NCBI GenBank assembly: GCA_044892525.1
Contig: CM097887.1
Span: 107,176,397-107,240,396 of the forward strand
Reading direction: 5' to 3'
DNA length: 64,000 nucleotides
Source of the DNA: Schmidtea polychroa
Lineage: Eukaryota
Below the pieces are notes generated by a model. That model was not told the origin of the DNA and searched no databases. It saw only the letters and a program-made list of their open reading frames with translations. The position numbers were made by a program, and so were the translations under genes. How positions within the stretch are numbered: position 1 is the stretch's first letter; the number at the start of each line of letters is the position of its first letter. This document shows positions 1-64,000 of this stretch, piece by piece.

Positions 1-81
1 ACTCGAGTTGAAACTGAAGTATATAGTACATACAAAGAAGAGTACGTATACAGGTTCATCGGAACTACGGTCGCAGCAAAA

Positions 82-1460
82 ATGAATCACCTCACCTCAA
101 ACTATTGGTATTATCCCAGGAGAGTGGATATTCCAAACGATTTCAAATTCGCAGGAGGGCCTCGAAAGCAAATGATGATAACGGTTATAAATAACCGAGG
201 TAGATTAAAATTGGCGGAACTATGTAGAGATTATGGTTCATGTCCGAAATTGGAAAGCATTTGGATCCATGCGATCAATAGGCCATTCACTGTGTTTATG
301 GCGGGATTAGAGTTACCTGTTGAATTAGAAAAACAGTGTACTCTGGAGATATACCACGCTGATGGACGAGAACGGAATATTATGATCCAGGCAGCAGCAG
401 TTGATACCATAATCGCAGTAGAAATCTTGGATTTCAGGAAGCCATACTCTATAGTTAGCAAAAACGAGCCAACTTGGATTTACAATGTAAATAAAGTTGA
501 TATACAGCAGTGTAAATCATTTGTGAGGAAGAAGTTAACCAAAGCCGAGGAGGACGAGGCTACAATTTTCATATCGGCAGGTTTTGCCAAATCCCGAATC
601 GAACTGAAGGAGACAATTATCCAAATCGCAATTATGGATATGAGGGGAAATAATTTATTGAGTGCGGTAGTGACTCCCAGAGACCCTGTAAAACACTACC
701 AAACGCACCAATACAAGTTAAAGGAACCTGATATTAGAGGAAACCTCGACGAAGATGATTGTTATCCTCTGATAAGATCTGCGATAAGAAAATACTTGTA
801 GGTATTTTGCTTAAAGATCTGATCTCGGTAGCCAATCTACCAGTGCAGCGGATACTGAGTATTCGTGACCTTTCTGCAAATAAACTATTGGAAACCAGAG
901 GAGTCCCAATGATTCATGGTCATTACAGATTGGGATTCCCGACGAAAACTTTCCTGCGTACAGTTCCCGGAGAACCAAGGAATTTAGTGGTCACCAATGA
1001 GGCACTGGCGATACGTGCGGTTTATTTACATTTCAGAAACGAATGGTTAGACCATATCACGAAACCCCAGGAGGAATTCATTTCCGTAACTACAGCAGCG
1101 ATAGTTGAGCAGGAAATGACGCAAAAGAGGAGATTACCCGAGCAACCATCTACATCAGGGCAACCCAAGCCTAAGAGAAAATCACCTGTGGACTTACCAC
1201 CGCCTCCAGCTATATCTATTGGAGAAGAAGATGAATATGAAACATGCGTTAGCGAAACGGAGACAGCAAAATCACCCAAACAATCATCGGGAGCTGCCTA
1301 TCAGCCAAAGGATAAATCGGAAAATGCGGTCAGAAAAGAAAATCCAGAAGGAGGCAAGGTGAAAAAGATGTTAAAGAAAATATTACCCATAAAAAGACAA
1401 TTTTTTCAAGTTTGTCAGACTTCCCGCCAACGGAAATTCTTCAACGATGTCTTATTTTAA
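82..1460 (+). pseudogene. First (window-truncated) array copy of the frameshifted DEDDh-exonuclease-like gene
   Basis: ORFs 82..801 and 759..1460 overlap. They correspond to the two halves of the uninterrupted 571-aa ORF at 54613-56328. Confidence 0.85.
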
Positions 1461-1790
1461 AGCTCATTGCAATACCTTTCGAATGTGGTATAGAAATCCA
1501 TATTATCAATATTATTGGTAAAGGTATTATTATTTTTTCAAAATATTATTTTTTCAAGGTCATTTATATTTTCAAGGTCAATCATATTTTCAAGGTCATA
1601 TTTTAAAATTTAAATTTTTAGAGTTCCCACCAATGGAATTTATTGGCCGATGGCTAATTTTGAAGCCCACTGCAATACCTTTCGAATGACGTATAGATAT
1701 TCATATTATCATTATTATTAATAAAGATATTATTTTTTCAAAATATTATTTTTCAAGGTCGTTTATTTTTTCAAGGTTCAAAATCTGTTC
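1451..1790. repeat. AT-rich unit spacer: diverged dimer of a ~205-bp sub-repeat with an 18-bp TTTTCAAGGTCA minisatellite (present in every unit)
   Basis: TGCAATACCTTTCGAATG...CATATTATCA...TATTATTTTTTCAAAATATTATTTTT(T)CAAGGTC occurs twice, about 204 bp apart. AAGGTCA occurs three times at 18-bp spacing. Confidence 0.85.
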
Positions 1791-1847
1791 AAAGCTACTG
1801 TTTTAGTCAATACGAACCAGATGAAATAATCGGTTCCATCGCCAAAA

Positions 1848-2098
1848 GTGATGCTCATCCTATTTGAATATATGCCTGAAAGATTGAAAGATTCAAGTTG
1901 AAAGACCTGAAATTAGAAGACAATCACAAGAAAATATTATCCGGACAATTGATGTCCGGACTGCAATACTTGCATAATTTGAATATCGCCCACTGCAATA
2001 TCAATCCAAAAGACATTTTCGATGATATGGCAGAATTAAGATTAAAGATTTCAAACTTTGGAGGACGAATAATAAAATTGCGCTTATCGTCATATTAG
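1848..2098 (+). pseudogene. Degenerate Ser/Thr protein-kinase fragment (CMGC/GSK3-like, subdomains V-VII); representative array copy
   Basis: VMLILFEYMPERLKD, then a frameshift, then LKDLKLEDNHKKILSGQLMSGLQYLHNLNIAHCNINPKDIFDDMAELRLKISNFGG. This matches the kinase hinge, alphaE and catalytic loop, with HRD changed to HCN and DFG to NFG. Other copies of the C-terminal ORF start at 4764, 7614, 10478, 13342, 16208, 19074, 21940, 24804, 27668, 30534, 33400, 36266 and 39132. Confidence 0.8.
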
Positions 2099-2124
2099 AA
2101 AATGACCAGCGAGTCGAGAGATTA

Positions 2125-2592
2125 GTGCTCAACCATGCTTATCTAAGTAGAAGATGGACAATCAAACCAGATACCGTGACAAAGGCGAACATTTCGTATT
2201 TGGAATTTACGGAGAGAACCGGTTGGTATACAATATATCAAGAAATAGTAAATCTAATACCTCCCACAAAAGGAGAACTAACTGGCAAAGAAGGAAAGGC
2301 TAGATTAGTGAGTATTCCTGGTTGTAAAGGAATAAAGGCTTTGGATTGGTTTAGTATCAGAAAGGTAGCGAGTGTAAACCAGCCCCGCATAAATAAATTA
2401 ATTAATAATTGTAGAGTTCAAAATACGTTAAACGGGACAACGAGAGATAAAACCTCAACTTGGTTATTCTTAATCATGATAGGGGGAGTAATTTGCATGA
2501 TTTTAATTTTGATATTAACCACCCTATGGATGCTTAGATTAAATATGCGGGATATTCGTTATTGGGAAATTATTTACGAAACCGAGGTATAG
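2125..2592 (+). CDS. 155-aa ORF with a C-terminal transmembrane helix (probably a fragment of a larger membrane protein); representative array copy
   Basis: Hydrophobic stretch WLFLIMIGGVICMILILILTTLWML, with N-glycosylation sequons NIS and NGT upstream. The 'start' is GTG and the frame is open ~33 codons further upstream. Other copies start at 4991, 7841, 10705, 13569, 16435, 19301, 22167, 25031, 27895, 30761, 33627, 36493 and 39359. Confidence 0.55.
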   Translation: MLNHAYLSRRWTIKPDTVTKANISYLEFTERTGWYTIYQEIVNLIPPTKGELTGKEGKARLVSIPGCKGIKALDWFSIRKVASVNQPRINKLINNCRVQNTLNGTTRDKTSTWLFLIMIGGVICMILILILTTLWMLRLNMRDIRYWEIIYETEV

Positions 2593-2647
2593 GGGGAAAG
2601 TCTCACCATATACTAGGAAGTGTAAATATATATTTTATCTATTTTAT

Positions 2648-4326
2648 ATGTTATTTATATTAGTATGTAAACTAATGTGGGCTCAAATGAGCATCGGTAA
2701 AATCAGACATCAGCGTATGTCGACTTTGGTTACCCTGCGAGGGTCTATCACGAAAGTGATAAAAGCTGTTAATTATTTTATTTTTAGAAAAATGAATTAT
2801 AACAGAGAACCAAAACCACCAGTCAAAGCAAATCGACGACACCCATTGGCAACGTACAATTCCCAGACTCGAGTTGAAACTGAAGTATATAGTACATACA
2901 AAGAAGAGTACGTATACAGGTTCATCGGAACTACGGTCGCAGCAAAAATGAATCACCTCACCTCAAACTATTGGTATTATCCCAGGAGAGTGGATATTCC
3001 AAACGATTTCAAATTCGCAGGAGGGCCTCGAAAGCAAATGATGATAACGGTTATAAATAACCGAGGTAGATTAAAATTGGCGGAACTATGTAGAGATTAT
3101 GGTTCATGTCCGAAATTGGAAAGCATTTGGATCCATGCGATCAATAGGCCATTCACTGTGTTTATGGCGGGATTAGAGTTACCTGTTGAATTAGAAAAAC
3201 AGTGTACTCTGGAGATATACCACGCTGATGGACGAGAACGGAATATTATGATCCAGGCAGCAGCAGTTGATACCATAATCGCAGTAGAAATCTTGGATTT
3301 CAGGAAGCCATACTCTATAGTTAGCAAAAACGAGCCAACTTGGATTTACAATGTAAATAAAGTTGATATACAGCAGTGTAAATCATTTGTGAGGAAGAAG
3401 TTAACCAAAGCCGAGGAGGACGAGGCTACAATTTTCATATCGGCAGGTTTTGCCAAATCCCGAATCGAACTGAAGGAGACAATTATCCAAATCGCAATTA
3501 TGGATATGAGGGGAAATAATTTATTGAGTGCGGTAGTGACTCCCAGAGACCCTGTAAAACACTACCAAACGCACCAATACAAGTTAAAGGAACCTGATAT
3601 TAGAGGAAACCTCGACGAAGATGATTGTTATCCTCTGATAAGATCTGCGATAAGAAAATACTTGTAGGTATTTTGCTTAAAGATCTGATCTCGGTAGCCA
3701 ATCTACCAGTGCAGCGGATACTGAGTATTCGTGACCTTTCTGCAAATAAACTATTGGAAACCAGAGGAGTCCCAATGATTCATGGTCATTACAGATTGGG
3801 ATTCCCGACGAAAACTTTCCTGCGTACAGTTCCCGGAGAACCAAGGAATTTAGTGGTCACCAATGAGGCACTGGCGATACGTGCGGTTTATTTACATTTC
3901 AGAAACGAATGGTTAGACCATATCACGAAACCCCAGGAGGAATTCATTTCCGTAACTACAGCAGCGATAGTTGAGCAGGAAATGACGCAAAAGAGGAGAT
4001 TACCCGAGCAACCATCTACATCAGGGCAACCCAAGCCTAAGAGAAAATCACCTGTGGACTTACCACCGCCTCCAGCTATATCTATTGGAGAAGAAGATGA
4101 ATATGAAACATGCGTTAGCGAAACGGAGACAGCAAAATCACCCAAACAATCATCGGGAGCTGCCTATCAGCCAAAGGATAAATCGGAAAATGCGGTCAGA
4201 AAAGAAAATCCAGAAGGAGGCAAGGTGAAAAAGATGTTAAAGAAAATATTACCCATAAAAAGACAATTTTTTCAAGTTTGTCAGACTTCCCGCCAACGGA
4301 AATTCTTCAACGATGTCTTATTTTAA
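2648..4326 (+). pseudogene. Frameshifted gene with a degenerate DEDDh (REX4/ISG20-like) exonuclease domain; representative array copy (339-aa plus 233-aa ORFs)
   Basis: A 4-bp deletion relative to 55601-55615 (ATAAGAAAGATCTG to ATAAGATCTG) splits the ORF in all 15 array copies. Other copies: 5514-7192, 8278-10040, 11142-12904, 14092-15770, 16958-18636, 19824-21502, 22604-24366, 25468-27230, 28418-30096, 31284-32962, 34150-35828, 37016-38694, 39882-41560. Confidence 0.8.
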
Positions 4327-7300
4327 AGCTCATTGCAATACCTTTCGAATGTGGTATAGAAATCCATATTATCAATATTATTGGTAAAGGTATTATTATT
4401 TTTTCAAAATATTATTTTTTCAAGGTCATTTATATTTTCAAGGTCAATCATATTTTCAAGGTCATATTTTAAAATTTAAATTTTTAGAGTTCCCACCAAT
4501 GGAATTTATTGGCCGATGGCTAATTTTGAAGCCCACTGCAATACCTTTCGAATGACGTATAGATATTCATATTATCATTATTATTAATAAAGATATTATT
4601 TTTTCAAAATATTATTTTTCAAGGTCGTTTATTTTTTCAAGGTTCAAAATCTGTTCAAAGCTACTGTTTTAGTCAATACGAACCAGATGAAATAATCGGT
4701 TCCATCGCCAAAAGTGATGCTCATCCTATTTGAATATATGCCTGAAAGATTGAAAGATTCAAGTTGAAAGACCTGAAATTAGAAGACAATCACAAGAAAA
4801 TATTATCCGGACAATTGATGTCCGGACTGCAATACTTGCATAATTTGAATATCGCCCACTGCAATATCAATCCAAAAGACATTTTCGATGATATGGCAGA
4901 ATTAAGATTAAAGATTTCAAACTTTGGAGGACGAATAATAAAATTGCGCTTATCGTCATATTAGAAAATGACCAGCGAGTCGAGAGATTAGTGCTCAACC
5001 ATGCTTATCTAAGTAGAAGATGGACAATCAAACCAGATACCGTGACAAAGGCGAACATTTCCTATTTGGAATTTACGGAGAGAACCGGTTGGTATACAAT
5101 ATATCAAGAAATAGTAAATCTAATACCTCCCACAAAAGGAGAACTAACTGGCAAAGAAGGAAAGGCTAGATTAGTGAGTATTCCTGGTTGTAAAGGAATA
5201 AAGGCTTTGGATTGGTTTAGTATCAGAAAGGTAGCGAGTGTAAACCAGCCCCGCATAAATAAATTAATTAATAATTGTAGAGTTCAAAATACGTTAAACG
5301 GGACAACGAGAGATAAAACCTCAACTTGGTTATTCTTAATCATGATAGGGGGAGTAATTTGCATGATTTTAATTTTGATATTAACCACCCTATGGATGCT
5401 TAGATTAAATATGCGGGATATTCGTTATTGGGAAATTATTTACGAAACCGAGGTATAGGGGGAAAGTCTCACCATATACTAGGAAGTGTAAATATATATT
5501 TTATCTATTTTATATGTTATTTATATTAGTATGTAAACTAATGTGGGCTCAAATGAGCATCGGTAAAATCAGACATCAGCGTATGTCGACTTTGGTTACC
5601 CTGCGAGGGTCTATCACGAAAGTGATAAAAGCTGTTAATTATTTTATTTTTAGAAAAATGAATTATAACAGAGAACCAAAACCACCAGTCAAAGCAAATC
5701 GACGACACCCATTGGCAACGTACAATTCCCAGACTCGAGTTGAAACTGAAGTATATAGTACATACAAAGAAGAGTACGTATACAGGTTCATCGGAACTAC
5801 GGTCGCAGCAAAAATGAATCACCTCACCTCAAACTATTGGTATTATCCCAGGAGAGTGGATATTCCAAACGATTTCAAATTCGCAGGAGGGCCTCGAAAG
5901 CAAATGATGATAACGGTTATAAATAACCAAGGTAGATTAAAATTGGCGGAACTATGTAGAGATTATGGTTCATGTCCGAAATTGGAAAGCATTTGGATCC
6001 ATGCGATCAATAGGCCATTCACTGTGTTTATGGCGGGATTAGAGTTACCTGTTGAATTAGAAAAACAGTGTACTCTGGAGATATACCACGCTGATGGACG
6101 AGAACGGAATATTATGATCCAGGCAGCAGCAGTTGATACCATAATCGCAGTAGAAATCTTGGATTTCAGGAAGCCATACTCTATAGTTAGCAAAAACGAG
6201 CCAACTTGGATTTACAATGTAAATAAAGTTGATATACAGCAGTGTAAATCATTTGTGAGGAAGAAGTTAACCAAAGCCGAGGAGGACGAGGCTACAATTT
6301 TCATATCGGCAGGTTTTGCCAAATCCCGAATCGAACTGAAGGAGACAATTATCCAAATCGCAATTATGGATATGAGGGGAAATAATTTATTGAGTGCGGT
6401 AGTGACTCCCAGAGACCCTGTAAAACACTACCAAACGCACCAATACAAGTTAAAGGAACCTGATATTAGAGGAAACCTCGACGAAGATGATTGTTATCCT
6501 CTGATAAGATCTGCGATAAGAAAATACTTGTAGGTATTTTGCTTAAAGATCTGATCTCGGTAGCCAATCTACCAGTGCAGCGGATACTGAGTATTCGTGA
6601 CCTTTCTGCAAATAAACTATTGGAAACCAGAGGAGTCCCAATGATTCATGGTCATTACAGATTGGGATTCCCGACGAAAACTTTCCTGCGTACAGTTCCC
6701 GGAGAACCAAGGAATTTAGTGGTCACCAATGAGGCACTGGCGATACGTGCGGTTTATTTACATTTCAGAAACGAATGGTTAGACCATATCACGAAACCCC
6801 AGGAGGAATTCATTTCCGTAACTACAGCAGCGATAGTTGAGCAGGAAATGACGCAAAAGAGGAGATTACCCGAGCAACCATCTACATCAGGGCAACCCAA
6901 GCCTAAGAGAAAATCACCTGTGGACTTACCACCGCCTCCAGCTATATCTATTGGAGAAGAAGATGAATATGAAACATGCGTTAGCGAAACGGAGACAGCA
7001 AAATCACCCAAACAATCATCGGGAGCTGCCTATCAGCCAAAGGATAAATCGGAAAATGCGGTCAGAAAAGAAAATCCAGAAGGAGGCAAGGTGAAAAAGA
7101 TGTTAAAGAAAATATTACCCATAAAAAGACAATTTTTTCAAGTTTGTCAGACTTCCCGCCAACGGAAATTCTTCAACGATGTCTTATTTTAAAGCTCATT
7201 GCAATACCTTTCGAATGTGGTATAGAAATCCATATTATAGATATTATTGGTAAAGGTATTATTATTTTTTCAAGGTCATTTATATTTTCAAGGTCAATCA

Positions 7301-10300
7301 TATTTTCAAGGTCATATTTTAAAATTTAAATTTTTAGAGTTCCCACCAATGGAATTTATTGGCCGATGGCTAATTTTGAAGCCCACTGCAATACCTTTCG
7401 AATGACGTATAGATATTCATATTATCATTATTATTAATAAAGATATTATTTTTTCAAAATATTATTTTTCAAGGTCGTTTATTTTTTCAAGGTTCAAAAT
7501 CTGTTCAAAGCTACTGTTTTAGTCAATACGAACCAGATGAAATAATCGGTTCCATCGCCAAAAGTGATGCTCATCCTATTTGAATATATGCCTGAAAGAT
7601 TGAAAGATTCAAGTTGAAAGACCTTAAATTAGAAGACAATCACAAGAAAATATTATCCGGACAATTGATGTCCGGACTGCAATACTTGCATAATTTGAAT
7701 ATCGCCCACTGCAATATCAATCCAAAAGACATTTTCGATGATATGGCAGAATTAAGATTAAAGATTTCAAACTTTGGAGGACGAATAATAAAATTGCGCT
7801 TATCGTCATATTAGAAAATGACCAGCGAGTCGAGAGATTAGTGCTCAACCATGCTTATCTAAGTAGAAGATGGACAATCAAACCAGATACCGTGACAAAG
7901 GCGAACATTTCGTATTTGGAATTTACGGAGAGAACCGGTTGGTATATAATATATCAAGAAATAGTAAATCTAATACCTCCCACAAAAGGAGAACTAACTG
8001 GCAAAGAAGGAAAGGCTAGATTAGTGAGTATTCCTGGTTGTAAAGGAATAAAGGCTTTGGATTGGTTTAGTATCAGAAAGGTAGCGAGTGTAAACCAGCC
8101 CCGCATAAATAAATTAATTAATAATTGTAGAGTTCAAAATACGTTAAACGGGACAACGAGAGATAAAACCTCAACTTGGTTATTCTTAATCATGATAGGG
8201 GGAGTAATTTGCATGATTTTAATTTTGATATTAACCACCCTATGGATGCTTAGATTAAATATGCGGGATATTCGTTATTGGGAAATTATTTACGAAACCG
8301 AGGTATAGGGGGAAAGTCTCACCATATACTAGGAAGTGTAAATATATATTTTATCTATTTTATGTTATTTATATTAGTATGTAAACTAATGTGGGCTCAA
8401 ATGAGCATCGGTAAAATCAGACATCAGCGTATGTCGACTTTGGTTACCCTGCGAGGGTCTATCACGAAAGTGATAAAAGCTGTTAATTATTTTATTTTTA
8501 GAAAAATGAATTATAACAGAGAACCAAAACCACCAGTCAAAGCAAATCGACGACACCCATTGGCAACGTACAATTCCCAGACTCGAGTTGAAACTGAAGT
8601 ATATAGTACATACAAAGAAGAGTACGTATACAGGTTCATCGGAACTACGGTCGCAGCAAAAATGAATCACCTCACCTCAAACTATTGGTATTATCCCAGG
8701 AGAGTGGATATTCCAAACGATTTCAAATTCGCAGGAGGGCCTCGAAAGCAAATGATGATAACGGTTATAAATAACCAAGGTAGATTAAAATTGGCGGAAC
8801 TATGTAGAGATTATGGTTCATGTCCGAAATTGGAAAACATTTGGATCCATGCGATCAATAGGCCATTCACTGTGTTTATGGCGGGATTAGAGTTACCTGT
8901 TGAATTAGAAAAACAGTGTACTCTGGAGATATACCACGCTGATGGACGAGAACGGAATATTATGATCCAGGCAGCAGCAGTTGATACCATAATCGCAGTA
9001 GAAATCTTGGATTTCAGGAAGCCATACTCTATAGTTAGCAAAAACGAGCCAACTTGGATTTACAATGTAAATAAAGTTGATATACAGCAGTGTAAATCAT
9101 TTGTGAGGAAGAAGTTAACCAAAGCCGAGGAGGACGAGGCTACAATTTTCATATCGGCAGGTTTTGCCAAATCCCGAATCGAACTGAAGGAGACAATTAT
9201 CCAAATCGCAATTATGGATATGAGGGGAAATAATTTATTGAGTGCGGTAGTGACTCCCAGAGACCCTGTAAAACACTACCAAACGCACCAATACAAGTTA
9301 AAGGAACCTGATATTAGAGGAAACCTCGACGAAGATGATTGTTATCCTCTGATAAGATCTGCGATAAGAAAATACTTGTAGGTATTTTGCTTAAAGATCT
9401 GATCTCGGTAGCCAATCTACCAGTGCAGCGGATACTGAGTATTCGTGACCTTTCTGCAAATAAACTATTGGAAACCAGAGGAGTCCCAATGATTCATGGT
9501 CATTACAGATTGGGATTCCCGACGAAAACTTTCCTGCGTACAGTTCCCGGAGAACCAAGGAATTTAGTGGTCACCAATGAGGCACTGGCGATACGTGCGG
9601 TTTATTTACATTTCAGAAACGAATGGTTAGACCATATCACGAAACCCCAGGAGGATTTCATTTCCGTAACTACAGCAGCGATAGTTGAGCAGGAAATGAC
9701 GCAAAAGAGGAGATTACCCGAGCAACCATCTACATCAGGGCAACCCAAGCCTAAGAGAAAATCACCTGTGGACTTACCACCGCCTCCAGCTATATCTATT
9801 GGAGAAGAAGATGAATATGAAACATGCGTTAGCGAAACGGAGACAGCAAAATCACCCAAACAATCATCGGGAGCTGCCTATCAGCCAAAGAATAAATCGG
9901 AAAATGCGGTCAGAAAAGAAAATCCAGAAGGAGGCAAGGTGAAAAAGATGTTAAAGAAAATATTACCCATAAAAAGACAATTTTTTCAAATTTGTCAGAC
10001 TTCCCGCCAACGGAAATTCTTCAACGATGTCTTATTTTAAAGCTCATTGCAATACCTTTCGAATGTGGTATAGAAATCCATATTATCAATATTATTGGTA
10101 AAGGTATTATTATTTTTTCAAAATATTATTTTTTCAAGGTCATTTATATTTTCAAGGTCAATCATATTTTCAAGGTCATATTTTAAAATTTAAATTTTTA
10201 GAGTTCCCACCAATGGAATTTATTGGCCGATGGCTAATTTTGAAGCCCACTGCAATACCTTTCGAATGACGTATAGATATTCATATTATCATTATTATTA

Positions 10301-13300
10301 ATAAAGATATTATTTTTTCAAAATATTATTTTTCAAGGTCGTTTATTTTTTCAAGGTTCAAAATCTGTTCAAAGCTACTGTTTTAGTCAATACGAACCAG
10401 ATGAAATAATCGGTTCCATCGCCAAAAGTGATGCTCATCCTATTTGAATATATGCCTGAAAGATTGAAAGATTCAAGTTGAAAGACCTGAAATTAGAAGA
10501 CAATCACAAGAAAATATTATCCGGACAATTGATGTCCGGACTGCAATACTTGCATAATTTGAATATCGCCCACTGCAATATCAATCCAAAAGACATTTTC
10601 GATGATATGGCAGAATTAAGATTAAAGATTTCAAACTTTGGAGGACGAATAATAAAATTGCGCTTATCGTCATATTAGAAAATGACCAGCGAGTCGAGAG
10701 ATTAGTGCTCAACCATGCTTATCTAAGTAGAAGATGGACAATCAAACCAGATACCGTGACAAAGGCGGACATTTCGTATTTGGAATTTACGGAGAGAACC
10801 GGTTGGTATATAATATATCAAGAAATAGTAAATCTAATACCTCCCACAAAAGGAGAACTAACTGGCAAAGAAGGAAAGGCTAGATTAGTGAGTATTCCTG
10901 GTTGTAAAGGAATAAAGGCTTTGAATTGGTTTAGTATCAGAAAGGTAGCGAGTGTAAACCAGCCCCGCATAAATAAATTAATTAATAATTGTAGAGTTCA
11001 AAATACGTTAAACGGGACAACGAGAGATAAAACCTCAACTTGGTTATTCTTAATCATGATAGGGGGAGTAATTTGCATGATTTTAATTTTGATATTAACC
11101 ACCCTATGGATGCTTAGATTAAATATGCGGGATATTCGTTATTGGGAAATTATTTACGAAACCGAGGTATAGGGGGAAAGTCTCACCATATACTAGGAAG
11201 TGTAAATATATATTTTATCTATTTTATGTTATTTATATTAGTATGTAAACTAATGTGGGCTCAAATGAGCATCGGTAAAATCAGACATCAGCGTATGTCG
11301 ACTTTGGTTACCCTGCGAGGGTCTATCACGAAAGTGATAAAAGCTGTTAATTATTTTATTTTTAGAAAAATGAATTATAACAGAGAACCAAAACCACCAG
11401 TCAAAGCAAATCGACGACACCCATTGGCAACGTACAATTCCCAGACTCGAGTTGAAACTGAAGTATATAGTACATACAAAGAAGAGTACGTATACAGGTT
11501 CATCGGAACTACGGTCGCAGCAAAAATGAATCACCTCACCTCAAACTATTGGTATTATCCCAGGAGAGTGGATATTCCAAACGATTTCAAATTCGCAGGA
11601 GGGCCTCGAAAGCAAATGATGATAACGGTTATAAATAACCAAGGTAGATTAAAATTGGCGGAACTATGTAGAGATTATGGTTCATGTCCGAAATTGGAAA
11701 GCATTTGGATCCATGCGATCAATAGGCCATTCACTGTGTTTATGGCGGGATTAGAGTTACCTGTTGAATTAGAAAAACAGTGTACTCTGGAGATATACCA
11801 CGCTGATGGACGAGAACGGAATATTATGATCCAGGCAGCAGCAGTTGATACCATAATCGCAGTAGAAATCTTGGATTTCAGGAAGCCATACTCTATAGTT
11901 AGCAAAAACGAGCCAACTTGGATTTACAATGTAAATAAAGTTGATATACAGCAGTGTAAATCATTTGTGAGGAAGAAGTTAACCAAAGCCGAGGAGGACG
12001 AGGCTACAATTTTCATATCGGCAGGTTTTGCCAAATCCCGAATCGAACTGAAGGAGACAATTATCCAAATCGCAATTATGGATATGAGGGGAAATAATTT
12101 ATTGAGTGCGGTAGTGACTCCCAGAGACCCTGTAAAACACTACCAAACGCACCAATACAAGTTAAAGGAACCTGATATTAGAGGAAACCTCGACGAAGAT
12201 GATTGTTATCCTCTGATAAGATCTGCGATAAGAAAATACTTGTAGGTATTTTGCTTAAAGATCTGATCTCGGTAGCCAATCTACCAGTGCAGCGGATACT
12301 GAGTATTCGTGACCTTTCTGCAAATAAACTATTGGAAACCAGAGGAGTCCCAATGATTCATGGTCATTACAGATTGGGATTCCCGACGAAAACTTTCCTG
12401 CGTACAGTTCCCGGAGAACCAAGGAATTTAGTGGTCACCAATGAGGCACTGGCGATACGTGCGGTTTATTTACATTTCAGAAACGAATGGTTAGACCATA
12501 TCACGAAACCCCAGGAGGAATTCATTTCCGTAACTACAGCAGCGATAGTTGAGCAGGAAATGACGCAAAAGAGGAGATTACCCGAGCAACCATCTACATC
12601 AGGGCAACCCAAGCCTAAGAGAAAATCACCTGTGGACTTACCACCGCCTCCAGCTATATCTATTGGAGAAGAAGATGAATATGAAACATGCGTTAGCGAA
12701 ACGGAGACAGCAAAATCACCCAAACAATCATCGGGAGCTGCCTATCAGCCAAAGAATAAATCGGAAAATGCGGTCAGAAAAGAAAATCCAGAAGGAGGCA
12801 AGGTGAAAAAGATGTTAAAGAAAATATTACCCATAAAAAGACAATTTTTTCAAATTTGTCAGACTTCCCGCCAACGGAAATTCTTCAACGATGTCTTATT
12901 TTAAAGCTCATTGCAATACCTTTCGAATGTGGTATAGAAATCCATATTATCAATATTATTGGTAAAGGTATTATTATTTTTTCAAAATATTATTTTTTCA
13001 AGGTCATTTATATTTTCAAGGTCAATCATATTTTCAAGGTCATATTTTAAAATTTAAATTTTTAGAGTTCCCACCAATGGAATTTATTGGCCGATGGCTA
13101 ATTTTGAAGCCCACTGCAATACCTTTCGAATGACGTATAGATATTCATATTATCATTATTATTAATAAAGATATTATTTTTTCAAAATATTATTTTTCAA
13201 GGTCGTTTATTTTTTCAAGGTTCAAAATCTGTTCAAAGCTACTGTTTTAGTCAATACGAACCAGATGAAATAATCGGTTCCATCGCCAAAAGTGATGCTC

Positions 13301-16300
13301 ATCCTATTTGAATATATGCCTGAAAGATTGAAAGATTCAAGTTGAAAGACCTGAAATTAGAAGACAATCACAAGAAAATATTATCCGGACAATTGATGTC
13401 CGGACTGCAATACTTGCATAATTTGAATATCGCCCACTGCAATATCAATCCAAAAGACATTTTCGATGATATGGCAGAATTAAGATTAAAGATTTCAAAC
13501 TTTGGAGGACGAATAATAAAATTGCGCTTATCGTCATATTAGAAAATGACCAGCGAGTCGAGAGATTAGTGCTCAACCATGCTTATCTAAGTAGAAGATG
13601 GACAATCAAACCAGATACCGTGACAAAGGCGAACATTTCGTATTTGGAATTTACGGAGAGAACCGGTTGGTATATAATATATCAAGAAATAGTAAATCTA
13701 ATACCTCCCACAAAAGGAGAACTAACTGGCAAAGAAGGAAAGGCTAGATTAGTGAGTATTCCTGGTTGTAAAGGAATAAAGGCTTTGAATTGGTTTAGTA
13801 TCAGAAAGGTAGCGAGTGTAAACCAGCCCCGCATAAATAAATTAATTAATAATTGTAGAGTTCAAAATACGTTAAACGGGACAACGAGAGATAAAACCTC
13901 AACTTGGTTATTCTTAATCATGATAGGGGGAGTAATTTGCATGATTTTAATTTTGATATTAACCACCCTATGGATGCTTAGATTAAATATGCGGGATATT
14001 CGTTATTGGGAAATTATTTACGAAACCGAGGTATAGGGGGAAAGTCTCACCATATACTAGGAAGTGTAAATATATATTTTATCTATTTTATATGTTATTT
14101 ATATTAGTATGTAAACTAATGTGGGCTCAAATGAGCATCGGTAAAATCAGACATCAGCGTATGTCGACTTTGGTTACCCTGCGAGGGTCTATCACGAAAG
14201 TGATAAAAGCTGTTAATTATTTTATTTTTAGAAAAATGAATTATAACAGAGAACCAAAACCACCAGTCAAAGCAAATCGACGACACCCATTGGCAACGTA
14301 CAATTCCCAGACTCGAGTTGAAACTGAAGTATATAGTACATACAAAGAAGAGTACGTATACAGGTTCATCGGAACTACGGTCGCAGCAAAAATGAATCAC
14401 CTCACCTCAAACTATTGGTATTATCCCAGGAGAGTGGATATTCCAAACGATTTCAAATTCGCAGGAGGGCCTCGAAAGCAAATGATGATAACGGTTATAA
14501 ATAACCAAGGTAGATTAAAATTGGCGGAACTATGTAGAGATTATGGTTCATGTCCGAAATTGGAAAGCATTTGGATCCATGCGATCAATAGGCCATTCAC
14601 TGTGTTTATGGCGGGATTAGAGTTACCTGTTGAATTAGAAAAACAGTGTACTCTGGAGATATACCACGCTGATGGACGAGAACGGAATATTATGATCCAG
14701 GCAGCAGCAGTTGATACCATAATCGCAGTAGAAATCTTGGATTTCAGGAAGCCATACTCTATAGTTAGCAAAAACGAGCCAACTTGGATTTACAATGTAA
14801 ATAAAGTTGATATACAGCAGTGTAAATCATTTGTGAGGAAGAAGTTAACCAAAGCCGAGGAGGACGAGGCTACAATTTTCATATCGGCAGGTTTTGCCAA
14901 ATCCCGAATCGAACTGAAGGAGACAATTATCCAAATCGCAATTATGGATATGAGGGGAAATAATTTATTGAGTGCGGTAGTGACTCCCAGAGACCCTGTA
15001 AAACACTACCAAACGCACCAATACAAGTTAAAGGAACCTGATATTAGAGGAAACCTCGACGAAGATGATTGTTATCCTCTGATAAGATCTGCGATAAGAA
15101 AATACTTGTAGGTATTTTGCTTAAAGATCTGATCTCGGTAGCCAATCTACCAGTGCAGCGGATACTGAGTATTCGTGACCTTTCTGCAAATAAACTATTG
15201 GAAACCAGAGGAGTCCCAATGATTCATGGTCATTACAGATTGGGATTCCCGACGAAAACTTTCCTGCGTACAGTTCCCGGAGAACCAAGGAATTTAGTGG
15301 TCACCAATGAGGCACTGGCGATACGTGCGGTTTATTTACATTTCAGAAACGAATGGTTAGACCATATCACGAAACCCCAGGAGGAATTCATTTCCGTAAC
15401 TACAGCAGCGATAGTTGAGCAGGAAATGACGCAAAAGAGGAGATTACCCGAGCAACCATCTACATCAGGGCAACCCAAGCCTAAGAGAAAATCACCTGTG
15501 GACTTACCACCGCCTCCAGCTATATCTATTGGAGAAGAAGATGAATATGAAACATGCGTTAGCGAAACGGAGACAGCAAAATCACCCAAACAATCATCGG
15601 GAGCTGCCTATCAGCCAAAGAATAAATCGGAAAATGCGGTCAGAAAAGAAAATCCAGAAGGAGGCAAGGTGAAAAAGATGTTAAAGAAAATATTACCCAT
15701 AAAAAGACAATTTTTTCAAATTTGTCAGACTTCCCGCCAACGGAAATTCTTCAACGATGTCTTATTTTAAAGCTCATTGCAATACCTTTCGAATGTGGTA
15801 TAGAAATCCATATTATCAATATTATTGGTAAAGGTATTATTATTTTTTCAAAATATTATTTTTTCAAGGTCATTTATATTTTCAAGGTCAATCATATTTT
15901 CAAGGTCATATTTTAAAATTTAAATTTTTAGAGTTCCCACCAATGGAATTTATTGGCCGATGGCTAATTTTGAAGCCCACTGCAATACCTTTCGAATGAC
16001 GTATAGATATTCATATTATCATTATTATTAATAAAGATATTATTTTTTCAAAATATTATTTTTCAAGGTCGTTTATTTTTTCAAGGTTCAAAATCTGTTC
16101 AAAGCTACTGTTTTAGTCAATACGAACCAGATGAAATAATCGGTTCCATCGCCAAAAGTGATGCTCATCCTATTTGAATATATGCCTGAAAGATTGAAAG
16201 ATTCAAGTTGAAAGACCTGAAATTAGAAGACAATCACAAGAAAATATTATCCGGACAATTGATGTCCGGACTGCAATACTTGCATAATTTGAATATCGCC

Positions 16301-19300
16301 CACTGCAATATCAATCCAAAAGACATTTTCGATGATATGGCAGAATTAAGATTAAAGATTTCAAACTTTGGAGGACGAATAATAAAATTGCGCTTATCGT
16401 CATATTAGAAAATGACCAGCGAGTCGAGAGATTAGTGCTCAACCATGCTTATCTAAGTAGAAGATGGACAATCAAACCAGATACCGTGACAAAGGCGAAC
16501 ATTTCGTATTTGGAATTTACGGAGAGAACCGGTTGGTATATAATATATCAAGAAATAGTAAATCTAATACCTCCCACAAAAGGAGAACTAACTGGCAAAG
16601 AAGGAAAGGCTAGATTAGTGAGTATTCCTGGTTGTAAAGGAATAAAGGCTTTGAATTGGTTTAGTATCAGAAAGGTAGCGAGTGTAAACCAGCCCCGCAT
16701 AAATAAATTAATTAATAATTGTAGAGTTCAAAATACGTTAAACGGGACAACGAGAGATAAAACCTCAACTTGGTTATTCTTAATCATGATAGGGGGAGTA
16801 ATTTGCATGATTTTAATTTTGATATTAACCACCCTATGGATGCTTAGATTAAATATGCGGGATATTCGTTATTGGGAAATTATTTACGAAACCGAGGTAT
16901 AGGGGGAAAGTCTCACCATATACTAGGAAGTGTAAATATATATTTTATCTATTTTATATGTTATTTATATTAGTATGTAAACTAATGTGGGCTCAAATGA
17001 GCATCGGTAAAATCAGACATCAGCGTATGTCGACTTTGGTTACCCTGCGAGGGTCTATCACGAAAGTGATAAAAGCTGTTAATTATTTTATTTTTAGAAA
17101 AATGAATTATAACAGAGAACCAAAACCACCAGTCAAAGCAAATCGACGACACCCATTGGCAACGTACAATTCCCAGACTCGAGTTGAAACTGAAGTATAT
17201 AGTACATACAAAGAAGAGTACGTATACAGGTTCATCGGAACTACGGTCGCAGCAAAAATGAATCACCTCACCTCAAACTATTGGTATTATCCCAGGAGAG
17301 TGGATATTCCAAACGATTTCAAATTCGCAGGAGGGCCTCGAAAGCAAATGATGATAACGGTTATAAATAACCAAGGTAGATTAAAATTGGCGGAACTATG
17401 TAGAGATTATGGTTCATGTCCGAAATTGGAAAGCATTTGGATCCATGCGATCAATAGGCCATTCACTGTGTTTATGGCGGGATTAGAGTTACCTGTTGAA
17501 TTAGAAAAACAGTGTACTCTGGAGATATACCACGCTGATGGACGAGAACGGAATATTATGATCCAGGCAGCAGCAGTTGATACCATAATCGCAGTAGAAA
17601 TCTTGGATTTCAGGAAGCCATACTCTATAGTTAGCAAAAACGAGCCAACTTGGATTTACAATGTAAATAAAGTTGATATACAGCAGTGTAAATCATTTGT
17701 GAGGAAGAAGTTAACCAAAGCCGAGGAGGACGAGGCTACAATTTTCATATCGGCAGGTTTTGCCAAATCCCGAATCGAACTGAAGGAGACAATTATCCAA
17801 ATCGCAATTATGGATATGAGGGGAAATAATTTATTGAGTGCGGTAGTGACTCCCAGAGACCCTGTAAAACACTACCAAACGCACCAATACAAGTTAAAGG
17901 AACCTGATATTAGAGGAAACCTCGACGAAGATGATTGTTATCCTCTGATAAGATCTGCGATAAGAAAATACTTGTAGGTATTTTGCTTAAAGATCTGATC
18001 TCGGTAGCCAATCTACCAGTGCAGCGGATACTGAGTATTCGTGACCTTTCTGCAAATAAACTATTGGAAACCAGAGGAGTCCCAATGATTCATGGTCATT
18101 ACAGATTGGGATTCCCGACGAAAACTTTCCTGCGTACAGTTCCCGGAGAACCAAGGAATTTAGTGGTCACCAATGAGGCACTGGCGATACGTGCGGTTTA
18201 TTTACATTTCAGAAACAAATGGTTAGACCATATCACGAAACCCCAGGAGGAATTCATTTCCGTAACTACAGCAGCGATAGTTGAGCAGGAAATGACGCAA
18301 AAGAGGAGATTACCCGAGCAACCATCTACATCAGGGCAACCCAAGCCTAAGAGAAAATCACCTGTGGACTTACCACCGCCTCCAGCTATATCTATTGGAG
18401 AAGAAGATGAATATGAAACATGCGTTAGCGAAACGGAGACAGCAAAATCACCCAAACAATCATCGGGAGCTGCCTATCAGCCAAAGAATAAATCGGAAAA
18501 TGCGGTCAGAAAAGAAAATCCAGAAGGAGGCAAGGTGAAAAAGATGTTAAAGAAAATATTACCCATAAAAAGACAATTTTTTCAAATTTGTCAGACTTCC
18601 CGCCAACGGAAATTCTTCAACGATGTCTTATTTTAAAGCTCATTGCAATACCTTTCGAATGTGGTATAGAAATCCATATTATCAATATTATTGGTAAAGG
18701 TATTATTATTTTTTCAAAATATTATTTTTTCAAGGTCATTTATATTTTCAAGGTCAATCATATTTTCAAGGTCATATTTTAAAATTTAAATTTTTAGAGT
18801 TCCCACCAATGGAATTTATTGGCCGATGGCTAATTTTGAAGCCCACTGCAATACCTTTCGAATGACGTATAGATATTCATATTATCATTATTATTAATAA
18901 AGATATTATTTTTTCAAAATATTATTTTTCAAGGTCGTTTATTTTTTCAAGGTTCAAAATCTGTTCAAAGCTACTGTTTTAGTCAATACGAACCAGATGA
19001 AATAATCGGTTCCATCGCCAAAAGTGATGCTCATCCTATTTGAATATATGCCTGAAAGATTGAAAGATTCAAGTTGAAAGACCTGAAATTAGAAGACAAT
19101 CACAAGAAAATATTATCCGGACAATTGATGTCCGGACTGCAATACTTGCATAATTTGAATATCGCCCACTGCAATATCAATCCAAAAGACATTTTCGATG
19201 ATATGGCAGAATTAAGATTAAAGATTTCAAACTTTGGAGGACGAATAATAAAATTGCGCTTATCGTCATATTAGAAAATGACCAGCGAGTCGAGAGATTA

Positions 19301-22300
19301 GTGCTCAACCATGCTTATCTAAGTAGAAGATGGACAATCAAACCAGATACCGTGACAAAGGCGAACATTTCGTATTTGGAATTTACGGAGAGAACCGGTT
19401 GGTATATAATATATCAAGAAATAGTAAATCTAATACCTCCCACAAAAGGAGAACTAACTGGCAAAGAAGGAAAGGCTAGATTAGTGAGTATTCCTGGTTG
19501 TAAAGGAATAAAGGCTTTGAATTGGTTTAGTATCAGAAAGGTAGCGAGTGTAAACCAGCCCCGCATAAATAAATTAATTAATAATTGTAGAGTTCAAAAT
19601 ACGTTAAACGGGACAACGAGAGATAAAACCTCAACTTGGTTATTCTTAATCATGATAGGGGGAGTAATTTGCATGATTTTAATTTTGATATTAACCACCC
19701 TATGGATGCTTAGATTAAATATGCGGGATATTCGTTATTGGGAAATTATTTACGAAACCGAGGTATAGGGGGAAAGTCTCACCATATACTAGGAAGTGTA
19801 AATATATATTTTATCTATTTTATATGTTATTTATATTAGTATGTAAACTAATGTGGGCTCAAATGAGCATCGGTAAAATCAGACATCAGCGTATGTCGAC
19901 TTTGGTTACCCTGCGAGGGTCTATCACGAAAGTGATAAAAGCTGTTAATTATTTTATTTTTAGAAAAATGAATTATAACAGAGAACCAAAACCACCAGTC
20001 AAAGCAAATCGACGACACCCATTGGCAACGTACAATTCCCAGACTCGAGTTGAAACTGAAGTATATAGTACATACAAAGAAGAGTACGTATACAGGTTCA
20101 TCGGAACTACGGTCGCAGCAAAAATGAATCACCTCACCTCAAACTATTGGTATTATCCCAGGAGAGTGGATATTCCAAACGATTTCAAATTCGCAGGAGG
20201 GCCTCGAAAGCAAATGATGATAACGGTTATAAATAACCAAGGTAGATTAAAATTGGCGGAACTATGTAGAGATTATGGTTCATGTCCGAAATTGGAAAGC
20301 ATTTGGATCCATGCGATCAATAGGCCATTCACTGTGTTTATGGCGGGATTAGAGTTACCTGTTGAATTAGAAAAACAGTGTACTCTGGAGATATACCACG
20401 CTGATGGACGAGAACGGAATATTATGATCCAGGCAGCAGCAGTTGATACCATAATCGCAGTAGAAATCTTGGATTTCAGGAAGCCATACTCTATAGTTAG
20501 CAAAAACGAGCCAACTTGGATTTACAATGTAAATAAAGTTGATATACAGCAGTGTAAATCATTTGTGAGGAAGAAGTTAACCAAAGCCGAGGAGGACGAG
20601 GCTACAATTTTCATATCGGCAGGTTTTGCCAAATCCCGAATCGAACTGAAGGAGACAATTATCCAAATCGCAATTATGGATATGAGGGGAAATAATTTAT
20701 TGAGTGCGGTAGTGACTCCCAGAGACCCTGTAAAACACTACCAAACGCACCAATACAAGTTAAAGGAACCTGATATTAGAGGAAACCTCGACGAAGATGA
20801 TTGTTATCCTCTGATAAGATCTGCGATAAGAAAATACTTGTAGGTATTTTGCTTAAAGATCTGATCTCGGTAGCCAATCTACCAGTGCAGCGGATACTGA
20901 GTATTCGTGACCTTTCTGCAAATAAACTATTGGAAACCAGAGGAGTCCCAATGATTCATGGTCATTACAGATTGGGATTCCCGACGAAAACTTTCCTGCG
21001 TACAGTTCCCGGAGAACCAAGGAATTTAGTGGTCACCAATGAGGCACTGGCGATACGTGCGGTTTATTTACATTTCAGAAACAAATGGTTAGACCATATC
21101 ACGAAACCCCAGGAGGAATTCATTTCCGTAACTACAGCAGCGATAGTTGAGCAGGAAATGACGCAAAAGAGGAGATTACCCGAGCAACCATCTACATCAG
21201 GGCAACCCAAGCCTAAGAGAAAATCACCTGTGGACTTACCACCGCCTCCAGCTATATCTATTGGAGAAGAAGATGAATATGAAACATGCGTTAGCGAAAC
21301 GGAGACAGCAAAATCACCCAAACAATCATCGGGAGCTGCCTATCAGCCAAAGAATAAATCGGAAAATGCGGTCAGAAAAGAAAATCCAGAAGGAGGCAAG
21401 GTGAAAAAGATGTTAAAGAAAATATTACCCATAAAAAGACAATTTTTTCAAATTTGTCAGACTTCCCGCCAACGGAAATTCTTCAACGATGTCTTATTTT
21501 AAAGCTCATTGCAATACCTTTCGAATGTGGTATAGAAATCCATATTATCAATATTATTGGTAAAGGTATTATTATTTTTTCAAAATATTATTCTTTCAAG
21601 GTCATTTATATTTTCAAGGTCAATCATATTTTCAAGGTCATATTTTAAAATTTAAATTTTTAGAGTTCCCACCAATGGAATTTATTGGCCGATGGCTAAT
21701 TTTGAAGCCCACTGCAATACCTTTCGAATGACGTATAGATATTCATATTATCATTATTATTAATAAAGATATTATTTTTTCAAAATATTATTTTTCAAGG
21801 TCGTTTATTTTTTCAAGGTTCAAAATCTGTTCAAAGCTACTGTTTTAGTCAATACGAACCAGATGAAATAATCGGTTCCATCGCCAAAAGTGATGCTCAT
21901 CCTATTTGAATATATGCCTGAAAGATTGAAAGATTCAAGTTGAAAGACCTGAAATTAGAAGACAATCACAAGAAAATATTATCCGGACAATTGATGTCCG
22001 GACTGCAATACTTGCATAATTTGAATATCGCCCACTGCAATATCAATCCAAAAGACATTTTCGATGATATGGCAGAATTAAGATTAAAGATTTCAAACTT
22101 TGGAGGACGAATAATAAAATTGCGCTTATCGTCATATTAGAAAATGACCAGCGAGTCGAGAGATTAGTGCTCAACCATGCTTATCTAAGTAGAAGATGGA
22201 CAATCAAACCAGATACCGTGACAAAGGCGAACATTTCGTATTTGGAATTTACGGAGAGAACCGGTTGGTATATAATATATCAAGAAATAGTAAATCTAAT

Positions 22301-25300
22301 ACCTCCCACAAAAGGAGAACTAACTGGCAAAGAAGGAAAGGCTAGATTAGTGAGTATTCCTGGTTGTAAAGGAATAAAGGCTTTGGATTGGTTTAGTATC
22401 AGAAAGGTAGCGAGTGTAAACCAGCCCCGCATAAATAAATTAATTAATAATTGTAGAGTTCAAAATACGTTAAACGGGACAACGAGAGATAAAACCTCAA
22501 CTTGGTTATTCTTAATCATGATAGGGGGAGTAATTTGCATGATTTTAATTTTGATATTAACCACCCTATGGATGCTTAGATTAAATATGCGGGATATTCG
22601 TTATTGGGAAATTATTTACGAAACCGAGGTATAGGGGGAAAGTCTCACCATATACTAGGAAGTGTAAATATATATTTTATCTATTTTATGTTATTTATAT
22701 TAGTATGTAAACTAATGTGGGCTCAAATGAGCATCGGTAAAATCAGACATCAGCGTATGTCGACTTTGGTTACCCTGCGAGGGTCTATCACGAAAGTGAT
22801 AAAAGCTGTTAATTATTTTATTTTTAGAAAAATGAATTATAACAGAGAACCAAAACCACCAGTCAAAGCAAATCGACGACACCCATTGGCAACGTACAAT
22901 TCCCAGACTCGAGTTGAAACTGAAGTATATAGTACATACAAAGAAGAGTACGTATACAGGTTCATCGGAACTACGGTCGCAGCAAAAATGAATCACCTCA
23001 CCTCAAACTATTGGTATTATCCCAGGAGAGTGGATATTCCAAACGATTTCAAATTCGCAGGAGGGCCTCGAAAGCAAATGATGATAACGGTTATAAATAA
23101 CCAAGGTAGATTAAAATTGGCGGAACTATGTAGAGATTATGGTTCATGTCCGAAATTGGAAAACATTTGGATCCATGCGATCAATAGGCCATTCACTGTG
23201 TTTATGGCGGGATTAGAGTTACCTGTTGAATTAGAAAAACAGTGTACTCTGGAGATATACCACGCTGATGGACGAGAACGGAATATTATGATCCAGGCAG
23301 CAGCAGTTGATACCATAATCGCAGTAGAAATCTTGGATTTCAGGAAGCCATACTCTATAGTTAGCAAAAACGAGCCAACTTGGATTTACAATGTAAATAA
23401 AGTTGATATACAGCAGTGTAAATCATTTGTGAGGAAGAAGTTAACCAAAGCCGAGGAGGACGAGGCTACAATTTTCATATCGGCAGGTTTTGCCAAATCC
23501 CGAATCGAACTGAAGGAGACAATTATCCAAATCGCAATTATGGATATGAGGGGAAATAATTTATTGAGTGCGGTAGTGACTCCCAGAGACCCTGTAAAAC
23601 ACTACCAAACGCACCAATACAAGTTAAAGGAACCTGATATTAGAGGAAACCTCGACGAAGATGATTGTTATCCTCTGATAAGATCTGCGATAAGAAAATA
23701 CTTGTAGGTATTTTGCTTAAAGATCTGATCTCGGTAGCCAATCTACCAGTGCAGCGGATACTGAGTATTCGTGACCTTTCTGCAAATAAACTATTGGAAA
23801 CCAGAGGAGTCCCAATGATTCATGGTCATTACAGATTGGGATTCCCGACGAAAACTTTCCTGCGTACAGTTCCCGGAGAACCAAGGAATTTAGTGGTCAC
23901 CAATGAGGCACTGGCGATACGTGCGGTTTATTTACATTTCAGAAACGAATGGTTAGACCATATCACGAAACCCCAGGAGGAATTCATTTCCGTAACTACA
24001 GCAGCGATAGTTGAGCAGGAAATGACGCAAAAGAGGAGATTACCCGAGCAACCATCTACATCAGGGCAACCCAAGCCTAAGAGAAAATCACCTGTGGACT
24101 TACCACCGCCTCCAGCTATATCTATTGGAGAAGAAGATGAATATGAAACATGCGTTAGCGAAACGGAGACAGCAAAATCACCCAAACAATCATCGGGAGC
24201 TGCCTATCAGCCAAAGAATAAATCGGAAAATGCGGTCAGAAAAGAAAATCCAGAAGGAGGCAAGGTGAAAAAGATGTTAAAGAAAATATTACCCATAAAA
24301 AGACAATTTTTTCAAATTTGTCAGACTTCCCGCCAACGGAAATTCTTCAACGATGTCTTATTTTAAAGCTCATTGCAATACCTTTCGAATGTGGTATAGA
24401 AATCCATATTATCAATATTATTGGTAAAGGTATTATTATTTTTTCAAAATATTATTTTTTCAAGGTCATTTATATTTTCAAGGTCAATCATATTTTCAAG
24501 GTCATATTTTAAAATTTAAATTTTTAGAGTTCCCACCAATGGAATTTATTGGCCGATGGCTAATTTTGAAGCCCACTGCAATACCTTTCGAATGACGTAT
24601 AGATATTCATATTATCATTATTATTAATAAAGATATTATTTTTTCAAAATATTATTTTTCAAGGTCGTTTATTTTTTCAAGGTTCAAAATCTGTTCAAAG
24701 CTACTGTTTTAGTCAATACGAACCAGATGAAATAATCGGTTCCATCGCCAAAAGTGATGCTCATCCTATTTGAATATATGCCTGAAAGATTGAAAGATTC
24801 AAGTTGAAAGACCTGAAATTAGAAGACAATCACAAGAAAATATTATCCGGACAATTGATGTCCGGACTGCAATACTTGCATAATTTGAATATCGCCCACT
24901 GCAATATCAATCCAAAAGACATTTTCGATGATATGGCAGAATTAAGATTAAAGATTTCAAACTTTGGAGGACGAATAATAAAATTGCGCTTATCGTCATA
25001 TTAGAAAATGACCAGCGAGTCGAGAGATTAGTGCTCAACCATGCTTATCTAAGTAGAAGATGGACAATCAAACCAGATACCGTGACAAAGGCGGACATTT
25101 CGTATTTGGAATTTACGGAGAGAACCGGTTGGTATATAATATATCAAGAAATAGTAAATCTAATACCTCCCACAAAAGGAGAACTAACTGGCAAAGAAGG
25201 AAAGGCTAGATTAGTGAGTATTCCTGGTTGTAAAGGAATAAAGGCTTTGAATTGGTTTAGTATCAGAAAGGTAGCGAGTGTAAACCAGCCCCGCATAAAT

Positions 25301-28300
25301 AAATTAATTAATAATTGTAGAGTTCAAAATACGTTAAACGGGACAACGAGAGATAAAACCTCAACTTGGTTATTCTTAATCATGATAGGGGGAGTAATTT
25401 GCATGATTTTAATTTTGATATTAACCACCCTATGGATGCTTAGATTAAATATGCGGGATATTCGTTATTGGGAAATTATTTACGAAACCGAGGTATAGGG
25501 GGAAAGTCTCACCATATACTAGGAAGTGTAAATATATATTTTATCTATTTTATGTTATTTATATTAGTATGTAAACTAATGTGGGCTCAAATGAGCATCG
25601 GTAAAATCAGACATCAGCGTATGTCGACTTTGGTTACCCTGCGAGGGTCTATCACGAAAGTGATAAAAGCTGTTAATTATTTTATTTTTAGAAAAATGAA
25701 TTATAACAGAGAACCAAAACCACCAGTCAAAGCAAATCGACGACACCCATTGGCAACGTACAATTCCCAGACTCGAGTTGAAACTGAAGTATATAGTACA
25801 TACAAAGAAGAGTACGTATACAGGTTCATCGGAACTACGGTCGCAGCAAAAATGAATCACCTCACCTCAAACTATTGGTATTATCCCAGGAGAGTGGATA
25901 TTCCAAACGATTTCAAATTCGCAGGAGGGCCTCGAAAGCAAATGATGATAACGGTTATAAATAACCAAGGTAGATTAAAATTGGCGGAACTATGTAGAGA
26001 TTATGGTTCATGTCCGAAATTGGAAAGCATTTGGATCCATGCGATCAATAGGCCATTCACTGTGTTTATGGCGGGATTAGAGTTACCTGTTGAATTAGAA
26101 AAACAGTGTACTCTGGAGATATACCACGCTGATGGACGAGAACGGAATATTATGATCCAGGCAGCAGCAGTTGATACCATAATCGCAGTAGAAATCTTGG
26201 ATTTCAGGAAGCCATACTCTATAGTTAGCAAAAACGAGCCAACTTGGATTTACAATGTAAATAAAGTTGATATACAGCAGTGTAAATCATTTGTGAGGAA
26301 GAAGTTAACCAAAGCCGAGGAGGACGAGGCTACAATTTTCATATCGGCAGGTTTTGCCAAATCCCGAATCGAACTGAAGGAGACAATTATCCAAATCGCA
26401 ATTATGGATATGAGGGGAAATAATTTATTGAGTGCGGTAGTGACTCCCAGAGACCCTGTAAAACACTACCAAACGCACCAATACAAGTTAAAGGAACCTG
26501 ATATTAGAGGAAACCTCGACGAAGATGATTGTTATCCTCTGATAAGATCTGCGATAAGAAAATACTTGTAGGTATTTTGCTTAAAGATCTGATCTCGGTA
26601 GCCAATCTACCAGTGCAGCGGATACTGAGTATTCGTGACCTTTCTGCAAATAAACTATTGGAAACCAGAGGAGTCCCAATGATTCATGGTCATTACAGAT
26701 TGGGATTCCCGACGAAAACTTTCCTGCGTACAGTTCCCGGAGAACCAAGGAATTTAGTGGTCACCAATGAGGCACTGGCGATACGTGCGGTTTATTTACA
26801 TTTCAGAAACGAATGGTTAGACCATATCACGAAACCCCAGGAGGAATTCATTTCCGTAACTACAGCAGCGATAGTTGAGCAGGAAATGACGCAAAAGAGG
26901 AGATTACCCGAGCAACCATCTACATCAGGGCAACCCAAGCCTAAGAGAAAATCACCTGTGGACTTACCACCGCCTCCAGCTATATCTATTGGAGAAGAAG
27001 ATGAATATGAAACATGCGTTAGCGAAACGGAGACAGCAAAATCACCCAAACAATCATCGGGAGCTGCCTATCAGCCAAAGAATAAATCGGAAAATGCGGT
27101 CAGAAAAGAAAATCCAGAAGGAGGCAAGGTGAAAAAGATGTTAAAGAAAATATTACCCATAAAAAGACAATTTTTTCAAATTTGTCAGACTTCCCGCCAA
27201 CGGAAATTCTTCAACGATGTCTTATTTTAAAGCTCATTGCAATACCTTTCGAATGTGGTATAGAAATCCATATTATCAATATTATTGGTAAAGGTATTAT
27301 TATTTTTTCAAAATATTATTTTTTCAAGGTCATTTATATTTTCAAGGTCAATCATATTTTCAAGGTCATATTTTAAAATTTAAATTTTTAGAGTTCCCAC
27401 CAATGGAATTTATTGGCCGATGGCTAATTTTGAAGCCCACTGCAATACCTTTCGAATGACGTATAGATATTCATATTATCATTATTATTAATAAAGATAT
27501 TATTTTTTCAAAATATTATTTTTCAAGGTCGTTTATTTTTTCAAGGTTCAAAATCTGTTCAAAGCTACTGTTTTAGTCAATACGAACCAGATGAAATAAT
27601 CGGTTCCATCGCCAAAAGTGATGCTCATCCTATTTGAATATATGCCTGAAAGATTGAAAGATTCAAGTTGAAAGACCTGAAATTAGAAGACAATCACAAG
27701 AAAATATTATCCGGACAATTGATGTCCGGACTGCAATACTTGCATAATTTGAATATCGCCCACTGCAATATCAATCCAAAAGACATTTTCGATGATATGG
27801 CAGAATTAAGATTAAAGATTTCAAACTTTGGAGGACGAATAATAAAATTGCGCTTATCGTCATATTAGAAAATGACCAGCGAGTCGAGAGATTAGTGCTC
27901 AACCATGCTTATCTAAGTAGAAGATGGACAATCAAACCAGATACCGTGACAAAGGCGAACATTTCGTATTTGGAATTTACGGAGAGAACCGGTTGGTATA
28001 TAATATATCAAGAAATAGTAAATCTAATACCTCCCACAAAAGGAGAACTAACTGGCAAAGAAGGAAAGGCTAGATTAGTGAGTATTCCTGGTTGTAAAGG
28101 AATAAAGGCTTTGAATTGGTTTAGTATCAGAAAGGTAGCGAGTGTAAACCAGCCCCGCATAAATAAATTAATTAATAATTGTAGAGTTCAAAATACGTTA
28201 AACGGGACAACGAGAGATAAAACCTCAACTTGGTTATTCTTAATCATGATAGGGGGAGTAATTTGCATGATTTTAATTTTGATATTAACCACCCTATGGA

Positions 28301-31300
28301 TGCTTAGATTAAATATGCGGGATATTCGTTATTGGGAAATTATTTACGAAACCGAGGTATAGGGGGAAAGTCTCACCATATACTAGGAAGTGTAAATATA
28401 TATTTTATCTATTTTATATGTTATTTATATTAGTATGTAAACTAATGTGGGCTCAAATGAGCATCGGTAAAATCAGACATCAGCGTATGTCGACTTTGGT
28501 TACCCTGCGAGGGTCTATCACGAAAGTGATAAAAGCTGTTAATTATTTTATTTTTAGAAAAATGAATTATAACAGAGAACCAAAACCACCAGTCAAAGCA
28601 AATCGACGACACCCATTGGCAACGTACAATTCCCAGACTCGAGTTGAAACTGAAGTATATAGTACATACAAAGAAGAGTACGTATACAGGTTCATCGGAA
28701 CTACGGTCGCAGCAAAAATGAATCACCTCACCTCAAACTATTGGTATTATCCCAGGAGAGTGGATATTCCAAACGATTTCAAATTCGCAGGAGGGCCTCG
28801 AAAGCAAATGATGATAACGGTTATAAATAACCAAGGTAGATTAAAATTGGCGGAACTATGTAGAGATTATGGTTCATGTCCGAAATTGGAAAGCATTTGG
28901 ATCCATGCGATCAATAGGCCATTCACTGTGTTTATGGCGGGATTAGAGTTACCTGTTGAATTAGAAAAACAGTGTACTCTGGAGATATACCACGCTGATG
29001 GACGAGAACGGAATATTATGATCCAGGCAGCAGCAGTTGATACCATAATCGCAGTAGAAATCTTGGATTTCAGGAAGCCATACTCTATAGTTAGCAAAAA
29101 CGAGCCAACTTGGATTTACAATGTAAATAAAGTTGATATACAGCAGTGTAAATCATTTGTGAGGAAGAAGTTAACCAAAGCCGAGGAGGACGAGGCTACA
29201 ATTTTCATATCGGCAGGTTTTGCCAAATCCCGAATCGAACTGAAGGAGACAATTATCCAAATCGCAATTATGGATATGAGGGGAAATAATTTATTGAGTG
29301 CGGTAGTGACTCCCAGAGACCCTGTAAAACACTACCAAACGCACCAATACAAGTTAAAGGAACCTGATATTAGAGGAAACCTCGACGAAGATGATTGTTA
29401 TCCTCTGATAAGATCTGCGATAAGAAAATACTTGTAGGTATTTTGCTTAAAGATCTGATCTCGGTAGCCAATCTACCAGTGCAGCGGATACTGAGTATTC
29501 GTGACCTTTCTGCAAATAAACTATTGGAAACCAGAGGAGTCCCAATGATTCATGGTCATTACAGATTGGGATTCCCGACGAAAACTTTCCTGCGTACAGT
29601 TCCCGGAGAACCAAGGAATTTAGTGGTCACCAATGAGGCACTGGCGATACGTGCGGTTTATTTACATTTCAGAAACGAATGGTTAGACCATATCACGAAA
29701 CCCCAGGAGGAATTCATTTCCGTAACTACAGCAGCGATAGTTGAGCAGGAAATGACGCAAAAGAGGAGATTACCCGAGCAACCATCTACATCAGGGCAAC
29801 CCAAGCCTAAGAGAAAATCACCTGTGGACTTACCACCGCCTCCAGCTATATCTATTGGAGAAGAAGATGAATATGAAACATGCGTTAGCGAAACGGAGAC
29901 AGCAAAATCACCCAAACAATCATCGGGAGCTGCCTATCAGCCAAAGAATAAATCGGAAAATGCGGTCAGAAAAGAAAATCCAGAAGGAGGCAAGGTGAAA
30001 AAGATGTTAAAGAAAATATTACCCATAAAAAGACAATTTTTTCAAATTTGTCAGACTTCCCGCCAACGGAAATTCTTCAACGATGTCTTATTTTAAAGCT
30101 CATTGCAATACCTTTCGAATGTGGTATAGAAATCCATATTATCAATATTATTGGTAAAGGTATTATTATTTTTTCAAAATATTATTTTTTCAAGGTCATT
30201 TATATTTTCAAGGTCAATCATATTTTCAAGGTCATATTTTAAAATTTAAATTTTTAGAGTTCCCACCAATGGAATTTATTGGCCGATGGCTAATTTTGAA
30301 GCCCACTGCAATACCTTTCGAATGACGTATAGATATTCATATTATCATTATTATTAATAAAGATATTATTTTTTCAAAATATTATTTTTCAAGGTCGTTT
30401 ATTTTTTCAAGGTTCAAAATCTGTTCAAAGCTACTGTTTTAGTCAATACGAACCAGATGAAATAATCGGTTCCATCGCCAAAAGTGATGCTCATCCTATT
30501 TGAATATATGCCTGAAAGATTGAAAGATTCAAGTTGAAAGACCTGAAATTAGAAGACAATCACAAGAAAATATTATCCGGACAATTGATGTCCGGACTGC
30601 AATACTTGCATAATTTGAATATCGCCCACTGCAATATCAATCCAAAAGACATTTTCGATGATATGGCAGAATTAAGATTAAAGATTTCAAACTTTGGAGG
30701 ACGAATAATAAAATTGCGCTTATCGTCATATTAGAAAATGACCAGCGAGTCGAGAGATTAGTGCTCAACCATGCTTATCTAAGTAGAAGATGGACAATCA
30801 AACCAGATACCGTGACAAAGGCGAACATTTCGTATTTGGAATTTACGGAGAGAACCGGTTGGTATATAATATATCAAGAAATAGTAAATCTAATACCTCC
30901 CACAAAAGGAGAACTAACTGGCAAAGAAGGAAAGGCTAGATTAGTGAGTATTCCTGGTTGTAAAGGAATAAAGGCTTTGAATTGGTTTAGTATCAGAAAG
31001 GTAGCGAGTGTAAACCAGCCCCGCATAAATAAATTAATTAATAATTGTAGAGTTCAAAATACGTTAAACGGGACAACGAGAGATAAAACCTCAACTTGGT
31101 TATTCTTAATCATGATAGGGGGAGTAATTTGCATGATTTTAATTTTGATATTAACCACCCTATGGATGCTTAGATTAAATATGCGGGATATTCGTTATTG
31201 GGAAATTATTTACGAAACCGAGGTATAGGGGGAAAGTCTCACCATATACTAGGAAGTGTAAATATATATTTTATCTATTTTATATGTTATTTATATTAGT

Positions 31301-34300
31301 ATGTAAACTAATGTGGGCTCAAATGAGCATCGGTAAAATCAGACATCAGCGTATGTCGACTTTGGTTACCCTGCGAGGGTCTATCACGAAAGTGATAAAA
31401 GCTGTTAATTATTTTATTTTTAGAAAAATGAATTATAACAGAGAACCAAAACCACCAGTCAAAGCAAATCGACGACACCCATTGGCAACGTACAATTCCC
31501 AGACTCGAGTTGAAACTGAAGTATATAGTACATACAAAGAAGAGTACGTATACAGGTTCATCGGAACTACGGTCGCAGCAAAAATGAATCACCTCACCTC
31601 AAACTATTGGTATTATCCCAGGAGAGTGGATATTCCAAACGATTTCAAATTCGCAGGAGGGCCTCGAAAGCAAATGATGATAACGGTTATAAATAACCAA
31701 GGTAGATTAAAATTGGCGGAACTATGTAGAGATTATGGTTCATGTCCGAAATTGGAAAGCATTTGGATCCATGCGATCAATAGGCCATTCACTGTGTTTA
31801 TGGCGGGATTAGAGTTACCTGTTGAATTAGAAAAACAGTGTACTCTGGAGATATACCACGCTGATGGACGAGAACGGAATATTATGATCCAGGCAGCAGC
31901 AGTTGATACCATAATCGCAGTAGAAATCTTGGATTTCAGGAAGCCATACTCTATAGTTAGCAAAAACGAGCCAACTTGGATTTACAATGTAAATAAAGTT
32001 GATATACAGCAGTGTAAATCATTTGTGAGGAAGAAGTTAACCAAAGCCGAGGAGGACGAGGCTACAATTTTCATATCGGCAGGTTTTGCCAAATCCCGAA
32101 TCGAACTGAAGGAGACAATTATCCAAATCGCAATTATGGATATGAGGGGAAATAATTTATTGAGTGCGGTAGTGACTCCCAGAGACCCTGTAAAACACTA
32201 CCAAACGCACCAATACAAGTTAAAGGAACCTGATATTAGAGGAAACCTCGACGAAGATGATTGTTATCCTCTGATAAGATCTGCGATAAGAAAATACTTG
32301 TAGGTATTTTGCTTAAAGATCTGATCTCGGTAGCCAATCTACCAGTGCAGCGGATACTGAGTATTCGTGACCTTTCTGCAAATAAACTATTGGAAACCAG
32401 AGGAGTCCCAATGATTCATGGTCATTACAGATTGGGATTCCCGACGAAAACTTTCCTGCGTACAGTTCCCGGAGAACCAAGGAATTTAGTGGTCACCAAT
32501 GAGGCACTGGCGATACGTGCGGTTTATTTACATTTCAGAAACAAATGGTTAGACCATATCACGAAACCCCAGGAGGAATTCATTTCCGTAACTACAGCAG
32601 CGATAGTTGAGCAGGAAATGACGCAAAAGAGGAGATTACCCGAGCAACCATCTACATCAGGGCAACCCAAGCCTAAGAGAAAATCACCTGTGGACTTACC
32701 ACCGCCTCCAGCTATATCTATTGGAGAAGAAGATGAATATGAAACATGCGTTAGCGAAACGGAGACAGCAAAATCACCCAAACAATCATCGGGAGCTGCC
32801 TATCAGCCAAAGAATAAATCGGAAAATGCGGTCAGAAAAGAAAATCCAGAAGGAGGCAAGGTGAAAAAGATGTTAAAGAAAATATTACCCATAAAAAGAC
32901 AATTTTTTCAAATTTGTCAGACTTCCCGCCAACGGAAATTCTTCAACGATGTCTTATTTTAAAGCTCATTGCAATACCTTTCGAATGTGGTATAGAAATC
33001 CATATTATCAATATTATTGGTAAAGGTATTATTATTTTTTCAAAATATTATTTTTTCAAGGTCATTTATATTTTCAAGGTCAATCATATTTTCAAGGTCA
33101 TATTTTAAAATTTAAATTTTTAGAGTTCCCACCAATGGAATTTATTGGCCGATGGCTAATTTTGAAGCCCACTGCAATACCTTTCGAATGACGTATAGAT
33201 ATTCATATTATCATTATTATTAATAAAGATATTATTTTTTCAAAATATTATTTTTCAAGGTCGTTTATTTTTTCAAGGTTCAAAATCTGTTCAAAGCTAC
33301 TGTTTTAGTCAATACGAACCAGATGAAATAATCGGTTCCATCGCCAAAAGTGATGCTCATCCTATTTGAATATATGCCTGAAAGATTGAAAGATTCAAGT
33401 TGAAAGACCTGAAATTAGAAGACAATCACAAGAAAATATTATCCGGACAATTGATGTCCGGACTGCAATACTTGCATAATTTGAATATCGCCCACTGCAA
33501 TATCAATCCAAAAGACATTTTCGATGATATGGCAGAATTAAGATTAAAGATTTCAAACTTTGGAGGACGAATAATAAAATTGCGCTTATCGTCATATTAG
33601 AAAATGACCAGCGAGTCGAGAGATTAGTGCTCAACCATGCTTATCTAAGTAGAAGATGGACAATCAAACCAGATACCGTGACAAAGGCGAACATTTCGTA
33701 TTTGGAATTTACGGAGAGAACCGGTTGGTATATAATATATCAAGAAATAGTAAATCTAATACCTCCCACAAAAGGAGAACTAACTGGCAAAGAAGGAAAG
33801 GCTAGATTAGTGAGTATTCCTGGTTGTAAAGGAATAAAGGCTTTGAATTGGTTTAGTATCAGAAAGGTAGCGAGTGTAAACCAGCCCCGCATAAATAAAT
33901 TAATTAATAATTGTAGAGTTCAAAATACGTTAAACGGGACAACGAGAGATAAAACCTCAACTTGGTTATTCTTAATCATGATAGGGGGAGTAATTTGCAT
34001 GATTTTAATTTTGATATTAACCACCCTATGGATGCTTAGATTAAATATGCGGGATATTCGTTATTGGGAAATTATTTACGAAACCGAGGTATAGGGGGAA
34101 AGTCTCACCATATACTAGGAAGTGTAAATATATATTTTATCTATTTTATATGTTATTTATATTAGTATGTAAACTAATGTGGGCTCAAATGAGCATCGGT
34201 AAAATCAGACATCAGCGTATGTCGACTTTGGTTACCCTGCGAGGGTCTATCACGAAAGTGATAAAAGCTGTTAATTATTTTATTTTTAGAAAAATGAATT

Positions 34301-37300
34301 ATAACAGAGAACCAAAACCACCAGTCAAAGCAAATCGACGACACCCATTGGCAACGTACAATTCCCAGACTCGAGTTGAAACTGAAGTATATAGTACATA
34401 CAAAGAAGAGTACGTATACAGGTTCATCGGAACTACGGTCGCAGCAAAAATGAATCACCTCACCTCAAACTATTGGTATTATCCCAGGAGAGTGGATATT
34501 CCAAACGATTTCAAATTCGCAGGAGGGCCTCGAAAGCAAATGATGATAACGGTTATAAATAACCAAGGTAGATTAAAATTGGCGGAACTATGTAGAGATT
34601 ATGGTTCATGTCCGAAATTGGAAAGCATTTGGATCCATGCGATCAATAGGCCATTCACTGTGTTTATGGCGGGATTAGAGTTACCTGTTGAATTAGAAAA
34701 ACAGTGTACTCTGGAGATATACCACGCTGATGGACGAGAACGGAATATTATGATCCAGGCAGCAGCAGTTGATACCATAATCGCAGTAGAAATCTTGGAT
34801 TTCAGGAAGCCATACTCTATAGTTAGCAAAAACGAGCCAACTTGGATTTACAATGTAAATAAAGTTGATATACAGCAGTGTAAATCATTTGTGAGGAAGA
34901 AGTTAACCAAAGCCGAGGAGGACGAGGCTACAATTTTCATATCGGCAGGTTTTGCCAAATCCCGAATCGAACTGAAGGAGACAATTATCCAAATCGCAAT
35001 TATGGATATGAGGGGAAATAATTTATTGAGTGCGGTAGTGACTCCCAGAGACCCTGTAAAACACTACCAAACGCACCAATACAAGTTAAAGGAACCTGAT
35101 ATTAGAGGAAACCTCGACGAAGATGATTGTTATCCTCTGATAAGATCTGCGATAAGAAAATACTTGTAGGTATTTTGCTTAAAGATCTGATCTCGGTAGC
35201 CAATCTACCAGTGCAGCGGATACTGAGTATTCGTGACCTTTCTGCAAATAAACTATTGGAAACCAGAGGAGTCCCAATGATTCATGGTCATTACAGATTG
35301 GGATTCCCGACGAAAACTTTCCTGCGTACAGTTCCCGGAGAACCAAGGAATTTAGTGGTCACCAATGAGGCACTGGCGATACGTGCGGTTTATTTACATT
35401 TCAGAAACAAATGGTTAGACCATATCACGAAACCCCAGGAGGAATTCATTTCCGTAACTACAGCAGCGATAGTTGAGCAGGAAATGACGCAAAAGAGGAG
35501 ATTACCCGAGCAACCATCTACATCAGGGCAACCCAAGCCTAAGAGAAAATCACCTGTGGACTTACCACCGCCTCCAGCTATATCTATTGGAGAAGAAGAT
35601 GAATATGAAACATGCGTTAGCGAAACGGAGACAGCAAAATCACCCAAACAATCATCGGGAGCTGCCTATCAGCCAAAGAATAAATCGGAAAATGCGGTCA
35701 GAAAAGAAAATCCAGAAGGAGGCAAGGTGAAAAAGATGTTAAAGAAAATATTACCCATAAAAAGACAATTTTTTCAAATTTGTCAGACTTCCCGCCAACG
35801 GAAATTCTTCAACGATGTCTTATTTTAAAGCTCATTGCAATACCTTTCGAATGTGGTATAGAAATCCATATTATCAATATTATTGGTAAAGGTATTATTA
35901 TTTTTTCAAAATATTATTTTTTCAAGGTCATTTATATTTTCAAGGTCAATCATATTTTCAAGGTCATATTTTAAAATTTAAATTTTTAGAGTTCCCACCA
36001 ATGGAATTTATTGGCCGATGGCTAATTTTGAAGCCCACTGCAATACCTTTCGAATGACGTATAGATATTCATATTATCATTATTATTAATAAAGATATTA
36101 TTTTTTCAAAATATTATTTTTCAAGGTCGTTTATTTTTTCAAGGTTCAAAATCTGTTCAAAGCTACTGTTTTAGTCAATACGAACCAGATGAAATAATCG
36201 GTTCCATCGCCAAAAGTGATGCTCATCCTATTTGAATATATGCCTGAAAGATTGAAAGATTCAAGTTGAAAGACCTGAAATTAGAAGACAATCACAAGAA
36301 AATATTATCCGGACAATTGATGTCCGGACTGCAATACTTGCATAATTTGAATATCGCCCACTGCAATATCAATCCAAAAGACATTTTCGATGATATGGCA
36401 GAATTAAGATTAAAGATTTCAAACTTTGGAGGACGAATAATAAAATTGCGCTTATCGTCATATTAGAAAATGACCAGCGAGTCGAGAGATTAGTGCTCAA
36501 CCATGCTTATCTAAGTAGAAGATGGACAATCAAACCAGATACCGTGACAAAGGCGAACATTTCGTATTTGGAATTTACGGAGAGAACCGGTTGGTATATA
36601 ATATATCAAGAAATAGTAAATCTAATACCTCCCACAAAAGGAGAACTAACTGGCAAAGAAGGAAAGGCTAGATTAGTGAGTATTCCTGGTTGTAAAGGAA
36701 TAAAGGATTTGAATTGGTTTAGTATCAGAAAGGTAGCGAGTGTAAACCAGCCCCGCATAAATAAATTAATTAATAATTGTAGAGTTCAAAATACGTTAAA
36801 CGGGACAACGAGAGATAAAACCTCAACTTGGTTATTCTTAATCATGATAGGGGGAGTAATTTGCATGATTTTAATTTTGATATTAACCACCCTATGGATG
36901 CTTAGATTAAATATGCGGGATATTCGTTATTGGGAAATTATTTACGAAACCGAGGTATAGGGGGAAAGTCTCACCATATACTAGGAAGTGTAAATATATA
37001 TTTTATCTATTTTATATGTTATTTATATTAGTATGTAAACTAATGTGGGCTCAAATGAGCATCGGTAAAATCAGACATCAGCGTATGTCGACTTTGGTTA
37101 CCCTGCGAGGGTCTATCACGAAAGTGATAAAAGCTGTTAATTATTTTATTTTTAGAAAAATGAATTATAACAGAGAACCAAAACCACCAGTCAAAGCAAA
37201 TCGACGACACCCATTGGCAACGTACAATTCCCAGACTCGAGTTGAAACTGAAGTATATAGTACATACAAAGAAGAGTACGTATACAGGTTCATCGGAACT

Positions 37301-40300
37301 ACGGTCGCAGCAAAAATGAATCACCTCACCTCAAACTATTGGTATTATCCCAGGAGAGTGGATATTCCAAACGATTTCAAATTCGCAGGAGGGCCTCGAA
37401 AGCAAATGATGATAACGGTTATAAATAACCAAGGTAGATTAAAATTGGCGGAACTATGTAGAGATTATGGTTCATGTCCGAAATTGGAAAGCATTTGGAT
37501 CCATGCGATCAATAGGCCATTCACTGTGTTTATGGCGGGATTAGAGTTACCTGTTGAATTAGAAAAACAGTGTACTCTGGAGATATACCACGCTGATGGA
37601 CGAGAACGGAATATTATGATCCAGGCAGCAGCAGTTGATACCATAATCGCAGTAGAAATCTTGGATTTCAGGAAGCCATACTCTATAGTTAGCAAAAACG
37701 AGCCAACTTGGATTTACAATGTAAATAAAGTTGATATACAGCAGTGTAAATCATTTGTGAGGAAGAAGTTAACCAAAGCCGAGGAGGACGAGGCTACAAT
37801 TTTCATATCGGCAGGTTTTGCCAAATCCCGAATCGAACTGAAGGAGACAATTATCCAAATCGCAATTATGGATATGAGGGGAAATAATTTATTGAGTGCG
37901 GTAGTGACTCCCAGAGACCCTGTAAAACACTACCAAACGCACCAATACAAGTTAAAGGAACCTGATATTAGAGGAAACCTCGACGAAGATGATTGTTATC
38001 CTCTGATAAGATCTGCGATAAGAAAATACTTGTAGGTATTTTGCTTAAAGATCTGATCTCGGTAGCCAATCTACCAGTGCAGCGGATACTGAGTATTCGT
38101 GACCTTTCTGCAAATAAACTATTGGAAACCAGAGGAGTCCCAATGATTCATGGTCATTACAGATTGGGATTCCCGACGAAAACTTTCCTGCGTACAGTTC
38201 CCGGAGAACCAAGGAATTTAGTGGTCACCAATGAGGCACTGGCGATACGTGCGGTTTATTTACATTTCAGAAACGAATGGTTAGACCATATCACGAAACC
38301 CCAGGAGGAATTCATTTCCGTAACTACAGCAGCGATAGTTGAGCAGGAAATGACGCAAAAGAGGAGATTACCCGAGCAACCATCTACATCAGGGCAACCC
38401 AAGCCTAAGAGAAAATCACCTGTGGACTTACCACCGCCTCCAGCTATATCTATTGGAGAAGAAGATGAATATGAAACATGCGTTAGCGAAACGGAGACAG
38501 CAAAATCACCCAAACAATCATCGGGAGCTGCCTATCAGCCAAAGAATAAATCGGAAAATGCGGTCAGAAAAGAAAATCCAGAAGGAGGCAAGGTGAAAAA
38601 GATGTTAAAGAAAATATTACCCATAAAAAGACAATTTTTTCAAATTTGTCAGACTTCCCGCCAACGGAAATTCTTCAACGATGTCTTATTTTAAAGCTCA
38701 TTGCAATACCTTTCGAATGTGGTATAGAAATCCATATTATCAATATTATTGGTAAAGGTATTATTATTTTTTCAAAATATTATTTTTTCAAGGTCATTTA
38801 TATTTTCAAGGTCAATCATATTTTCAAGGTCATATTTTAAAATTTAAATTTTTAGAGTTCCCACCAATGGAATTTATTGGCCGATGGCTAATTTTGAAGC
38901 CCACTGCAATACCTTTCGAATGACGTATAGATATTCATATTATCATTATTATTAATAAAGATATTATTTTTTCAAAATATTATTTTTCAAGGTCGTTTAT
39001 TTTTTCAAGGTTCAAAATCTGTTCAAAGCTACTGTTTTAGTCAATACGAACCAGATGAAATAATCGGTTCCATCGCCAAAAGTGATGCTCATCCTATTTG
39101 AATATATGCCTGAAAGATTGAAAGATTCAAGTTGAAAGACCTGAAATTAGAAGACAATCACAAGAAAATATTATCCGGACAATTGATGTCCGGACTGCAA
39201 TACTTGCATAATTTGAATATCGCCCACTGCAATATCAATCCAAAAGACATTTTCGATGATATGGCAGAATTAAGATTAAAGATTTCAAACTTTGGAGGAC
39301 GAATAATAAAATTGCGCTTATCGTCATATTAGAAAATGACCAGCGAGTCGAGAGATTAGTGCTCAACCATGCTTATCTAAGTAGAAGATGGACAATCAAA
39401 CCAGATACCGTGACAAAGGCGAACATTTCGTATTTGGAATTTACGGAGAGAACCGGTTGGTATATAATATATCAAGAAATAGTAAATCTAATACCTCCCA
39501 CAAAAGGAGAACTAACTGGCAAAGAAGGAAAGGCTAGATTAGTGAGTATTCCTGGTTGTAAAGGAATAAAGGATTTGAATTGGTTTAGTATCAGAAAGGT
39601 AGCGAGTGTAAACCAGCCCCGCATAAATAAATTAATTAATAATTGTAGAGTTCAAAATACGTTAAACGGGACAACGAGAGATAAAACCTCAACTTGGTTA
39701 TTCTTAATCATGATAGGGGGAGTAATTTGCATGATTTTAATTTTGATATTAACCACCCTATGGATGCTTAGATTAAATATGCGGGATATTCGTTATTGGG
39801 AAATTATTTACGAAACCGAGGTATAGGGGGAAAGTCTCACCATATACTAGGAAGTGTAAATATATATTTTATCTATTTTATATGTTATTTATATTAGTAT
39901 GTAAACTAATGTGGGCTCAAATGAGCATCGGTAAAATCAGACATCAGCGTATGTCGACTTTGGTTACCCTGCGAGGGTCTATCACGAAAGTGATAAAAGC
40001 TGTTAATTATTTTATTTTTAGAAAAATGAATTATAACAGAGAACCAAAACCACCAGTCAAAGCAAATCGACGACACCCATTGGCAACGTACAATTCCCAG
40101 ACTCGAGTTGAAACTGAAGTATATAGTACATACAAAGAAGAGTACGTATACAGGTTCATCGGAACTACGGTCGCAGCAAAAATGAATCACCTCACCTCAA
40201 ACTATTGGTATTATCCCAGGAGAGTGGATATTCCAAACGATTTCAAATTCGCAGGAGGGCCTCGAAAGCAAATGATGATAACGGTTATAAATAACCAAGG

Positions 40301-41882
40301 TAGATTAAAATTGGCGGAACTATGTAGAGATTATGGTTCATGTCCGAAATTGGAAAGCATTTGGATCCATGCGATCAATAGGCCATTCACTGTGTTTATG
40401 GCGGGATTAGAGTTACCTGTTGAATTAGAAAAACAGTGTACTCTGGAGATATACCACGCTGATGGACGAGAACGGAATATTATGATCCAGGCAGCAGCAG
40501 TTGATACCATAATCGCAGTAGAAATCTTGGATTTCAGGAAGCCATACTCTATAGTTAGCAAAAACGAGCCAACTTGGATTTACAATGTAAATAAAGTTGA
40601 TATACAGCAGTGTAAATCATTTGTGAGGAAGAAGTTAACCAAAGCCGAGGAGGACGAGGCTACAATTTTCATATCGGCAGGTTTTGCCAAATCCCGAATC
40701 GAACTGAAGGAGACAATTATCCAAATCGCAATTATGGATATGAGGGGAAATAATTTATTGAGTGCGGTAGTGACTCCCAGAGACCCTGTAAAACACTACC
40801 AAACGCACCAATACAAGTTAAAGGAACCTGATATTAGAGGAAACCTCGACGAAGATGATTGTTATCCTCTGATAAGATCTGCGATAAGAAAATACTTGTA
40901 GGTATTTTGCTTAAAGATCTGATCTCGGTAGCCAATCTACCAGTGCAGCGGATACTGAGTATTCGTGACCTTTCTGCAAATAAACTATTGGAAACCAGAG
41001 GAGTCCCAATGATTCATGGTCATTACAGATTGGGATTCCCGACGAAAACTTTCCTGCGTACGGTTCCCGGAGAACCAAGGAATTTAGTGGTCACCAATGA
41101 GGCACTGGCGATACGTGCGGTTTATTTACATCTCAGAAACGAATGGTTAGACCATATCACGAAACCCCAGGAGGAATTCATTTCCGTAACTACAGCAGCG
41201 ATAGTTGAGCAGGAAATGACGCAAAAGAGGAGATTACCCGAGCAACCATCTACATCAGGGCAACCCAAGCCTAAGAGAAAATCACCTGTGGACTTACCAC
41301 CGCCTCCAGCTATATCTATTGGAGAAGAAGATGAATATGAAACATGCGTTAGCGAAACGGAGACAGCAAAATCACCCAAACAATCATCGGGAGCTGCCTA
41401 TCAGCCAAAGGATAAATCGGAAAATGCGGTCAGAAAAGAAAATCCAGAAGGAGGCAAGGTGAAAAAGATGTTAAAGAAAATATTACCCATAAAAAGACAA
41501 TTTTTTCAAATTTGTCAGACTTCCCGCCAACGGAAATTCTTCAACGATGTCTTATTTTAAAGCTCATTGCAATACCTTTCGAATGTGGTATAGAAATCCA
41601 TATTATCAATATTATTGGTAAAGATATTATTATTTTTTCAAAATATTATTTTTTCAAGGTCATATTACTATTTTTTCAAAATATTATTTTTTCAAGGTCA
41701 TTCATATTTTCAAGGTCATTCATATTTTCAAGGTCCATCATATTTTTAAGGTCATATTTTAAAATTTAAATTTTTAGAGTTCCCACCAGTGGAATTTATT
41801 TGCCGATGGCTAATTTTGAAGCCCACTGCAATACCTTTCGAATGACGTATAGATATTCATATTATCATTATTATTAATAAAG

Positions 41883-43250
41883 TGTTGGACTAGAACTGAT
41901 TTCTAGACCCAAACTTCTAATTATGACTGAAACGTGTAGGTACACAACATGCACAAAGCAAAAAGTATAGCCAAATATTTAAAACTACACCAATTAAACA
42001 AAAATAATTAAGGGAGAAAACAACAAAAAATGAAAACAGAAAGTAAATAAAATTATACAAAAGCAAGAAGTTTTGTAAAATCAAACTCAAAAATATCCAT
42101 ATAAACATAGAATTACAAAAACAAACTCGAATAACTTAAAAGACGACAAAAACAGTAAAAAATTCCAGAAAAACTCAGAACATTCCATTAAAAATGGCGA
42201 TGACCATCACAAAAGCCAGCTAGAACAATAAAAGTTAGAGAAAATAAATAAATTAGTATTAAAAATAATAAATCTTAAAAAGAAATTCATAAAACATCAG
42301 TTAAAATAAAAATAAAATAGAATTAAAATGGAATGTTCTGGAACCGTTCCAAATCCATCATGGACGGCAAATTAACGAAAAATAATTAAAAAATAAAAAT
42401 ATAAAAATAAAAACAAAAATTATGGCACAAAAATCGCCATCAAAAATAGCAAAATCGTAAAATAGAAAATTCTGGAATAAAAAGAATTCGAGTTTGTTTT
42501 AATGCATCAATACATACACGTGTACTAAATAGGTATATATACTGACACGTTTCAGTCAGAACTTCACTTTTTATGCCAATATTTTATTGTTGAAAATCTT
42601 ACGGAAATTTATAGTGAGTAATTTTTCATTATTATATGTTTTATGAAATCATTTTAATGTTAATATATGTTTCATGTAATCATTTCAATATAATCTACCT
42701 TTAATTAACATATTTAAAGACCTATGATCTTTCTCATTATTTTGTTTTACGACTGATCAGCGACGTCTTAGTGCGTCCCTATTCAGTCCTGCATTCGATA
42801 GTGATGCAGCCTTCTAAAANNNNNNNNNNNNNNNNNNNNNNNNNNNNNNNNNNNNNNNNNNNNNNNNNNNNNNNNNNNNNNNNNNNNNNNNNNNNNNNNN
42901 NNNNNNNNNNNNNNNNNNNNNNNNNNNNNNNNNNNNNNNNNNNNNNNNNNNNNNNNNNNNNNNNNNNNNNNTCGGCCACTTCATGGTTCTACCATGGAGT
43001 TGTGTCGATAAAACCCCTCTGCTATGGCTCCATATACTTTATTTATAGGTCGACAGTGATGTTTCGACTCAACACAACAGTAGGGCTTGTCGTAGCGGTC
43101 ACAGTGGGGCCGTGTAAGCAAGCATTCTTCCCGAGTTCGAATGCATTACATATTTAAACTCAACATTAAAAATCTCGCACAATAGGTTTACACTAAGGTC
43201 ATAATCGAGTAGCATCTCAGACCCAAATTGAACACATATAGTCGGTTGAA
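41883..43250 (+). repeat. Left long terminal inverted repeat (TGTTGG family), with a 5' stem-loop and an internal 14-bp inverted motif TGACTGAAACGTGT (41924-41937 / 42545-42558)
   Basis: It aligns by eye to the reverse complement of ~52270-53630 on both sides of the gap. Shared examples are TGTTGGRCTAGAACTGAYTTCTAGACCCAAAC, TTCAGTCCTGCAT, ACTTCATGGTYCTRCCATGGAGTT, GGTCACAGTGGSGCC and ATTCTTCCCGA. Confidence 0.85.
42820..42971. other. Assembly gap (N run)
   Basis: Run of N characters. Confidence 1.
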
Positions 43251-43296
43251 CGTCATTAAAAAACTCAGTTATACCGGTACGTTTGTCGGACCTCAT

Positions 43297-43324
43297 TGAT
43301 ATATATATATATATATATATATAA
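43297..43324. repeat. (TA)n microsatellite
   Basis: ATATATAT... run. Confidence 0.95.
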
Positions 43325-44321
43325 TTCTTAAGGTTGCTATAAAAGTTTTTCAAAAGTAAACGCAATAATCCACGTAAGGAAGTTTCGACAAGCGTACATA
43401 GTAAAATGAAAATGCTTAATTATTTTAAACGAAATTCATTACTTCTGAATAACTACAGTTCTGAAAATAACGTACATTACCCTGATATAAAATTGTTAAT
43501 ATGTATGATCTCTGAATTCCGAAGTACAATCAAGAATTCAAAGCTGTAATTGTAGATACGTATTGTCATTAAATTATAGAATATGTCTTAAAATTATTTT
43601 TATAATTGTGAACTATTAATGAATCATTAACTTAAAATTTTTCCCTTTTTGAAAAGTATTCTATAAATATTAAATTATTATCTTATTTTAAGATGTAATG
43701 TATAAGGGTATTATAATACTCAAGGACAAATATAATTTCATATTACCCTTAAATTCTCATCTATGAATATTAAATTATAAAATACACCTCGGTGCCACCC
43801 TTAAAATACAAGGTGTTATGGTGTAGTAGTATTGAATGATGACTTTATTAAAATATGGAATACATCCTCAGAAGTATAATGTACAAATGTACCATCGTTC
43901 GGAATTATAGGGGAATTATTATAATTTACATAAATGCCCGAATTAGAAATTATAAATTATAATGTATAGTTCATTTCGCATACGTAAATGTCTGAATTAG
44001 AAAGTTATATATTAAAAATACAGACTGTAAATTATAAGGTATAATACATTCAGCATACATAAATGCCTAAATTGGAAATTAAGTTTTATATTAAAAATAC
44101 AAATTATAAATTATAATTTTATACTACCTCAATGTATAACTTATTTATAATACCTAAATGCCTAAATTAGGAATTAACAATTTCATATCAGGGATATAAA
44201 ATGTAAACTATAACTAATTATATGAAATGTTGGGTTATAAAATATAAAGCGTAAATGATTAAAAATAAATTATATATCTTGATCTTAGAAATATAGGCTA
44301 TATATGATTACAATATTATAT

Positions 44322-45460
44322 AACTATAAAGTATAAATAGTTATATCTGAATCACATAAGTATAATATTCTTAAAATTGCAAACTATAAATAATTATGGA
44401 AAAAATTTTAATTATCAGAATATAAATTATAATTAATTATATATAACTATAAAGTATAACTAATTATATCTGAATCATATAAGTATATTATTCTTAAAAT
44501 TGCAAACTATAAATAATTATGGATAAAATTTTAATTATCAGAATATAAATCATAATTAATTATATATAACTATAAAGTATAAATAGTTATATCTGAATCA
44601 CATAAGTACAATATTCTTAAAATTGCAAACTATAAATAATTATGGAAAAAATTTTAATTATCAGAATATAAATTATAATTAATTATATATAACTATAAAG
44701 TATAACTAATTATATCTGAATCATATAAGTATATTATTCTTAAAATTGCAAACTATAAATAGTTATGGATAAAATTTTAATTATCAGAATATAAATTATA
44801 ATTAATTATATATAACTAGAAAGTATAGATAATTATATCTGAATCATATAAGTATATTATTCTTAAAATTGCAAACCATAAATAATTATTTTAATTATCA
44901 GAATATAAATTATAATTAATTATAAATAACTATAAAGTATAAATAATTATATCTGAATCAATATTATTCTTAAAATTGCAAACCATAAATAATTATACAC
45001 AAAATTTTAATTATCAGAACATAAATTATAATTAATTATATATAATGTTGAGCATAAAATATAAAGTATAAATAGTTATCTATGAATCCTGTAAGTATAT
45101 TATTCTTAAGATGGCAAATTATAAATACTCACGGAAAAATTTTTAATTATCAAAATATAAATTATAATTAATTATATATAAATGTGGAGCGTAAAATATA
45201 AAGTGTGATTCGTTAGATATGAAGCCTATAGGTATGTTATTCTTAAAAAGGTAAACTATAAATAATTATGGATACAATTTTAGTTACAAGAATATAATTT
45301 ATCAATAATTATATTTTGATTATAAAGTAGAGAGTATAAATGAGTATATAGATCATGTAGGTGTCTTGTTCTTAAAAGTATAAACTATAAATGGTGCAAA
45401 ATATAAATCATAATTAATTATATACAACATTCGAAGTATTAAGTATAAATAATTATATAT
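44322..45460 (+). repeat. 123-bp AT-rich minisatellite with a 246-bp dimeric higher-order structure, decaying at both ends
   Basis: AACTATAAAGTATA starts at 44322, 44445, 44568, 44691, 44814 (variant AACTAGAAAGTATA) and 44928. Copies 1/3 and 2/4 share diagnostic alleles. Diverged relatives extend back to ~43900. Confidence 0.92.
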
Positions 45461-46698
45461 TTCAAAAAAAAGAGATAATTATAGATAAAGGTTAGCTACA
45501 AAAATGAATGGTTCACCTGAGTGCCGATCTTAAAAACTTCAATTATAGGTAGTTGGGTGGTAAACAATTATATATAAATTACGAGCGGTCGTAGGTTATC
45601 GAAGTATTAATGGTAAATAACCCTACAAAACTATAAAGTATAGTAATGCAAATCATAAACCCGGAAAATGGCAGGTACCTCATAAAATGTCGTCGAATTT
45701 TATTCTACCCCTAAAATATGTATTATAAAATAAAAATGTAAATTATAAGTGTGAAGATTTTAATGTTTTAGATATTTATATCACTATTGAACGATCAAAA
45801 ATGATTATAGAAATTAAAGTCGGTCGTTAAATTAATTCGCAGACAACTCTATCAGAGGAAGTAGTATTTGACCTGCAAGGACCCAGTAGTGGCCTGTTTT
45901 TAAAGTTACTTGAGACTCTGATTCTCTGAAAACCTCAGTAGGAGTAGGAATCCCAAAACCAATGTCGTTCAGGCATAAATAAGAAAGTCACATTAAAGAG
46001 GTAACGACAAATGATAACCTAAGCTCCTTATAGAATTAACGGGGACGATACAACACATGAATGGATATAGTTTATAAATTAATAAATGACTTACCAAATG
46101 CCCATGAAGCAAATTACCATAAATACCGACAAGCATTAGAAGCAGGTTGGCGTCGGAAAATAAAAGATTTTTTTTCATAAGAGACAGGTTGGAATTATGG
46201 CCAATTTTTATTTCGAAATTAGATTAAAAGGGCATACAACTGAAATGCTGAAAAGGTTGTTATGAATATAATAGCAGCATACACCCCTTGAACGACTTCA
46301 CCGACGAAGGGTATTGGAACACAGTTCGACAATAAGACCGTTCGCCAGCGAAATCTTTCTCTAGGGCTAATTATAGTAAATAATATAAGCTGAATTAAAT
46401 AATTCAGCTTAAATACAAATGTAAATAAATGATGCCCATGATGTAAATAATTACATAATAAGGTTAGCTTAACAAAACAACTAAATGCATGTTTTAATTT
46501 TTCATTAAAAGTTAAACTAATAGATCTAAGCGATTTAGATAAGACGACCACGAGCAAAAAATAAATTTCAGAGTCAAAGAAAATTTTTGTCTCTGGTTGA
46601 ATTAGTAATAAAGTATTTATAAGGAAGATCCCTTTCGATGTTTCTAGGTTGAGGCTATAAGGTGATGATAAGTAATGATTACCCCATTTTTTGGCTAT

Positions 46699-47091
46699 AA
46701 ATTTGGGCGACGGTCAGGAATCCGGATTATTTTAATTAATTTAAAATCAATATTTAATTAATAATAAAATAACAACCATTTAAATATTTTAATTCGAAAC
46801 CAAATTCAAAAAAATATCGAAAATATTTCCATCCGCCAAATTTTCCCTCGAAAGCCACATTCTAAAGGCTATGTAATTCATCTAATTCGACTAATACCCT
46901 TACGACCAGTACCCTTACGACCAGTACCCTTACGACCTGTACCCTTAGGGGGTCAAAACATCCTGTCGGATAAACTCAGAGTATATATAATAAAACTGAT
47001 CAACAATAAGAATTTTTTAGTTTAAATATTGATTAAATATTGATTTTAAATTAATTAAAATAATCCGGATTCCTGACCGTCGCCTAAATTT
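46699..47091. mobile_element. MITE-like element with 60-bp terminal inverted repeats and an internal 15-bp tandem repeat
   Basis: 46699-46758 versus 47032-47091 are inverted with 1 mismatch (AAATTTRGGCGACGGTCAGGAATCCGGATTATTTTAATTAATTTAAAATCAATATTTAAT). (TACCCTTACGACCAG) occurs 3.5 times at 46895-46947. The TSD is ambiguous (the palindrome AAATTT lies on both sides). Confidence 0.7.
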
Positions 47092-47235
47092 GTCATCTAA
47101 CTTACGACAAGGCACACTATCATCATCAGAGGGTAACTATTCGCTCGAACCACTGTTTTACGTCTTAGTAGACTGATAAGAAAGATGAAATTTTAAAAGG
47201 AAAATTACCATTAACCATTTTCATTTAACCACAGA

Positions 47236-47598
47236 ATGTCGCAAGCAAGTGATCCCGACGAAGCCGAATATAGGCAAATGATAACGCGGCTCCGGACCCG
47301 GTACATCTGGTATCGGATACACGACTGGAACCGGGGGTTGGACCTCGATAATTATGGTCCGGTCATTCGAAGCGGCCCAGAGCCCGATGCCCCGGCGTTG
47401 GTGAAAACCGAACCCTTCAACAACGTGTTAAGAGAAGCCCGCGATCGAGCGGCCATCGAGGTAGAAGTGGCCCAGATGCGGCTGAGGAGACTCGAACTCC
47501 AGCTCAAAGCCGAAATGATGGGAGTAACTCCTGAAGAGCTGGAGGAGACAGATGCTCCTCCAAGAAAGCGAGGGAGACCCCGTAAGAACCCTGCTTAA
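47236..47598 (+). CDS. 120-aa GC-rich protein with coiled coil, SUMO-consensus VKTE and C-terminal AT-hook (PRKRGRPRK)
   Basis: Real ATG preceded by an acceptor-like TTTAACCACAG. It aligns without gaps to 49764-50126 (74/120 identical by my count), with many synonymous changes. Confidence 0.8.
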   Translation: MSQASDPDEAEYRQMITRLRTRYIWYRIHDWNRGLDLDNYGPVIRSGPEPDAPALVKTEPFNNVLREARDRAAIEVEVAQMRLRRLELQLKAEMMGVTPEELEETDAPPRKRGRPRKNPA

Positions 47599-47917
47599 TC
47601 CGCCGGCCGTGGCAACTGGGACAAGACTATTTAACTAATTTGATCCAGTGATGTGTTTGCGTTGGACCTTTTTAGCCGCTAATATAACAAATGATAATCT
47701 TTTTTTATTAAATTGTTGACAATATATTTCATTATGTATCTTCGTAGTATAATAAATTATTTGCCTGCTATTACATTTTGGACTTTACGGCTTGTGGGGT
47801 GGATTCATGATGAAGGTGACCCTCCCCATCCTTTATCTATTAATTTTATGAAATTAGTCGAGTCGCCTTTATGCATACGGAAACGAGCGACGAAATTTTT
47901 ATTATCGTTTTCCTTCA

Positions 47918-48346
47918 GTGTACAAGCTACTTGAAAACCTACGCAAGGACCGCGAACAGGCCCAACACCAATCCGAGGATCTTCGAAGTCGAGTTGAGAA
48001 GCTCAAAATCAAGTGCCGAGAACTCGAAGGCACTTGGTTCAGTCCGGCTGAGATGAAGAAACGGACAACGCACATCTCACGGCTCCAGATCCAGGCGGAG
48101 CAAGACCAGCTCGAAATCCAAGCGTTGAAGCTACAAGTACGCTCGCTCGAGAGCAAACTGAATGAAAGATTCATCCAGGACGCCCTCTAAGAGTAGATTC
48201 GCCCACTTCCGGTGGAGCTGGCCCAGATGTACCCACCAGCCTAGGCAAGCAAGCCGAAACGTAAACGTAAACCCGAGACAAATTGAAAAGGGTCTGGCTG
48301 GCCGAGCAGGAGAAATTGAAAGAGGCTGAATCCAATCCACGGCCCT
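47918..48346 (+). pseudogene. Coiled-coil protein exon, left copy; C-terminus disrupted by nonsense codons and a frameshift
   Basis: 47918-48190 is heptad-rich and ~65% identical to 49086-49556. Homology continues past TAA/TAG (IRPLPVELAQMYPPA*ASKPKRKR, then shifted RDKLKRVWLAEQEK). Acceptor TTTTCCTTCAG|TG at 47918. Confidence 0.7.
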
Positions 48347-48487
48347 GAGAGATGTTCGAGAGTGCGACCATCCTGAGCAAACAAACCTTGTAATATAATA
48401 GTGATTAAATAAATTATTCTTGTTGTCTAATGAGTATGTGATTGAACTTTGCCGTTGTCTAAAACAAGGTGATTGGTAGAAAGGCGT

Positions 48488-48922
48488 TTGGGAAAACAAT
48501 CTCGATGAGGGACCGAAACAAATCGGACACGTGCCTTCTATCGGCGTCCGTGAACCCATAGAGTGCTCGACAATTACAGTGCTTGACGCGCTCACTTTTT
48601 GCGAGTACTCAACCCCTTGGTACATTACCAACGTTGATTGCTCAACGGGTACCAAGAGGAAAACAATGTTGTGGTGGGTTACTGATGATCCGATATTTTG
48701 TTCTTTAGTGCTGTTGCTAGCGTAACCCAAGAATACAACGTTAGTGTTTCCGCTTGGTACCCGTTGAGTAATCAACGTTGGTCCTGTACCAAGGGTTGAG
48801 TACTCGCGAAAAGTGAGCGCATCGAGGCACTATAATCGTCGAGCACTCTATGGGTTCACGGACTACCGTTAGAAGGTTTGTGTCCGATTTCCTTAGGTCC
48901 CTTATCAAAATTGTTTTCCCAA
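48488..48922. other. ~435-bp imperfect palindrome: two ~190-bp structured arms around a central hairpin
   Basis: 48488-48682 is the reverse complement of 48722-48922 (roughly 85% by eye). Each arm contains three internal stem-loops. The axis stem is GGGTTAC (48676-82) / GTAACCC (48722-28). Confidence 0.92.
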
Positions 48923-49085
48923 CCTTACGTACAAACTCTCACTTTTCAGGTAATCATAAAATATATCAGTCATTTTTTAACACTACAAAACATGTATTAT
49001 TTTAACAACAAGCAAAGGAAATATCATTTTAATACTACTAGATATATAAAACACCCTACAGAAATACACATCAAGGAATGGAAGT

Positions 49086-49556
49086 TCAACTTGGCCAGTT
49101 GGTGGGGCCGGTTAGTCTCGTCGTAGATATTTGCGAGGAGCCCACTTGCTTTTCGTACTCGGCCAGTCTGGCCCTCTTTAATTTCTCACGAATGTTTCTC
49201 CCCAGCCGCTTCCTCTTGGGCTTATCTTTCGCGGCCGGAGGGTAAATGGCTGCCAACTCCACGGACAATGGCTGGATTTGACTTATGATGGCTCCGTGAA
49301 CCGCTTGTTCATTACGTTCGGTTTCCAACGCGCGGAGTTGGAGCTTCAAGGCCCGGATCTCCATCTGATCCTGCGCGTTTTGAGTCTGCAATTGGAGGAC
49401 CTGTGTCAACTTCTTCTTCATATCCTGGGGACTAAACCAGGTGCTTTCTAGTTCACGGCACCGTCCCTTGAGTTTGTCCACTCGTATACGGAGCTCCTCG
49501 GCCTGTTTTTGGGCTTCTTCTCTGTCCTTTCGTAGATTTTCACATAGTTTGATCAC
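49086..49556 (-). CDS. Coiled-coil protein exon with basic NLS-like tail (KDKPKRKRL), right copy, open
   Basis: 156-codon open frame with a heptad pattern. There is no ATG at the start; instead a splice acceptor TTTATCTAG|TG lies at the same position and phase as in the left copy. Confidence 0.7.
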   Translation of the reverse strand: MIKLCENLRKDREEAQKQAEELRIRVDKLKGRCRELESTWFSPQDMKKKLTQVLQLQTQNAQDQMEIRALKLQLRALETERNEQAVHGAIISQIQPLSVELAAIYPPAAKDKPKRKRLGRNIREKLKRARLAEYEKQVGSSQISTTRLTGPTNWPS

Positions 49557-49763
49557 TAGATAAATTACAATGGTTATCTGCTTGCAGCATTCCCCTCATT
49601 CAATATAATAAGATCAATATCATGCATAACGATACTTTAGCTATTAAATAAGAAATTTATTCAGAAGATAATTTATTAAAAGGAGTAACATATGATCCTC
49701 AACCCATTTTTGATTATTCGTCACAATATACACAATTATAATAAGTCAGGAGTCGGTCCTTGA

Positions 49764-50126
49764 TCACCCTCGGCATTTGCGGGGCCTCCCTCTTTTTCGT
49801 GGGGATGCTTCGGCCTCCTCTAGCTCTTCCACGGGCACTCTTTCTTTTTTCGCCCGGATTTGCAACTCGATCTTCCTGAGTCGCATCTGAGCGGCTTCCA
49901 CCTCCCAGGCCACTTGGTCTCGGGCCTCCTCCAACCGGTTATTCTCCGGTTCCACCTTCACCCACGCCGGGGCATCCACTTCGGGGCCTGTCCGGATTAC
50001 TCGTTCCGCACAATCCAGGTCCCTTCCCTGACCCCACCGATGTATATGTTGCCAGATATACCGGGTCCGGAGACGGGTGATCGTCTGTTGGTCCTCCTCT
50101 GCACTGTGGTTGCTTGATTGTGACAT
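49764..50126 (-). CDS. 120-aa AT-hook/coiled-coil protein, right paralog
   Basis: MSQSSNHS...VKVEP...SPRKRGRPRKCRG. ATG at 50126 is preceded by acceptor-like TGCATTGCAG. Same length as 47236-47598. Confidence 0.8.
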   Translation of the reverse strand: MSQSSNHSAEEDQQTITRLRTRYIWQHIHRWGQGRDLDCAERVIRTGPEVDAPAWVKVEPENNRLEEARDQVAWEVEAAQMRLRKIELQIRAKKERVPVEELEEAEASPRKRGRPRKCRG

Positions 50127-51297
50127 ATCTGCAATGCAAATGTTACGATCTATTCCCAATCAAGGACATACAAATTGAAGTTAGGATAAAATATCTCAGT
50201 TAATTAATAAGTTGCTGAAGTAAGCTAAGTACTTTTAACACGAGGATTGAATTTAATTTAGCGATAAATTTTGATCATTTAAATTAAGAAGACAACAAAA
50301 AAAAATAAAAAAAAATTAATAATTAATAATTTGAGTAAAGTAATGGACTTCTGATTTCATTATTACCTTTTCGTCTTATTAAAATTATTTAGCGTCATTC
50401 AAATTTTCGTTGTTTTATGATAGTCATCATAATTAACGTTAAATAATAAATTTCGATTAAATATATAATTCTAGCTAATTTTGACATACTAATGTAAGTA
50501 AATGTTAAATATTCATATCCTAAACATTGTAATACTATTTCAGCAATAACAGCAGTCGGCCGCACTCCCACAACAATCGCCATTGACCAACATGGATTTA
50601 CAAATTAAAATATGGTATGCTCAGTTAAGCTTGTGGATATTAAATCAACTATATTTCCGACATACCCACTGATCTCACTGGTGTCACTTCAACCGAAACT
50701 CGCGTTAAAGATAGAAAAAGCCGATCTCATCCGAGCAACAAACGAAAAATGTCCATCTCCGATCCCAAAGCTGCCAGGCAAAGAAATAAAGCCTATTTGT
50801 AGTTGGAGTTTCTCTCTTTGAATTTTGTTCGGAATGTCGTGATTAAATAAACTATTAATATTTTTTTTAGTCGCAAAGACAATGATGTAAATAAATTTGG
50901 TGATTAATAAATGTAGGGTACTATTGGGTTTCATCTTTTGATCTGACTTGAATACAAGTTTGTCCATAATTTTTACAACTTGTTCTACTTTTATTACTTT
51001 AACGGGGTTGTGGAAATTATTCCACCTAGGGTCTTGAGGGGAAAGATTATAGTATTTGTTGTCTCTCAGATCTATATATATAAACACACATACACATATA
51101 TACATATCCACCCACACATATACATATAGGGATATAATTGAAGTTAATAAAATTCGATCGTTTTCAGGGGGGTGTTACTAAAAATAGATTTTAGTGATTT
51201 TCCGCAATTTTATTGGAAGGTAGGGCCATTGACGCTAAATTTAGAGCTAGGGGAATCCTAAAATCAATAATTTGTTTATAATTTTATTTTACGAAAT

Positions 51298-51670
51298 AAT
51301 TATTTAAAATTCATTACTAATAATATTGGTAATAATAATACGATAATGTTACGAACGACAATATTAATATTAATAATGGCAATAATCATAATGATAATAA
51401 TGATAATAATGATAATAATATTAATAATGACAGCCAANNNNNNNNNNNNNNNNNNNNNNNNNNNNNNNNNNNNNNNNNNNNNNNNNNNNNNNNNNNNNNN
51501 NNNNNNNNNNNNNNNNNNNNNNNNNNNNNNNNNNNNNNNNNNNNNNNNNNNNNNNNNNNNNNNNNNNNNNNNNNNNNNNNNNNNNNNNNNNNNNNNNNNN
51601 NNNNNNNNNNNNATCATAAGAATATAATATTGATAATATGAGCAGTACTACTATGATACTGATAATGATT
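51298..51670. repeat. (ATA/ATG)n microsatellite flanking an assembly gap (N 51438-51612)
   Basis: ATAATAATGATAATAATG runs on both sides of the N stretch. Confidence 0.9.
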
Positions 51671-52269
51671 AACTGTAAATGTTCATAATTTTATTCTTAT
51701 ACCTGTTTGACGACTATACAAGTATTTACCGTCAATATTTAGAAGCATGTCCTATATAGATAATTATAATTTATCAATTTGAAAATTTATATGTTTATAA
51801 TTCATGATTTTCCATCTTCCAATTTATAATTTGTAATTTACAAATTTATATTTTCTGATTTCTAGTTTTTCATTTCATAATTTTATATTTTATGATTTAG
51901 AATTCTATATTTTGTAATTTGTAATTTTCCTTTTTACTATTTATAATTTTATATTTTACACATTTATATTTCATAATTTCCAATGTTATTATTCATAATT
52001 TACAATTCTATGATCTACAATTTCTAATTTTGTATTTGATAATTCGAGTTCGTAATTTGCGCTATTAGGTTTGTAATATCTACATTTACCTTATAATTAA
52101 TTTAAAAACCTATTTAGATTGAGTTCTACTTAGACGTAGGCCGAATATCTTTATCGTTTCTATTACTTCGATTACCATAAGATTACAAAACCTAATTCGG
52201 CATGTGTCTAAGCATAACTAAAGTTGTTATTATTGATCAAACAGCTACATTACTGTGATTGCAGAATTG

Positions 52270-53630
52270 TGTAAGTTTAGGTATGAGCTCTACTCAGATT
52301 AATGCCTTAGTGTAGAGATGTTGTCTATGATTTTAAATGTTAAAATTAATTGTGTATTAAGCAATGGTCGGGAAGAATATTGCTTCCATGGCGCCACTGT
52401 GACCACTTCCACAAACCTTAGTGTTGTGTGCTGAGTCAACCATTTACGGTTGACCTTAGATAAATACAAAGAGTCAGACGGAGGGTTTCCTCGACCTAAC
52501 TCCATGGCAGGACCATGAAGTAGTTCGACCCCCGAAAGACCCGAACAAAAAAAGGGACGATATAATATCAGATTGCTATAATATTGATAATGCATGTGCG
52601 ATAAAAATTAGATGCAGGACTGAACGACGACGCAGGAATACCAGTACGCCGTCGAACCTTCGTACATCACTGGAGAAAATCAAAAGCAAGAAACATCAAA
52701 AAATGCAATTACTTCGATTTCCCCTACATAAATAATAACAAATTGAAAAAGTGATTCATCAATGCAATAAAAATCAACAAATAAAATAATAATAAATTGA
52801 AAAAGTAATTCATTAATGTAATAAAAAATCAACAAATAAATTAATAACAGATTGAAAAAGTAATTCATTAGTGTAATAAAAAAAATCAACAATTCTTACT
52901 ATTTTCGTTGGCAATATTTTCTTCAAAAATTGGCATAAAATAGTGATTGATTGTGACTGAAACGTGTCAGTATATATACCTATTTTGTACACGTGTATGT
53001 ATTGATGCATTAAAACAAACTCGAATTCTTTTTATTCCAGAACTTTCTATTTTGTAATTTCGATATTTTAAATGGCAATTTTTGTGCCATAATTTTTGTT
53101 TTTATTTTTAAATTTTTATTCTTTAATTATTTTTCATTAATTTTACGTCCATGATGGATTTGGAACGGTTCCAGAACATTCTATTTCACTTTTAATTTAA
53201 TTTTTATTTTAATTGGTGTTTTATGGACTTTTTTTTACGAATTTTCATTTTTATTACTAATTTATTGATTTTGTCTAAATTTTATTGTTTAAGATAGCTT
53301 TTATGATGGTCATCGCCATTTTTATGGAATGTTCTGGGTTTTTCTGGAATTTTTTACTGTTTTTACCATCTTTTAAGTTATTCGAGTTTGTTTCTTGTAA
53401 CTCTATGTTTATTTGATCATTTTTGAGTTAGATTTTGTATAACTTCTTGCTATTGGTATGATTTTATTTAATTTCGGTGTTTATGCTTTTGTTGTTTTCT
53501 CCTTGAATTAATATTGTTTATTTGATGTAATTTTAATATTTAACTACACTTTTTGCTTTTTGCATGTTGTGTACCTACACCTTTCAGTCACAATTCCAGT
53601 TTGGGTCTAGAAGTCAGTTCTAGCCCAACA
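52270..53630 (-). repeat. Right long terminal inverted repeat (TGTTGG family)
   Basis: Reverse-complement homology to 41883-43250. It ends ...GTTCTAGCCCAACA at 53630. Confidence 0.85.
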
Positions 53631-53680
53631 GTTGTATGCTGGGTTACGCTGGTAACAGCACTTAAACATTCAACCACCAG
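53631..53680 (+). other. Terminal hairpin module (GGGTTAC...GTAACCC-A-CCA), homologous to the central axis 48668-48739
   Basis: GTTGTATGCTGGGTTACGCTGGTAACAGCACTTAAACATTCAACCACCAGTAACCCACCA versus the reverse complement of the axis, GTTGTATTCTTGGGTTACGCTAGCAACAGCACTAAAGAACAAAATATCGGATCATCAGTAACCCACCA. Confidence 0.85.
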
Positions 53681-53815
53681 TAACCCACCAAAAGATATTA
53701 TTTTTTCAAAATATTATTTTTCAAGGTCGTTTATTTTTTCAAGGTTCAAAATCTGTTCAAAGCTACTGTTTTAGTCAATACGAACCAGATGAAATAATCG
53801 GTTCCATCGCCAAAA

Positions 53816-54066
53816 GTGATGCTCATCCTATTTGAATATATGCCTGAAAGATTGAAAGATTCAAGTTGAAAGACCTGAAATTAGAAGACAATCACAAGAA
53901 AATATTATCCGGACAATTGATGTCCGGACTGCAATACTTGCATAATTTGAATATCGCCCACTGCAATATCAATCCAAAAGACATTTTCGATGATATGGCA
54001 GAATTAAGATTAAAGATTTCAAACTTTGGAGGACGAATAATAAAATTGCGCTTATCGTCATATTAG
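53816..54066 (+). pseudogene. Degenerate kinase fragment, orphan copy
   Basis: Same sequence and frameshift as the array copies. Confidence 0.8.
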
Positions 54067-54092
54067 AAAATTACCAGCGAGTCGAGAGATTA

Positions 54093-54557
54093 GTGCTCAA
54101 CCATGCTTATCTAAGTAGAAGATGGACAATCAAACCAGATACCGTGACAAAGGCGAACATTTCGTATTTGGAATTTACGGAGAGAACCGGTTGGTATACA
54201 ATATATCAAGAAATAGTAAATCTAATACCTCCCACAAAAGGAGAACTAACTGGCAAAGGAAAGGCTAGATTAGTGAGTATTCCTGGTTGTAAAGGAATAA
54301 ACGCTTTGGATTGGTTTAGTGTCAGAAAGGTAGCGAGTGTAAACCAGCCCCGCATAAATAAATTAATTAATAATTGTAGTTGTCAAAATACGTTAAAGGG
54401 GACAACGAGAGATAAAACCTCAACTTGGTTATTCTTAATCATGATAGGGGGAGTAATTTGCATGATTTTAATTTTGATATTAACCACCCTATGGATGCTT
54501 AGATTAAATATGCGGGATATTCGTTATTGGGAAATTATTTACGAAACCGAGGTATAG
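54093..54557 (+). CDS. 154-aa transmembrane ORF, orphan copy
   Basis: Homologous to the array 155-aa ORF, with a 3-bp deletion and several substitutions. Confidence 0.55.
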   Translation: MLNHAYLSRRWTIKPDTVTKANISYLEFTERTGWYTIYQEIVNLIPPTKGELTGKGKARLVSIPGCKGINALDWFSVRKVASVNQPRINKLINNCSCQNTLKGTTRDKTSTWLFLIMIGGVICMILILILTTLWMLRLNMRDIRYWEIIYETEV

Positions 54558-54612
54558 GGGGAAAGTCTCACCATATACTAGGAAGTGTAAATATATATTT
54601 TATCTATTTTAT

Positions 54613-56328
54613 ATGTTATTTATATTAGTATGTAAACTAATGTGGGCTCAAATGAGCATCGGTAAAATCAGACATCAGCGTATGTCGACTTTGGTTACCC
54701 TGCGAGGGTCTATCACGAAAGTGATAAAAGCTGTTAATTATTTTATTTTTAGAAAAATGAATTATAACAGAGAACCAAAACCACCAGTCAAAGCAAATCG
54801 ACGACACCCATTGGCAACGTACAATTCCCAGACTCGAGTTGAAACTGAAGTATATAGTACATACAAAGAAGAGTACGTATACAGGTTCATCGGAACTACG
54901 GTCGCAGCAAAAATGAATCACCTCACCTCAAACTATTGGTATTATCCCAGGAGAGTGGATATTCCAAACGATTTCAAATTCCCAGGAGGGCCTCGAAGGC
55001 AAATGATGATAACGGTTATAAATAACCAAGGTAGATTAAAATTGGCGGAACTATGTAGAGATTATGGTTCATGTCCGAAATTGGAAAACATTTGGATCCA
55101 TGCGATCAATAGGCCATTCACTGTGTTTATGGTGGGATTAGAGTTACCTGTTGAATTAGAAAAACAGTGTACTCTGGAGATATACCACGCTGATGGACGA
55201 GAACGGAATATTATGATCCAGGCAGCAGCAGTTGATACCATAATCGCAGTAGAAATCTTGGATTTCAGGAAGCCATACTCTATAGTTAGCAAAAACGAGC
55301 CAACTTGGATTTACAATGTAAATAAAGTTGATATACAGCAGTGTAAATCATTTGTGAGGAAGAAGTTAACCAAAGCCGAGGAGGACGAGGCTACAATTTT
55401 CATATCGGCAGGTTTTGCCAAATCCCGAATCGAACTGAAGGAGACAATTATCCAAATCGCAATTATGGATATGAGGGGAAATAATTTATTGAGTGCGGTA
55501 GTGACTCCCAGAGACCCTGTAAAACACTACCAAACGCACCAATACACGTTAAAGGAACCTGATATTAGAGGAAACCTCGACGAAGATGATTGTTATCATC
55601 TGATAAGAAAGATCTGCGATAAGAAAATACTTGTAGGTATTTTGCTTAAAGATCTGATCTCGGTAGCCAATCTACCAGTGCAGCGGATACTGGGTATTCG
55701 TGACCTTTCTGCAAATAAACTATTGGAAACCAGAGGAGTCCCAAAGATTCATAGTCATTACAGATTGGGATTCCCGACGAAAACTTTCCTGCGTACGGTT
55801 CCCGGAGAACCAAGGAATTTAGTGGTCACCAATGAGGCACTGGCGATACGTGCGGTTTATTTACATATCAGAAACGAATGGTTAGACCATATCACCATAC
55901 CCCAGGAGGAATTCATTTCCGTAACTACAGCAGCGATAGTTGAGCAGGAAATGACGCAAAAGAGGAGATTACCCGAGCAACCATCTACATCAGGGCAACC
56001 CAAGCCTAAGAGAAAATCACCTGTGGACTTACCACCGCCTCCAGCTATATCTATTGGAGAAGAAGATGAATATGAAACATGCGTTAGCGAAACGGAGACA
56101 GCAAAATCACCCAAACAATCATCGGGAGCTGCCTATCAGCCAAAGGATAAATCGGAAAATGCGGTCAGAAAAGAAAATCCAGAAGGAGGCAAGGTGAAAA
56201 AGATGTTAAAGAAAATATTACCCATAAAAAGACAATTTTTTCAAATTTGTCAGACTTCCCGCCAACGGAAATTCTTCAACGATGGCTTATATAACGCTAT
56301 TAACATTTTGAATGCTAAGTACTGTTAG
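54613..56328 (+). CDS. 571-aa protein: unknown N-terminal domain, degenerate DEDDh 3'-5' exonuclease fold (~55396-55885), and a basic/Pro-rich tail with a bipartite NLS-like motif
   Basis: IFISAGF...IIQIAIMDMRGNNLLSAVVTPRDPVKHYQTHQY.LKEPDI...ICDKKILVGILLKDL...IRDLS...VTNEALAIRAVY parallels REX4/ISG20 (VALDCE...ARVSIVN..G.VLYD.YVKP...VTDYRT..SGI...LKGRILVGH...NDL...IRDTS...SVEDARAAM.LY). The Exo I acids are lost. Tail: KRRLPEQPSTSGQPKPKRK. The true start codon is uncertain. Confidence 0.7.
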   Translation: MLFILVCKLMWAQMSIGKIRHQRMSTLVTLRGSITKVIKAVNYFIFRKMNYNREPKPPVKANRRHPLATYNSQTRVETEVYSTYKEEYVYRFIGTTVAAKMNHLTSNYWYYPRRVDIPNDFKFPGGPRRQMMITVINNQGRLKLAELCRDYGSCPKLENIWIHAINRPFTVFMVGLELPVELEKQCTLEIYHADGRERNIMIQAAAVDTIIAVEILDFRKPYSIVSKNEPTWIYNVNKVDIQQCKSFVRKKLTKAEEDEATIFISAGFAKSRIELKETIIQIAIMDMRGNNLLSAVVTPRDPVKHYQTHQYTLKEPDIRGNLDEDDCYHLIRKICDKKILVGILLKDLISVANLPVQRILGIRDLSANKLLETRGVPKIHSHYRLGFPTKTFLRTVPGEPRNLVVTNEALAIRAVYLHIRNEWLDHITIPQEEFISVTTAAIVEQEMTQKRRLPEQPSTSGQPKPKRKSPVDLPPPPAISIGEEDEYETCVSETETAKSPKQSSGAAYQPKDKSENAVRKENPEGGKVKKMLKKILPIKRQFFQICQTSRQRKFFNDGLYNAINILNAKYC

Positions 56329-59217
56329 TGCAGCTTTTGGTAGTATTCTCAAGACAGATTTCTACTATCTTGGTACCCTTACCATAAAAAAGTAATCCTT
56401 TAGGATTCTAACATTTCAACAATCATCATTTTCTTTTTTGTAGTTCCATAATATTTTTCGCCTTTTATAATCTTCTGTTAACTTATCGTTACCAGATATT
56501 TACCACACCGAACCGGGACGTCTGACAACCTTAGTTAAGGTAAGTATATCTTCATCATAAATAAAATTGACTACATATACCGAATTCATTCAAAGTGAAT
56601 AAACAAAGATGTTCAACAAATAAAAATGAATACAATTTTCGTTGTTTAAAATGCAAAAACAAGTTTAAATATCACGGAACATTTTATGGACAAAATTAAT
56701 ATACGCCATATCTCAATGTTACTTTTATACAAGATTTGTGCTCTTTTTGATATTTGACTAATTATCCAGTCAAATGTGACCAAGATATGGTGATACCGAC
56801 TGAAGTATTAGAATAAGTCTAAGAGTGGTGGGTTCCTTATAAAGCAAGCTTTGATTCCTGTAGATAATCGTGATGATATTGCTTAGAATATGTCAATTTA
56901 AAAATAAAAGAAACTAAGGGGGATATTTTATAAATATATAAATATTTTAATCATGTAATAATTCGTCATTTGAAATTAATAAAAAGAATTGGCCTAATTC
57001 AATTATTAATTTAATTATTAAATCAATAATCTAATCAATATTATGCAATGAAATGATAAATATTTATCCCAAGTCTAACCATAATTTCCAAACACAAAAA
57101 GCGATTTTTCGGATCCATAAATTAATTTTGAAATCGAGTAAATTTAGATATTTCAACAATAATAATTTAAATAATTAAATCAATAAATGAAAATCAACTT
57201 TTAAATAAAATTGAATTATTTACCTGAATTAGCAGAAATAACTTCTTCAACCTAACTTTTAACCTAACCTGTTAAATCATAAATTTTCGGCAAAATCGAA
57301 TTTATTCCCCATAGTAAAACTCCACCAATCCCCATTAAAATCAAACCAGCAGTCTATTGATAAGTTTTAGAAAATATAAATTCACTCAAACTTAAAATTT
57401 ACCAAAATAAATCCAACAACAATTATGAGTATACATTTAATTATTCCTGTTACAAGTGGCCTTACATTCAGCAAGATTGACGTATCTCATTTCTCTAGAT
57501 TCACAACAACTTAATGGAAACTTGTAGCCAACTAAAAATTATAATAATTGATCAAGAGAAGTTTTTAGAATTATTAAGTAATTACGTTTGTGACCAACCC
57601 AATTTTCTGCCTTCTCGAAATCGGTGTAATTGTACAAGCCGCAACATTGGACCTATGAATACAAATAATTGAAATTGCCAGCATTTAAAACACTTTCAAA
57701 TAATTATTTTATTAATCAAATGATAAAGAAAATGTTAAAATGAACAACATTTGCTTTGACCAGTTTGAAAGCTTCTAAAAAAATTTAATTCTTTAATTAT
57801 TTATTTGGTAATTTTATTTAATGTATAATTTTTATGTAATGTTTTAAGCTAATAAATTTTTATATTCACTTTAGTTTTAGTTATATTTCTTTTTAATTGT
57901 TTTTTTTTGCCCTTTGTTTCTCTTTTTTATTTTTATGCTTATTAATTATGAACGATAGTGTGAGTTGAAATCCAGCATATCGTCGGGTTGCTCAGATGGG
58001 TGGGTATGCTGGCATCTTCAATGACTCAGCAGATTTCGGGCAGTAACGTGAATACTTCTCTATGAGTCCGTCGCTGTATGTATTTTTAGTGGAACATTGG
58101 TTAGAATTAGAAATATAGACCATTTATTTAAATATTTTGAAGGATAAGTTAAATATTCACAAATATTACAGAAAACATAGAGCAACATATATTTACAGAA
58201 AAATAAGGGCGGATCCCTGCACAAAACATTTGAAGATAACATTAGAAAACATCCAGAAATAAGAACCACAAATAAATGAATACATGACAATAATCAAACA
58301 ACAGTATAGATAATGAATAATGACGTAAGACCTTCTATCGGCAGTCCAAAACCCGAAAATGAAAATATCATGAGGAGTAGTTTTAGCAGTAGAGCTCACC
58401 TGCTCATTGATTTTCAACCATTGTATACAACACCAACATGTTATCACCATGGATACAGGGATGGTCTAAAGTATAATAATCACGAAGGCGTTTAGGAAGG
58501 AGTTGATTCAAAATCCATCATTACCCCTAACATATTTATAAAATGACACACCCCTAAGTGACCCAGCAATTTTGGGGCGTGGATAATACATGAGTACGAG
58601 TTATTTGTGAAACTTTAAGGTACCTTATTATCTGATTTTTATTTTTTATGTGTTCTAAACGTTAAAATGTATCTCATGTACCACTGCTTGCATTTTTTAG
58701 TTTATTATTTATCATTTTTTGTTTTAATTAACTTTGTTTTATTTGGTATTTTTCATTTATTTTAAATATCTTGGGGCTTTTCTTTGTTATATAGCTTTGC
58801 CTCGGGGGATCACTTAGGTTTTGTAGGTTAATTATTCATTTTAGATCATTTTAATTTACATTACTTTTCTCGCAATCTGAATTACATGATTCTGCCCAAC
58901 ACTCTGGTAAGCAATGGACCACACTCACCTTTTTGTTAAACAATGAACATTTCTTTTCTACAGTAGAATTCACTGGATTTTACAATAGGAGCTGGGATTT
59001 TAAGACTGGCTTTCATTGCATTGTCAATTTCTTCATTTATGAAAGGAGTTAAAATATTATGGTTTTCATATTAAATTCATTCTTCAAGCATCGTATGTTA
59101 GAAGAACAGCTCTTGGTAAAATAAATCACAAAGATGGAAATTGTCTTTTTTTACTTAATGTGAAATATATTTACAGTAGTAACATCCTTCAACTTGACAA
59201 TGCAAGATCACATAGTG

Positions 59218-59704
59218 CAGTGTTGTCCAAACATTTTTAAGCCACGGCACACTTGGCTGAATTAAAAATTTTTGTGGCACACCTAAATTTTTTTTTGCTT
59301 TATTTGCAATTTTTTATTGCACTTTTACTAATCTTTTAATAAGAAATGAAAAACTTATTTACTTGAAATATATTTAATGTAAAAAATTTTAAATTTAGAA
59401 AAATTAGTGAATGAAAAATTCATAAAACATAGTTAATCAGATTTAGGATCTAGATAAACATAATTAAGCTGCTTACATATTTTAGATAGTCAATATTTCT
59501 AGTAAGAAATATAAATATGATTGTAAACAAATAAATTTCGCACTTAATTGACTGATTAACATTTAAATTTGAAATAACTGTTAAAATATCCACAATTTAA
59601 TTTTCTTTTATTAAGTTGTTTGGAAAAACAGGTTTTTTTTGACTTTTTTTAAAAAAATTTCACGGTACACCAGTGTGCCGTGGCACACAGTTTGGACAAC
59701 ACTG
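59218..59704. mobile_element. hAT-superfamily MITE (487 bp)
   Basis: Perfect 15-bp TIRs CAGTGTTGTCCAAAC / GTTTGGACAACACTG. 8-bp TSD ACATAGTG at 59210-59217 and 59705-59712. Subterminal GTGCCGTGGC-like motifs are present. Confidence 0.93.
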
Positions 59705-59959
59705 ACATAGTGCGAAGAAGATGTTGAGGAAGAATGAGGAAGAAATGTTCTTCTTCGCCAACTATATAATCCGTATATTAATCATTCAAATTATTAATTA
59801 GTTATTTCTAAGCTAAATTATTTGCCGAGTAAAAATATTTAAGTTAAAATCATGAAAAATGGTGAATCGCAGGTAATCCACATTTTACTCGTTCGTGTCA
59901 TTTTCGACCCAACCCAAGATACAATGACTTGTTTAACCAACTGAAACCCGTTGAGTGAT

Positions 59960-60433
59960 CAATTATTTTAATTTTTATATTATTTTATTTTGATTTTTTG
60001 CTAATTTAGTTATTAAATTTTCATTTTTTAGTTAATTTCGATAAATTATTTGGCGGCCATGATGGATTTAGCCATTTTATAGAATATTCTAGTTTTCTGT
60101 TCATTTATGTTATAATTTTTATCTCTAATTCATTTTCATCTTTCCAATTTTCATCTCTACTTTCTCTTATCGCCATTAATTCAAACTTGTTTACTTATGT
60201 TATGTATCTACCCTGTATTTGAGCTGATTTCATGTAATACTTATTGCTTTTGTTTCACTTTATTTTACTTTTGTTAGTCATTTTGATGTTCTGTAAATTC
60301 TTTTAGGTTGTTTACATGGTGTTTCGTTGTGTCTTCAGTTTGGCTATACTTGATGTTGCGTCTGCTTGCTATATTCAGACGTATTTCAGCTACGCTTCCA
60401 CTATGTGGGCTTGAAATCAGTTTTTGGCCAACA
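59960..60433 (-). repeat. Third, more diverged copy of the TGTTGG-family repeat (left boundary approximate)
   Basis: The reverse complement begins TGTTGGCCAAAAACTGATTTCAAGCCCACA and shares AAGTATAGCCAAA and AATCCATCATGG.CG.CAAAT with 41883-42400. Confidence 0.65.
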
Positions 60434-60596
60434 GAAAGTTAAAAATAAATTCAATGGACGCACGTATAAAGGCACAACTAAGGGAGGGACAAATACCCCC
60501 GAGTGTCAAAATCTGGTTTAAAAACTATTTTTATAGTGTATATTTTTGACAATAGTTTTAATGCGATTATTTTATAGTCTACATACGGAATAAATT

Positions 60597-60880
60597 TGTA
60601 AATATATTGGCTACTGTTAGAAGAAGACATAGTTTCACAGAAATCTTTATTCACTACAAAAATCTAAACGGAACACACAATCGTTATACTATTTATAGTA
60701 CATTGAATTGCGTAATCTACAAAAGGGAGAATTATTAGTTTAAGTGATACTGTTGACACAGAAGACAAACATACTTACTTAATTTATTTATACAAGCATT
60801 CCCGCATCATTCAATAGATATCAAGGTCTAGTGACCTGGTTATGTAAGTAATTCGTTGGAAATTATTATATCATCTTACA
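60597..60880 (-). repeat. 3' LTR of the Gypsy element (distal boundary uncertain, 60597 or 60615)
   Basis: Starts TGTAAG immediately after the PPT. It contains TATAAATA and AATAAA on the minus strand. Candidate ...ACA ends are at 60615 and 60597. Confidence 0.7.
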
Positions 60881-63800
60881 TCCCCCTCCATTTAAAACTT
60901 GTGAGCCATTCTACATTTCGAATTATTTCTTTGCATTGCTTATTCTTTAGAACATAGCTTCTGTCATGTCGTTTTCCAGTTATTTCATAAGGCCCTTCAT
61001 AAGTTATGAATCATAACGTTCATCCATCTTTTTAGTATTTTCTTTTTTAACCAATACTTGGTCTCCAACTTCAAAATTCCTATAATTTTGTGTAATTAAA
61101 TTCTTTTCCATGTTTTGTTTATGTTTAATTCCCTCCACGATCTTCCTTCTCCGATTATTAGCATCATTATTTTGTATATCCAAATTCTCTTTTCCCATCC
61201 ATTGTCTACAAATATTCCGCCCAAATATTATTTCAGAGGGCGAAAATCCGGTTGTCTGCTGTATCGTCGCATTTAACATAAATTCCACATCTGGCAAAAT
61301 TTCTGCCCAATCTTTATGCCGTTTGTCTTTTAACGTAATTGCAATTGCATCCCTCATAGTTCTAAATTGCCTCTCAACTAAACCGTTTGTACTATGATGA
61401 TATGGGCTTGAATATATTATTGTAATATGATGCGTTTTCAACACTTCTAAAAGGACTTGAGATTCAAATGTTTTTCCTCTATCGGAGTGAATGATTTTAG
61501 GGGCACCAAATTTCAAAATCCAATTTTCTCTTAAAATCTTTGCCGTCGTCTTTTCATCCTGATGAGCAACTGCCGTCAATGATATATACCTACTGAATTG
61601 ATCAATTATAGCTAAAATATATTGTTTTCCATGAATTGTTTTCTTAAATGGTCCGCAGAAATCAATAAATATCTCTTTGAAAACTTCATCTGTACTCTGT
61701 TTAATCAACGGTTCTTTTGTTCGTCTAGTCCACGTCTTCCGTTTCTGACACTGTTCACAATTTTCAATCACTCTTCTAACTTCATTTTCACTAATTTTCA
61801 TTTTCATATTTTCCCGTGCATATTCGTAAATTTTTTTTACCCCTGCGTGACATAAGTCTTTATGTATATTAAAAATTATACCTTCATTATTTAATTTTAT
61901 TTCTTGGTCCATATTTTCTATGACCAATATTTTAGTTTTATTTTTATCTACCTTGGCGTTTTCATGAACTGTTTGGCACTGACTACATGAAGTACAGTCT
62001 TTTCTTGATAGGGCATCTGCGTTAGCATGCAATTATCCTTTTCTGTATTCTAATTTGATATCTAGCCCACTTAAATAGTTAATCCATGTTTGGAATTGTG
62101 CTGTAATTGGCTTTTTTGTATTTATCATAAAGGTTATAGCTTTATGATCGGTTCTTAAAGTAAATCTTTTTCCATATAGATAGTGTTTGAAATGCTGAGT
62201 AAAATGATAGATTGCAAGCAATTCCTTTCGCGTAATGCAGTAACCGATTTCGTGCTTATTCATTGTCTTTGATCCATATGCAATAACTTGTTCTTGTCCA
62301 TTACTACTCAACTGAGAAAGCACTCCCCCCAATCGTATCGAAACTAGCATCTGTATCTAAAATAAAGGTTTTTCGTAAATCCGGAAATCCTAGTACTGGG
62401 GTAGACGTTAACGCTTTCTTTAGAGTGTTGAAGTTTGTTTCACATTCTTCAGTTTATATAAGTTTATCTTTGTTAGACTCACATAACCTTTCTAATGGTC
62501 TTGCATACTTGGCGTAATCTTTAACAAATTTTCGATAATAATTTGTTAAGCCTAGAAAGCTTCTTAAACGTTTAATACATTTTGGTTTTTCATATTCTTG
62601 CATTGCTTTTATCTTTTCATAATCTGTCTTAATACCATTTTTATTTATAATGTGTCCCAAAAATTTTATTTCTAGTTTGTTAAAACAACATTTTTCTAAG
62701 CTTATTTTCAAACCAGCTTCTTGAATCTTTCGAAAAACTCTTTCTAGTCTTTTTTATGTTCGATTTCACTGTCTGCAAATATCAGGATATCGTCTAAATA
62801 GACAATTGCTTCTCTCCAATTAAGATCACCCAAAACTTGAGTCATTAATTTTTGAAAAGTTGCTGGGGCAGCTGCAATTCCAAAAGGCATTCTGTTAAAA
62901 CAATATTGACCATCTTTTGTTGAAAATGCAGTCTTTATTTTTGATTCCTCTTCTAATTCCACTTGATAATAAGCATTACCAAGATCGATAGTGCTAAATA
63001 TCTGTGCTCCATTTAGGATATCCATCATCTCTTCAATATTTGGTATTGGAAATCGAGGTCTCTCCGTAATTGCATTTAGTGCCCGAAAATCCAAACATAT
63101 TCTAATATCTGATTTATTCTTTTTTAACACACATACCAATGGGCTATTCCACACCGAGTCACATTTTTTTATAATTCCTGCTTCTTCCATGTCTTTTAGC
63201 ATGTCTTGTATTTTGTGAGCAATATGAATCGGCTGACGTCTAGGATTAATTGTCACTGGGCTACCTCTAGTAACTATCTTATGTTTAATTAACTGTGTTT
63301 TTCCTATATCCCATTTATTTTTCATGAATATATCCGAAAATTCTTTAAGTAATTTATTAATCGTTGGGTCGATAATTCCTTTCAAATTGTTTTCCTCTAA
63401 ATTCATTAATTGATTTTTTAATTTTACTTTAGTTACTGCCTGTAATTTAATATCAAAACAATTCATCATTTCTACGCCTGCAATTACGCTCGGGTTAATC
63501 TTATTTGCCACAAAGAATCTTATTACCAATTCTAATCCCGAAATTCTCACTTTTAGTAATATTGTTCCTATGATTTTAAGTGTGCTCTCGTTTGCACATG
63601 TAACCATAATATTGGATTCCCCTATTTTATCACGCATCTTTAATTTACTAACAATATCTTCGCTAATCACGTTTATTCTAGCCCCGGTATCCAAAAGACA
63701 ATCAACTTTTATTTTATTTTCCAGCCAAATACCTACACTAGGTCTGCCATTCATTCTTTCGTAAACGAATTTAGGTGCAAAAGATCTTTCTTTATTTTCA

Positions 63801-64000
63801 TTAACTTTATTATTAATTATATCGATATTCATAATCTTATCAATTTTGTTATTAATTTCATATAAACTATATTCAAAATAATTTTCAAAGTCAAAACATT
63901 CACAATCATTCATAATTACATCATTAATTTTTAAATCATCTTTAAATTCATTCATTACGGAAATCTTGAAATCACAAGCATTCAAATTCAAACATTCTGT
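60876..64000 (-). pseudogene. pol: Ty3/Gypsy pol (protease-RT-RNase H-integrase), disrupted; the element continues beyond the window
   Basis: Motifs in Gypsy order: PR LLDTGA, RT ICLDFRALN / YCFNRMPFG / YLDD, RNase H DTDAS...ELLAI...TDHKAI, IN HKDLCH..CEQC, IDFCGP, HSDRG, GLVER and GPY. Lesions: frameshifts near 62745 and 62325, stops at 62454 and 62033, and a 14-bp insertion near 61005. Confidence 0.96.
60881..60893 (-). promoter_or_regulatory. Polypurine tract (AAATGGAGGGGGA)
   Basis: Purine run abutting the LTR's TG. Confidence 0.85.

What the first reader, a model, noticed from the sequence alone, without database searches (positions are those of the whole stretch)
41883..53680. Unclassified bipartite palindromic element: two paralogous halves joined tail-to-tail, inserted with a 4-bp TSD
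Seen: the array unit is cut at AAAG and resumes 11.8 kb later at AAAG, with TG...CA ends. The insert mirrors itself about ~48700. From each end it runs: ~1.4-kb TGTTGG repeat, A-rich (left) or T-rich (right) low-complexity repeats, AT-hook ORF, coiled-coil ORF, 190-bp arm. The halves are only ~62-65% identical in protein, with unrelated introns, so this is not a recent fold-back duplication. No RT, DDE transposase, tyrosine recombinase or HUH-Rep is visible. Known classes share parts of this layout: DIRS (ITR plus internal complement of the right-end extension), Penelope/Athena-type elements (inverted ends, coiled-coil ORFs) and hairpin-ended linear DNA replicons. None fits entirely. Inference: a non-autonomous member of an undescribed mobile element or virus-like family whose units pair end-to-end.
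Basis: partly seen in the sequence, partly recalled or inferred. Interest (0 to 1): 0.9.

Follow-up and report, generated by a model that had tools for sequence, protein, structure and literature searches.

The report
Two nested copies of one transposon
The 11.8-kb "mirror-image" insert is two related copies of an unclassified mobile element, one inserted upside-down into the tail of the other, each with its own 4-bp target duplication, so the palindrome is an accident of nesting.

Summary
The insert is real. It spans 41883-53690, not 53680. It interrupts one unit of a 2866-bp tandem array and is flanked by a duplicated AAAG; 14 other units keep the uninterrupted site. Its ends read TG...CA.

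It is not a bipartite palindromic element. The right "half" (48672-53630, minus strand) is a complete unit with the same two termini as the whole insert, and it is flanked by its own 4-bp duplication, GTTG. It sits 60 bp from the 3' end of the left unit (41883-48671 plus 53631-53690). The right unit's own uninterrupted P-S junction serves as an "empty site" for the left unit's split junction. A third, internally deleted copy (59860-60433) has the same two termini and stands alone.

The unit runs: 5' TGTTGG, about 1.35 kb of conserved non-coding DNA, tandem repeats, one spliced gene (AT-hook plus coiled coil), a 190-bp block, then a 60-68-bp hairpin ending CCACCA. The gene is under purifying selection (dN/dS about 0.1). 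No enzyme gene is present. No relatives turned up in any database I could search.

The likeliest reading is a non-autonomous element moved in trans by an integrase-type DDE enzyme. Nested solo LTRs are the main rival.

The parts
41879..41882 (.). Left copy of the AAAG target-site duplication of the outer (L) unit
53691..53694 (.). Right copy of the AAAG target-site duplication of the outer (L) unit
41883..48671 (+). Outer unit L, left piece: 5' terminus TGTTGG, T region, tandem repeats, gene and P block. It ends with GTTG. Includes the N run 42820-42971.
53631..53690 (+). Outer unit L, right piece: the 3' terminal hairpin segment S, starting with the second GTTG and ending CCACCA
48672..53630 (-). 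Inner unit R, complete and inverted relative to L. On its own strand it runs 5' TGTTGG at 53630 to CCACCA 3' at 48672. Includes the N run 51438-51612.
48668..48671 (.). Left copy of the GTTG target-site duplication made by insertion of R into L
   Evidence: the only columns shared by the two L pieces when aligned to R's uninterrupted junction
53631..53634 (.). Right copy of the GTTG target-site duplication made by insertion of R into L
41883..43236 (+). T region of L. The outer ~700 bp are 83-88% identical to R, ~400 bp in the middle do not align, and an inner ~250-bp block is 74% identical. It is non-coding.
52268..53630 (-). T region of R, with no gap
43947..45460 (+). Tandem repeats of L (75-bp and 123-bp periods), A-rich on the unit's strand
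51764..51979 (-). Tandem repeats of R (59-bp period), weakly similar to those of L
47236..48345 (+). Gene of L. Exon A covers 47236-47581 and ends in an AT-hook; a phase-1 GT-AG intron follows; exon B starts at 47919 (coiled coil). The first ~205 codons are open. The part matching the last third of R's coding region has 3 stops and 1 frame change.
49086..50126 (-). Gene of R. Exon A covers 50126-49781, then a phase-1 intron at the same codon with an apparent GC-AG donor, then exon B at 49555-49086. Both exon reading frames are open (about 271 codons if spliced as modelled).
48488..48667 (+). P block of L, a conserved non-coding 3' subterminal block about 85% identical to P of R
48740..48922 (-). 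P block of R
48672..48739 (-). S segment of R (3' terminal hairpin). This is the 'spacer' of the apparent central palindrome.
46699..47091 (.). Small inverted-repeat (MITE-like) element with 71-nt arms at 94%, nested in L upstream of its gene and absent from R
59860..60433 (-). Third, short copy of the family, about 574 bp. It keeps about 470 bp of the T end, the last ~35 bp of P, and S, with the same TGTTGG and CACCA termini. Its flanks match at 3 of 4 bases.

Best explanation
The insert is a nested pair of two related copies of one transposable-element family.

The unit, read on its own strand, is: 5' TGTTGG, then T (about 1.35 kb of non-coding DNA), then tandem repeats, then one spliced gene for a small AT-hook plus coiled-coil protein, then P (about 190 bp), then S (a 60-68-bp hairpin) ending CCACCA 3'.

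Unit L inserted into the 2866-bp array and duplicated AAAG. Unit R, from a diverged subfamily, inserted in the opposite orientation into L at the P/S boundary, 60 bp from L's 3' end, and duplicated GTTG. The order of the two events is unknown. That placement puts T of L opposite T of R, and P of L opposite P of R. It leaves L's S hairpin as a 60-bp 'extension' complementary to R's S in the centre. This part is shown.

The mechanism is inferred, at about 0.5. TG...CA ends, almost no terminal inverted repeat (5 of 6 bases) and 4-bp staggered-cut duplications at unrelated targets point to insertion by a retroviral-integrase-type DDE enzyme supplied in trans. In that respect it works like Ginger2 or an LTR-element integrase. 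T-outer and P+S would be the cis-acting ends. The encoded protein would be a DNA-binding accessory factor of the element rather than its catalyst.
For: - Homology among the three copies starts exactly at TGTTGG and stops exactly at CACCA, with unrelated flanks.
- R is flanked by GTTG on both sides. When L's two pieces are aligned, kept apart, to R's own uninterrupted P-S junction, they overlap only in those four columns.
- L is flanked by AAAG, and 14 uninterrupted sites remain in the array.
- L and R are colinear along their whole length: T, repeats, exon A, exon B, P.
- The short copy is a lone single unit.
- Between L and R, coding pN is 0.24 and pS is 0.73 (saturated), giving dN/dS of about 0.1-0.15. 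Third codon positions differ about twice as often as first and second.
- T-inner shows no codon periodicity.
- No Pfam domain appears in any ORF of 70 aa or more.
- Ginger2 elements and Gypsy LTRs have TGTNR termini, and Ginger2 makes 4-bp TSDs (PMC2836005).
- All four junctions lie in gap-free sequence.
Against: - Only three copies could be examined, all from one window.
- No enzyme-bearing partner was found, so mobilisation in trans is an inference.
- The 3' end reads TGGTG in reverse complement and does not fit TGTNR.
- There is no 50-180-bp TIR as in Ginger2. The targets (AAAG, CAAC, TTTC/TTTT) do not match the RTATAY preference.
- The 5' and 3' end regions share no motifs.
- Insertion of R exactly at the P/S boundary of a relative could be chance or a target preference. 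One case cannot tell.
- Continuity across the right N gap is untested.
Confidence: 0.85

Rival explanations
1. The three copies are solo LTRs of an LTR-retrotransposon family with very long, gene-bearing LTRs. One solo LTR, or a once-complete element since collapsed by LTR-LTR recombination, is nested inside another.
For: The ends are TG...CA, with only a 5-of-6-base terminal inverted repeat and otherwise asymmetric ends. TSDs are 4 bp. The 5' end fits the TGTNR pattern of Gypsy LTRs. The short copy, at 574 bp, has a typical LTR size. A Gypsy-like element is present in the window.
Against: - No pair of units in direct orientation flanks an internal region in the window.
- The neighbouring Gypsy-like pol has its own purine tract followed by a different TGT start near 60880, not the T terminus.
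- Units of 5.0 and 6.8 kb would be extreme for LTRs.
- Each carries a complete spliced gene under purifying selection, with polyadenylation-like signals upstream of P. That is unusual for an LTR.
Confidence: 0.12
2. One reading: an obligate bipartite palindromic element, or a virus-like replicon, whose two paralogous halves are joined tail-to-tail and move as one.
For: The composite has TG...CA ends and one AAAG TSD. It could have transposed as a whole using L's two termini after R had nested. The mirror layout is real.
Against: The inner half has complete termini and its own GTTG duplication. The outer half's P-S junction is split exactly there. A single unit occurs alone. The arms are far too diverged for a hairpin-ended or fold-back replication form, with saturated dS. 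No replication or recombination gene is present. No relative appears in IMG/VR.
Confidence: 0.03
3. This is a variant of the main explanation. The nesting is not chance: the family preferentially inserts at the base of the S hairpin of resident copies, so tail-to-tail pairs recur in the genome.
For: R landed exactly at the P/S boundary, 60 bp from L's end. The duplicated CAAC, read on R's strand, is the reverse complement of bases 2-5 of the element's own terminus, so the junction forms a small palindrome.
Against: There is one case only. The other two insertions are in unrelated AT-rich DNA. The finding was picked because it looked palindromic, which is a selection effect.
Confidence: 0.1
4. 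The arrangement is a scaffolding or assembly artefact that joins pieces of different copies across the two N runs.
For: Two gaps of estimated length lie inside the insert. The surrounding array is highly repetitive.
Against: All four diagnostic junctions lie within contiguous sequence. The two AAAG junctions sit on different contigs yet match one array site. The two GTTG junctions sit on different contigs yet match one L site. The left gap is bracketed by blocks colinear with the gap-free right copy.
Confidence: 0.03

Closest known systems
Ginger2/TDD DNA transposons (Gypsy-integrase-like transposase; PMC2836005)
   Same: 4-bp target-site duplication. The 5' terminus fits TGTNR (TGTTG). Insertions are in AT-rich DNA. 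Non-autonomous relatives sharing only the ends are known for Ginger.
   Different: There is no 50-180-bp terminal inverted repeat, only TGTTGG against TGGTGG. The 3' end does not fit TGTNR. The targets do not fit RTATAY. No integrase-like transposase is present in any of the three copies, and none could be linked to them.
Solo LTRs of Gypsy/BEL-type LTR retrotransposons
   Same: TG...CA ends with a very short imperfect inverted repeat, asymmetric ends, and 4-6-bp TSDs. The short copy has an LTR-like size.
   Different: No paired direct copies, PBS or PPT were seen. The units are 5-7 kb and hold a complete spliced gene under purifying selection. The adjacent Gypsy-like element uses a different LTR start.
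Nested transposon insertions and internally deleted (MITE-like) derivatives. This is general transposon biology, stated from my own knowledge.
   Same: One element sits inside another with its own TSD. A short copy retains only the two ends.
   Different: Nothing in kind. The only unusual points are that the host and the guest are relatives, and that the guest sits 60 bp from the host's end in inverted orientation, which mimics a palindrome.
DIRS elements (inverted terminal repeats plus an internal complementary region)
   Same: Superficially, long inverted ends and an internal segment complementary to a terminal extension.
   Different: TSDs are present. There is no RT, tyrosine recombinase or methyltransferase. 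The 'internal complement' is simply the second unit's own terminus. The internal segment does not encode the joined ends of the insert (read).
Foldback elements and hairpin-ended or rolling-hairpin replicons
   Same: The apparent long inverted arms, and a central palindrome with an asymmetric spacer.
   Different: The arms belong to two separate insertion units. They differ at saturation in silent sites. No replication protein is present.

Membership tests
Ginger2/TDD | 4-bp (or 5-bp) target-site duplication | tested here: met
   AAAG and GTTG are perfect; the third copy matches at 3 of 4
Ginger2/TDD | Both termini follow TGTNR | tested here: not met
   The 5' end is TGTTG in all three copies. 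The 3' end reads TGGTG in reverse complement. Pattern taken from PMC2836005.
Ginger2/TDD | Terminal inverted repeats of about 50-180 bp | tested here: not met
   Only 5 of the first 6 bases match between the ends. The end regions share no k-mers of 9 or more.
Ginger2/TDD | Integrase-like DDE transposase with an H2C2 zinc finger | tested here: not met
   No Pfam hit in any ORF of 70 aa or more of the insert. Whether autonomous relatives exist cannot be tested with these tools.
LTR retrotransposon (solo LTR) | TG...CA ends and a 4-6-bp TSD | tested here: met
LTR retrotransposon (solo LTR) | Full-length relatives with two direct LTRs enclosing PBS, gag/pol and PPT | not testable with these tools
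   No such arrangement exists in the window. The adjacent Gypsy-like pol is followed by its own purine tract and a different TGT start. No access to the rest of the genome.
DIRS | RT plus tyrosine recombinase; insertion without a TSD | tested here: not met
   No such domains. TSDs are present.
DIRS | Internal complementary region that templates the joined termini | tested here: not met
   The central segment matches the 60-bp right end only and is flanked by P, not by the complement of the left terminus. It is explained as unit R's own terminus.
Foldback / bipartite palindromic element | The two long inverted arms are the ends of one mobile unit | tested here: not met
   The right arm ends 60 bp inside the insert. 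It belongs to a unit with its own termini and TSD.
Hairpin-ended / rolling-hairpin replicon (parvovirus-like) | Near-identical arms able to fold back; a Rep/NS1-type nickase | tested here: not met
   Arms are 61-64% identical in the coding parts, and the introns do not align. No HUH domain. No hits in IMG/VR.
Penelope/Athena-like | Penelope-type RT, with or without GIY-YIG | tested here: not met
   No RT domain in the insert
Helitron | No TSD; 5' TC ... CTRR 3' ends; insertion between A and T | tested here: not met
   TSDs are present and the ends are TG...CA. The defining features are from my own knowledge.

The most novel reading that the evidence does not exclude
The T...S units may represent an undescribed superfamily of eukaryotic mobile elements. 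Its features would be asymmetric, hairpin-bearing ends, unusually long conserved cis regions (about 700 bp at the 5' end and about 260 bp at the 3' end), and a single conserved gene for a small orphan AT-hook/coiled-coil protein. That protein has been kept under purifying selection across a divergence that saturates silent sites. The family may also tend to insert into the terminal hairpin of resident copies. Under this reading, the enzyme that moves the units is either a hijacked integrase or something not yet recognised.
Probability: 0.12. Interest if true: 0.6.

Novelty: new member of a known kind. Interest (0 to 1): 0.25.

Why it matters
The result removes a false lead. What looked like a new class of palindromic, virus-like replicon is a nested insertion, a routine event. 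The way it was resolved is a useful check for similar "bipartite" findings: an inner TSD, a paralogous uninterrupted junction, and a lone third copy.

What remains of modest interest is the family itself. It has integrase-style ends but no enzyme, long conserved non-coding end regions, and an orphan DNA-binding-like protein under clear purifying selection. That protein has no relative among 1.84 billion representative proteins. If a genome-wide census found many such units and no autonomous partner, it would show how an enzyme-less element can persist for a long time.

Tried and rejected
**Searches for relatives of the element's proteins**
- Exon A against 1.84 billion representatives: 0 hits.
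- Exon B word-indexed search: 0 hits.
- PDB sequence search: 0 hits.
- Pfam and PHROGs: only coiled-coil noise.
- Degenerate-pattern scans of JGI metagenomes and IMG/VR with the exon-A alignment: none.
- Exact 22-mer from the P block in IMG/VR and in metagenomes: none.

**Identifying the organism**
- The array ORF has no homologues.
- The Gypsy integrase gives only unnamed metagenome proteins at 45-59% identity. The best named hits are about 30% (flatworms and others). The organism was not identified.

**RNA and structure**
- Rfam: nothing at gathering or E-value thresholds. No tRNAs.
- The AlphaFold model of exon A is helices only, with pLDDT 64. That is too weak for a fold search, so none was run.

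**Ideas considered and dropped**
- A circular, quasi-dumbbell replicon with flip/flop loops, and a DIRS-like circle junction. The inner GTTG duplication and the lone third copy explain the same features more simply.
- The short copy as the 3' LTR of the neighbouring Gypsy-like element. That element has its own purine tract and TGT start upstream.
- T-inner as a coding exon. It shows no codon periodicity and has many indels.
- Shared binding motifs between the two ends. None were found.
- The bacterial promoter/terminator scan is irrelevant for a eukaryote.

- Searching the joined exons A+B; the exons were searched apart.
- Joining L's two pieces across the nested unit; they were compared apart.
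- Filling the N runs.
Full report
**Setting.** The window is eukaryotic, AT-rich DNA. Bases 1-41882 and 53691 to about 56300 are a tandem array of a 2866-bp unit, about 15 units that are 99-100% identical. There are no tRNAs and no Rfam matches. A degenerate Gypsy-like pol lies at 61004-63991 on the minus strand. The N runs are 42820-42971 and 51438-51612. I did not fill them.

**The observation.**
- Aligning the array unit to both borders shows that the unit is cut after position AAAG (41879-41882) and resumes with the same AAAG (53691-53694) (read).
- Fourteen other units carry the uninterrupted site.
- The insert is therefore 41883-53690, which is 11,808 bp including the estimated gaps. It starts TGTTGG and ends CCACCA.
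- The inverted long repeats, the central palindrome, the A-rich and T-rich tandem repeats and the two convergent pairs of ORFs are all present.
- The right long repeat stops at 53630. The last 60 bp are a distinct segment that matches, in inverted orientation, the asymmetric spacer of the central palindrome.

**What resolves it.**
- A relaxed search of the insert against the rest of the window found a third relative at 59860-60433 (read).
- On the plus strand this relative reads: an S-like segment, the first ~35 bp of P' and the last ~470 bp of T', ending CCAACA.
- On its own (minus) strand it is therefore a short unit that starts TGTTGG and ends CACCA.
- Alignments of both ends of the three copies, each with 12 bp of flank, show that homology starts exactly at TGTTGG and ends exactly at CACCA. 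The flanks are unrelated. A terminal pattern finds exactly these three 5' ends in the window.
- Applying this unit definition to the insert, 48672-53630 is a complete unit (R) on the minus strand. What remains, 41883-48671 plus 53631-53690, is a complete unit (L) on the plus strand, split 60 bp before its 3' end.
- R is flanked by GTTG on both sides (48668-48671 and 53631-53634).
- I aligned L's two pieces, kept apart, to R's own uninterrupted P-S junction. They abut and overlap only in those four columns. R thus supplies a paralogous empty site for L.
- So there are two insertion events, each with a perfect 4-bp duplication. The third copy's flanks match at 3 of 4 bases.

**How nesting explains the mirror.** R sits inverted just after L's P block. 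This has three consequences.
- P of L faces P of R across R's terminal hairpin S, giving the "190-bp arms plus spacer".
- T of L faces T of R, giving the "1.4-kb TIRs".
- L's own S is left at the far right as a 60-bp "extension" complementary to the centre, giving the "DIRS-like" feature.

Nothing further is needed to explain the symmetry about ~48700.

**Anatomy of a unit.** L and R are colinear over their whole length.

| Segment | L versus R |
|---|---|
| T-outer, about 700 bp | 83-88% identical |
| Middle of T, about 400 bp | does not align |
| T-inner, about 250 bp | 74% identical |
| Tandem repeats | related family, about 60-66% |
| Exon A | 64% nucleotide, 63% protein |
| Intron | does not align |
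| Exon B | 61% protein |
| P, about 190 bp | about 85% identical |
| S | 79% identical |

- T-inner has many indels and no codon periodicity, so it is non-coding.
- T-outer contains three concentric short inverted-repeat pairs that are kept in both copies. It folds better than shuffles as single-stranded DNA, with z of -4.4 and -3.2.
- The 3' 260 bp is not significantly structured overall (z -1.5), but it ends in the S hairpin.
- The two end regions share no motif beyond TGKTGG.
- L also holds a 393-bp MITE-like inverted-repeat element that R lacks.

**The gene.**
- In both copies exon A (115 codons plus one base) ends inside an AT-hook. Exon B begins after an AG, so the split codon is the same in both.
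- The donor is GT in L and GC in R.
The exons were searched separately.
- Between L and R, pN is 0.24 while pS is 0.73, which is saturated. This gives dN/dS of about 0.1-0.15. Third codon positions differ about twice as often as first and second. The protein has therefore been under purifying selection in both lineages.
- R's two exon reading frames are open.
- In L the first ~205 codons are open. The stretch matching R's last third shows 3 stops and 1 frame change (counts only).
- The protein has no Pfam, PHROG or PDB relative, and no relative among 1.84 billion representative proteins.
- The AlphaFold model is all-helical and of low confidence.
- No other ORF of 70 aa or more in the insert has a domain, so there is no enzyme gene.
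- The gaps are unlikely to hide one. L's gap is matched by gap-free sequence in R, and R's gap falls where L has only repeats.

**Mechanism (inferred).**
- TG...CA ends, a minimal terminal inverted repeat and 4-bp duplications at unrelated targets (AAAG, CAAC, TTTC/TTTT on the units' strands) are the signature of integrase-type DDE enzymes.
- Ginger2 DNA transposons and Gypsy LTRs share the TGTNR start, and Ginger2 makes 4-bp TSDs (PMC2836005).
- The family fails several Ginger2 criteria: TIR length, the 3' terminus, the target motif and the transposase. I therefore say it works like an integrase substrate. I do not file it as Ginger2.
- Solo LTRs are the main rival. The adjacent Gypsy-like element has its own purine tract and a different TGT start, and a complete spliced gene inside a 5-7-kb LTR would be unusual. 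A census is needed to exclude this reading.
- The conserved T-outer and P+S blocks are more conserved than the coding sequence, while neutral parts no longer align. They are therefore probably cis-acting.
- The short copy's 61-67% identity fits an old, decaying deletion derivative.

**Assembly.** All four diagnostic junctions lie within contiguous sequence. The paired TSD copies lie on different contigs yet agree with each other. An artefact is therefore unlikely, although continuity across 51438-51612 is untested.

**Limits.**
- There are three copies, all from one window. No genome-wide view was possible.
- The organism was not identified.
- No Repbase or Dfam library was available, so "unclassified" means unclassified by the tools at hand.

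- In my private reasoning I called to mind, from memory, a generic tRNA sequence, a T-arm motif and a generic polypurine-tract example as mental comparators.
- While reading L's degenerate 3' coding stretch by eye, I saw where its frame is interrupted. Only counts are given in notes, script output and this report.

Noticed in passing
window 1-41882 and 53691-~56300: Tandem array of a 2866-bp unit, about 15 units at 99-100% identity. Its long ORF is uninterrupted (571 aa, 54613-56328) only in the last unit; in the inner units it is split into two ORFs (339 and 233 aa). Each unit also has a 66-aa protein-kinase-like ORF. The 571-aa protein has no homologues in the protein collection.
   Followed up: partly
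window 41664-41736: The array unit just left of the insert carries about 56 extra bases, a local repetition of the TTTTCAAGGTCAT-like motif, that the other units lack.
   Followed up: no
window 46699-47091: A 393-bp MITE-like element with 71-nt inverted arms (94%) sits in unit L upstream of its gene and is absent from unit R. This is a third level of nesting. Its TSD was not resolved.
   Followed up: partly
window 60434-63991 (minus strand): Gypsy-like element. The protease-RT, RNase H and integrase parts fall into at least four ORFs, so the frame is interrupted at least three times. A purine tract followed by a TGT start near 60880 looks like the start of its 3' LTR. The short T...S copy (59860-60433) lies downstream of that point, so it is probably inserted in that LTR.
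   Followed up: partly
window 41921-42561 and 52950-53594: T-outer holds three concentric short inverted-repeat pairs (22, 15 and 14 nt) kept in both units, including a 14-nt motif present once in each orientation per unit. As single-stranded DNA it folds with z of -4.4 and -3.2 against shuffles. Function unknown.
   Followed up: partly
window 47200-50200: The two genes and the P/S blocks are 43-47% G+C. The rest of the insert is 15-32% and the array is 33-42%.
   Followed up: no
window 49779-49780 (minus strand): The predicted intron of unit R's gene has a GC rather than a GT donor, at the position homologous to the GT donor of unit L.
   Followed up: no
window 57027-57947 and 58692-58796: Weak (58-77%) AT-rich similarities to the T region and the tandem repeats of the units. 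These may be further decayed fragments of the family or just low-complexity matches.
   Followed up: no
window 61004-62032 (minus strand): The closest relatives of the Gypsy-like integrase are unnamed proteins from environmental metagenomes (45-59% identity). The best named hits, from flatworms, a firefly and nematodes, are about 30%. The source organism could not be identified.
   Followed up: yes

Follow-up and report, generated by a model that had tools for sequence, protein, structure and literature searches.

The two pairs of small genes that face each other in the window (the whole 64,000-nucleotide stretch of DNA analysed here) represent the ends of two giant gypsy-type elements, one of which is inserted backwards into the other. 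Each pair, ORF1 and ORF2, forms a cassette carried in the long terminal repeat (LTR) of that element, and this architecture and the coding status of the genes are near certain. Their function was read from motifs, which would make the cassette a source of LTR-borne nuclear regulators of the element itself, like the accessory genes of complex retroviruses; our confidence in this proposal is evenly balanced.

Two nested solo LTRs

The features of the window are listed here by coordinate.

41879-41882 and 53691-53694: target duplication of LTR-A, 4 bp, AAAG
41883..48671, plus strand: solo LTR-A (type A), main part, starting TG
42972..43236, plus strand: non-coding block common to A- and B-type LTRs (~74%), with its counterpart at 52254-52553, minus strand
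44317..45329, plus strand: 123-bp AT-rich tandem array, 8.1 copies, in LTR-A
46706..47084, no strand: MITE-like insertion in LTR-A, 379 bp, bounded by terminal inverted repeats; target duplication of 8 bp
47236..47598, plus strand: ORF1a, 120 aa, AG acceptor 1 nt ahead of its ATG
47919..48348, plus strand: ORF2a exon (coiled coil and basic motif), starting after AG with no ATG; broken by three stops and one frameshift
48488..48922, no strand: apparent central palindrome, formed by conserved LTR 3' blocks lying tail to tail
48668-48671 and 53631-53634: target duplication of LTR-B, GTTG, the second copy being the first 4 bp of the final 60 bp of LTR-A
48672..53630, minus strand: solo LTR-B (type B), 4959 bp, TG..CA
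49086..49555, minus strand: ORF2b exon, open, starting after AG with no ATG at its start
49764..50126, minus strand: ORF1b, 120 aa, open, AG acceptor 2 nt ahead of its ATG
51760..52031, minus strand: 59-bp AT-rich tandem array, ~4.6 copies, in LTR-B
53631..53690, plus strand: final 60 bp of LTR-A, displaced by LTR-B, ending CA

LTR-A (whole span 41883-53690) and LTR-B both have TG..CA ends and flanking target duplications and lack an internal region, as solo LTRs do. The nested target duplications are perfect, and LTR-B lies inside LTR-A, about 60 bp short of its end. The sequence-only reading had taken the convergent genes, the palindrome at their centre and the inverted arms on the outside for a single element; they are instead a solo LTR lying backwards in another, and the outer arms are the 5' ends of LTR-A and LTR-B. 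In a survey of 50 loci, 45 had an LTR 3' end on the downstream side of ORF1, with two more interrupted by another LTR and three giving no resolved arrangement, whilst an inverted LTR end was seen in just 3/50 (the window's own two and one further locus, L020). The local convergent layout is thus an ordinary nested insertion. That selection maintains the convergent arrangement as a unit, or that the ORFs belong to some ordinary family of host genes, is barely credible. The inverted LTR end at L020 speaks for it; the perfect nested duplications, the 45 loci at which one LTR 3' end follows the cassette and the broken ORF2a speak against it, the protein databases searched gave no homologue, and we regard it as already largely refuted.

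The closest copies fetched from the genome were 94.6-98.6% identical to segments of LTR-A and 97.4-98.5% identical to LTR-B. The non-coding block common to A- and B-type LTRs had no match in the single E-type LTR checked. The MITE-like insertion contains an internal 15-bp repeat and is missing from element E2 (see below); its GG termini would, we presume, fit Merlin-type elements. LTR-A interrupts a tandem array of 2866-bp units, which resumes at the matching unit position beyond it. This array covers positions 1-41882 and 53691-56290 of the window and two upstream stretches (L091 and L092), with more than 20 units at ~99-100% identity. One unit holds a 571-aa ORF (54613-56328), for which a Pfam scan gave no significant match (best E 0.072), and the unit at 39882 holds an ORF of 339 aa.

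Comparison of the window ORFs confirmed what had been noticed of them earlier. ORF1a and ORF1b, both 120 aa, align ungapped with 74/120 residues and 229/363 nt identical and keep the three motifs that had been named, although the N-terminus requires a one-residue gap once more copies are aligned. ORF2a and ORF2b share 53/82 residues (~65%), again with no gaps. GC content is 0.52-0.58 in all four ORFs and 0.29-0.36 in the spacers and upstream DNA, so that the ORFs are indeed far richer in GC than their surroundings. For the ORF1 pair pS was 0.76 (saturated) and pN 0.24. Poly(A)-like hexamers lie downstream of all four ORFs, which is weak evidence in AT-rich DNA.

The giant element that carries the cassette

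Searches of the genome (781 Mb, 1012 contigs) gave at least 151 matches for ORF1a (best 150 scored of 2789 candidates), at least 150 for ORF1b (best 150 scored of 2454) and at least 150 for an ORF1 of a third type (best 150 scored of 1862), all of these being lower bounds and not copy numbers. The ORF1 and ORF2 cassette is present in at least hundreds of dispersed copies, one per LTR, and many ORF1 matches pair on the same strand ~30 kb apart. Four 50-kb regions picked for such pairs each contained an element of ~36 kb (E1-E4), with direct LTRs of 5.0-5.6 kb and one cassette near the 3' end of each LTR. The two LTRs of an element were 99.5-99.8% identical in three cases and about 94-95% in E3. 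A single giant frame (4486 codons in E1, 4776 in E3) encodes in E1, by Pfam and in this order, zinc (CCHC) knuckles, MATH, viral fusion, protease, reverse transcriptase (RT), RNase H, integrase and ankyrin domains. It is followed by TRAF-finger and BIR+RING ORFs (PF00653 E 9.6e-16, plus RING).

This domain order matches the published text on Burro1/GYPSM1, a giant gypsy-like LTR retrotransposon of Schmidtea mediterranea (PMC6431247), and on that ground the window elements are Burro1/GYPSM1-like giant gypsy elements, an assignment made by architecture, which also suggests a Schmidtea-like source organism. The suggestion that the ORFs are element-encoded was therefore borne out, with one cassette in each LTR of the ~36-kb elements. 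The AT-rich arrays to which they had been linked do lie in the same element, the 123-bp array inside LTR-A and the 59-bp array inside LTR-B.

Further observations concern other parts of these elements. In seven of them (E1, E2, B1-B3, F1 and L087) a primer-binding-like site, which we take to resemble that of tRNA-Pro, starts 8 nt past the end of the 5' LTR; the usual offset is 0-2 nt. The leader of E1 (L022:935-1414) contains a 160-aa ORF upstream of gag with a C-terminal RING-like cysteine pattern and an AG abutting its ATG. At G000:C2:133002269-133118772 five same-strand ORF1 matches stand ~29 kb apart, which suggests a tandem chain of LTR-sharing elements.

Of 54 sources, 49 had an open ORF1 and 5 had one with stops; for ORF2 the reading frame was open in 44 and stopped in 3, whilst 4 sources had part of it and 3 had none. 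Pairwise dN/dS across 50 distinct ORF1 and 41 distinct ORF2 copies fell with divergence, from 0.42/0.34 (ORF1/ORF2) below 3% to 0.15/0.12 at 15-25% and to 0.12/0.09 between types; between-type dS is saturated, so A-versus-B ratios are rough. Loci were picked by ORF1 similarity, which biases ORF1 dN downwards, and ORF2 provides an independent check. Third codon positions differed at 0.53-0.58 of sites, compared with 0.20-0.29 for the first two. With C-type rows left out, changes common to several copies had a dN/dS of 0.10-0.26 and private changes one of 0.39-0.64, a pattern that we read as selection during replication and drift after insertion. The purifying selection claimed by the sequence-only reading thus holds in part. 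Judged by these codon patterns, ORF1 and ORF2 are under it between lineages (dN/dS about 0.1-0.25), whilst the window's own two copies are drifting, with ORF2a broken; selection acted on the active lineages.

In 49/49 alignable copies an AG is found no more than 4 nt from the ORF1 ATG, and in 44/45 there is one at the ORF2 start. These positions are kept although the upstream DNA differs between types, and most E-type loci have the same AG layout at both ORFs. Of the eight internal ORFs examined, six likewise show an AG 0-3 nt from their first ATG. Since each cassette ORF starts at a conserved acceptor AG and ORF2 lacks an ATG, we infer that they are reached by splicing. A donor-like site 231 nt beyond the primer-binding site reads GTA in 7/7 elements, preceded by A in six and G in one; it is a guess from sequence, with an imperfect consensus. 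Full-length elements would splice a short leader exon at their 5' end to a series of acceptors, including those of ORF1 and ORF2 in the 3' LTR, and joining would create the start codon of ORF2, the exon-final A and TG giving AUG. Because the ORF2 start would form at the leader joint, solo LTRs such as LTR-A and LTR-B would probably express neither ORF1 nor ORF2.

No splice joint was found in the contigs of four runs guessed to be RNA, some of which run unspliced across the ORF2 acceptor, as genomic RNA or DNA would. These contigs cover both ORFs and not the spacers, a pattern that conservation across subfamilies also gives. An apparent ORF1-ORF2 joint in a 904-nt contig had unknown letters between the ORFs and was read as an unspliced divergent copy, and a motif from one contig had no match in this genome. 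The flatworm spliced leader ends in AUG; trans-splicing of it was set aside as the source of the ORF2 start, as the leader AUG would be out of frame and type B stops at once, but it could still apply to ORF1.

Cassette types and proposed function

At least three deep cassette types (49-67% identity) ride on near-identical bodies. A- and B-type LTRs align in five blocks only: the first 700 bp (89%), a 290-bp block (74%), ORF1 (67%), ORF2 (65%) and the last 240 bp (82%). Between the bodies of the two types identity is 91-94%, and A-versus-B pS was 0.13-0.27 internally compared with 0.67 and 0.75 in the cassette. In gag, A-type E2 was nearer to B-type B2 (pS 0.10) than to A-type E1 (0.24). The E-type element F1, whose LTRs are >99% alike, has a body 97.2% identical to that of A-type E1 (pS 0.01 in gag, 0.02 in RT), whereas its cassette proteins are 49% and 47% identical to those of E1 (pS 0.87/0.79). 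A second E-type pair (F2) had no matching body. ORF1 and ORF2 trees from 37 selected rows recovered the same three major clades, but C-type and B-type copies are 91% identical in ORF1 and 75% in ORF2, so the pairing is not strict. All eight LTRs checked contain a 500-bp zone of 13-20% GC. Cassettes have apparently been exchanged between bodies, recombination being the simplest reading of these comparisons.

Two E-type LTRs that are 99.9% alike and stand 29 kb apart (L113-L116, G000:C1:262434001-262474000) enclose a 5.2-kb inverted pair and no Burro body. A broken and far more distant ORF2-like remnant (33% identity) lies at ~8720-8930 of L116, minus strand; with a comparable remnant in L103 (39%), it hints that there may be more cassette types, or other families of Burro.

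Structure prediction with AlphaFold gave helices at residues 7-32, 61-95 and 99-106 of ORF1 (pLDDT 65.5, pTM 0.32) and 2-39, 43-104 and 122-138 of ORF2 (pLDDT 81.7). VKxE, with x being T, V or A, is present in 37/37 ORF1 rows within a region of low pLDDT (residues 39-61); it fits the SUMO consensus psi-K-x-E in what is predicted to be an exposed loop, and is a candidate site. RGRP is present in 30/37 rows, including both window copies, which have, towards the C-terminus, the RGRP core with basic flanks of an AT-hook. Some of the seven rows that lack the motif are truncated alignments or decayed copies; the young F1 copy, counted among the seven, reads RGRPC, without a following basic residue. 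Against Pfam AT_hook (PF02178) ORF1a scored 12.2 bits, below the cut-off of 17.4, and ORF1b gave no match. In ORF2, KRKRLG is present in 35/37 rows. Prediction of an ORF1+ORF2 complex scored 0.02, which is evidence neither way.

Homology searches, with the databases covered here, found no relative of either protein. No homologue emerged among 21 candidates for ORF1 and 17 for ORF2, all of near lengths, and an ORF1 profile had 0 matches at E<=0.001 among 1.84 billion representatives. An Atlas search yielded no usable row for ORF1, whilst its rows for ORF2 were generic coiled coils. In PDB sequence searches the best E was 0.95 for ORF1 and 0.0062 for ORF2 (a liprin-beta-2 coiled coil, taken as compositional), and Foldseek with the ORF2 model gave 0 matches.

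We favour nuclear regulators because the motifs point to chromatin, and because the genes are inherited and diverge with the promoter DNA and the AT-rich zone whilst the enzymes do not. ORF1 would dimerise via its long helix, bind the AT-rich LTR zone via its AT-hook and recruit chromatin factors via a SUMO site, so that the LTR promoter stays active. ORF2 would serve as its nuclear partner, through the coiled coil, or as a nucleic-acid adaptor. Cassette and promoter DNA, with a U3 position assumed, would travel jointly and switch bodies through recombination in the course of reverse transcription. More tentatively, and in our judgement probably not the case, Burro1 LTRs may be exchangeable specificity modules, each with its own promoter DNA and a matched AT-hook/coiled-coil pair, with frequency-dependent selection maintaining several ancient types that move onto a common body. 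If so, a cassette swap would change the regulatory identity of the retrotransposon, or let it escape silencing or same-type exclusion.

The same motifs would fit a role in integration, in which ORF1 tethers the cDNA complex to AT-rich host chromatin, comparable to MLV p12 or the AT-hooks of EBNA1, and ORF2 imports the complex into the nucleus. Such a role would also suit the frequent nesting of these elements in one another's LTRs (the window; B2 in an A-type LTR at its host locus L004; LTR starts in L004 and L016). We consider it unlikely, as nesting is expected from abundance alone, and integrase is near-invariant (dN 0.015, A versus B) while the cassette diverges to ~50%, a poor fit to a fixed partner. 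A small sample gave no support for a preference of nested insertions for LTR 3' ends.

The depth of the types, with saturated synonymous sites on bodies about 92-97% identical, and the largely joint inheritance of ORF1 and ORF2 could instead mark exclusion or incompatibility groups that repress same-type elements, or a poison-antidote pair, with rare types gaining. This is rather improbable: Pfam scans and structure predictions found no toxin-like fold or family, solo copies decay instead of being kept, C-type LTRs mix ORF1 and ORF2 distances, and escape from piRNA silencing could equally favour rare LTR sequences.

We find it quite improbable that the two proteins work through the host, on stem-cell survival or on the machinery of silencing, in the manner of the element's BIR-RING protein, instead of on the LTR. 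The element does carry many host-interacting modules, and its IAP-like protein in Burro1 is reported, in a secondary account, to protect stem cells (PMC13465017). A host target, however, would favour one form, as in the BIR ORF (dN 0.04), and not promoter-tied types, although divergence might also come from an arms race between the proteins and some host factor.

Finally, ORF2 could be a Rev/Rex-like RNA adaptor exporting the unspliced 31-kb RNA, leaving ORF1 alone as chromatin factor. The element appears to be multiply spliced, the basic motif of ORF2 follows a helix predicted to oligomerise, and the conserved LTR 3' block folds into hairpins (no shuffle control). The basic motif could equally be a plain nuclear localisation signal, and we hold this role very improbable.

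Relation to known elements and accessory genes

The element is already known; as far as the literature found goes, the genes of the LTR cassette are the new part. Burro1/GYPSM1 is described in the text of PMC6431247 as exceeding 30 kb, with ~5-kb tandem-repeat LTRs, a giant gag-MATH-env-PR-RT-RH-IN-ankyrin polyprotein, a BIR ORF and a very high copy number, features that our elements resemble. The same text differs in giving accessory ORFs and tandem repeats and no in-LTR genes or exchangeable LTR types, and, figures and supplements apart, genes inside Burro LTRs have no mention in the texts of PMC6431247, PMC8532177, PMC13465017 and PMC11410931. We found no description of Burro-LTR ORFs in a literature search whose scope left aside the two primary Burro papers and Repbase, so that an earlier annotation is possible.

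Burro1 is very abundant in an organism used as a model for regeneration, and a secondary account (PMC13465017) credits it with supporting the survival of stem cells. The cassette may bear on how it stays expressed under piRNA control, and two conserved orphan genes in an LTR are small, concrete targets for RNAi and reporter assays. With LTR types ~50% alike in protein on 97%-identical bodies, type specificity is directly testable.

Ogre LTR retrotransposons of plants, as described in PMC6431247, likewise have very long LTRs and extra ORFs without assigned function, but those ORFs are in the internal region and not in the LTR. HMGA-type AT-hook proteins (PF02178) share with ORF1 an RGRP core flanked by basic residues and prolines, a short length and acidic stretches; ORF1 differs in its single hook under the Pfam cut-off, its two predicted helices and the lack of homology beyond the motif.

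MMTV sag, HIV nef and foamy virus tas/bel2 are LTR-overlapping accessory genes of complex retroviruses. Like the cassette genes they are small and located in U3 or towards the 3' end, and they are expressed from spliced RNA, as we propose for the cassette from its acceptors. Tas is specific for its own LTR, and sag exists as divergent variants. We found no sequence similarity between these genes and the cassette, and here two genes lie wholly within a 5-kb gypsy-type LTR, so that every solo LTR carries them. If the cassette proteins are regulators, the complex-retrovirus strategy of self-encoded regulators would extend to a gypsy-type element.

Follow-up and report, generated by a model that had tools for sequence, protein, structure and literature searches.

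The 435-bp palindrome at 48488–48922 of the window (the whole stretch of 64,000 nucleotides of Schmidtea polychroa DNA that was analyzed) is very probably the junction of two related solo long terminal repeats (LTRs) of a giant, Burro-like Ty3/Gypsy element, and the hairpins in its arms represent a conserved module that likely folds in RNA just upstream of a tRNA-Pro primer-binding site (PBS). The palindrome itself is not a functional unit.

Nested solo LTRs at the palindrome

The inverted repeat is genuine. Its arms (48488–48662 and 48747–48922) match at 154 of 174 aligned columns, or 88.5%, close to the 85% estimated by eye in the initial annotation, and the best of 300 shuffles reached only 104 matches. 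The three stem-loops ascribed to each arm were all found in the sequence of both arms, and the positions of the open reading frames confirm that both ORF pairs transcribe toward the palindrome. The central 75 bp, overlooked so far, are the terminal module of the right LTR; the counterpart belonging to the left LTR lies at 53635–53690.

A tandem array with a repeat length of 2,866 bp is interrupted, within one of its units, by the 11.8 kb around the palindrome (41883–53690), which carry AAAG on either side, at 41879–41882 (+) and at 53691–53694 (+), where the array unit resumes. Fourteen undisturbed array units read straight through this site, with an empty-site joint of 41878 to 53691. The right half (48672–53630) is in turn flanked by GTTG on both sides (48668–48671 and 53631–53634, both given on the + strand), and its empty-site joint connects 48667 to 53631. 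Both joints are present in DNA contigs, where they skip 4,963 (4,959 + 4) and 11,812 bases, in each case the insert plus 4. Since the right half is bounded by GTTG, and since copies of the left arm elsewhere continue into 53635–53690, the locus consists of a 6.8-kb LTR that carries a sister LTR of 4,959 bp, in antisense, within its final 60 bp. Duplications of 4 bp were likewise seen in all 8 solo LTRs with both ends visible (among 10 stretches), and also in a full-length copy, E1.

The outer solo LTR (subfamily B, + strand) extends from its TG start at 41883 to the insertion point at 48671 and is 91–97% identical to another solo LTR, L189, in the main blocks. Its displaced 3' end at 53635–53690 (+), comprising the terminal stem, a hairpin with a GUAA loop and the CA end, corresponds to the normal end of B copies. 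The inner solo LTR (subfamily A, 48672–53630, − strand) is 96–99% identical to the solo copies L192–L195, of which L192 has the same length, and 97–98% identical to the 3' LTR of E1. According to alignment and folding, its terminal module (48672–48746, −), which forms the spacer of the palindrome, has a stem GGGTTAC/GTAACCC around a small tetraloop hairpin, and a CA end. The three hairpins that follow, again from folding and alignment, are H3 (48753–48793), H2 (48798–48848) and H1 (48859–48886), all on the − strand. In the outer LTR the same hairpins, on the + strand, are H1 (48524–48550), H2 (48561–48610) and H3 (48616–48656), which correspond to hairpins (a), (b) and (c) of the initial annotation.

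Each LTR bears two reading frames. ORF-A of subfamily B (47236–47598, +) encodes 120 amino acids with a basic C-terminal motif, RKRGRPR, which we take to be AT-hook-like, and has about 61% amino acid identity to ORF-A of subfamily A (49764–50127, −). ORF-B of subfamily B (47918–48190, +) is coiled-coil-like; its frame ends earlier than that of its counterpart in A (49086–49556, −), yet the similarity runs on. The differences between A and B are biased toward third codon positions in both pairs (27/31/61 over the three positions for ORF-A and 32/23/57 for ORF-B). Pfam had no match for ORF-A at E ≤ 0.1 and only sub-threshold coiled-coil matches for ORF-B, and the ESM Atlas returned no informative match for the LTR-borne ORFs. 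These ORFs (47236–48190, +; 49086–50127, −) each start just past a pyrimidine-rich AG that resembles a splice acceptor. To judge from the sequence, they could be accessory genes expressed from spliced RNA.

The initial annotation had described the arms as more conserved than the flanking genes. This is true as far as the ORFs are concerned (88.5% for the arms versus 63% and 66% at the DNA level for the two ORF pairs), but the first 700 bp of both LTRs are equally alike (88.8%). Between subfamilies, this 5' block is 88–91% identical, and thus as conserved as the 3' module. A further hairpin is present at the extreme 5' end of the LTR (41883–41915 and 53598–53630). LTR B also contains, at about 46700–47090, a MITE-like element of about 380 bp with inverted ends of about 65 bp, which is very abundant in DNA runs and absent from L189.

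A giant element of Burro-type anatomy

The interior of the element was examined for A-type and near-A copies. The full-length copy E1, which has A-type LTRs, measures 32.2 kb in total, its 5' LTR being shortened, and 25.3 kb in its interior. It is marked as an LTR retrotransposon by direct LTRs that begin with TG and end with CA and by a short target-site duplication, and as Ty3/Gypsy by the order of pol domains, protease, reverse transcriptase, RNase H and integrase (PR-RT-RH-IN). Its eight scanned long frames contain, besides pol, a zinc knuckle, MATH, ankyrin and TRAF domains and a viral fusion glycoprotein domain, the last of which sits between Gag and PR.

Burro and GYPSM1 are described as giant gypsy-like LTR retrotransposons of planarians, with an interior of up to 25 kb and a total length above 30 kb (PMC6431247). 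Set beside this published description, the element fits a Ty3/Gypsy retrotransposon of more than 30 kb with Burro-type anatomy: it shares with the account in PMC6431247 the interior of about 25 kb, the total of more than 30 kb, the PR-RT-RH-IN order, the MATH/TRAF and ankyrin domains and the env-like fusion domain between gag and protease. In contrast, the BIR and BCL2 domains listed there as Burro features (PMC6431247) had no match at E ≤ 0.001 in E1, where the scan covered the 8 long frames of an interrupted copy. The portions of the Burro text on which we draw contain no account of LTR RNA structure, LTR-borne ORFs, the PBS or a plus-strand primer site (PMC6431247).

Interior lengths, as read from the coordinates of the PBS and 3' junctions, seem to fall into two classes of about 25.5 kb and about 10.5 kb. 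The class of about 10.5 kb suggests an abundant, shorter, non-autonomous derivative.

A covarying hairpin module next to the primer-binding site

In coding orientation, the last 230 nt or so of the LTR are taken up by the hairpins. A first alignment of 46 of 90 LTR ends was folded with RNAalifold, a check proposed in the initial annotation; it recovered H1–H3, and two-sided changes were seen at 4 of the 52 pairs. Rows were then added from 40 PBS-adjacent loci taken in list order and from 20 loci picked by hand for differing H1 variants. In total 137 ends, 104 of them distinct, were extracted, and 13 more H1 matches were excluded as being without a recognisable LTR end. Clustering at 93% gave 31 groups, and 30 representatives were aligned; L120, in which half of H3 is deleted, was left out.

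In these 30 divergent LTR ends, 98.3% of the 1,497 cells of a 50-pair structure pair, as against 31–39% in controls with the structure slid along the alignment. Changes on both sides of a pair occur at 12 of the 50 pairs (6 of 17 pairs in H2, 4 of 14 in H3), and the observed values were attained in none of 500 shuffles. Of the 43 hairpin pairs, 11 occur with two Watson-Crick types, and the tree requires 18 changes or more, a count that recombination between subfamilies could inflate; the rows are related and probably recombine. Conservation of columns is 93% in stems, 82% in unpaired positions and 59% upstream. The covarying hairpin module is thus real. The earlier proposal of selection on secondary structure within each arm stands in this respect, since the stems are more conserved than unpaired and upstream columns and the substitutions are compensatory; non-compensatory changes with no excess conservation, named at the time as the outcome that would speak against it, were not what we found.

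The individual hairpins add to this picture. The G-C to A-U swap reported for hairpin (a) was confirmed among the 30 LTR ends (GC in 15, AU in 14, GU in 1). A degenerate H1 pattern has 2,390 matches genome-wide, and the one H1 pair left free in it is Watson-Crick in 2,264, G.U in 90 and A.C in 36 of these copies, which are not independent events. The outer H1 stem is invariant by construction, because the rows were chosen with the H1 pattern. For the apex of hairpin (b), the AGTG/CACT pairing of the initial annotation is in the wrong register: it would be broken in the 6 of 30 rows that read AGTA, whereas an AGTGC/GCGCT-type pairing co-varies at 2 pairs (6 of 30 rows in each case). On the sense strand, the loop of a fourth, small hairpin is of the GNRA type in 29 of 30 rows, and the terminal stem around it is 97.6% paired; neither the terminal stem nor this tetraloop hairpin has two-sided changes in the 30 rows. 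A long-range pairing of GGGTT with an upstream AACCC, proposed by RNAalifold, was not favored, having no two-sided change and a probability of at most 0.04 in four single leaders. Folding of single arms gave z-scores of only −1.9 and −2.2.

The Rfam search suggested earlier returned nothing near threshold, either for 41800–53800 or for six divergent LTR ends (best E 0.68–1.1). A sequence look-up with the module had no match, and no description of it was found in the open-licence literature. Ginger-like and hammerhead readings, made by eye, were dropped given the LTR nature of the locus, and Rfam found no self-cleaving motif. The roughly 2,400 copies, spread over many subfamilies, amount to a natural covariation data set, and what it defines is a structured module of 230 nt on the primer side of a giant retroelement of planarian type.

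At 383 places, a short spacer and then the PBS come after the end of the LTR. The host tRNA-Pro(UGG) has a 3' end that, together with CCA, is complementary to this PBS. The spacer is 8 nt long in all 77 junctions read (for example, L038 and L070–L099). In most retroelements it measures about 2 nt, and the longer spacer raises the question of how cDNA ends are processed. Genes for tRNA-Pro(UGG), which the genome carries in large arrays, occur in a 475-bp tandem array (L100–L103), with 2,161 pattern matches genome-wide. The terminal stem was predicted in three of four leaders with a probability of 0.7–1.0, and with 0.34 in the fourth. Its predicted extension into the 8-nt spacer meets a C.A mismatch in 10 of 80 junctions.

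The initial annotation had suggested, among other readings, a structured 3' element with both ORF pairs transcribing toward it; rather than to a 3' element common to two convergent genes, the structure is better assigned to the LTR 3' terminus, beside the PBS. The best reading, by analogy, is a U5/leader RNA module that may work like retroviral leader structures, a conserved base-paired structure adjoining the PBS being the mark of such elements. In the genomic RNA, the module would fold on the sense strand within the 5' leader. There the terminal stem would keep the PBS exposed, and H1–H3 would serve Gag binding, dimerisation or packaging, as in retroviral and Ty1 leaders. The stems of the retroviral U5-IR and U5-leader provide a model for comparison (PMC3601003), and the Ty1 5' leader is described as compact and structured, in a 2016 review whose relevant part calls Ty3 RNA structure uncharacterised (PMC4974528). 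As far as these accounts go, the likeness lies in a compact structured RNA at the 3' end of the LTR next to the PBS and in a terminal stem predicted to pair just outside the LTR (PMC3601003, PMC4974528). Unlike these leaders, the module has a different set of hairpins and an 8-nt spacer, and, to judge from Rfam, it shares no common sequence family with them. The two copies in the window would be inert for replication, because they are without PBS and interior; both are orphaned, and the palindrome would contribute nothing to it.

No polypurine tract was found before the 3' LTR: in all 25 pattern-selected junctions (L164–L188), no 15-nt stretch in the 60 nt next to the LTR had more than 9 purines, and two unselected copies, E1 and E2, have the same flank. 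Such a tract is a usual feature of LTR retrotransposons, as a replication signal and not as a basis of classification, and its absence poses the question of how plus-strand DNA is primed in these elements. In its place there is a conserved 8-bp hairpin with a GC tract behind it, counted at 394 and at 392 places, numbers near that of the PBS junctions (383). We also noted that the GGGCCCCC tract before the 3' LTR bears a loose resemblance to a PBS in inverted form, and that its distance from the LTR is similar. Priming may conceivably be non-standard at both ends, with the GNRA-containing leader module setting tRNA-Pro 8 nt from the LTR and the plus strand starting, without a polypurine tract, from the conserved hairpin and the short inverted PBS-like tract present in about 390 copies; we offer this as a rather doubtful proposal. 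No paper on plus-strand priming of this kind was found in the open-licence literature.

Two other roles for the module were considered. Each arm singly could be a 3'-end element, located in R, of the transcripts of LTR-borne ORFs or of genomic RNA, acting in termination, stability or export. The module does lie directly after ORF-B in both LTRs, and 4 of 15 rows have no polyA hexamer within 250 nt upstream of H1. However, hexamers precede the module in 11 of the 15 rows (a weak sign in AT-rich DNA), the module borders on the PBS, and pairing of the terminal stem is predicted to reach into the spacer ahead of the PBS; we regard a 3'-end role as unlikely.

The hairpins might also be conserved as single-stranded DNA rather than RNA, with a function in minus-strand strong-stop DNA, strand transfer or the processing of ends by integrase. 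They are located where copying of the LTR begins, the covariation of Watson-Crick pairs is symmetric with regard to the strand, and A.C cells exist (14 in the alignment, 36 genome-wide). Nevertheless, on the sense strand G.U exceeds A.C both genome-wide (90 versus 36) and in the alignment (65 versus 14 cells; 17 versus 11 pairs), an asymmetry that is modest by pair count and to which a single pair contributes 27 of the 65 G.U cells, and the loop conserved in 29 of 30 rows is of the GNRA type, an RNA motif. A purely DNA-level role therefore appears quite improbable, and folding of the module in leader RNA is preferred.

Chance origin of the junction

A pattern requiring both arms, 70–100 bases apart, has one match genome-wide, which is this locus. 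With the palindrome as query, 40 of 3,622 candidates were scored: the 39 besides this locus cover the right part only and start at, or no more than 8 bases from, 48672, with unrelated flanks save for one constant flank in 6 of 28 loci. With the left arm as query, 40 of 2,553 candidates were scored, and all 29 other loci that were fetched run into the normal LTR end (the 56 bases at 53635–53690) and not into the right arm. The paired form was absent from the other 39 + 39 scored matches. By a rough expectation, about 0.4 antisense landings within 100 bp of another LTR end would occur, and further cases of an LTR within or beside another LTR were encountered among the fetched loci (L196, L198 and L197). 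With one paired locus against 2,390 H1 matches, about 0.4 landings expected and other nested pairs seen, the palindrome is accounted for as a product of chance. In L196 and L198, an A-type LTR is inserted into another LTR at the end of ORF-A, at sites about 15 bp apart; with two cases only, this could be chance or a preferred site.

LTR B would have integrated first, into an array unit, and LTR A then into LTR B, and each element would have been cut down to a solo LTR by recombination between its own LTRs. Nested LTR retrotransposon insertions are well known, with one element inside another, a short duplication for each, and each reduced to one LTR. The locus resembles them in all of these respects: an element within an element, separate short duplications, and a single LTR remaining for each. 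It differs in that the inserted LTR and the one receiving it belong to sister subfamilies, are oppositely oriented and meet at their 3' ends, an arrangement that mimics a foldback element. As genome clutter the palindrome is ordinary; for repeat annotation it serves as a warning, since tail-to-tail nested sister LTRs can pass for a foldback element.

The idea that the palindrome is an element in its own right is not supported, since one nested insertion with a 4-bp duplication to itself accounts for it and the arms occur paired at one locus. An inverted-repeat unit that moves or recurs as one element was rejected on similar grounds (one locus, a separate duplication for each half, and the empty-site joints). 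Gene conversion between the arms, invoked earlier to explain their similarity, is superfluous because each arm is 92–99% identical to dispersed copies of its own subfamily.

A long dsRNA hairpin at this single locus is possible in terms of modeled folding, which predicts 156 inter-arm pairs and −296.5 kcal/mol for the 435-nt palindrome. Having arisen by nesting, the palindrome might now yield such dsRNA, if transcription from one LTR read through the junction and the product folded back, and thereby contribute to silencing of the family by small RNAs; the two LTRs are both directed into the junction, and Burro elements are reported to be piRNA-controlled in planarians, according to the part of PMC8532177 that bears on them. 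But there is one locus only, it is young as judged by its 97–99% identity to other copies, and in both LTRs polyA-type hexamers situated 116–147 nt upstream of H1 could make transcripts stop short of the arms. We consider a contribution to silencing very unlikely. Poly-A loose ends at 42233 and 42272 were set aside as transcript evidence because the DNA is A-rich.

DIRS elements have an internal complementary region that matches an end. A foldback, DIRS-like or single-stranded DNA element whose terminal inverted repeats are long and whose central palindrome is functional and maintained by gene conversion can practically be dismissed, for even though the whole 11.8 kb resembles one inverted repeat with one outer duplication, and its center resembles the right end, the two halves are separate multi-copy LTRs, each flanked by a duplication of its own, and neither the 39 + 39 other scored matches nor the pattern scan, with its one locus, revealed the paired form elsewhere. 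The junction of two solo LTRs thus remains the preferred reading.

The remainder of the window is mostly occupied by the tandem array, with about 15 near-identical 2,866-bp units at 1–41560 and 53691–56328. The array has a frame of about 187 codons that closes with a hydrophobic stretch, and another of at most 571 amino acids, which is split in array units. The array protein had a weak match to PF16506 (E 0.07) as its only hit, no PDB match and no similarity to the giant element. At 61004–64000 (−), an unrelated and interrupted pol of the ordinary Gypsy type is present, with protease, RT, RNase H and integrase motifs recognized by eye.
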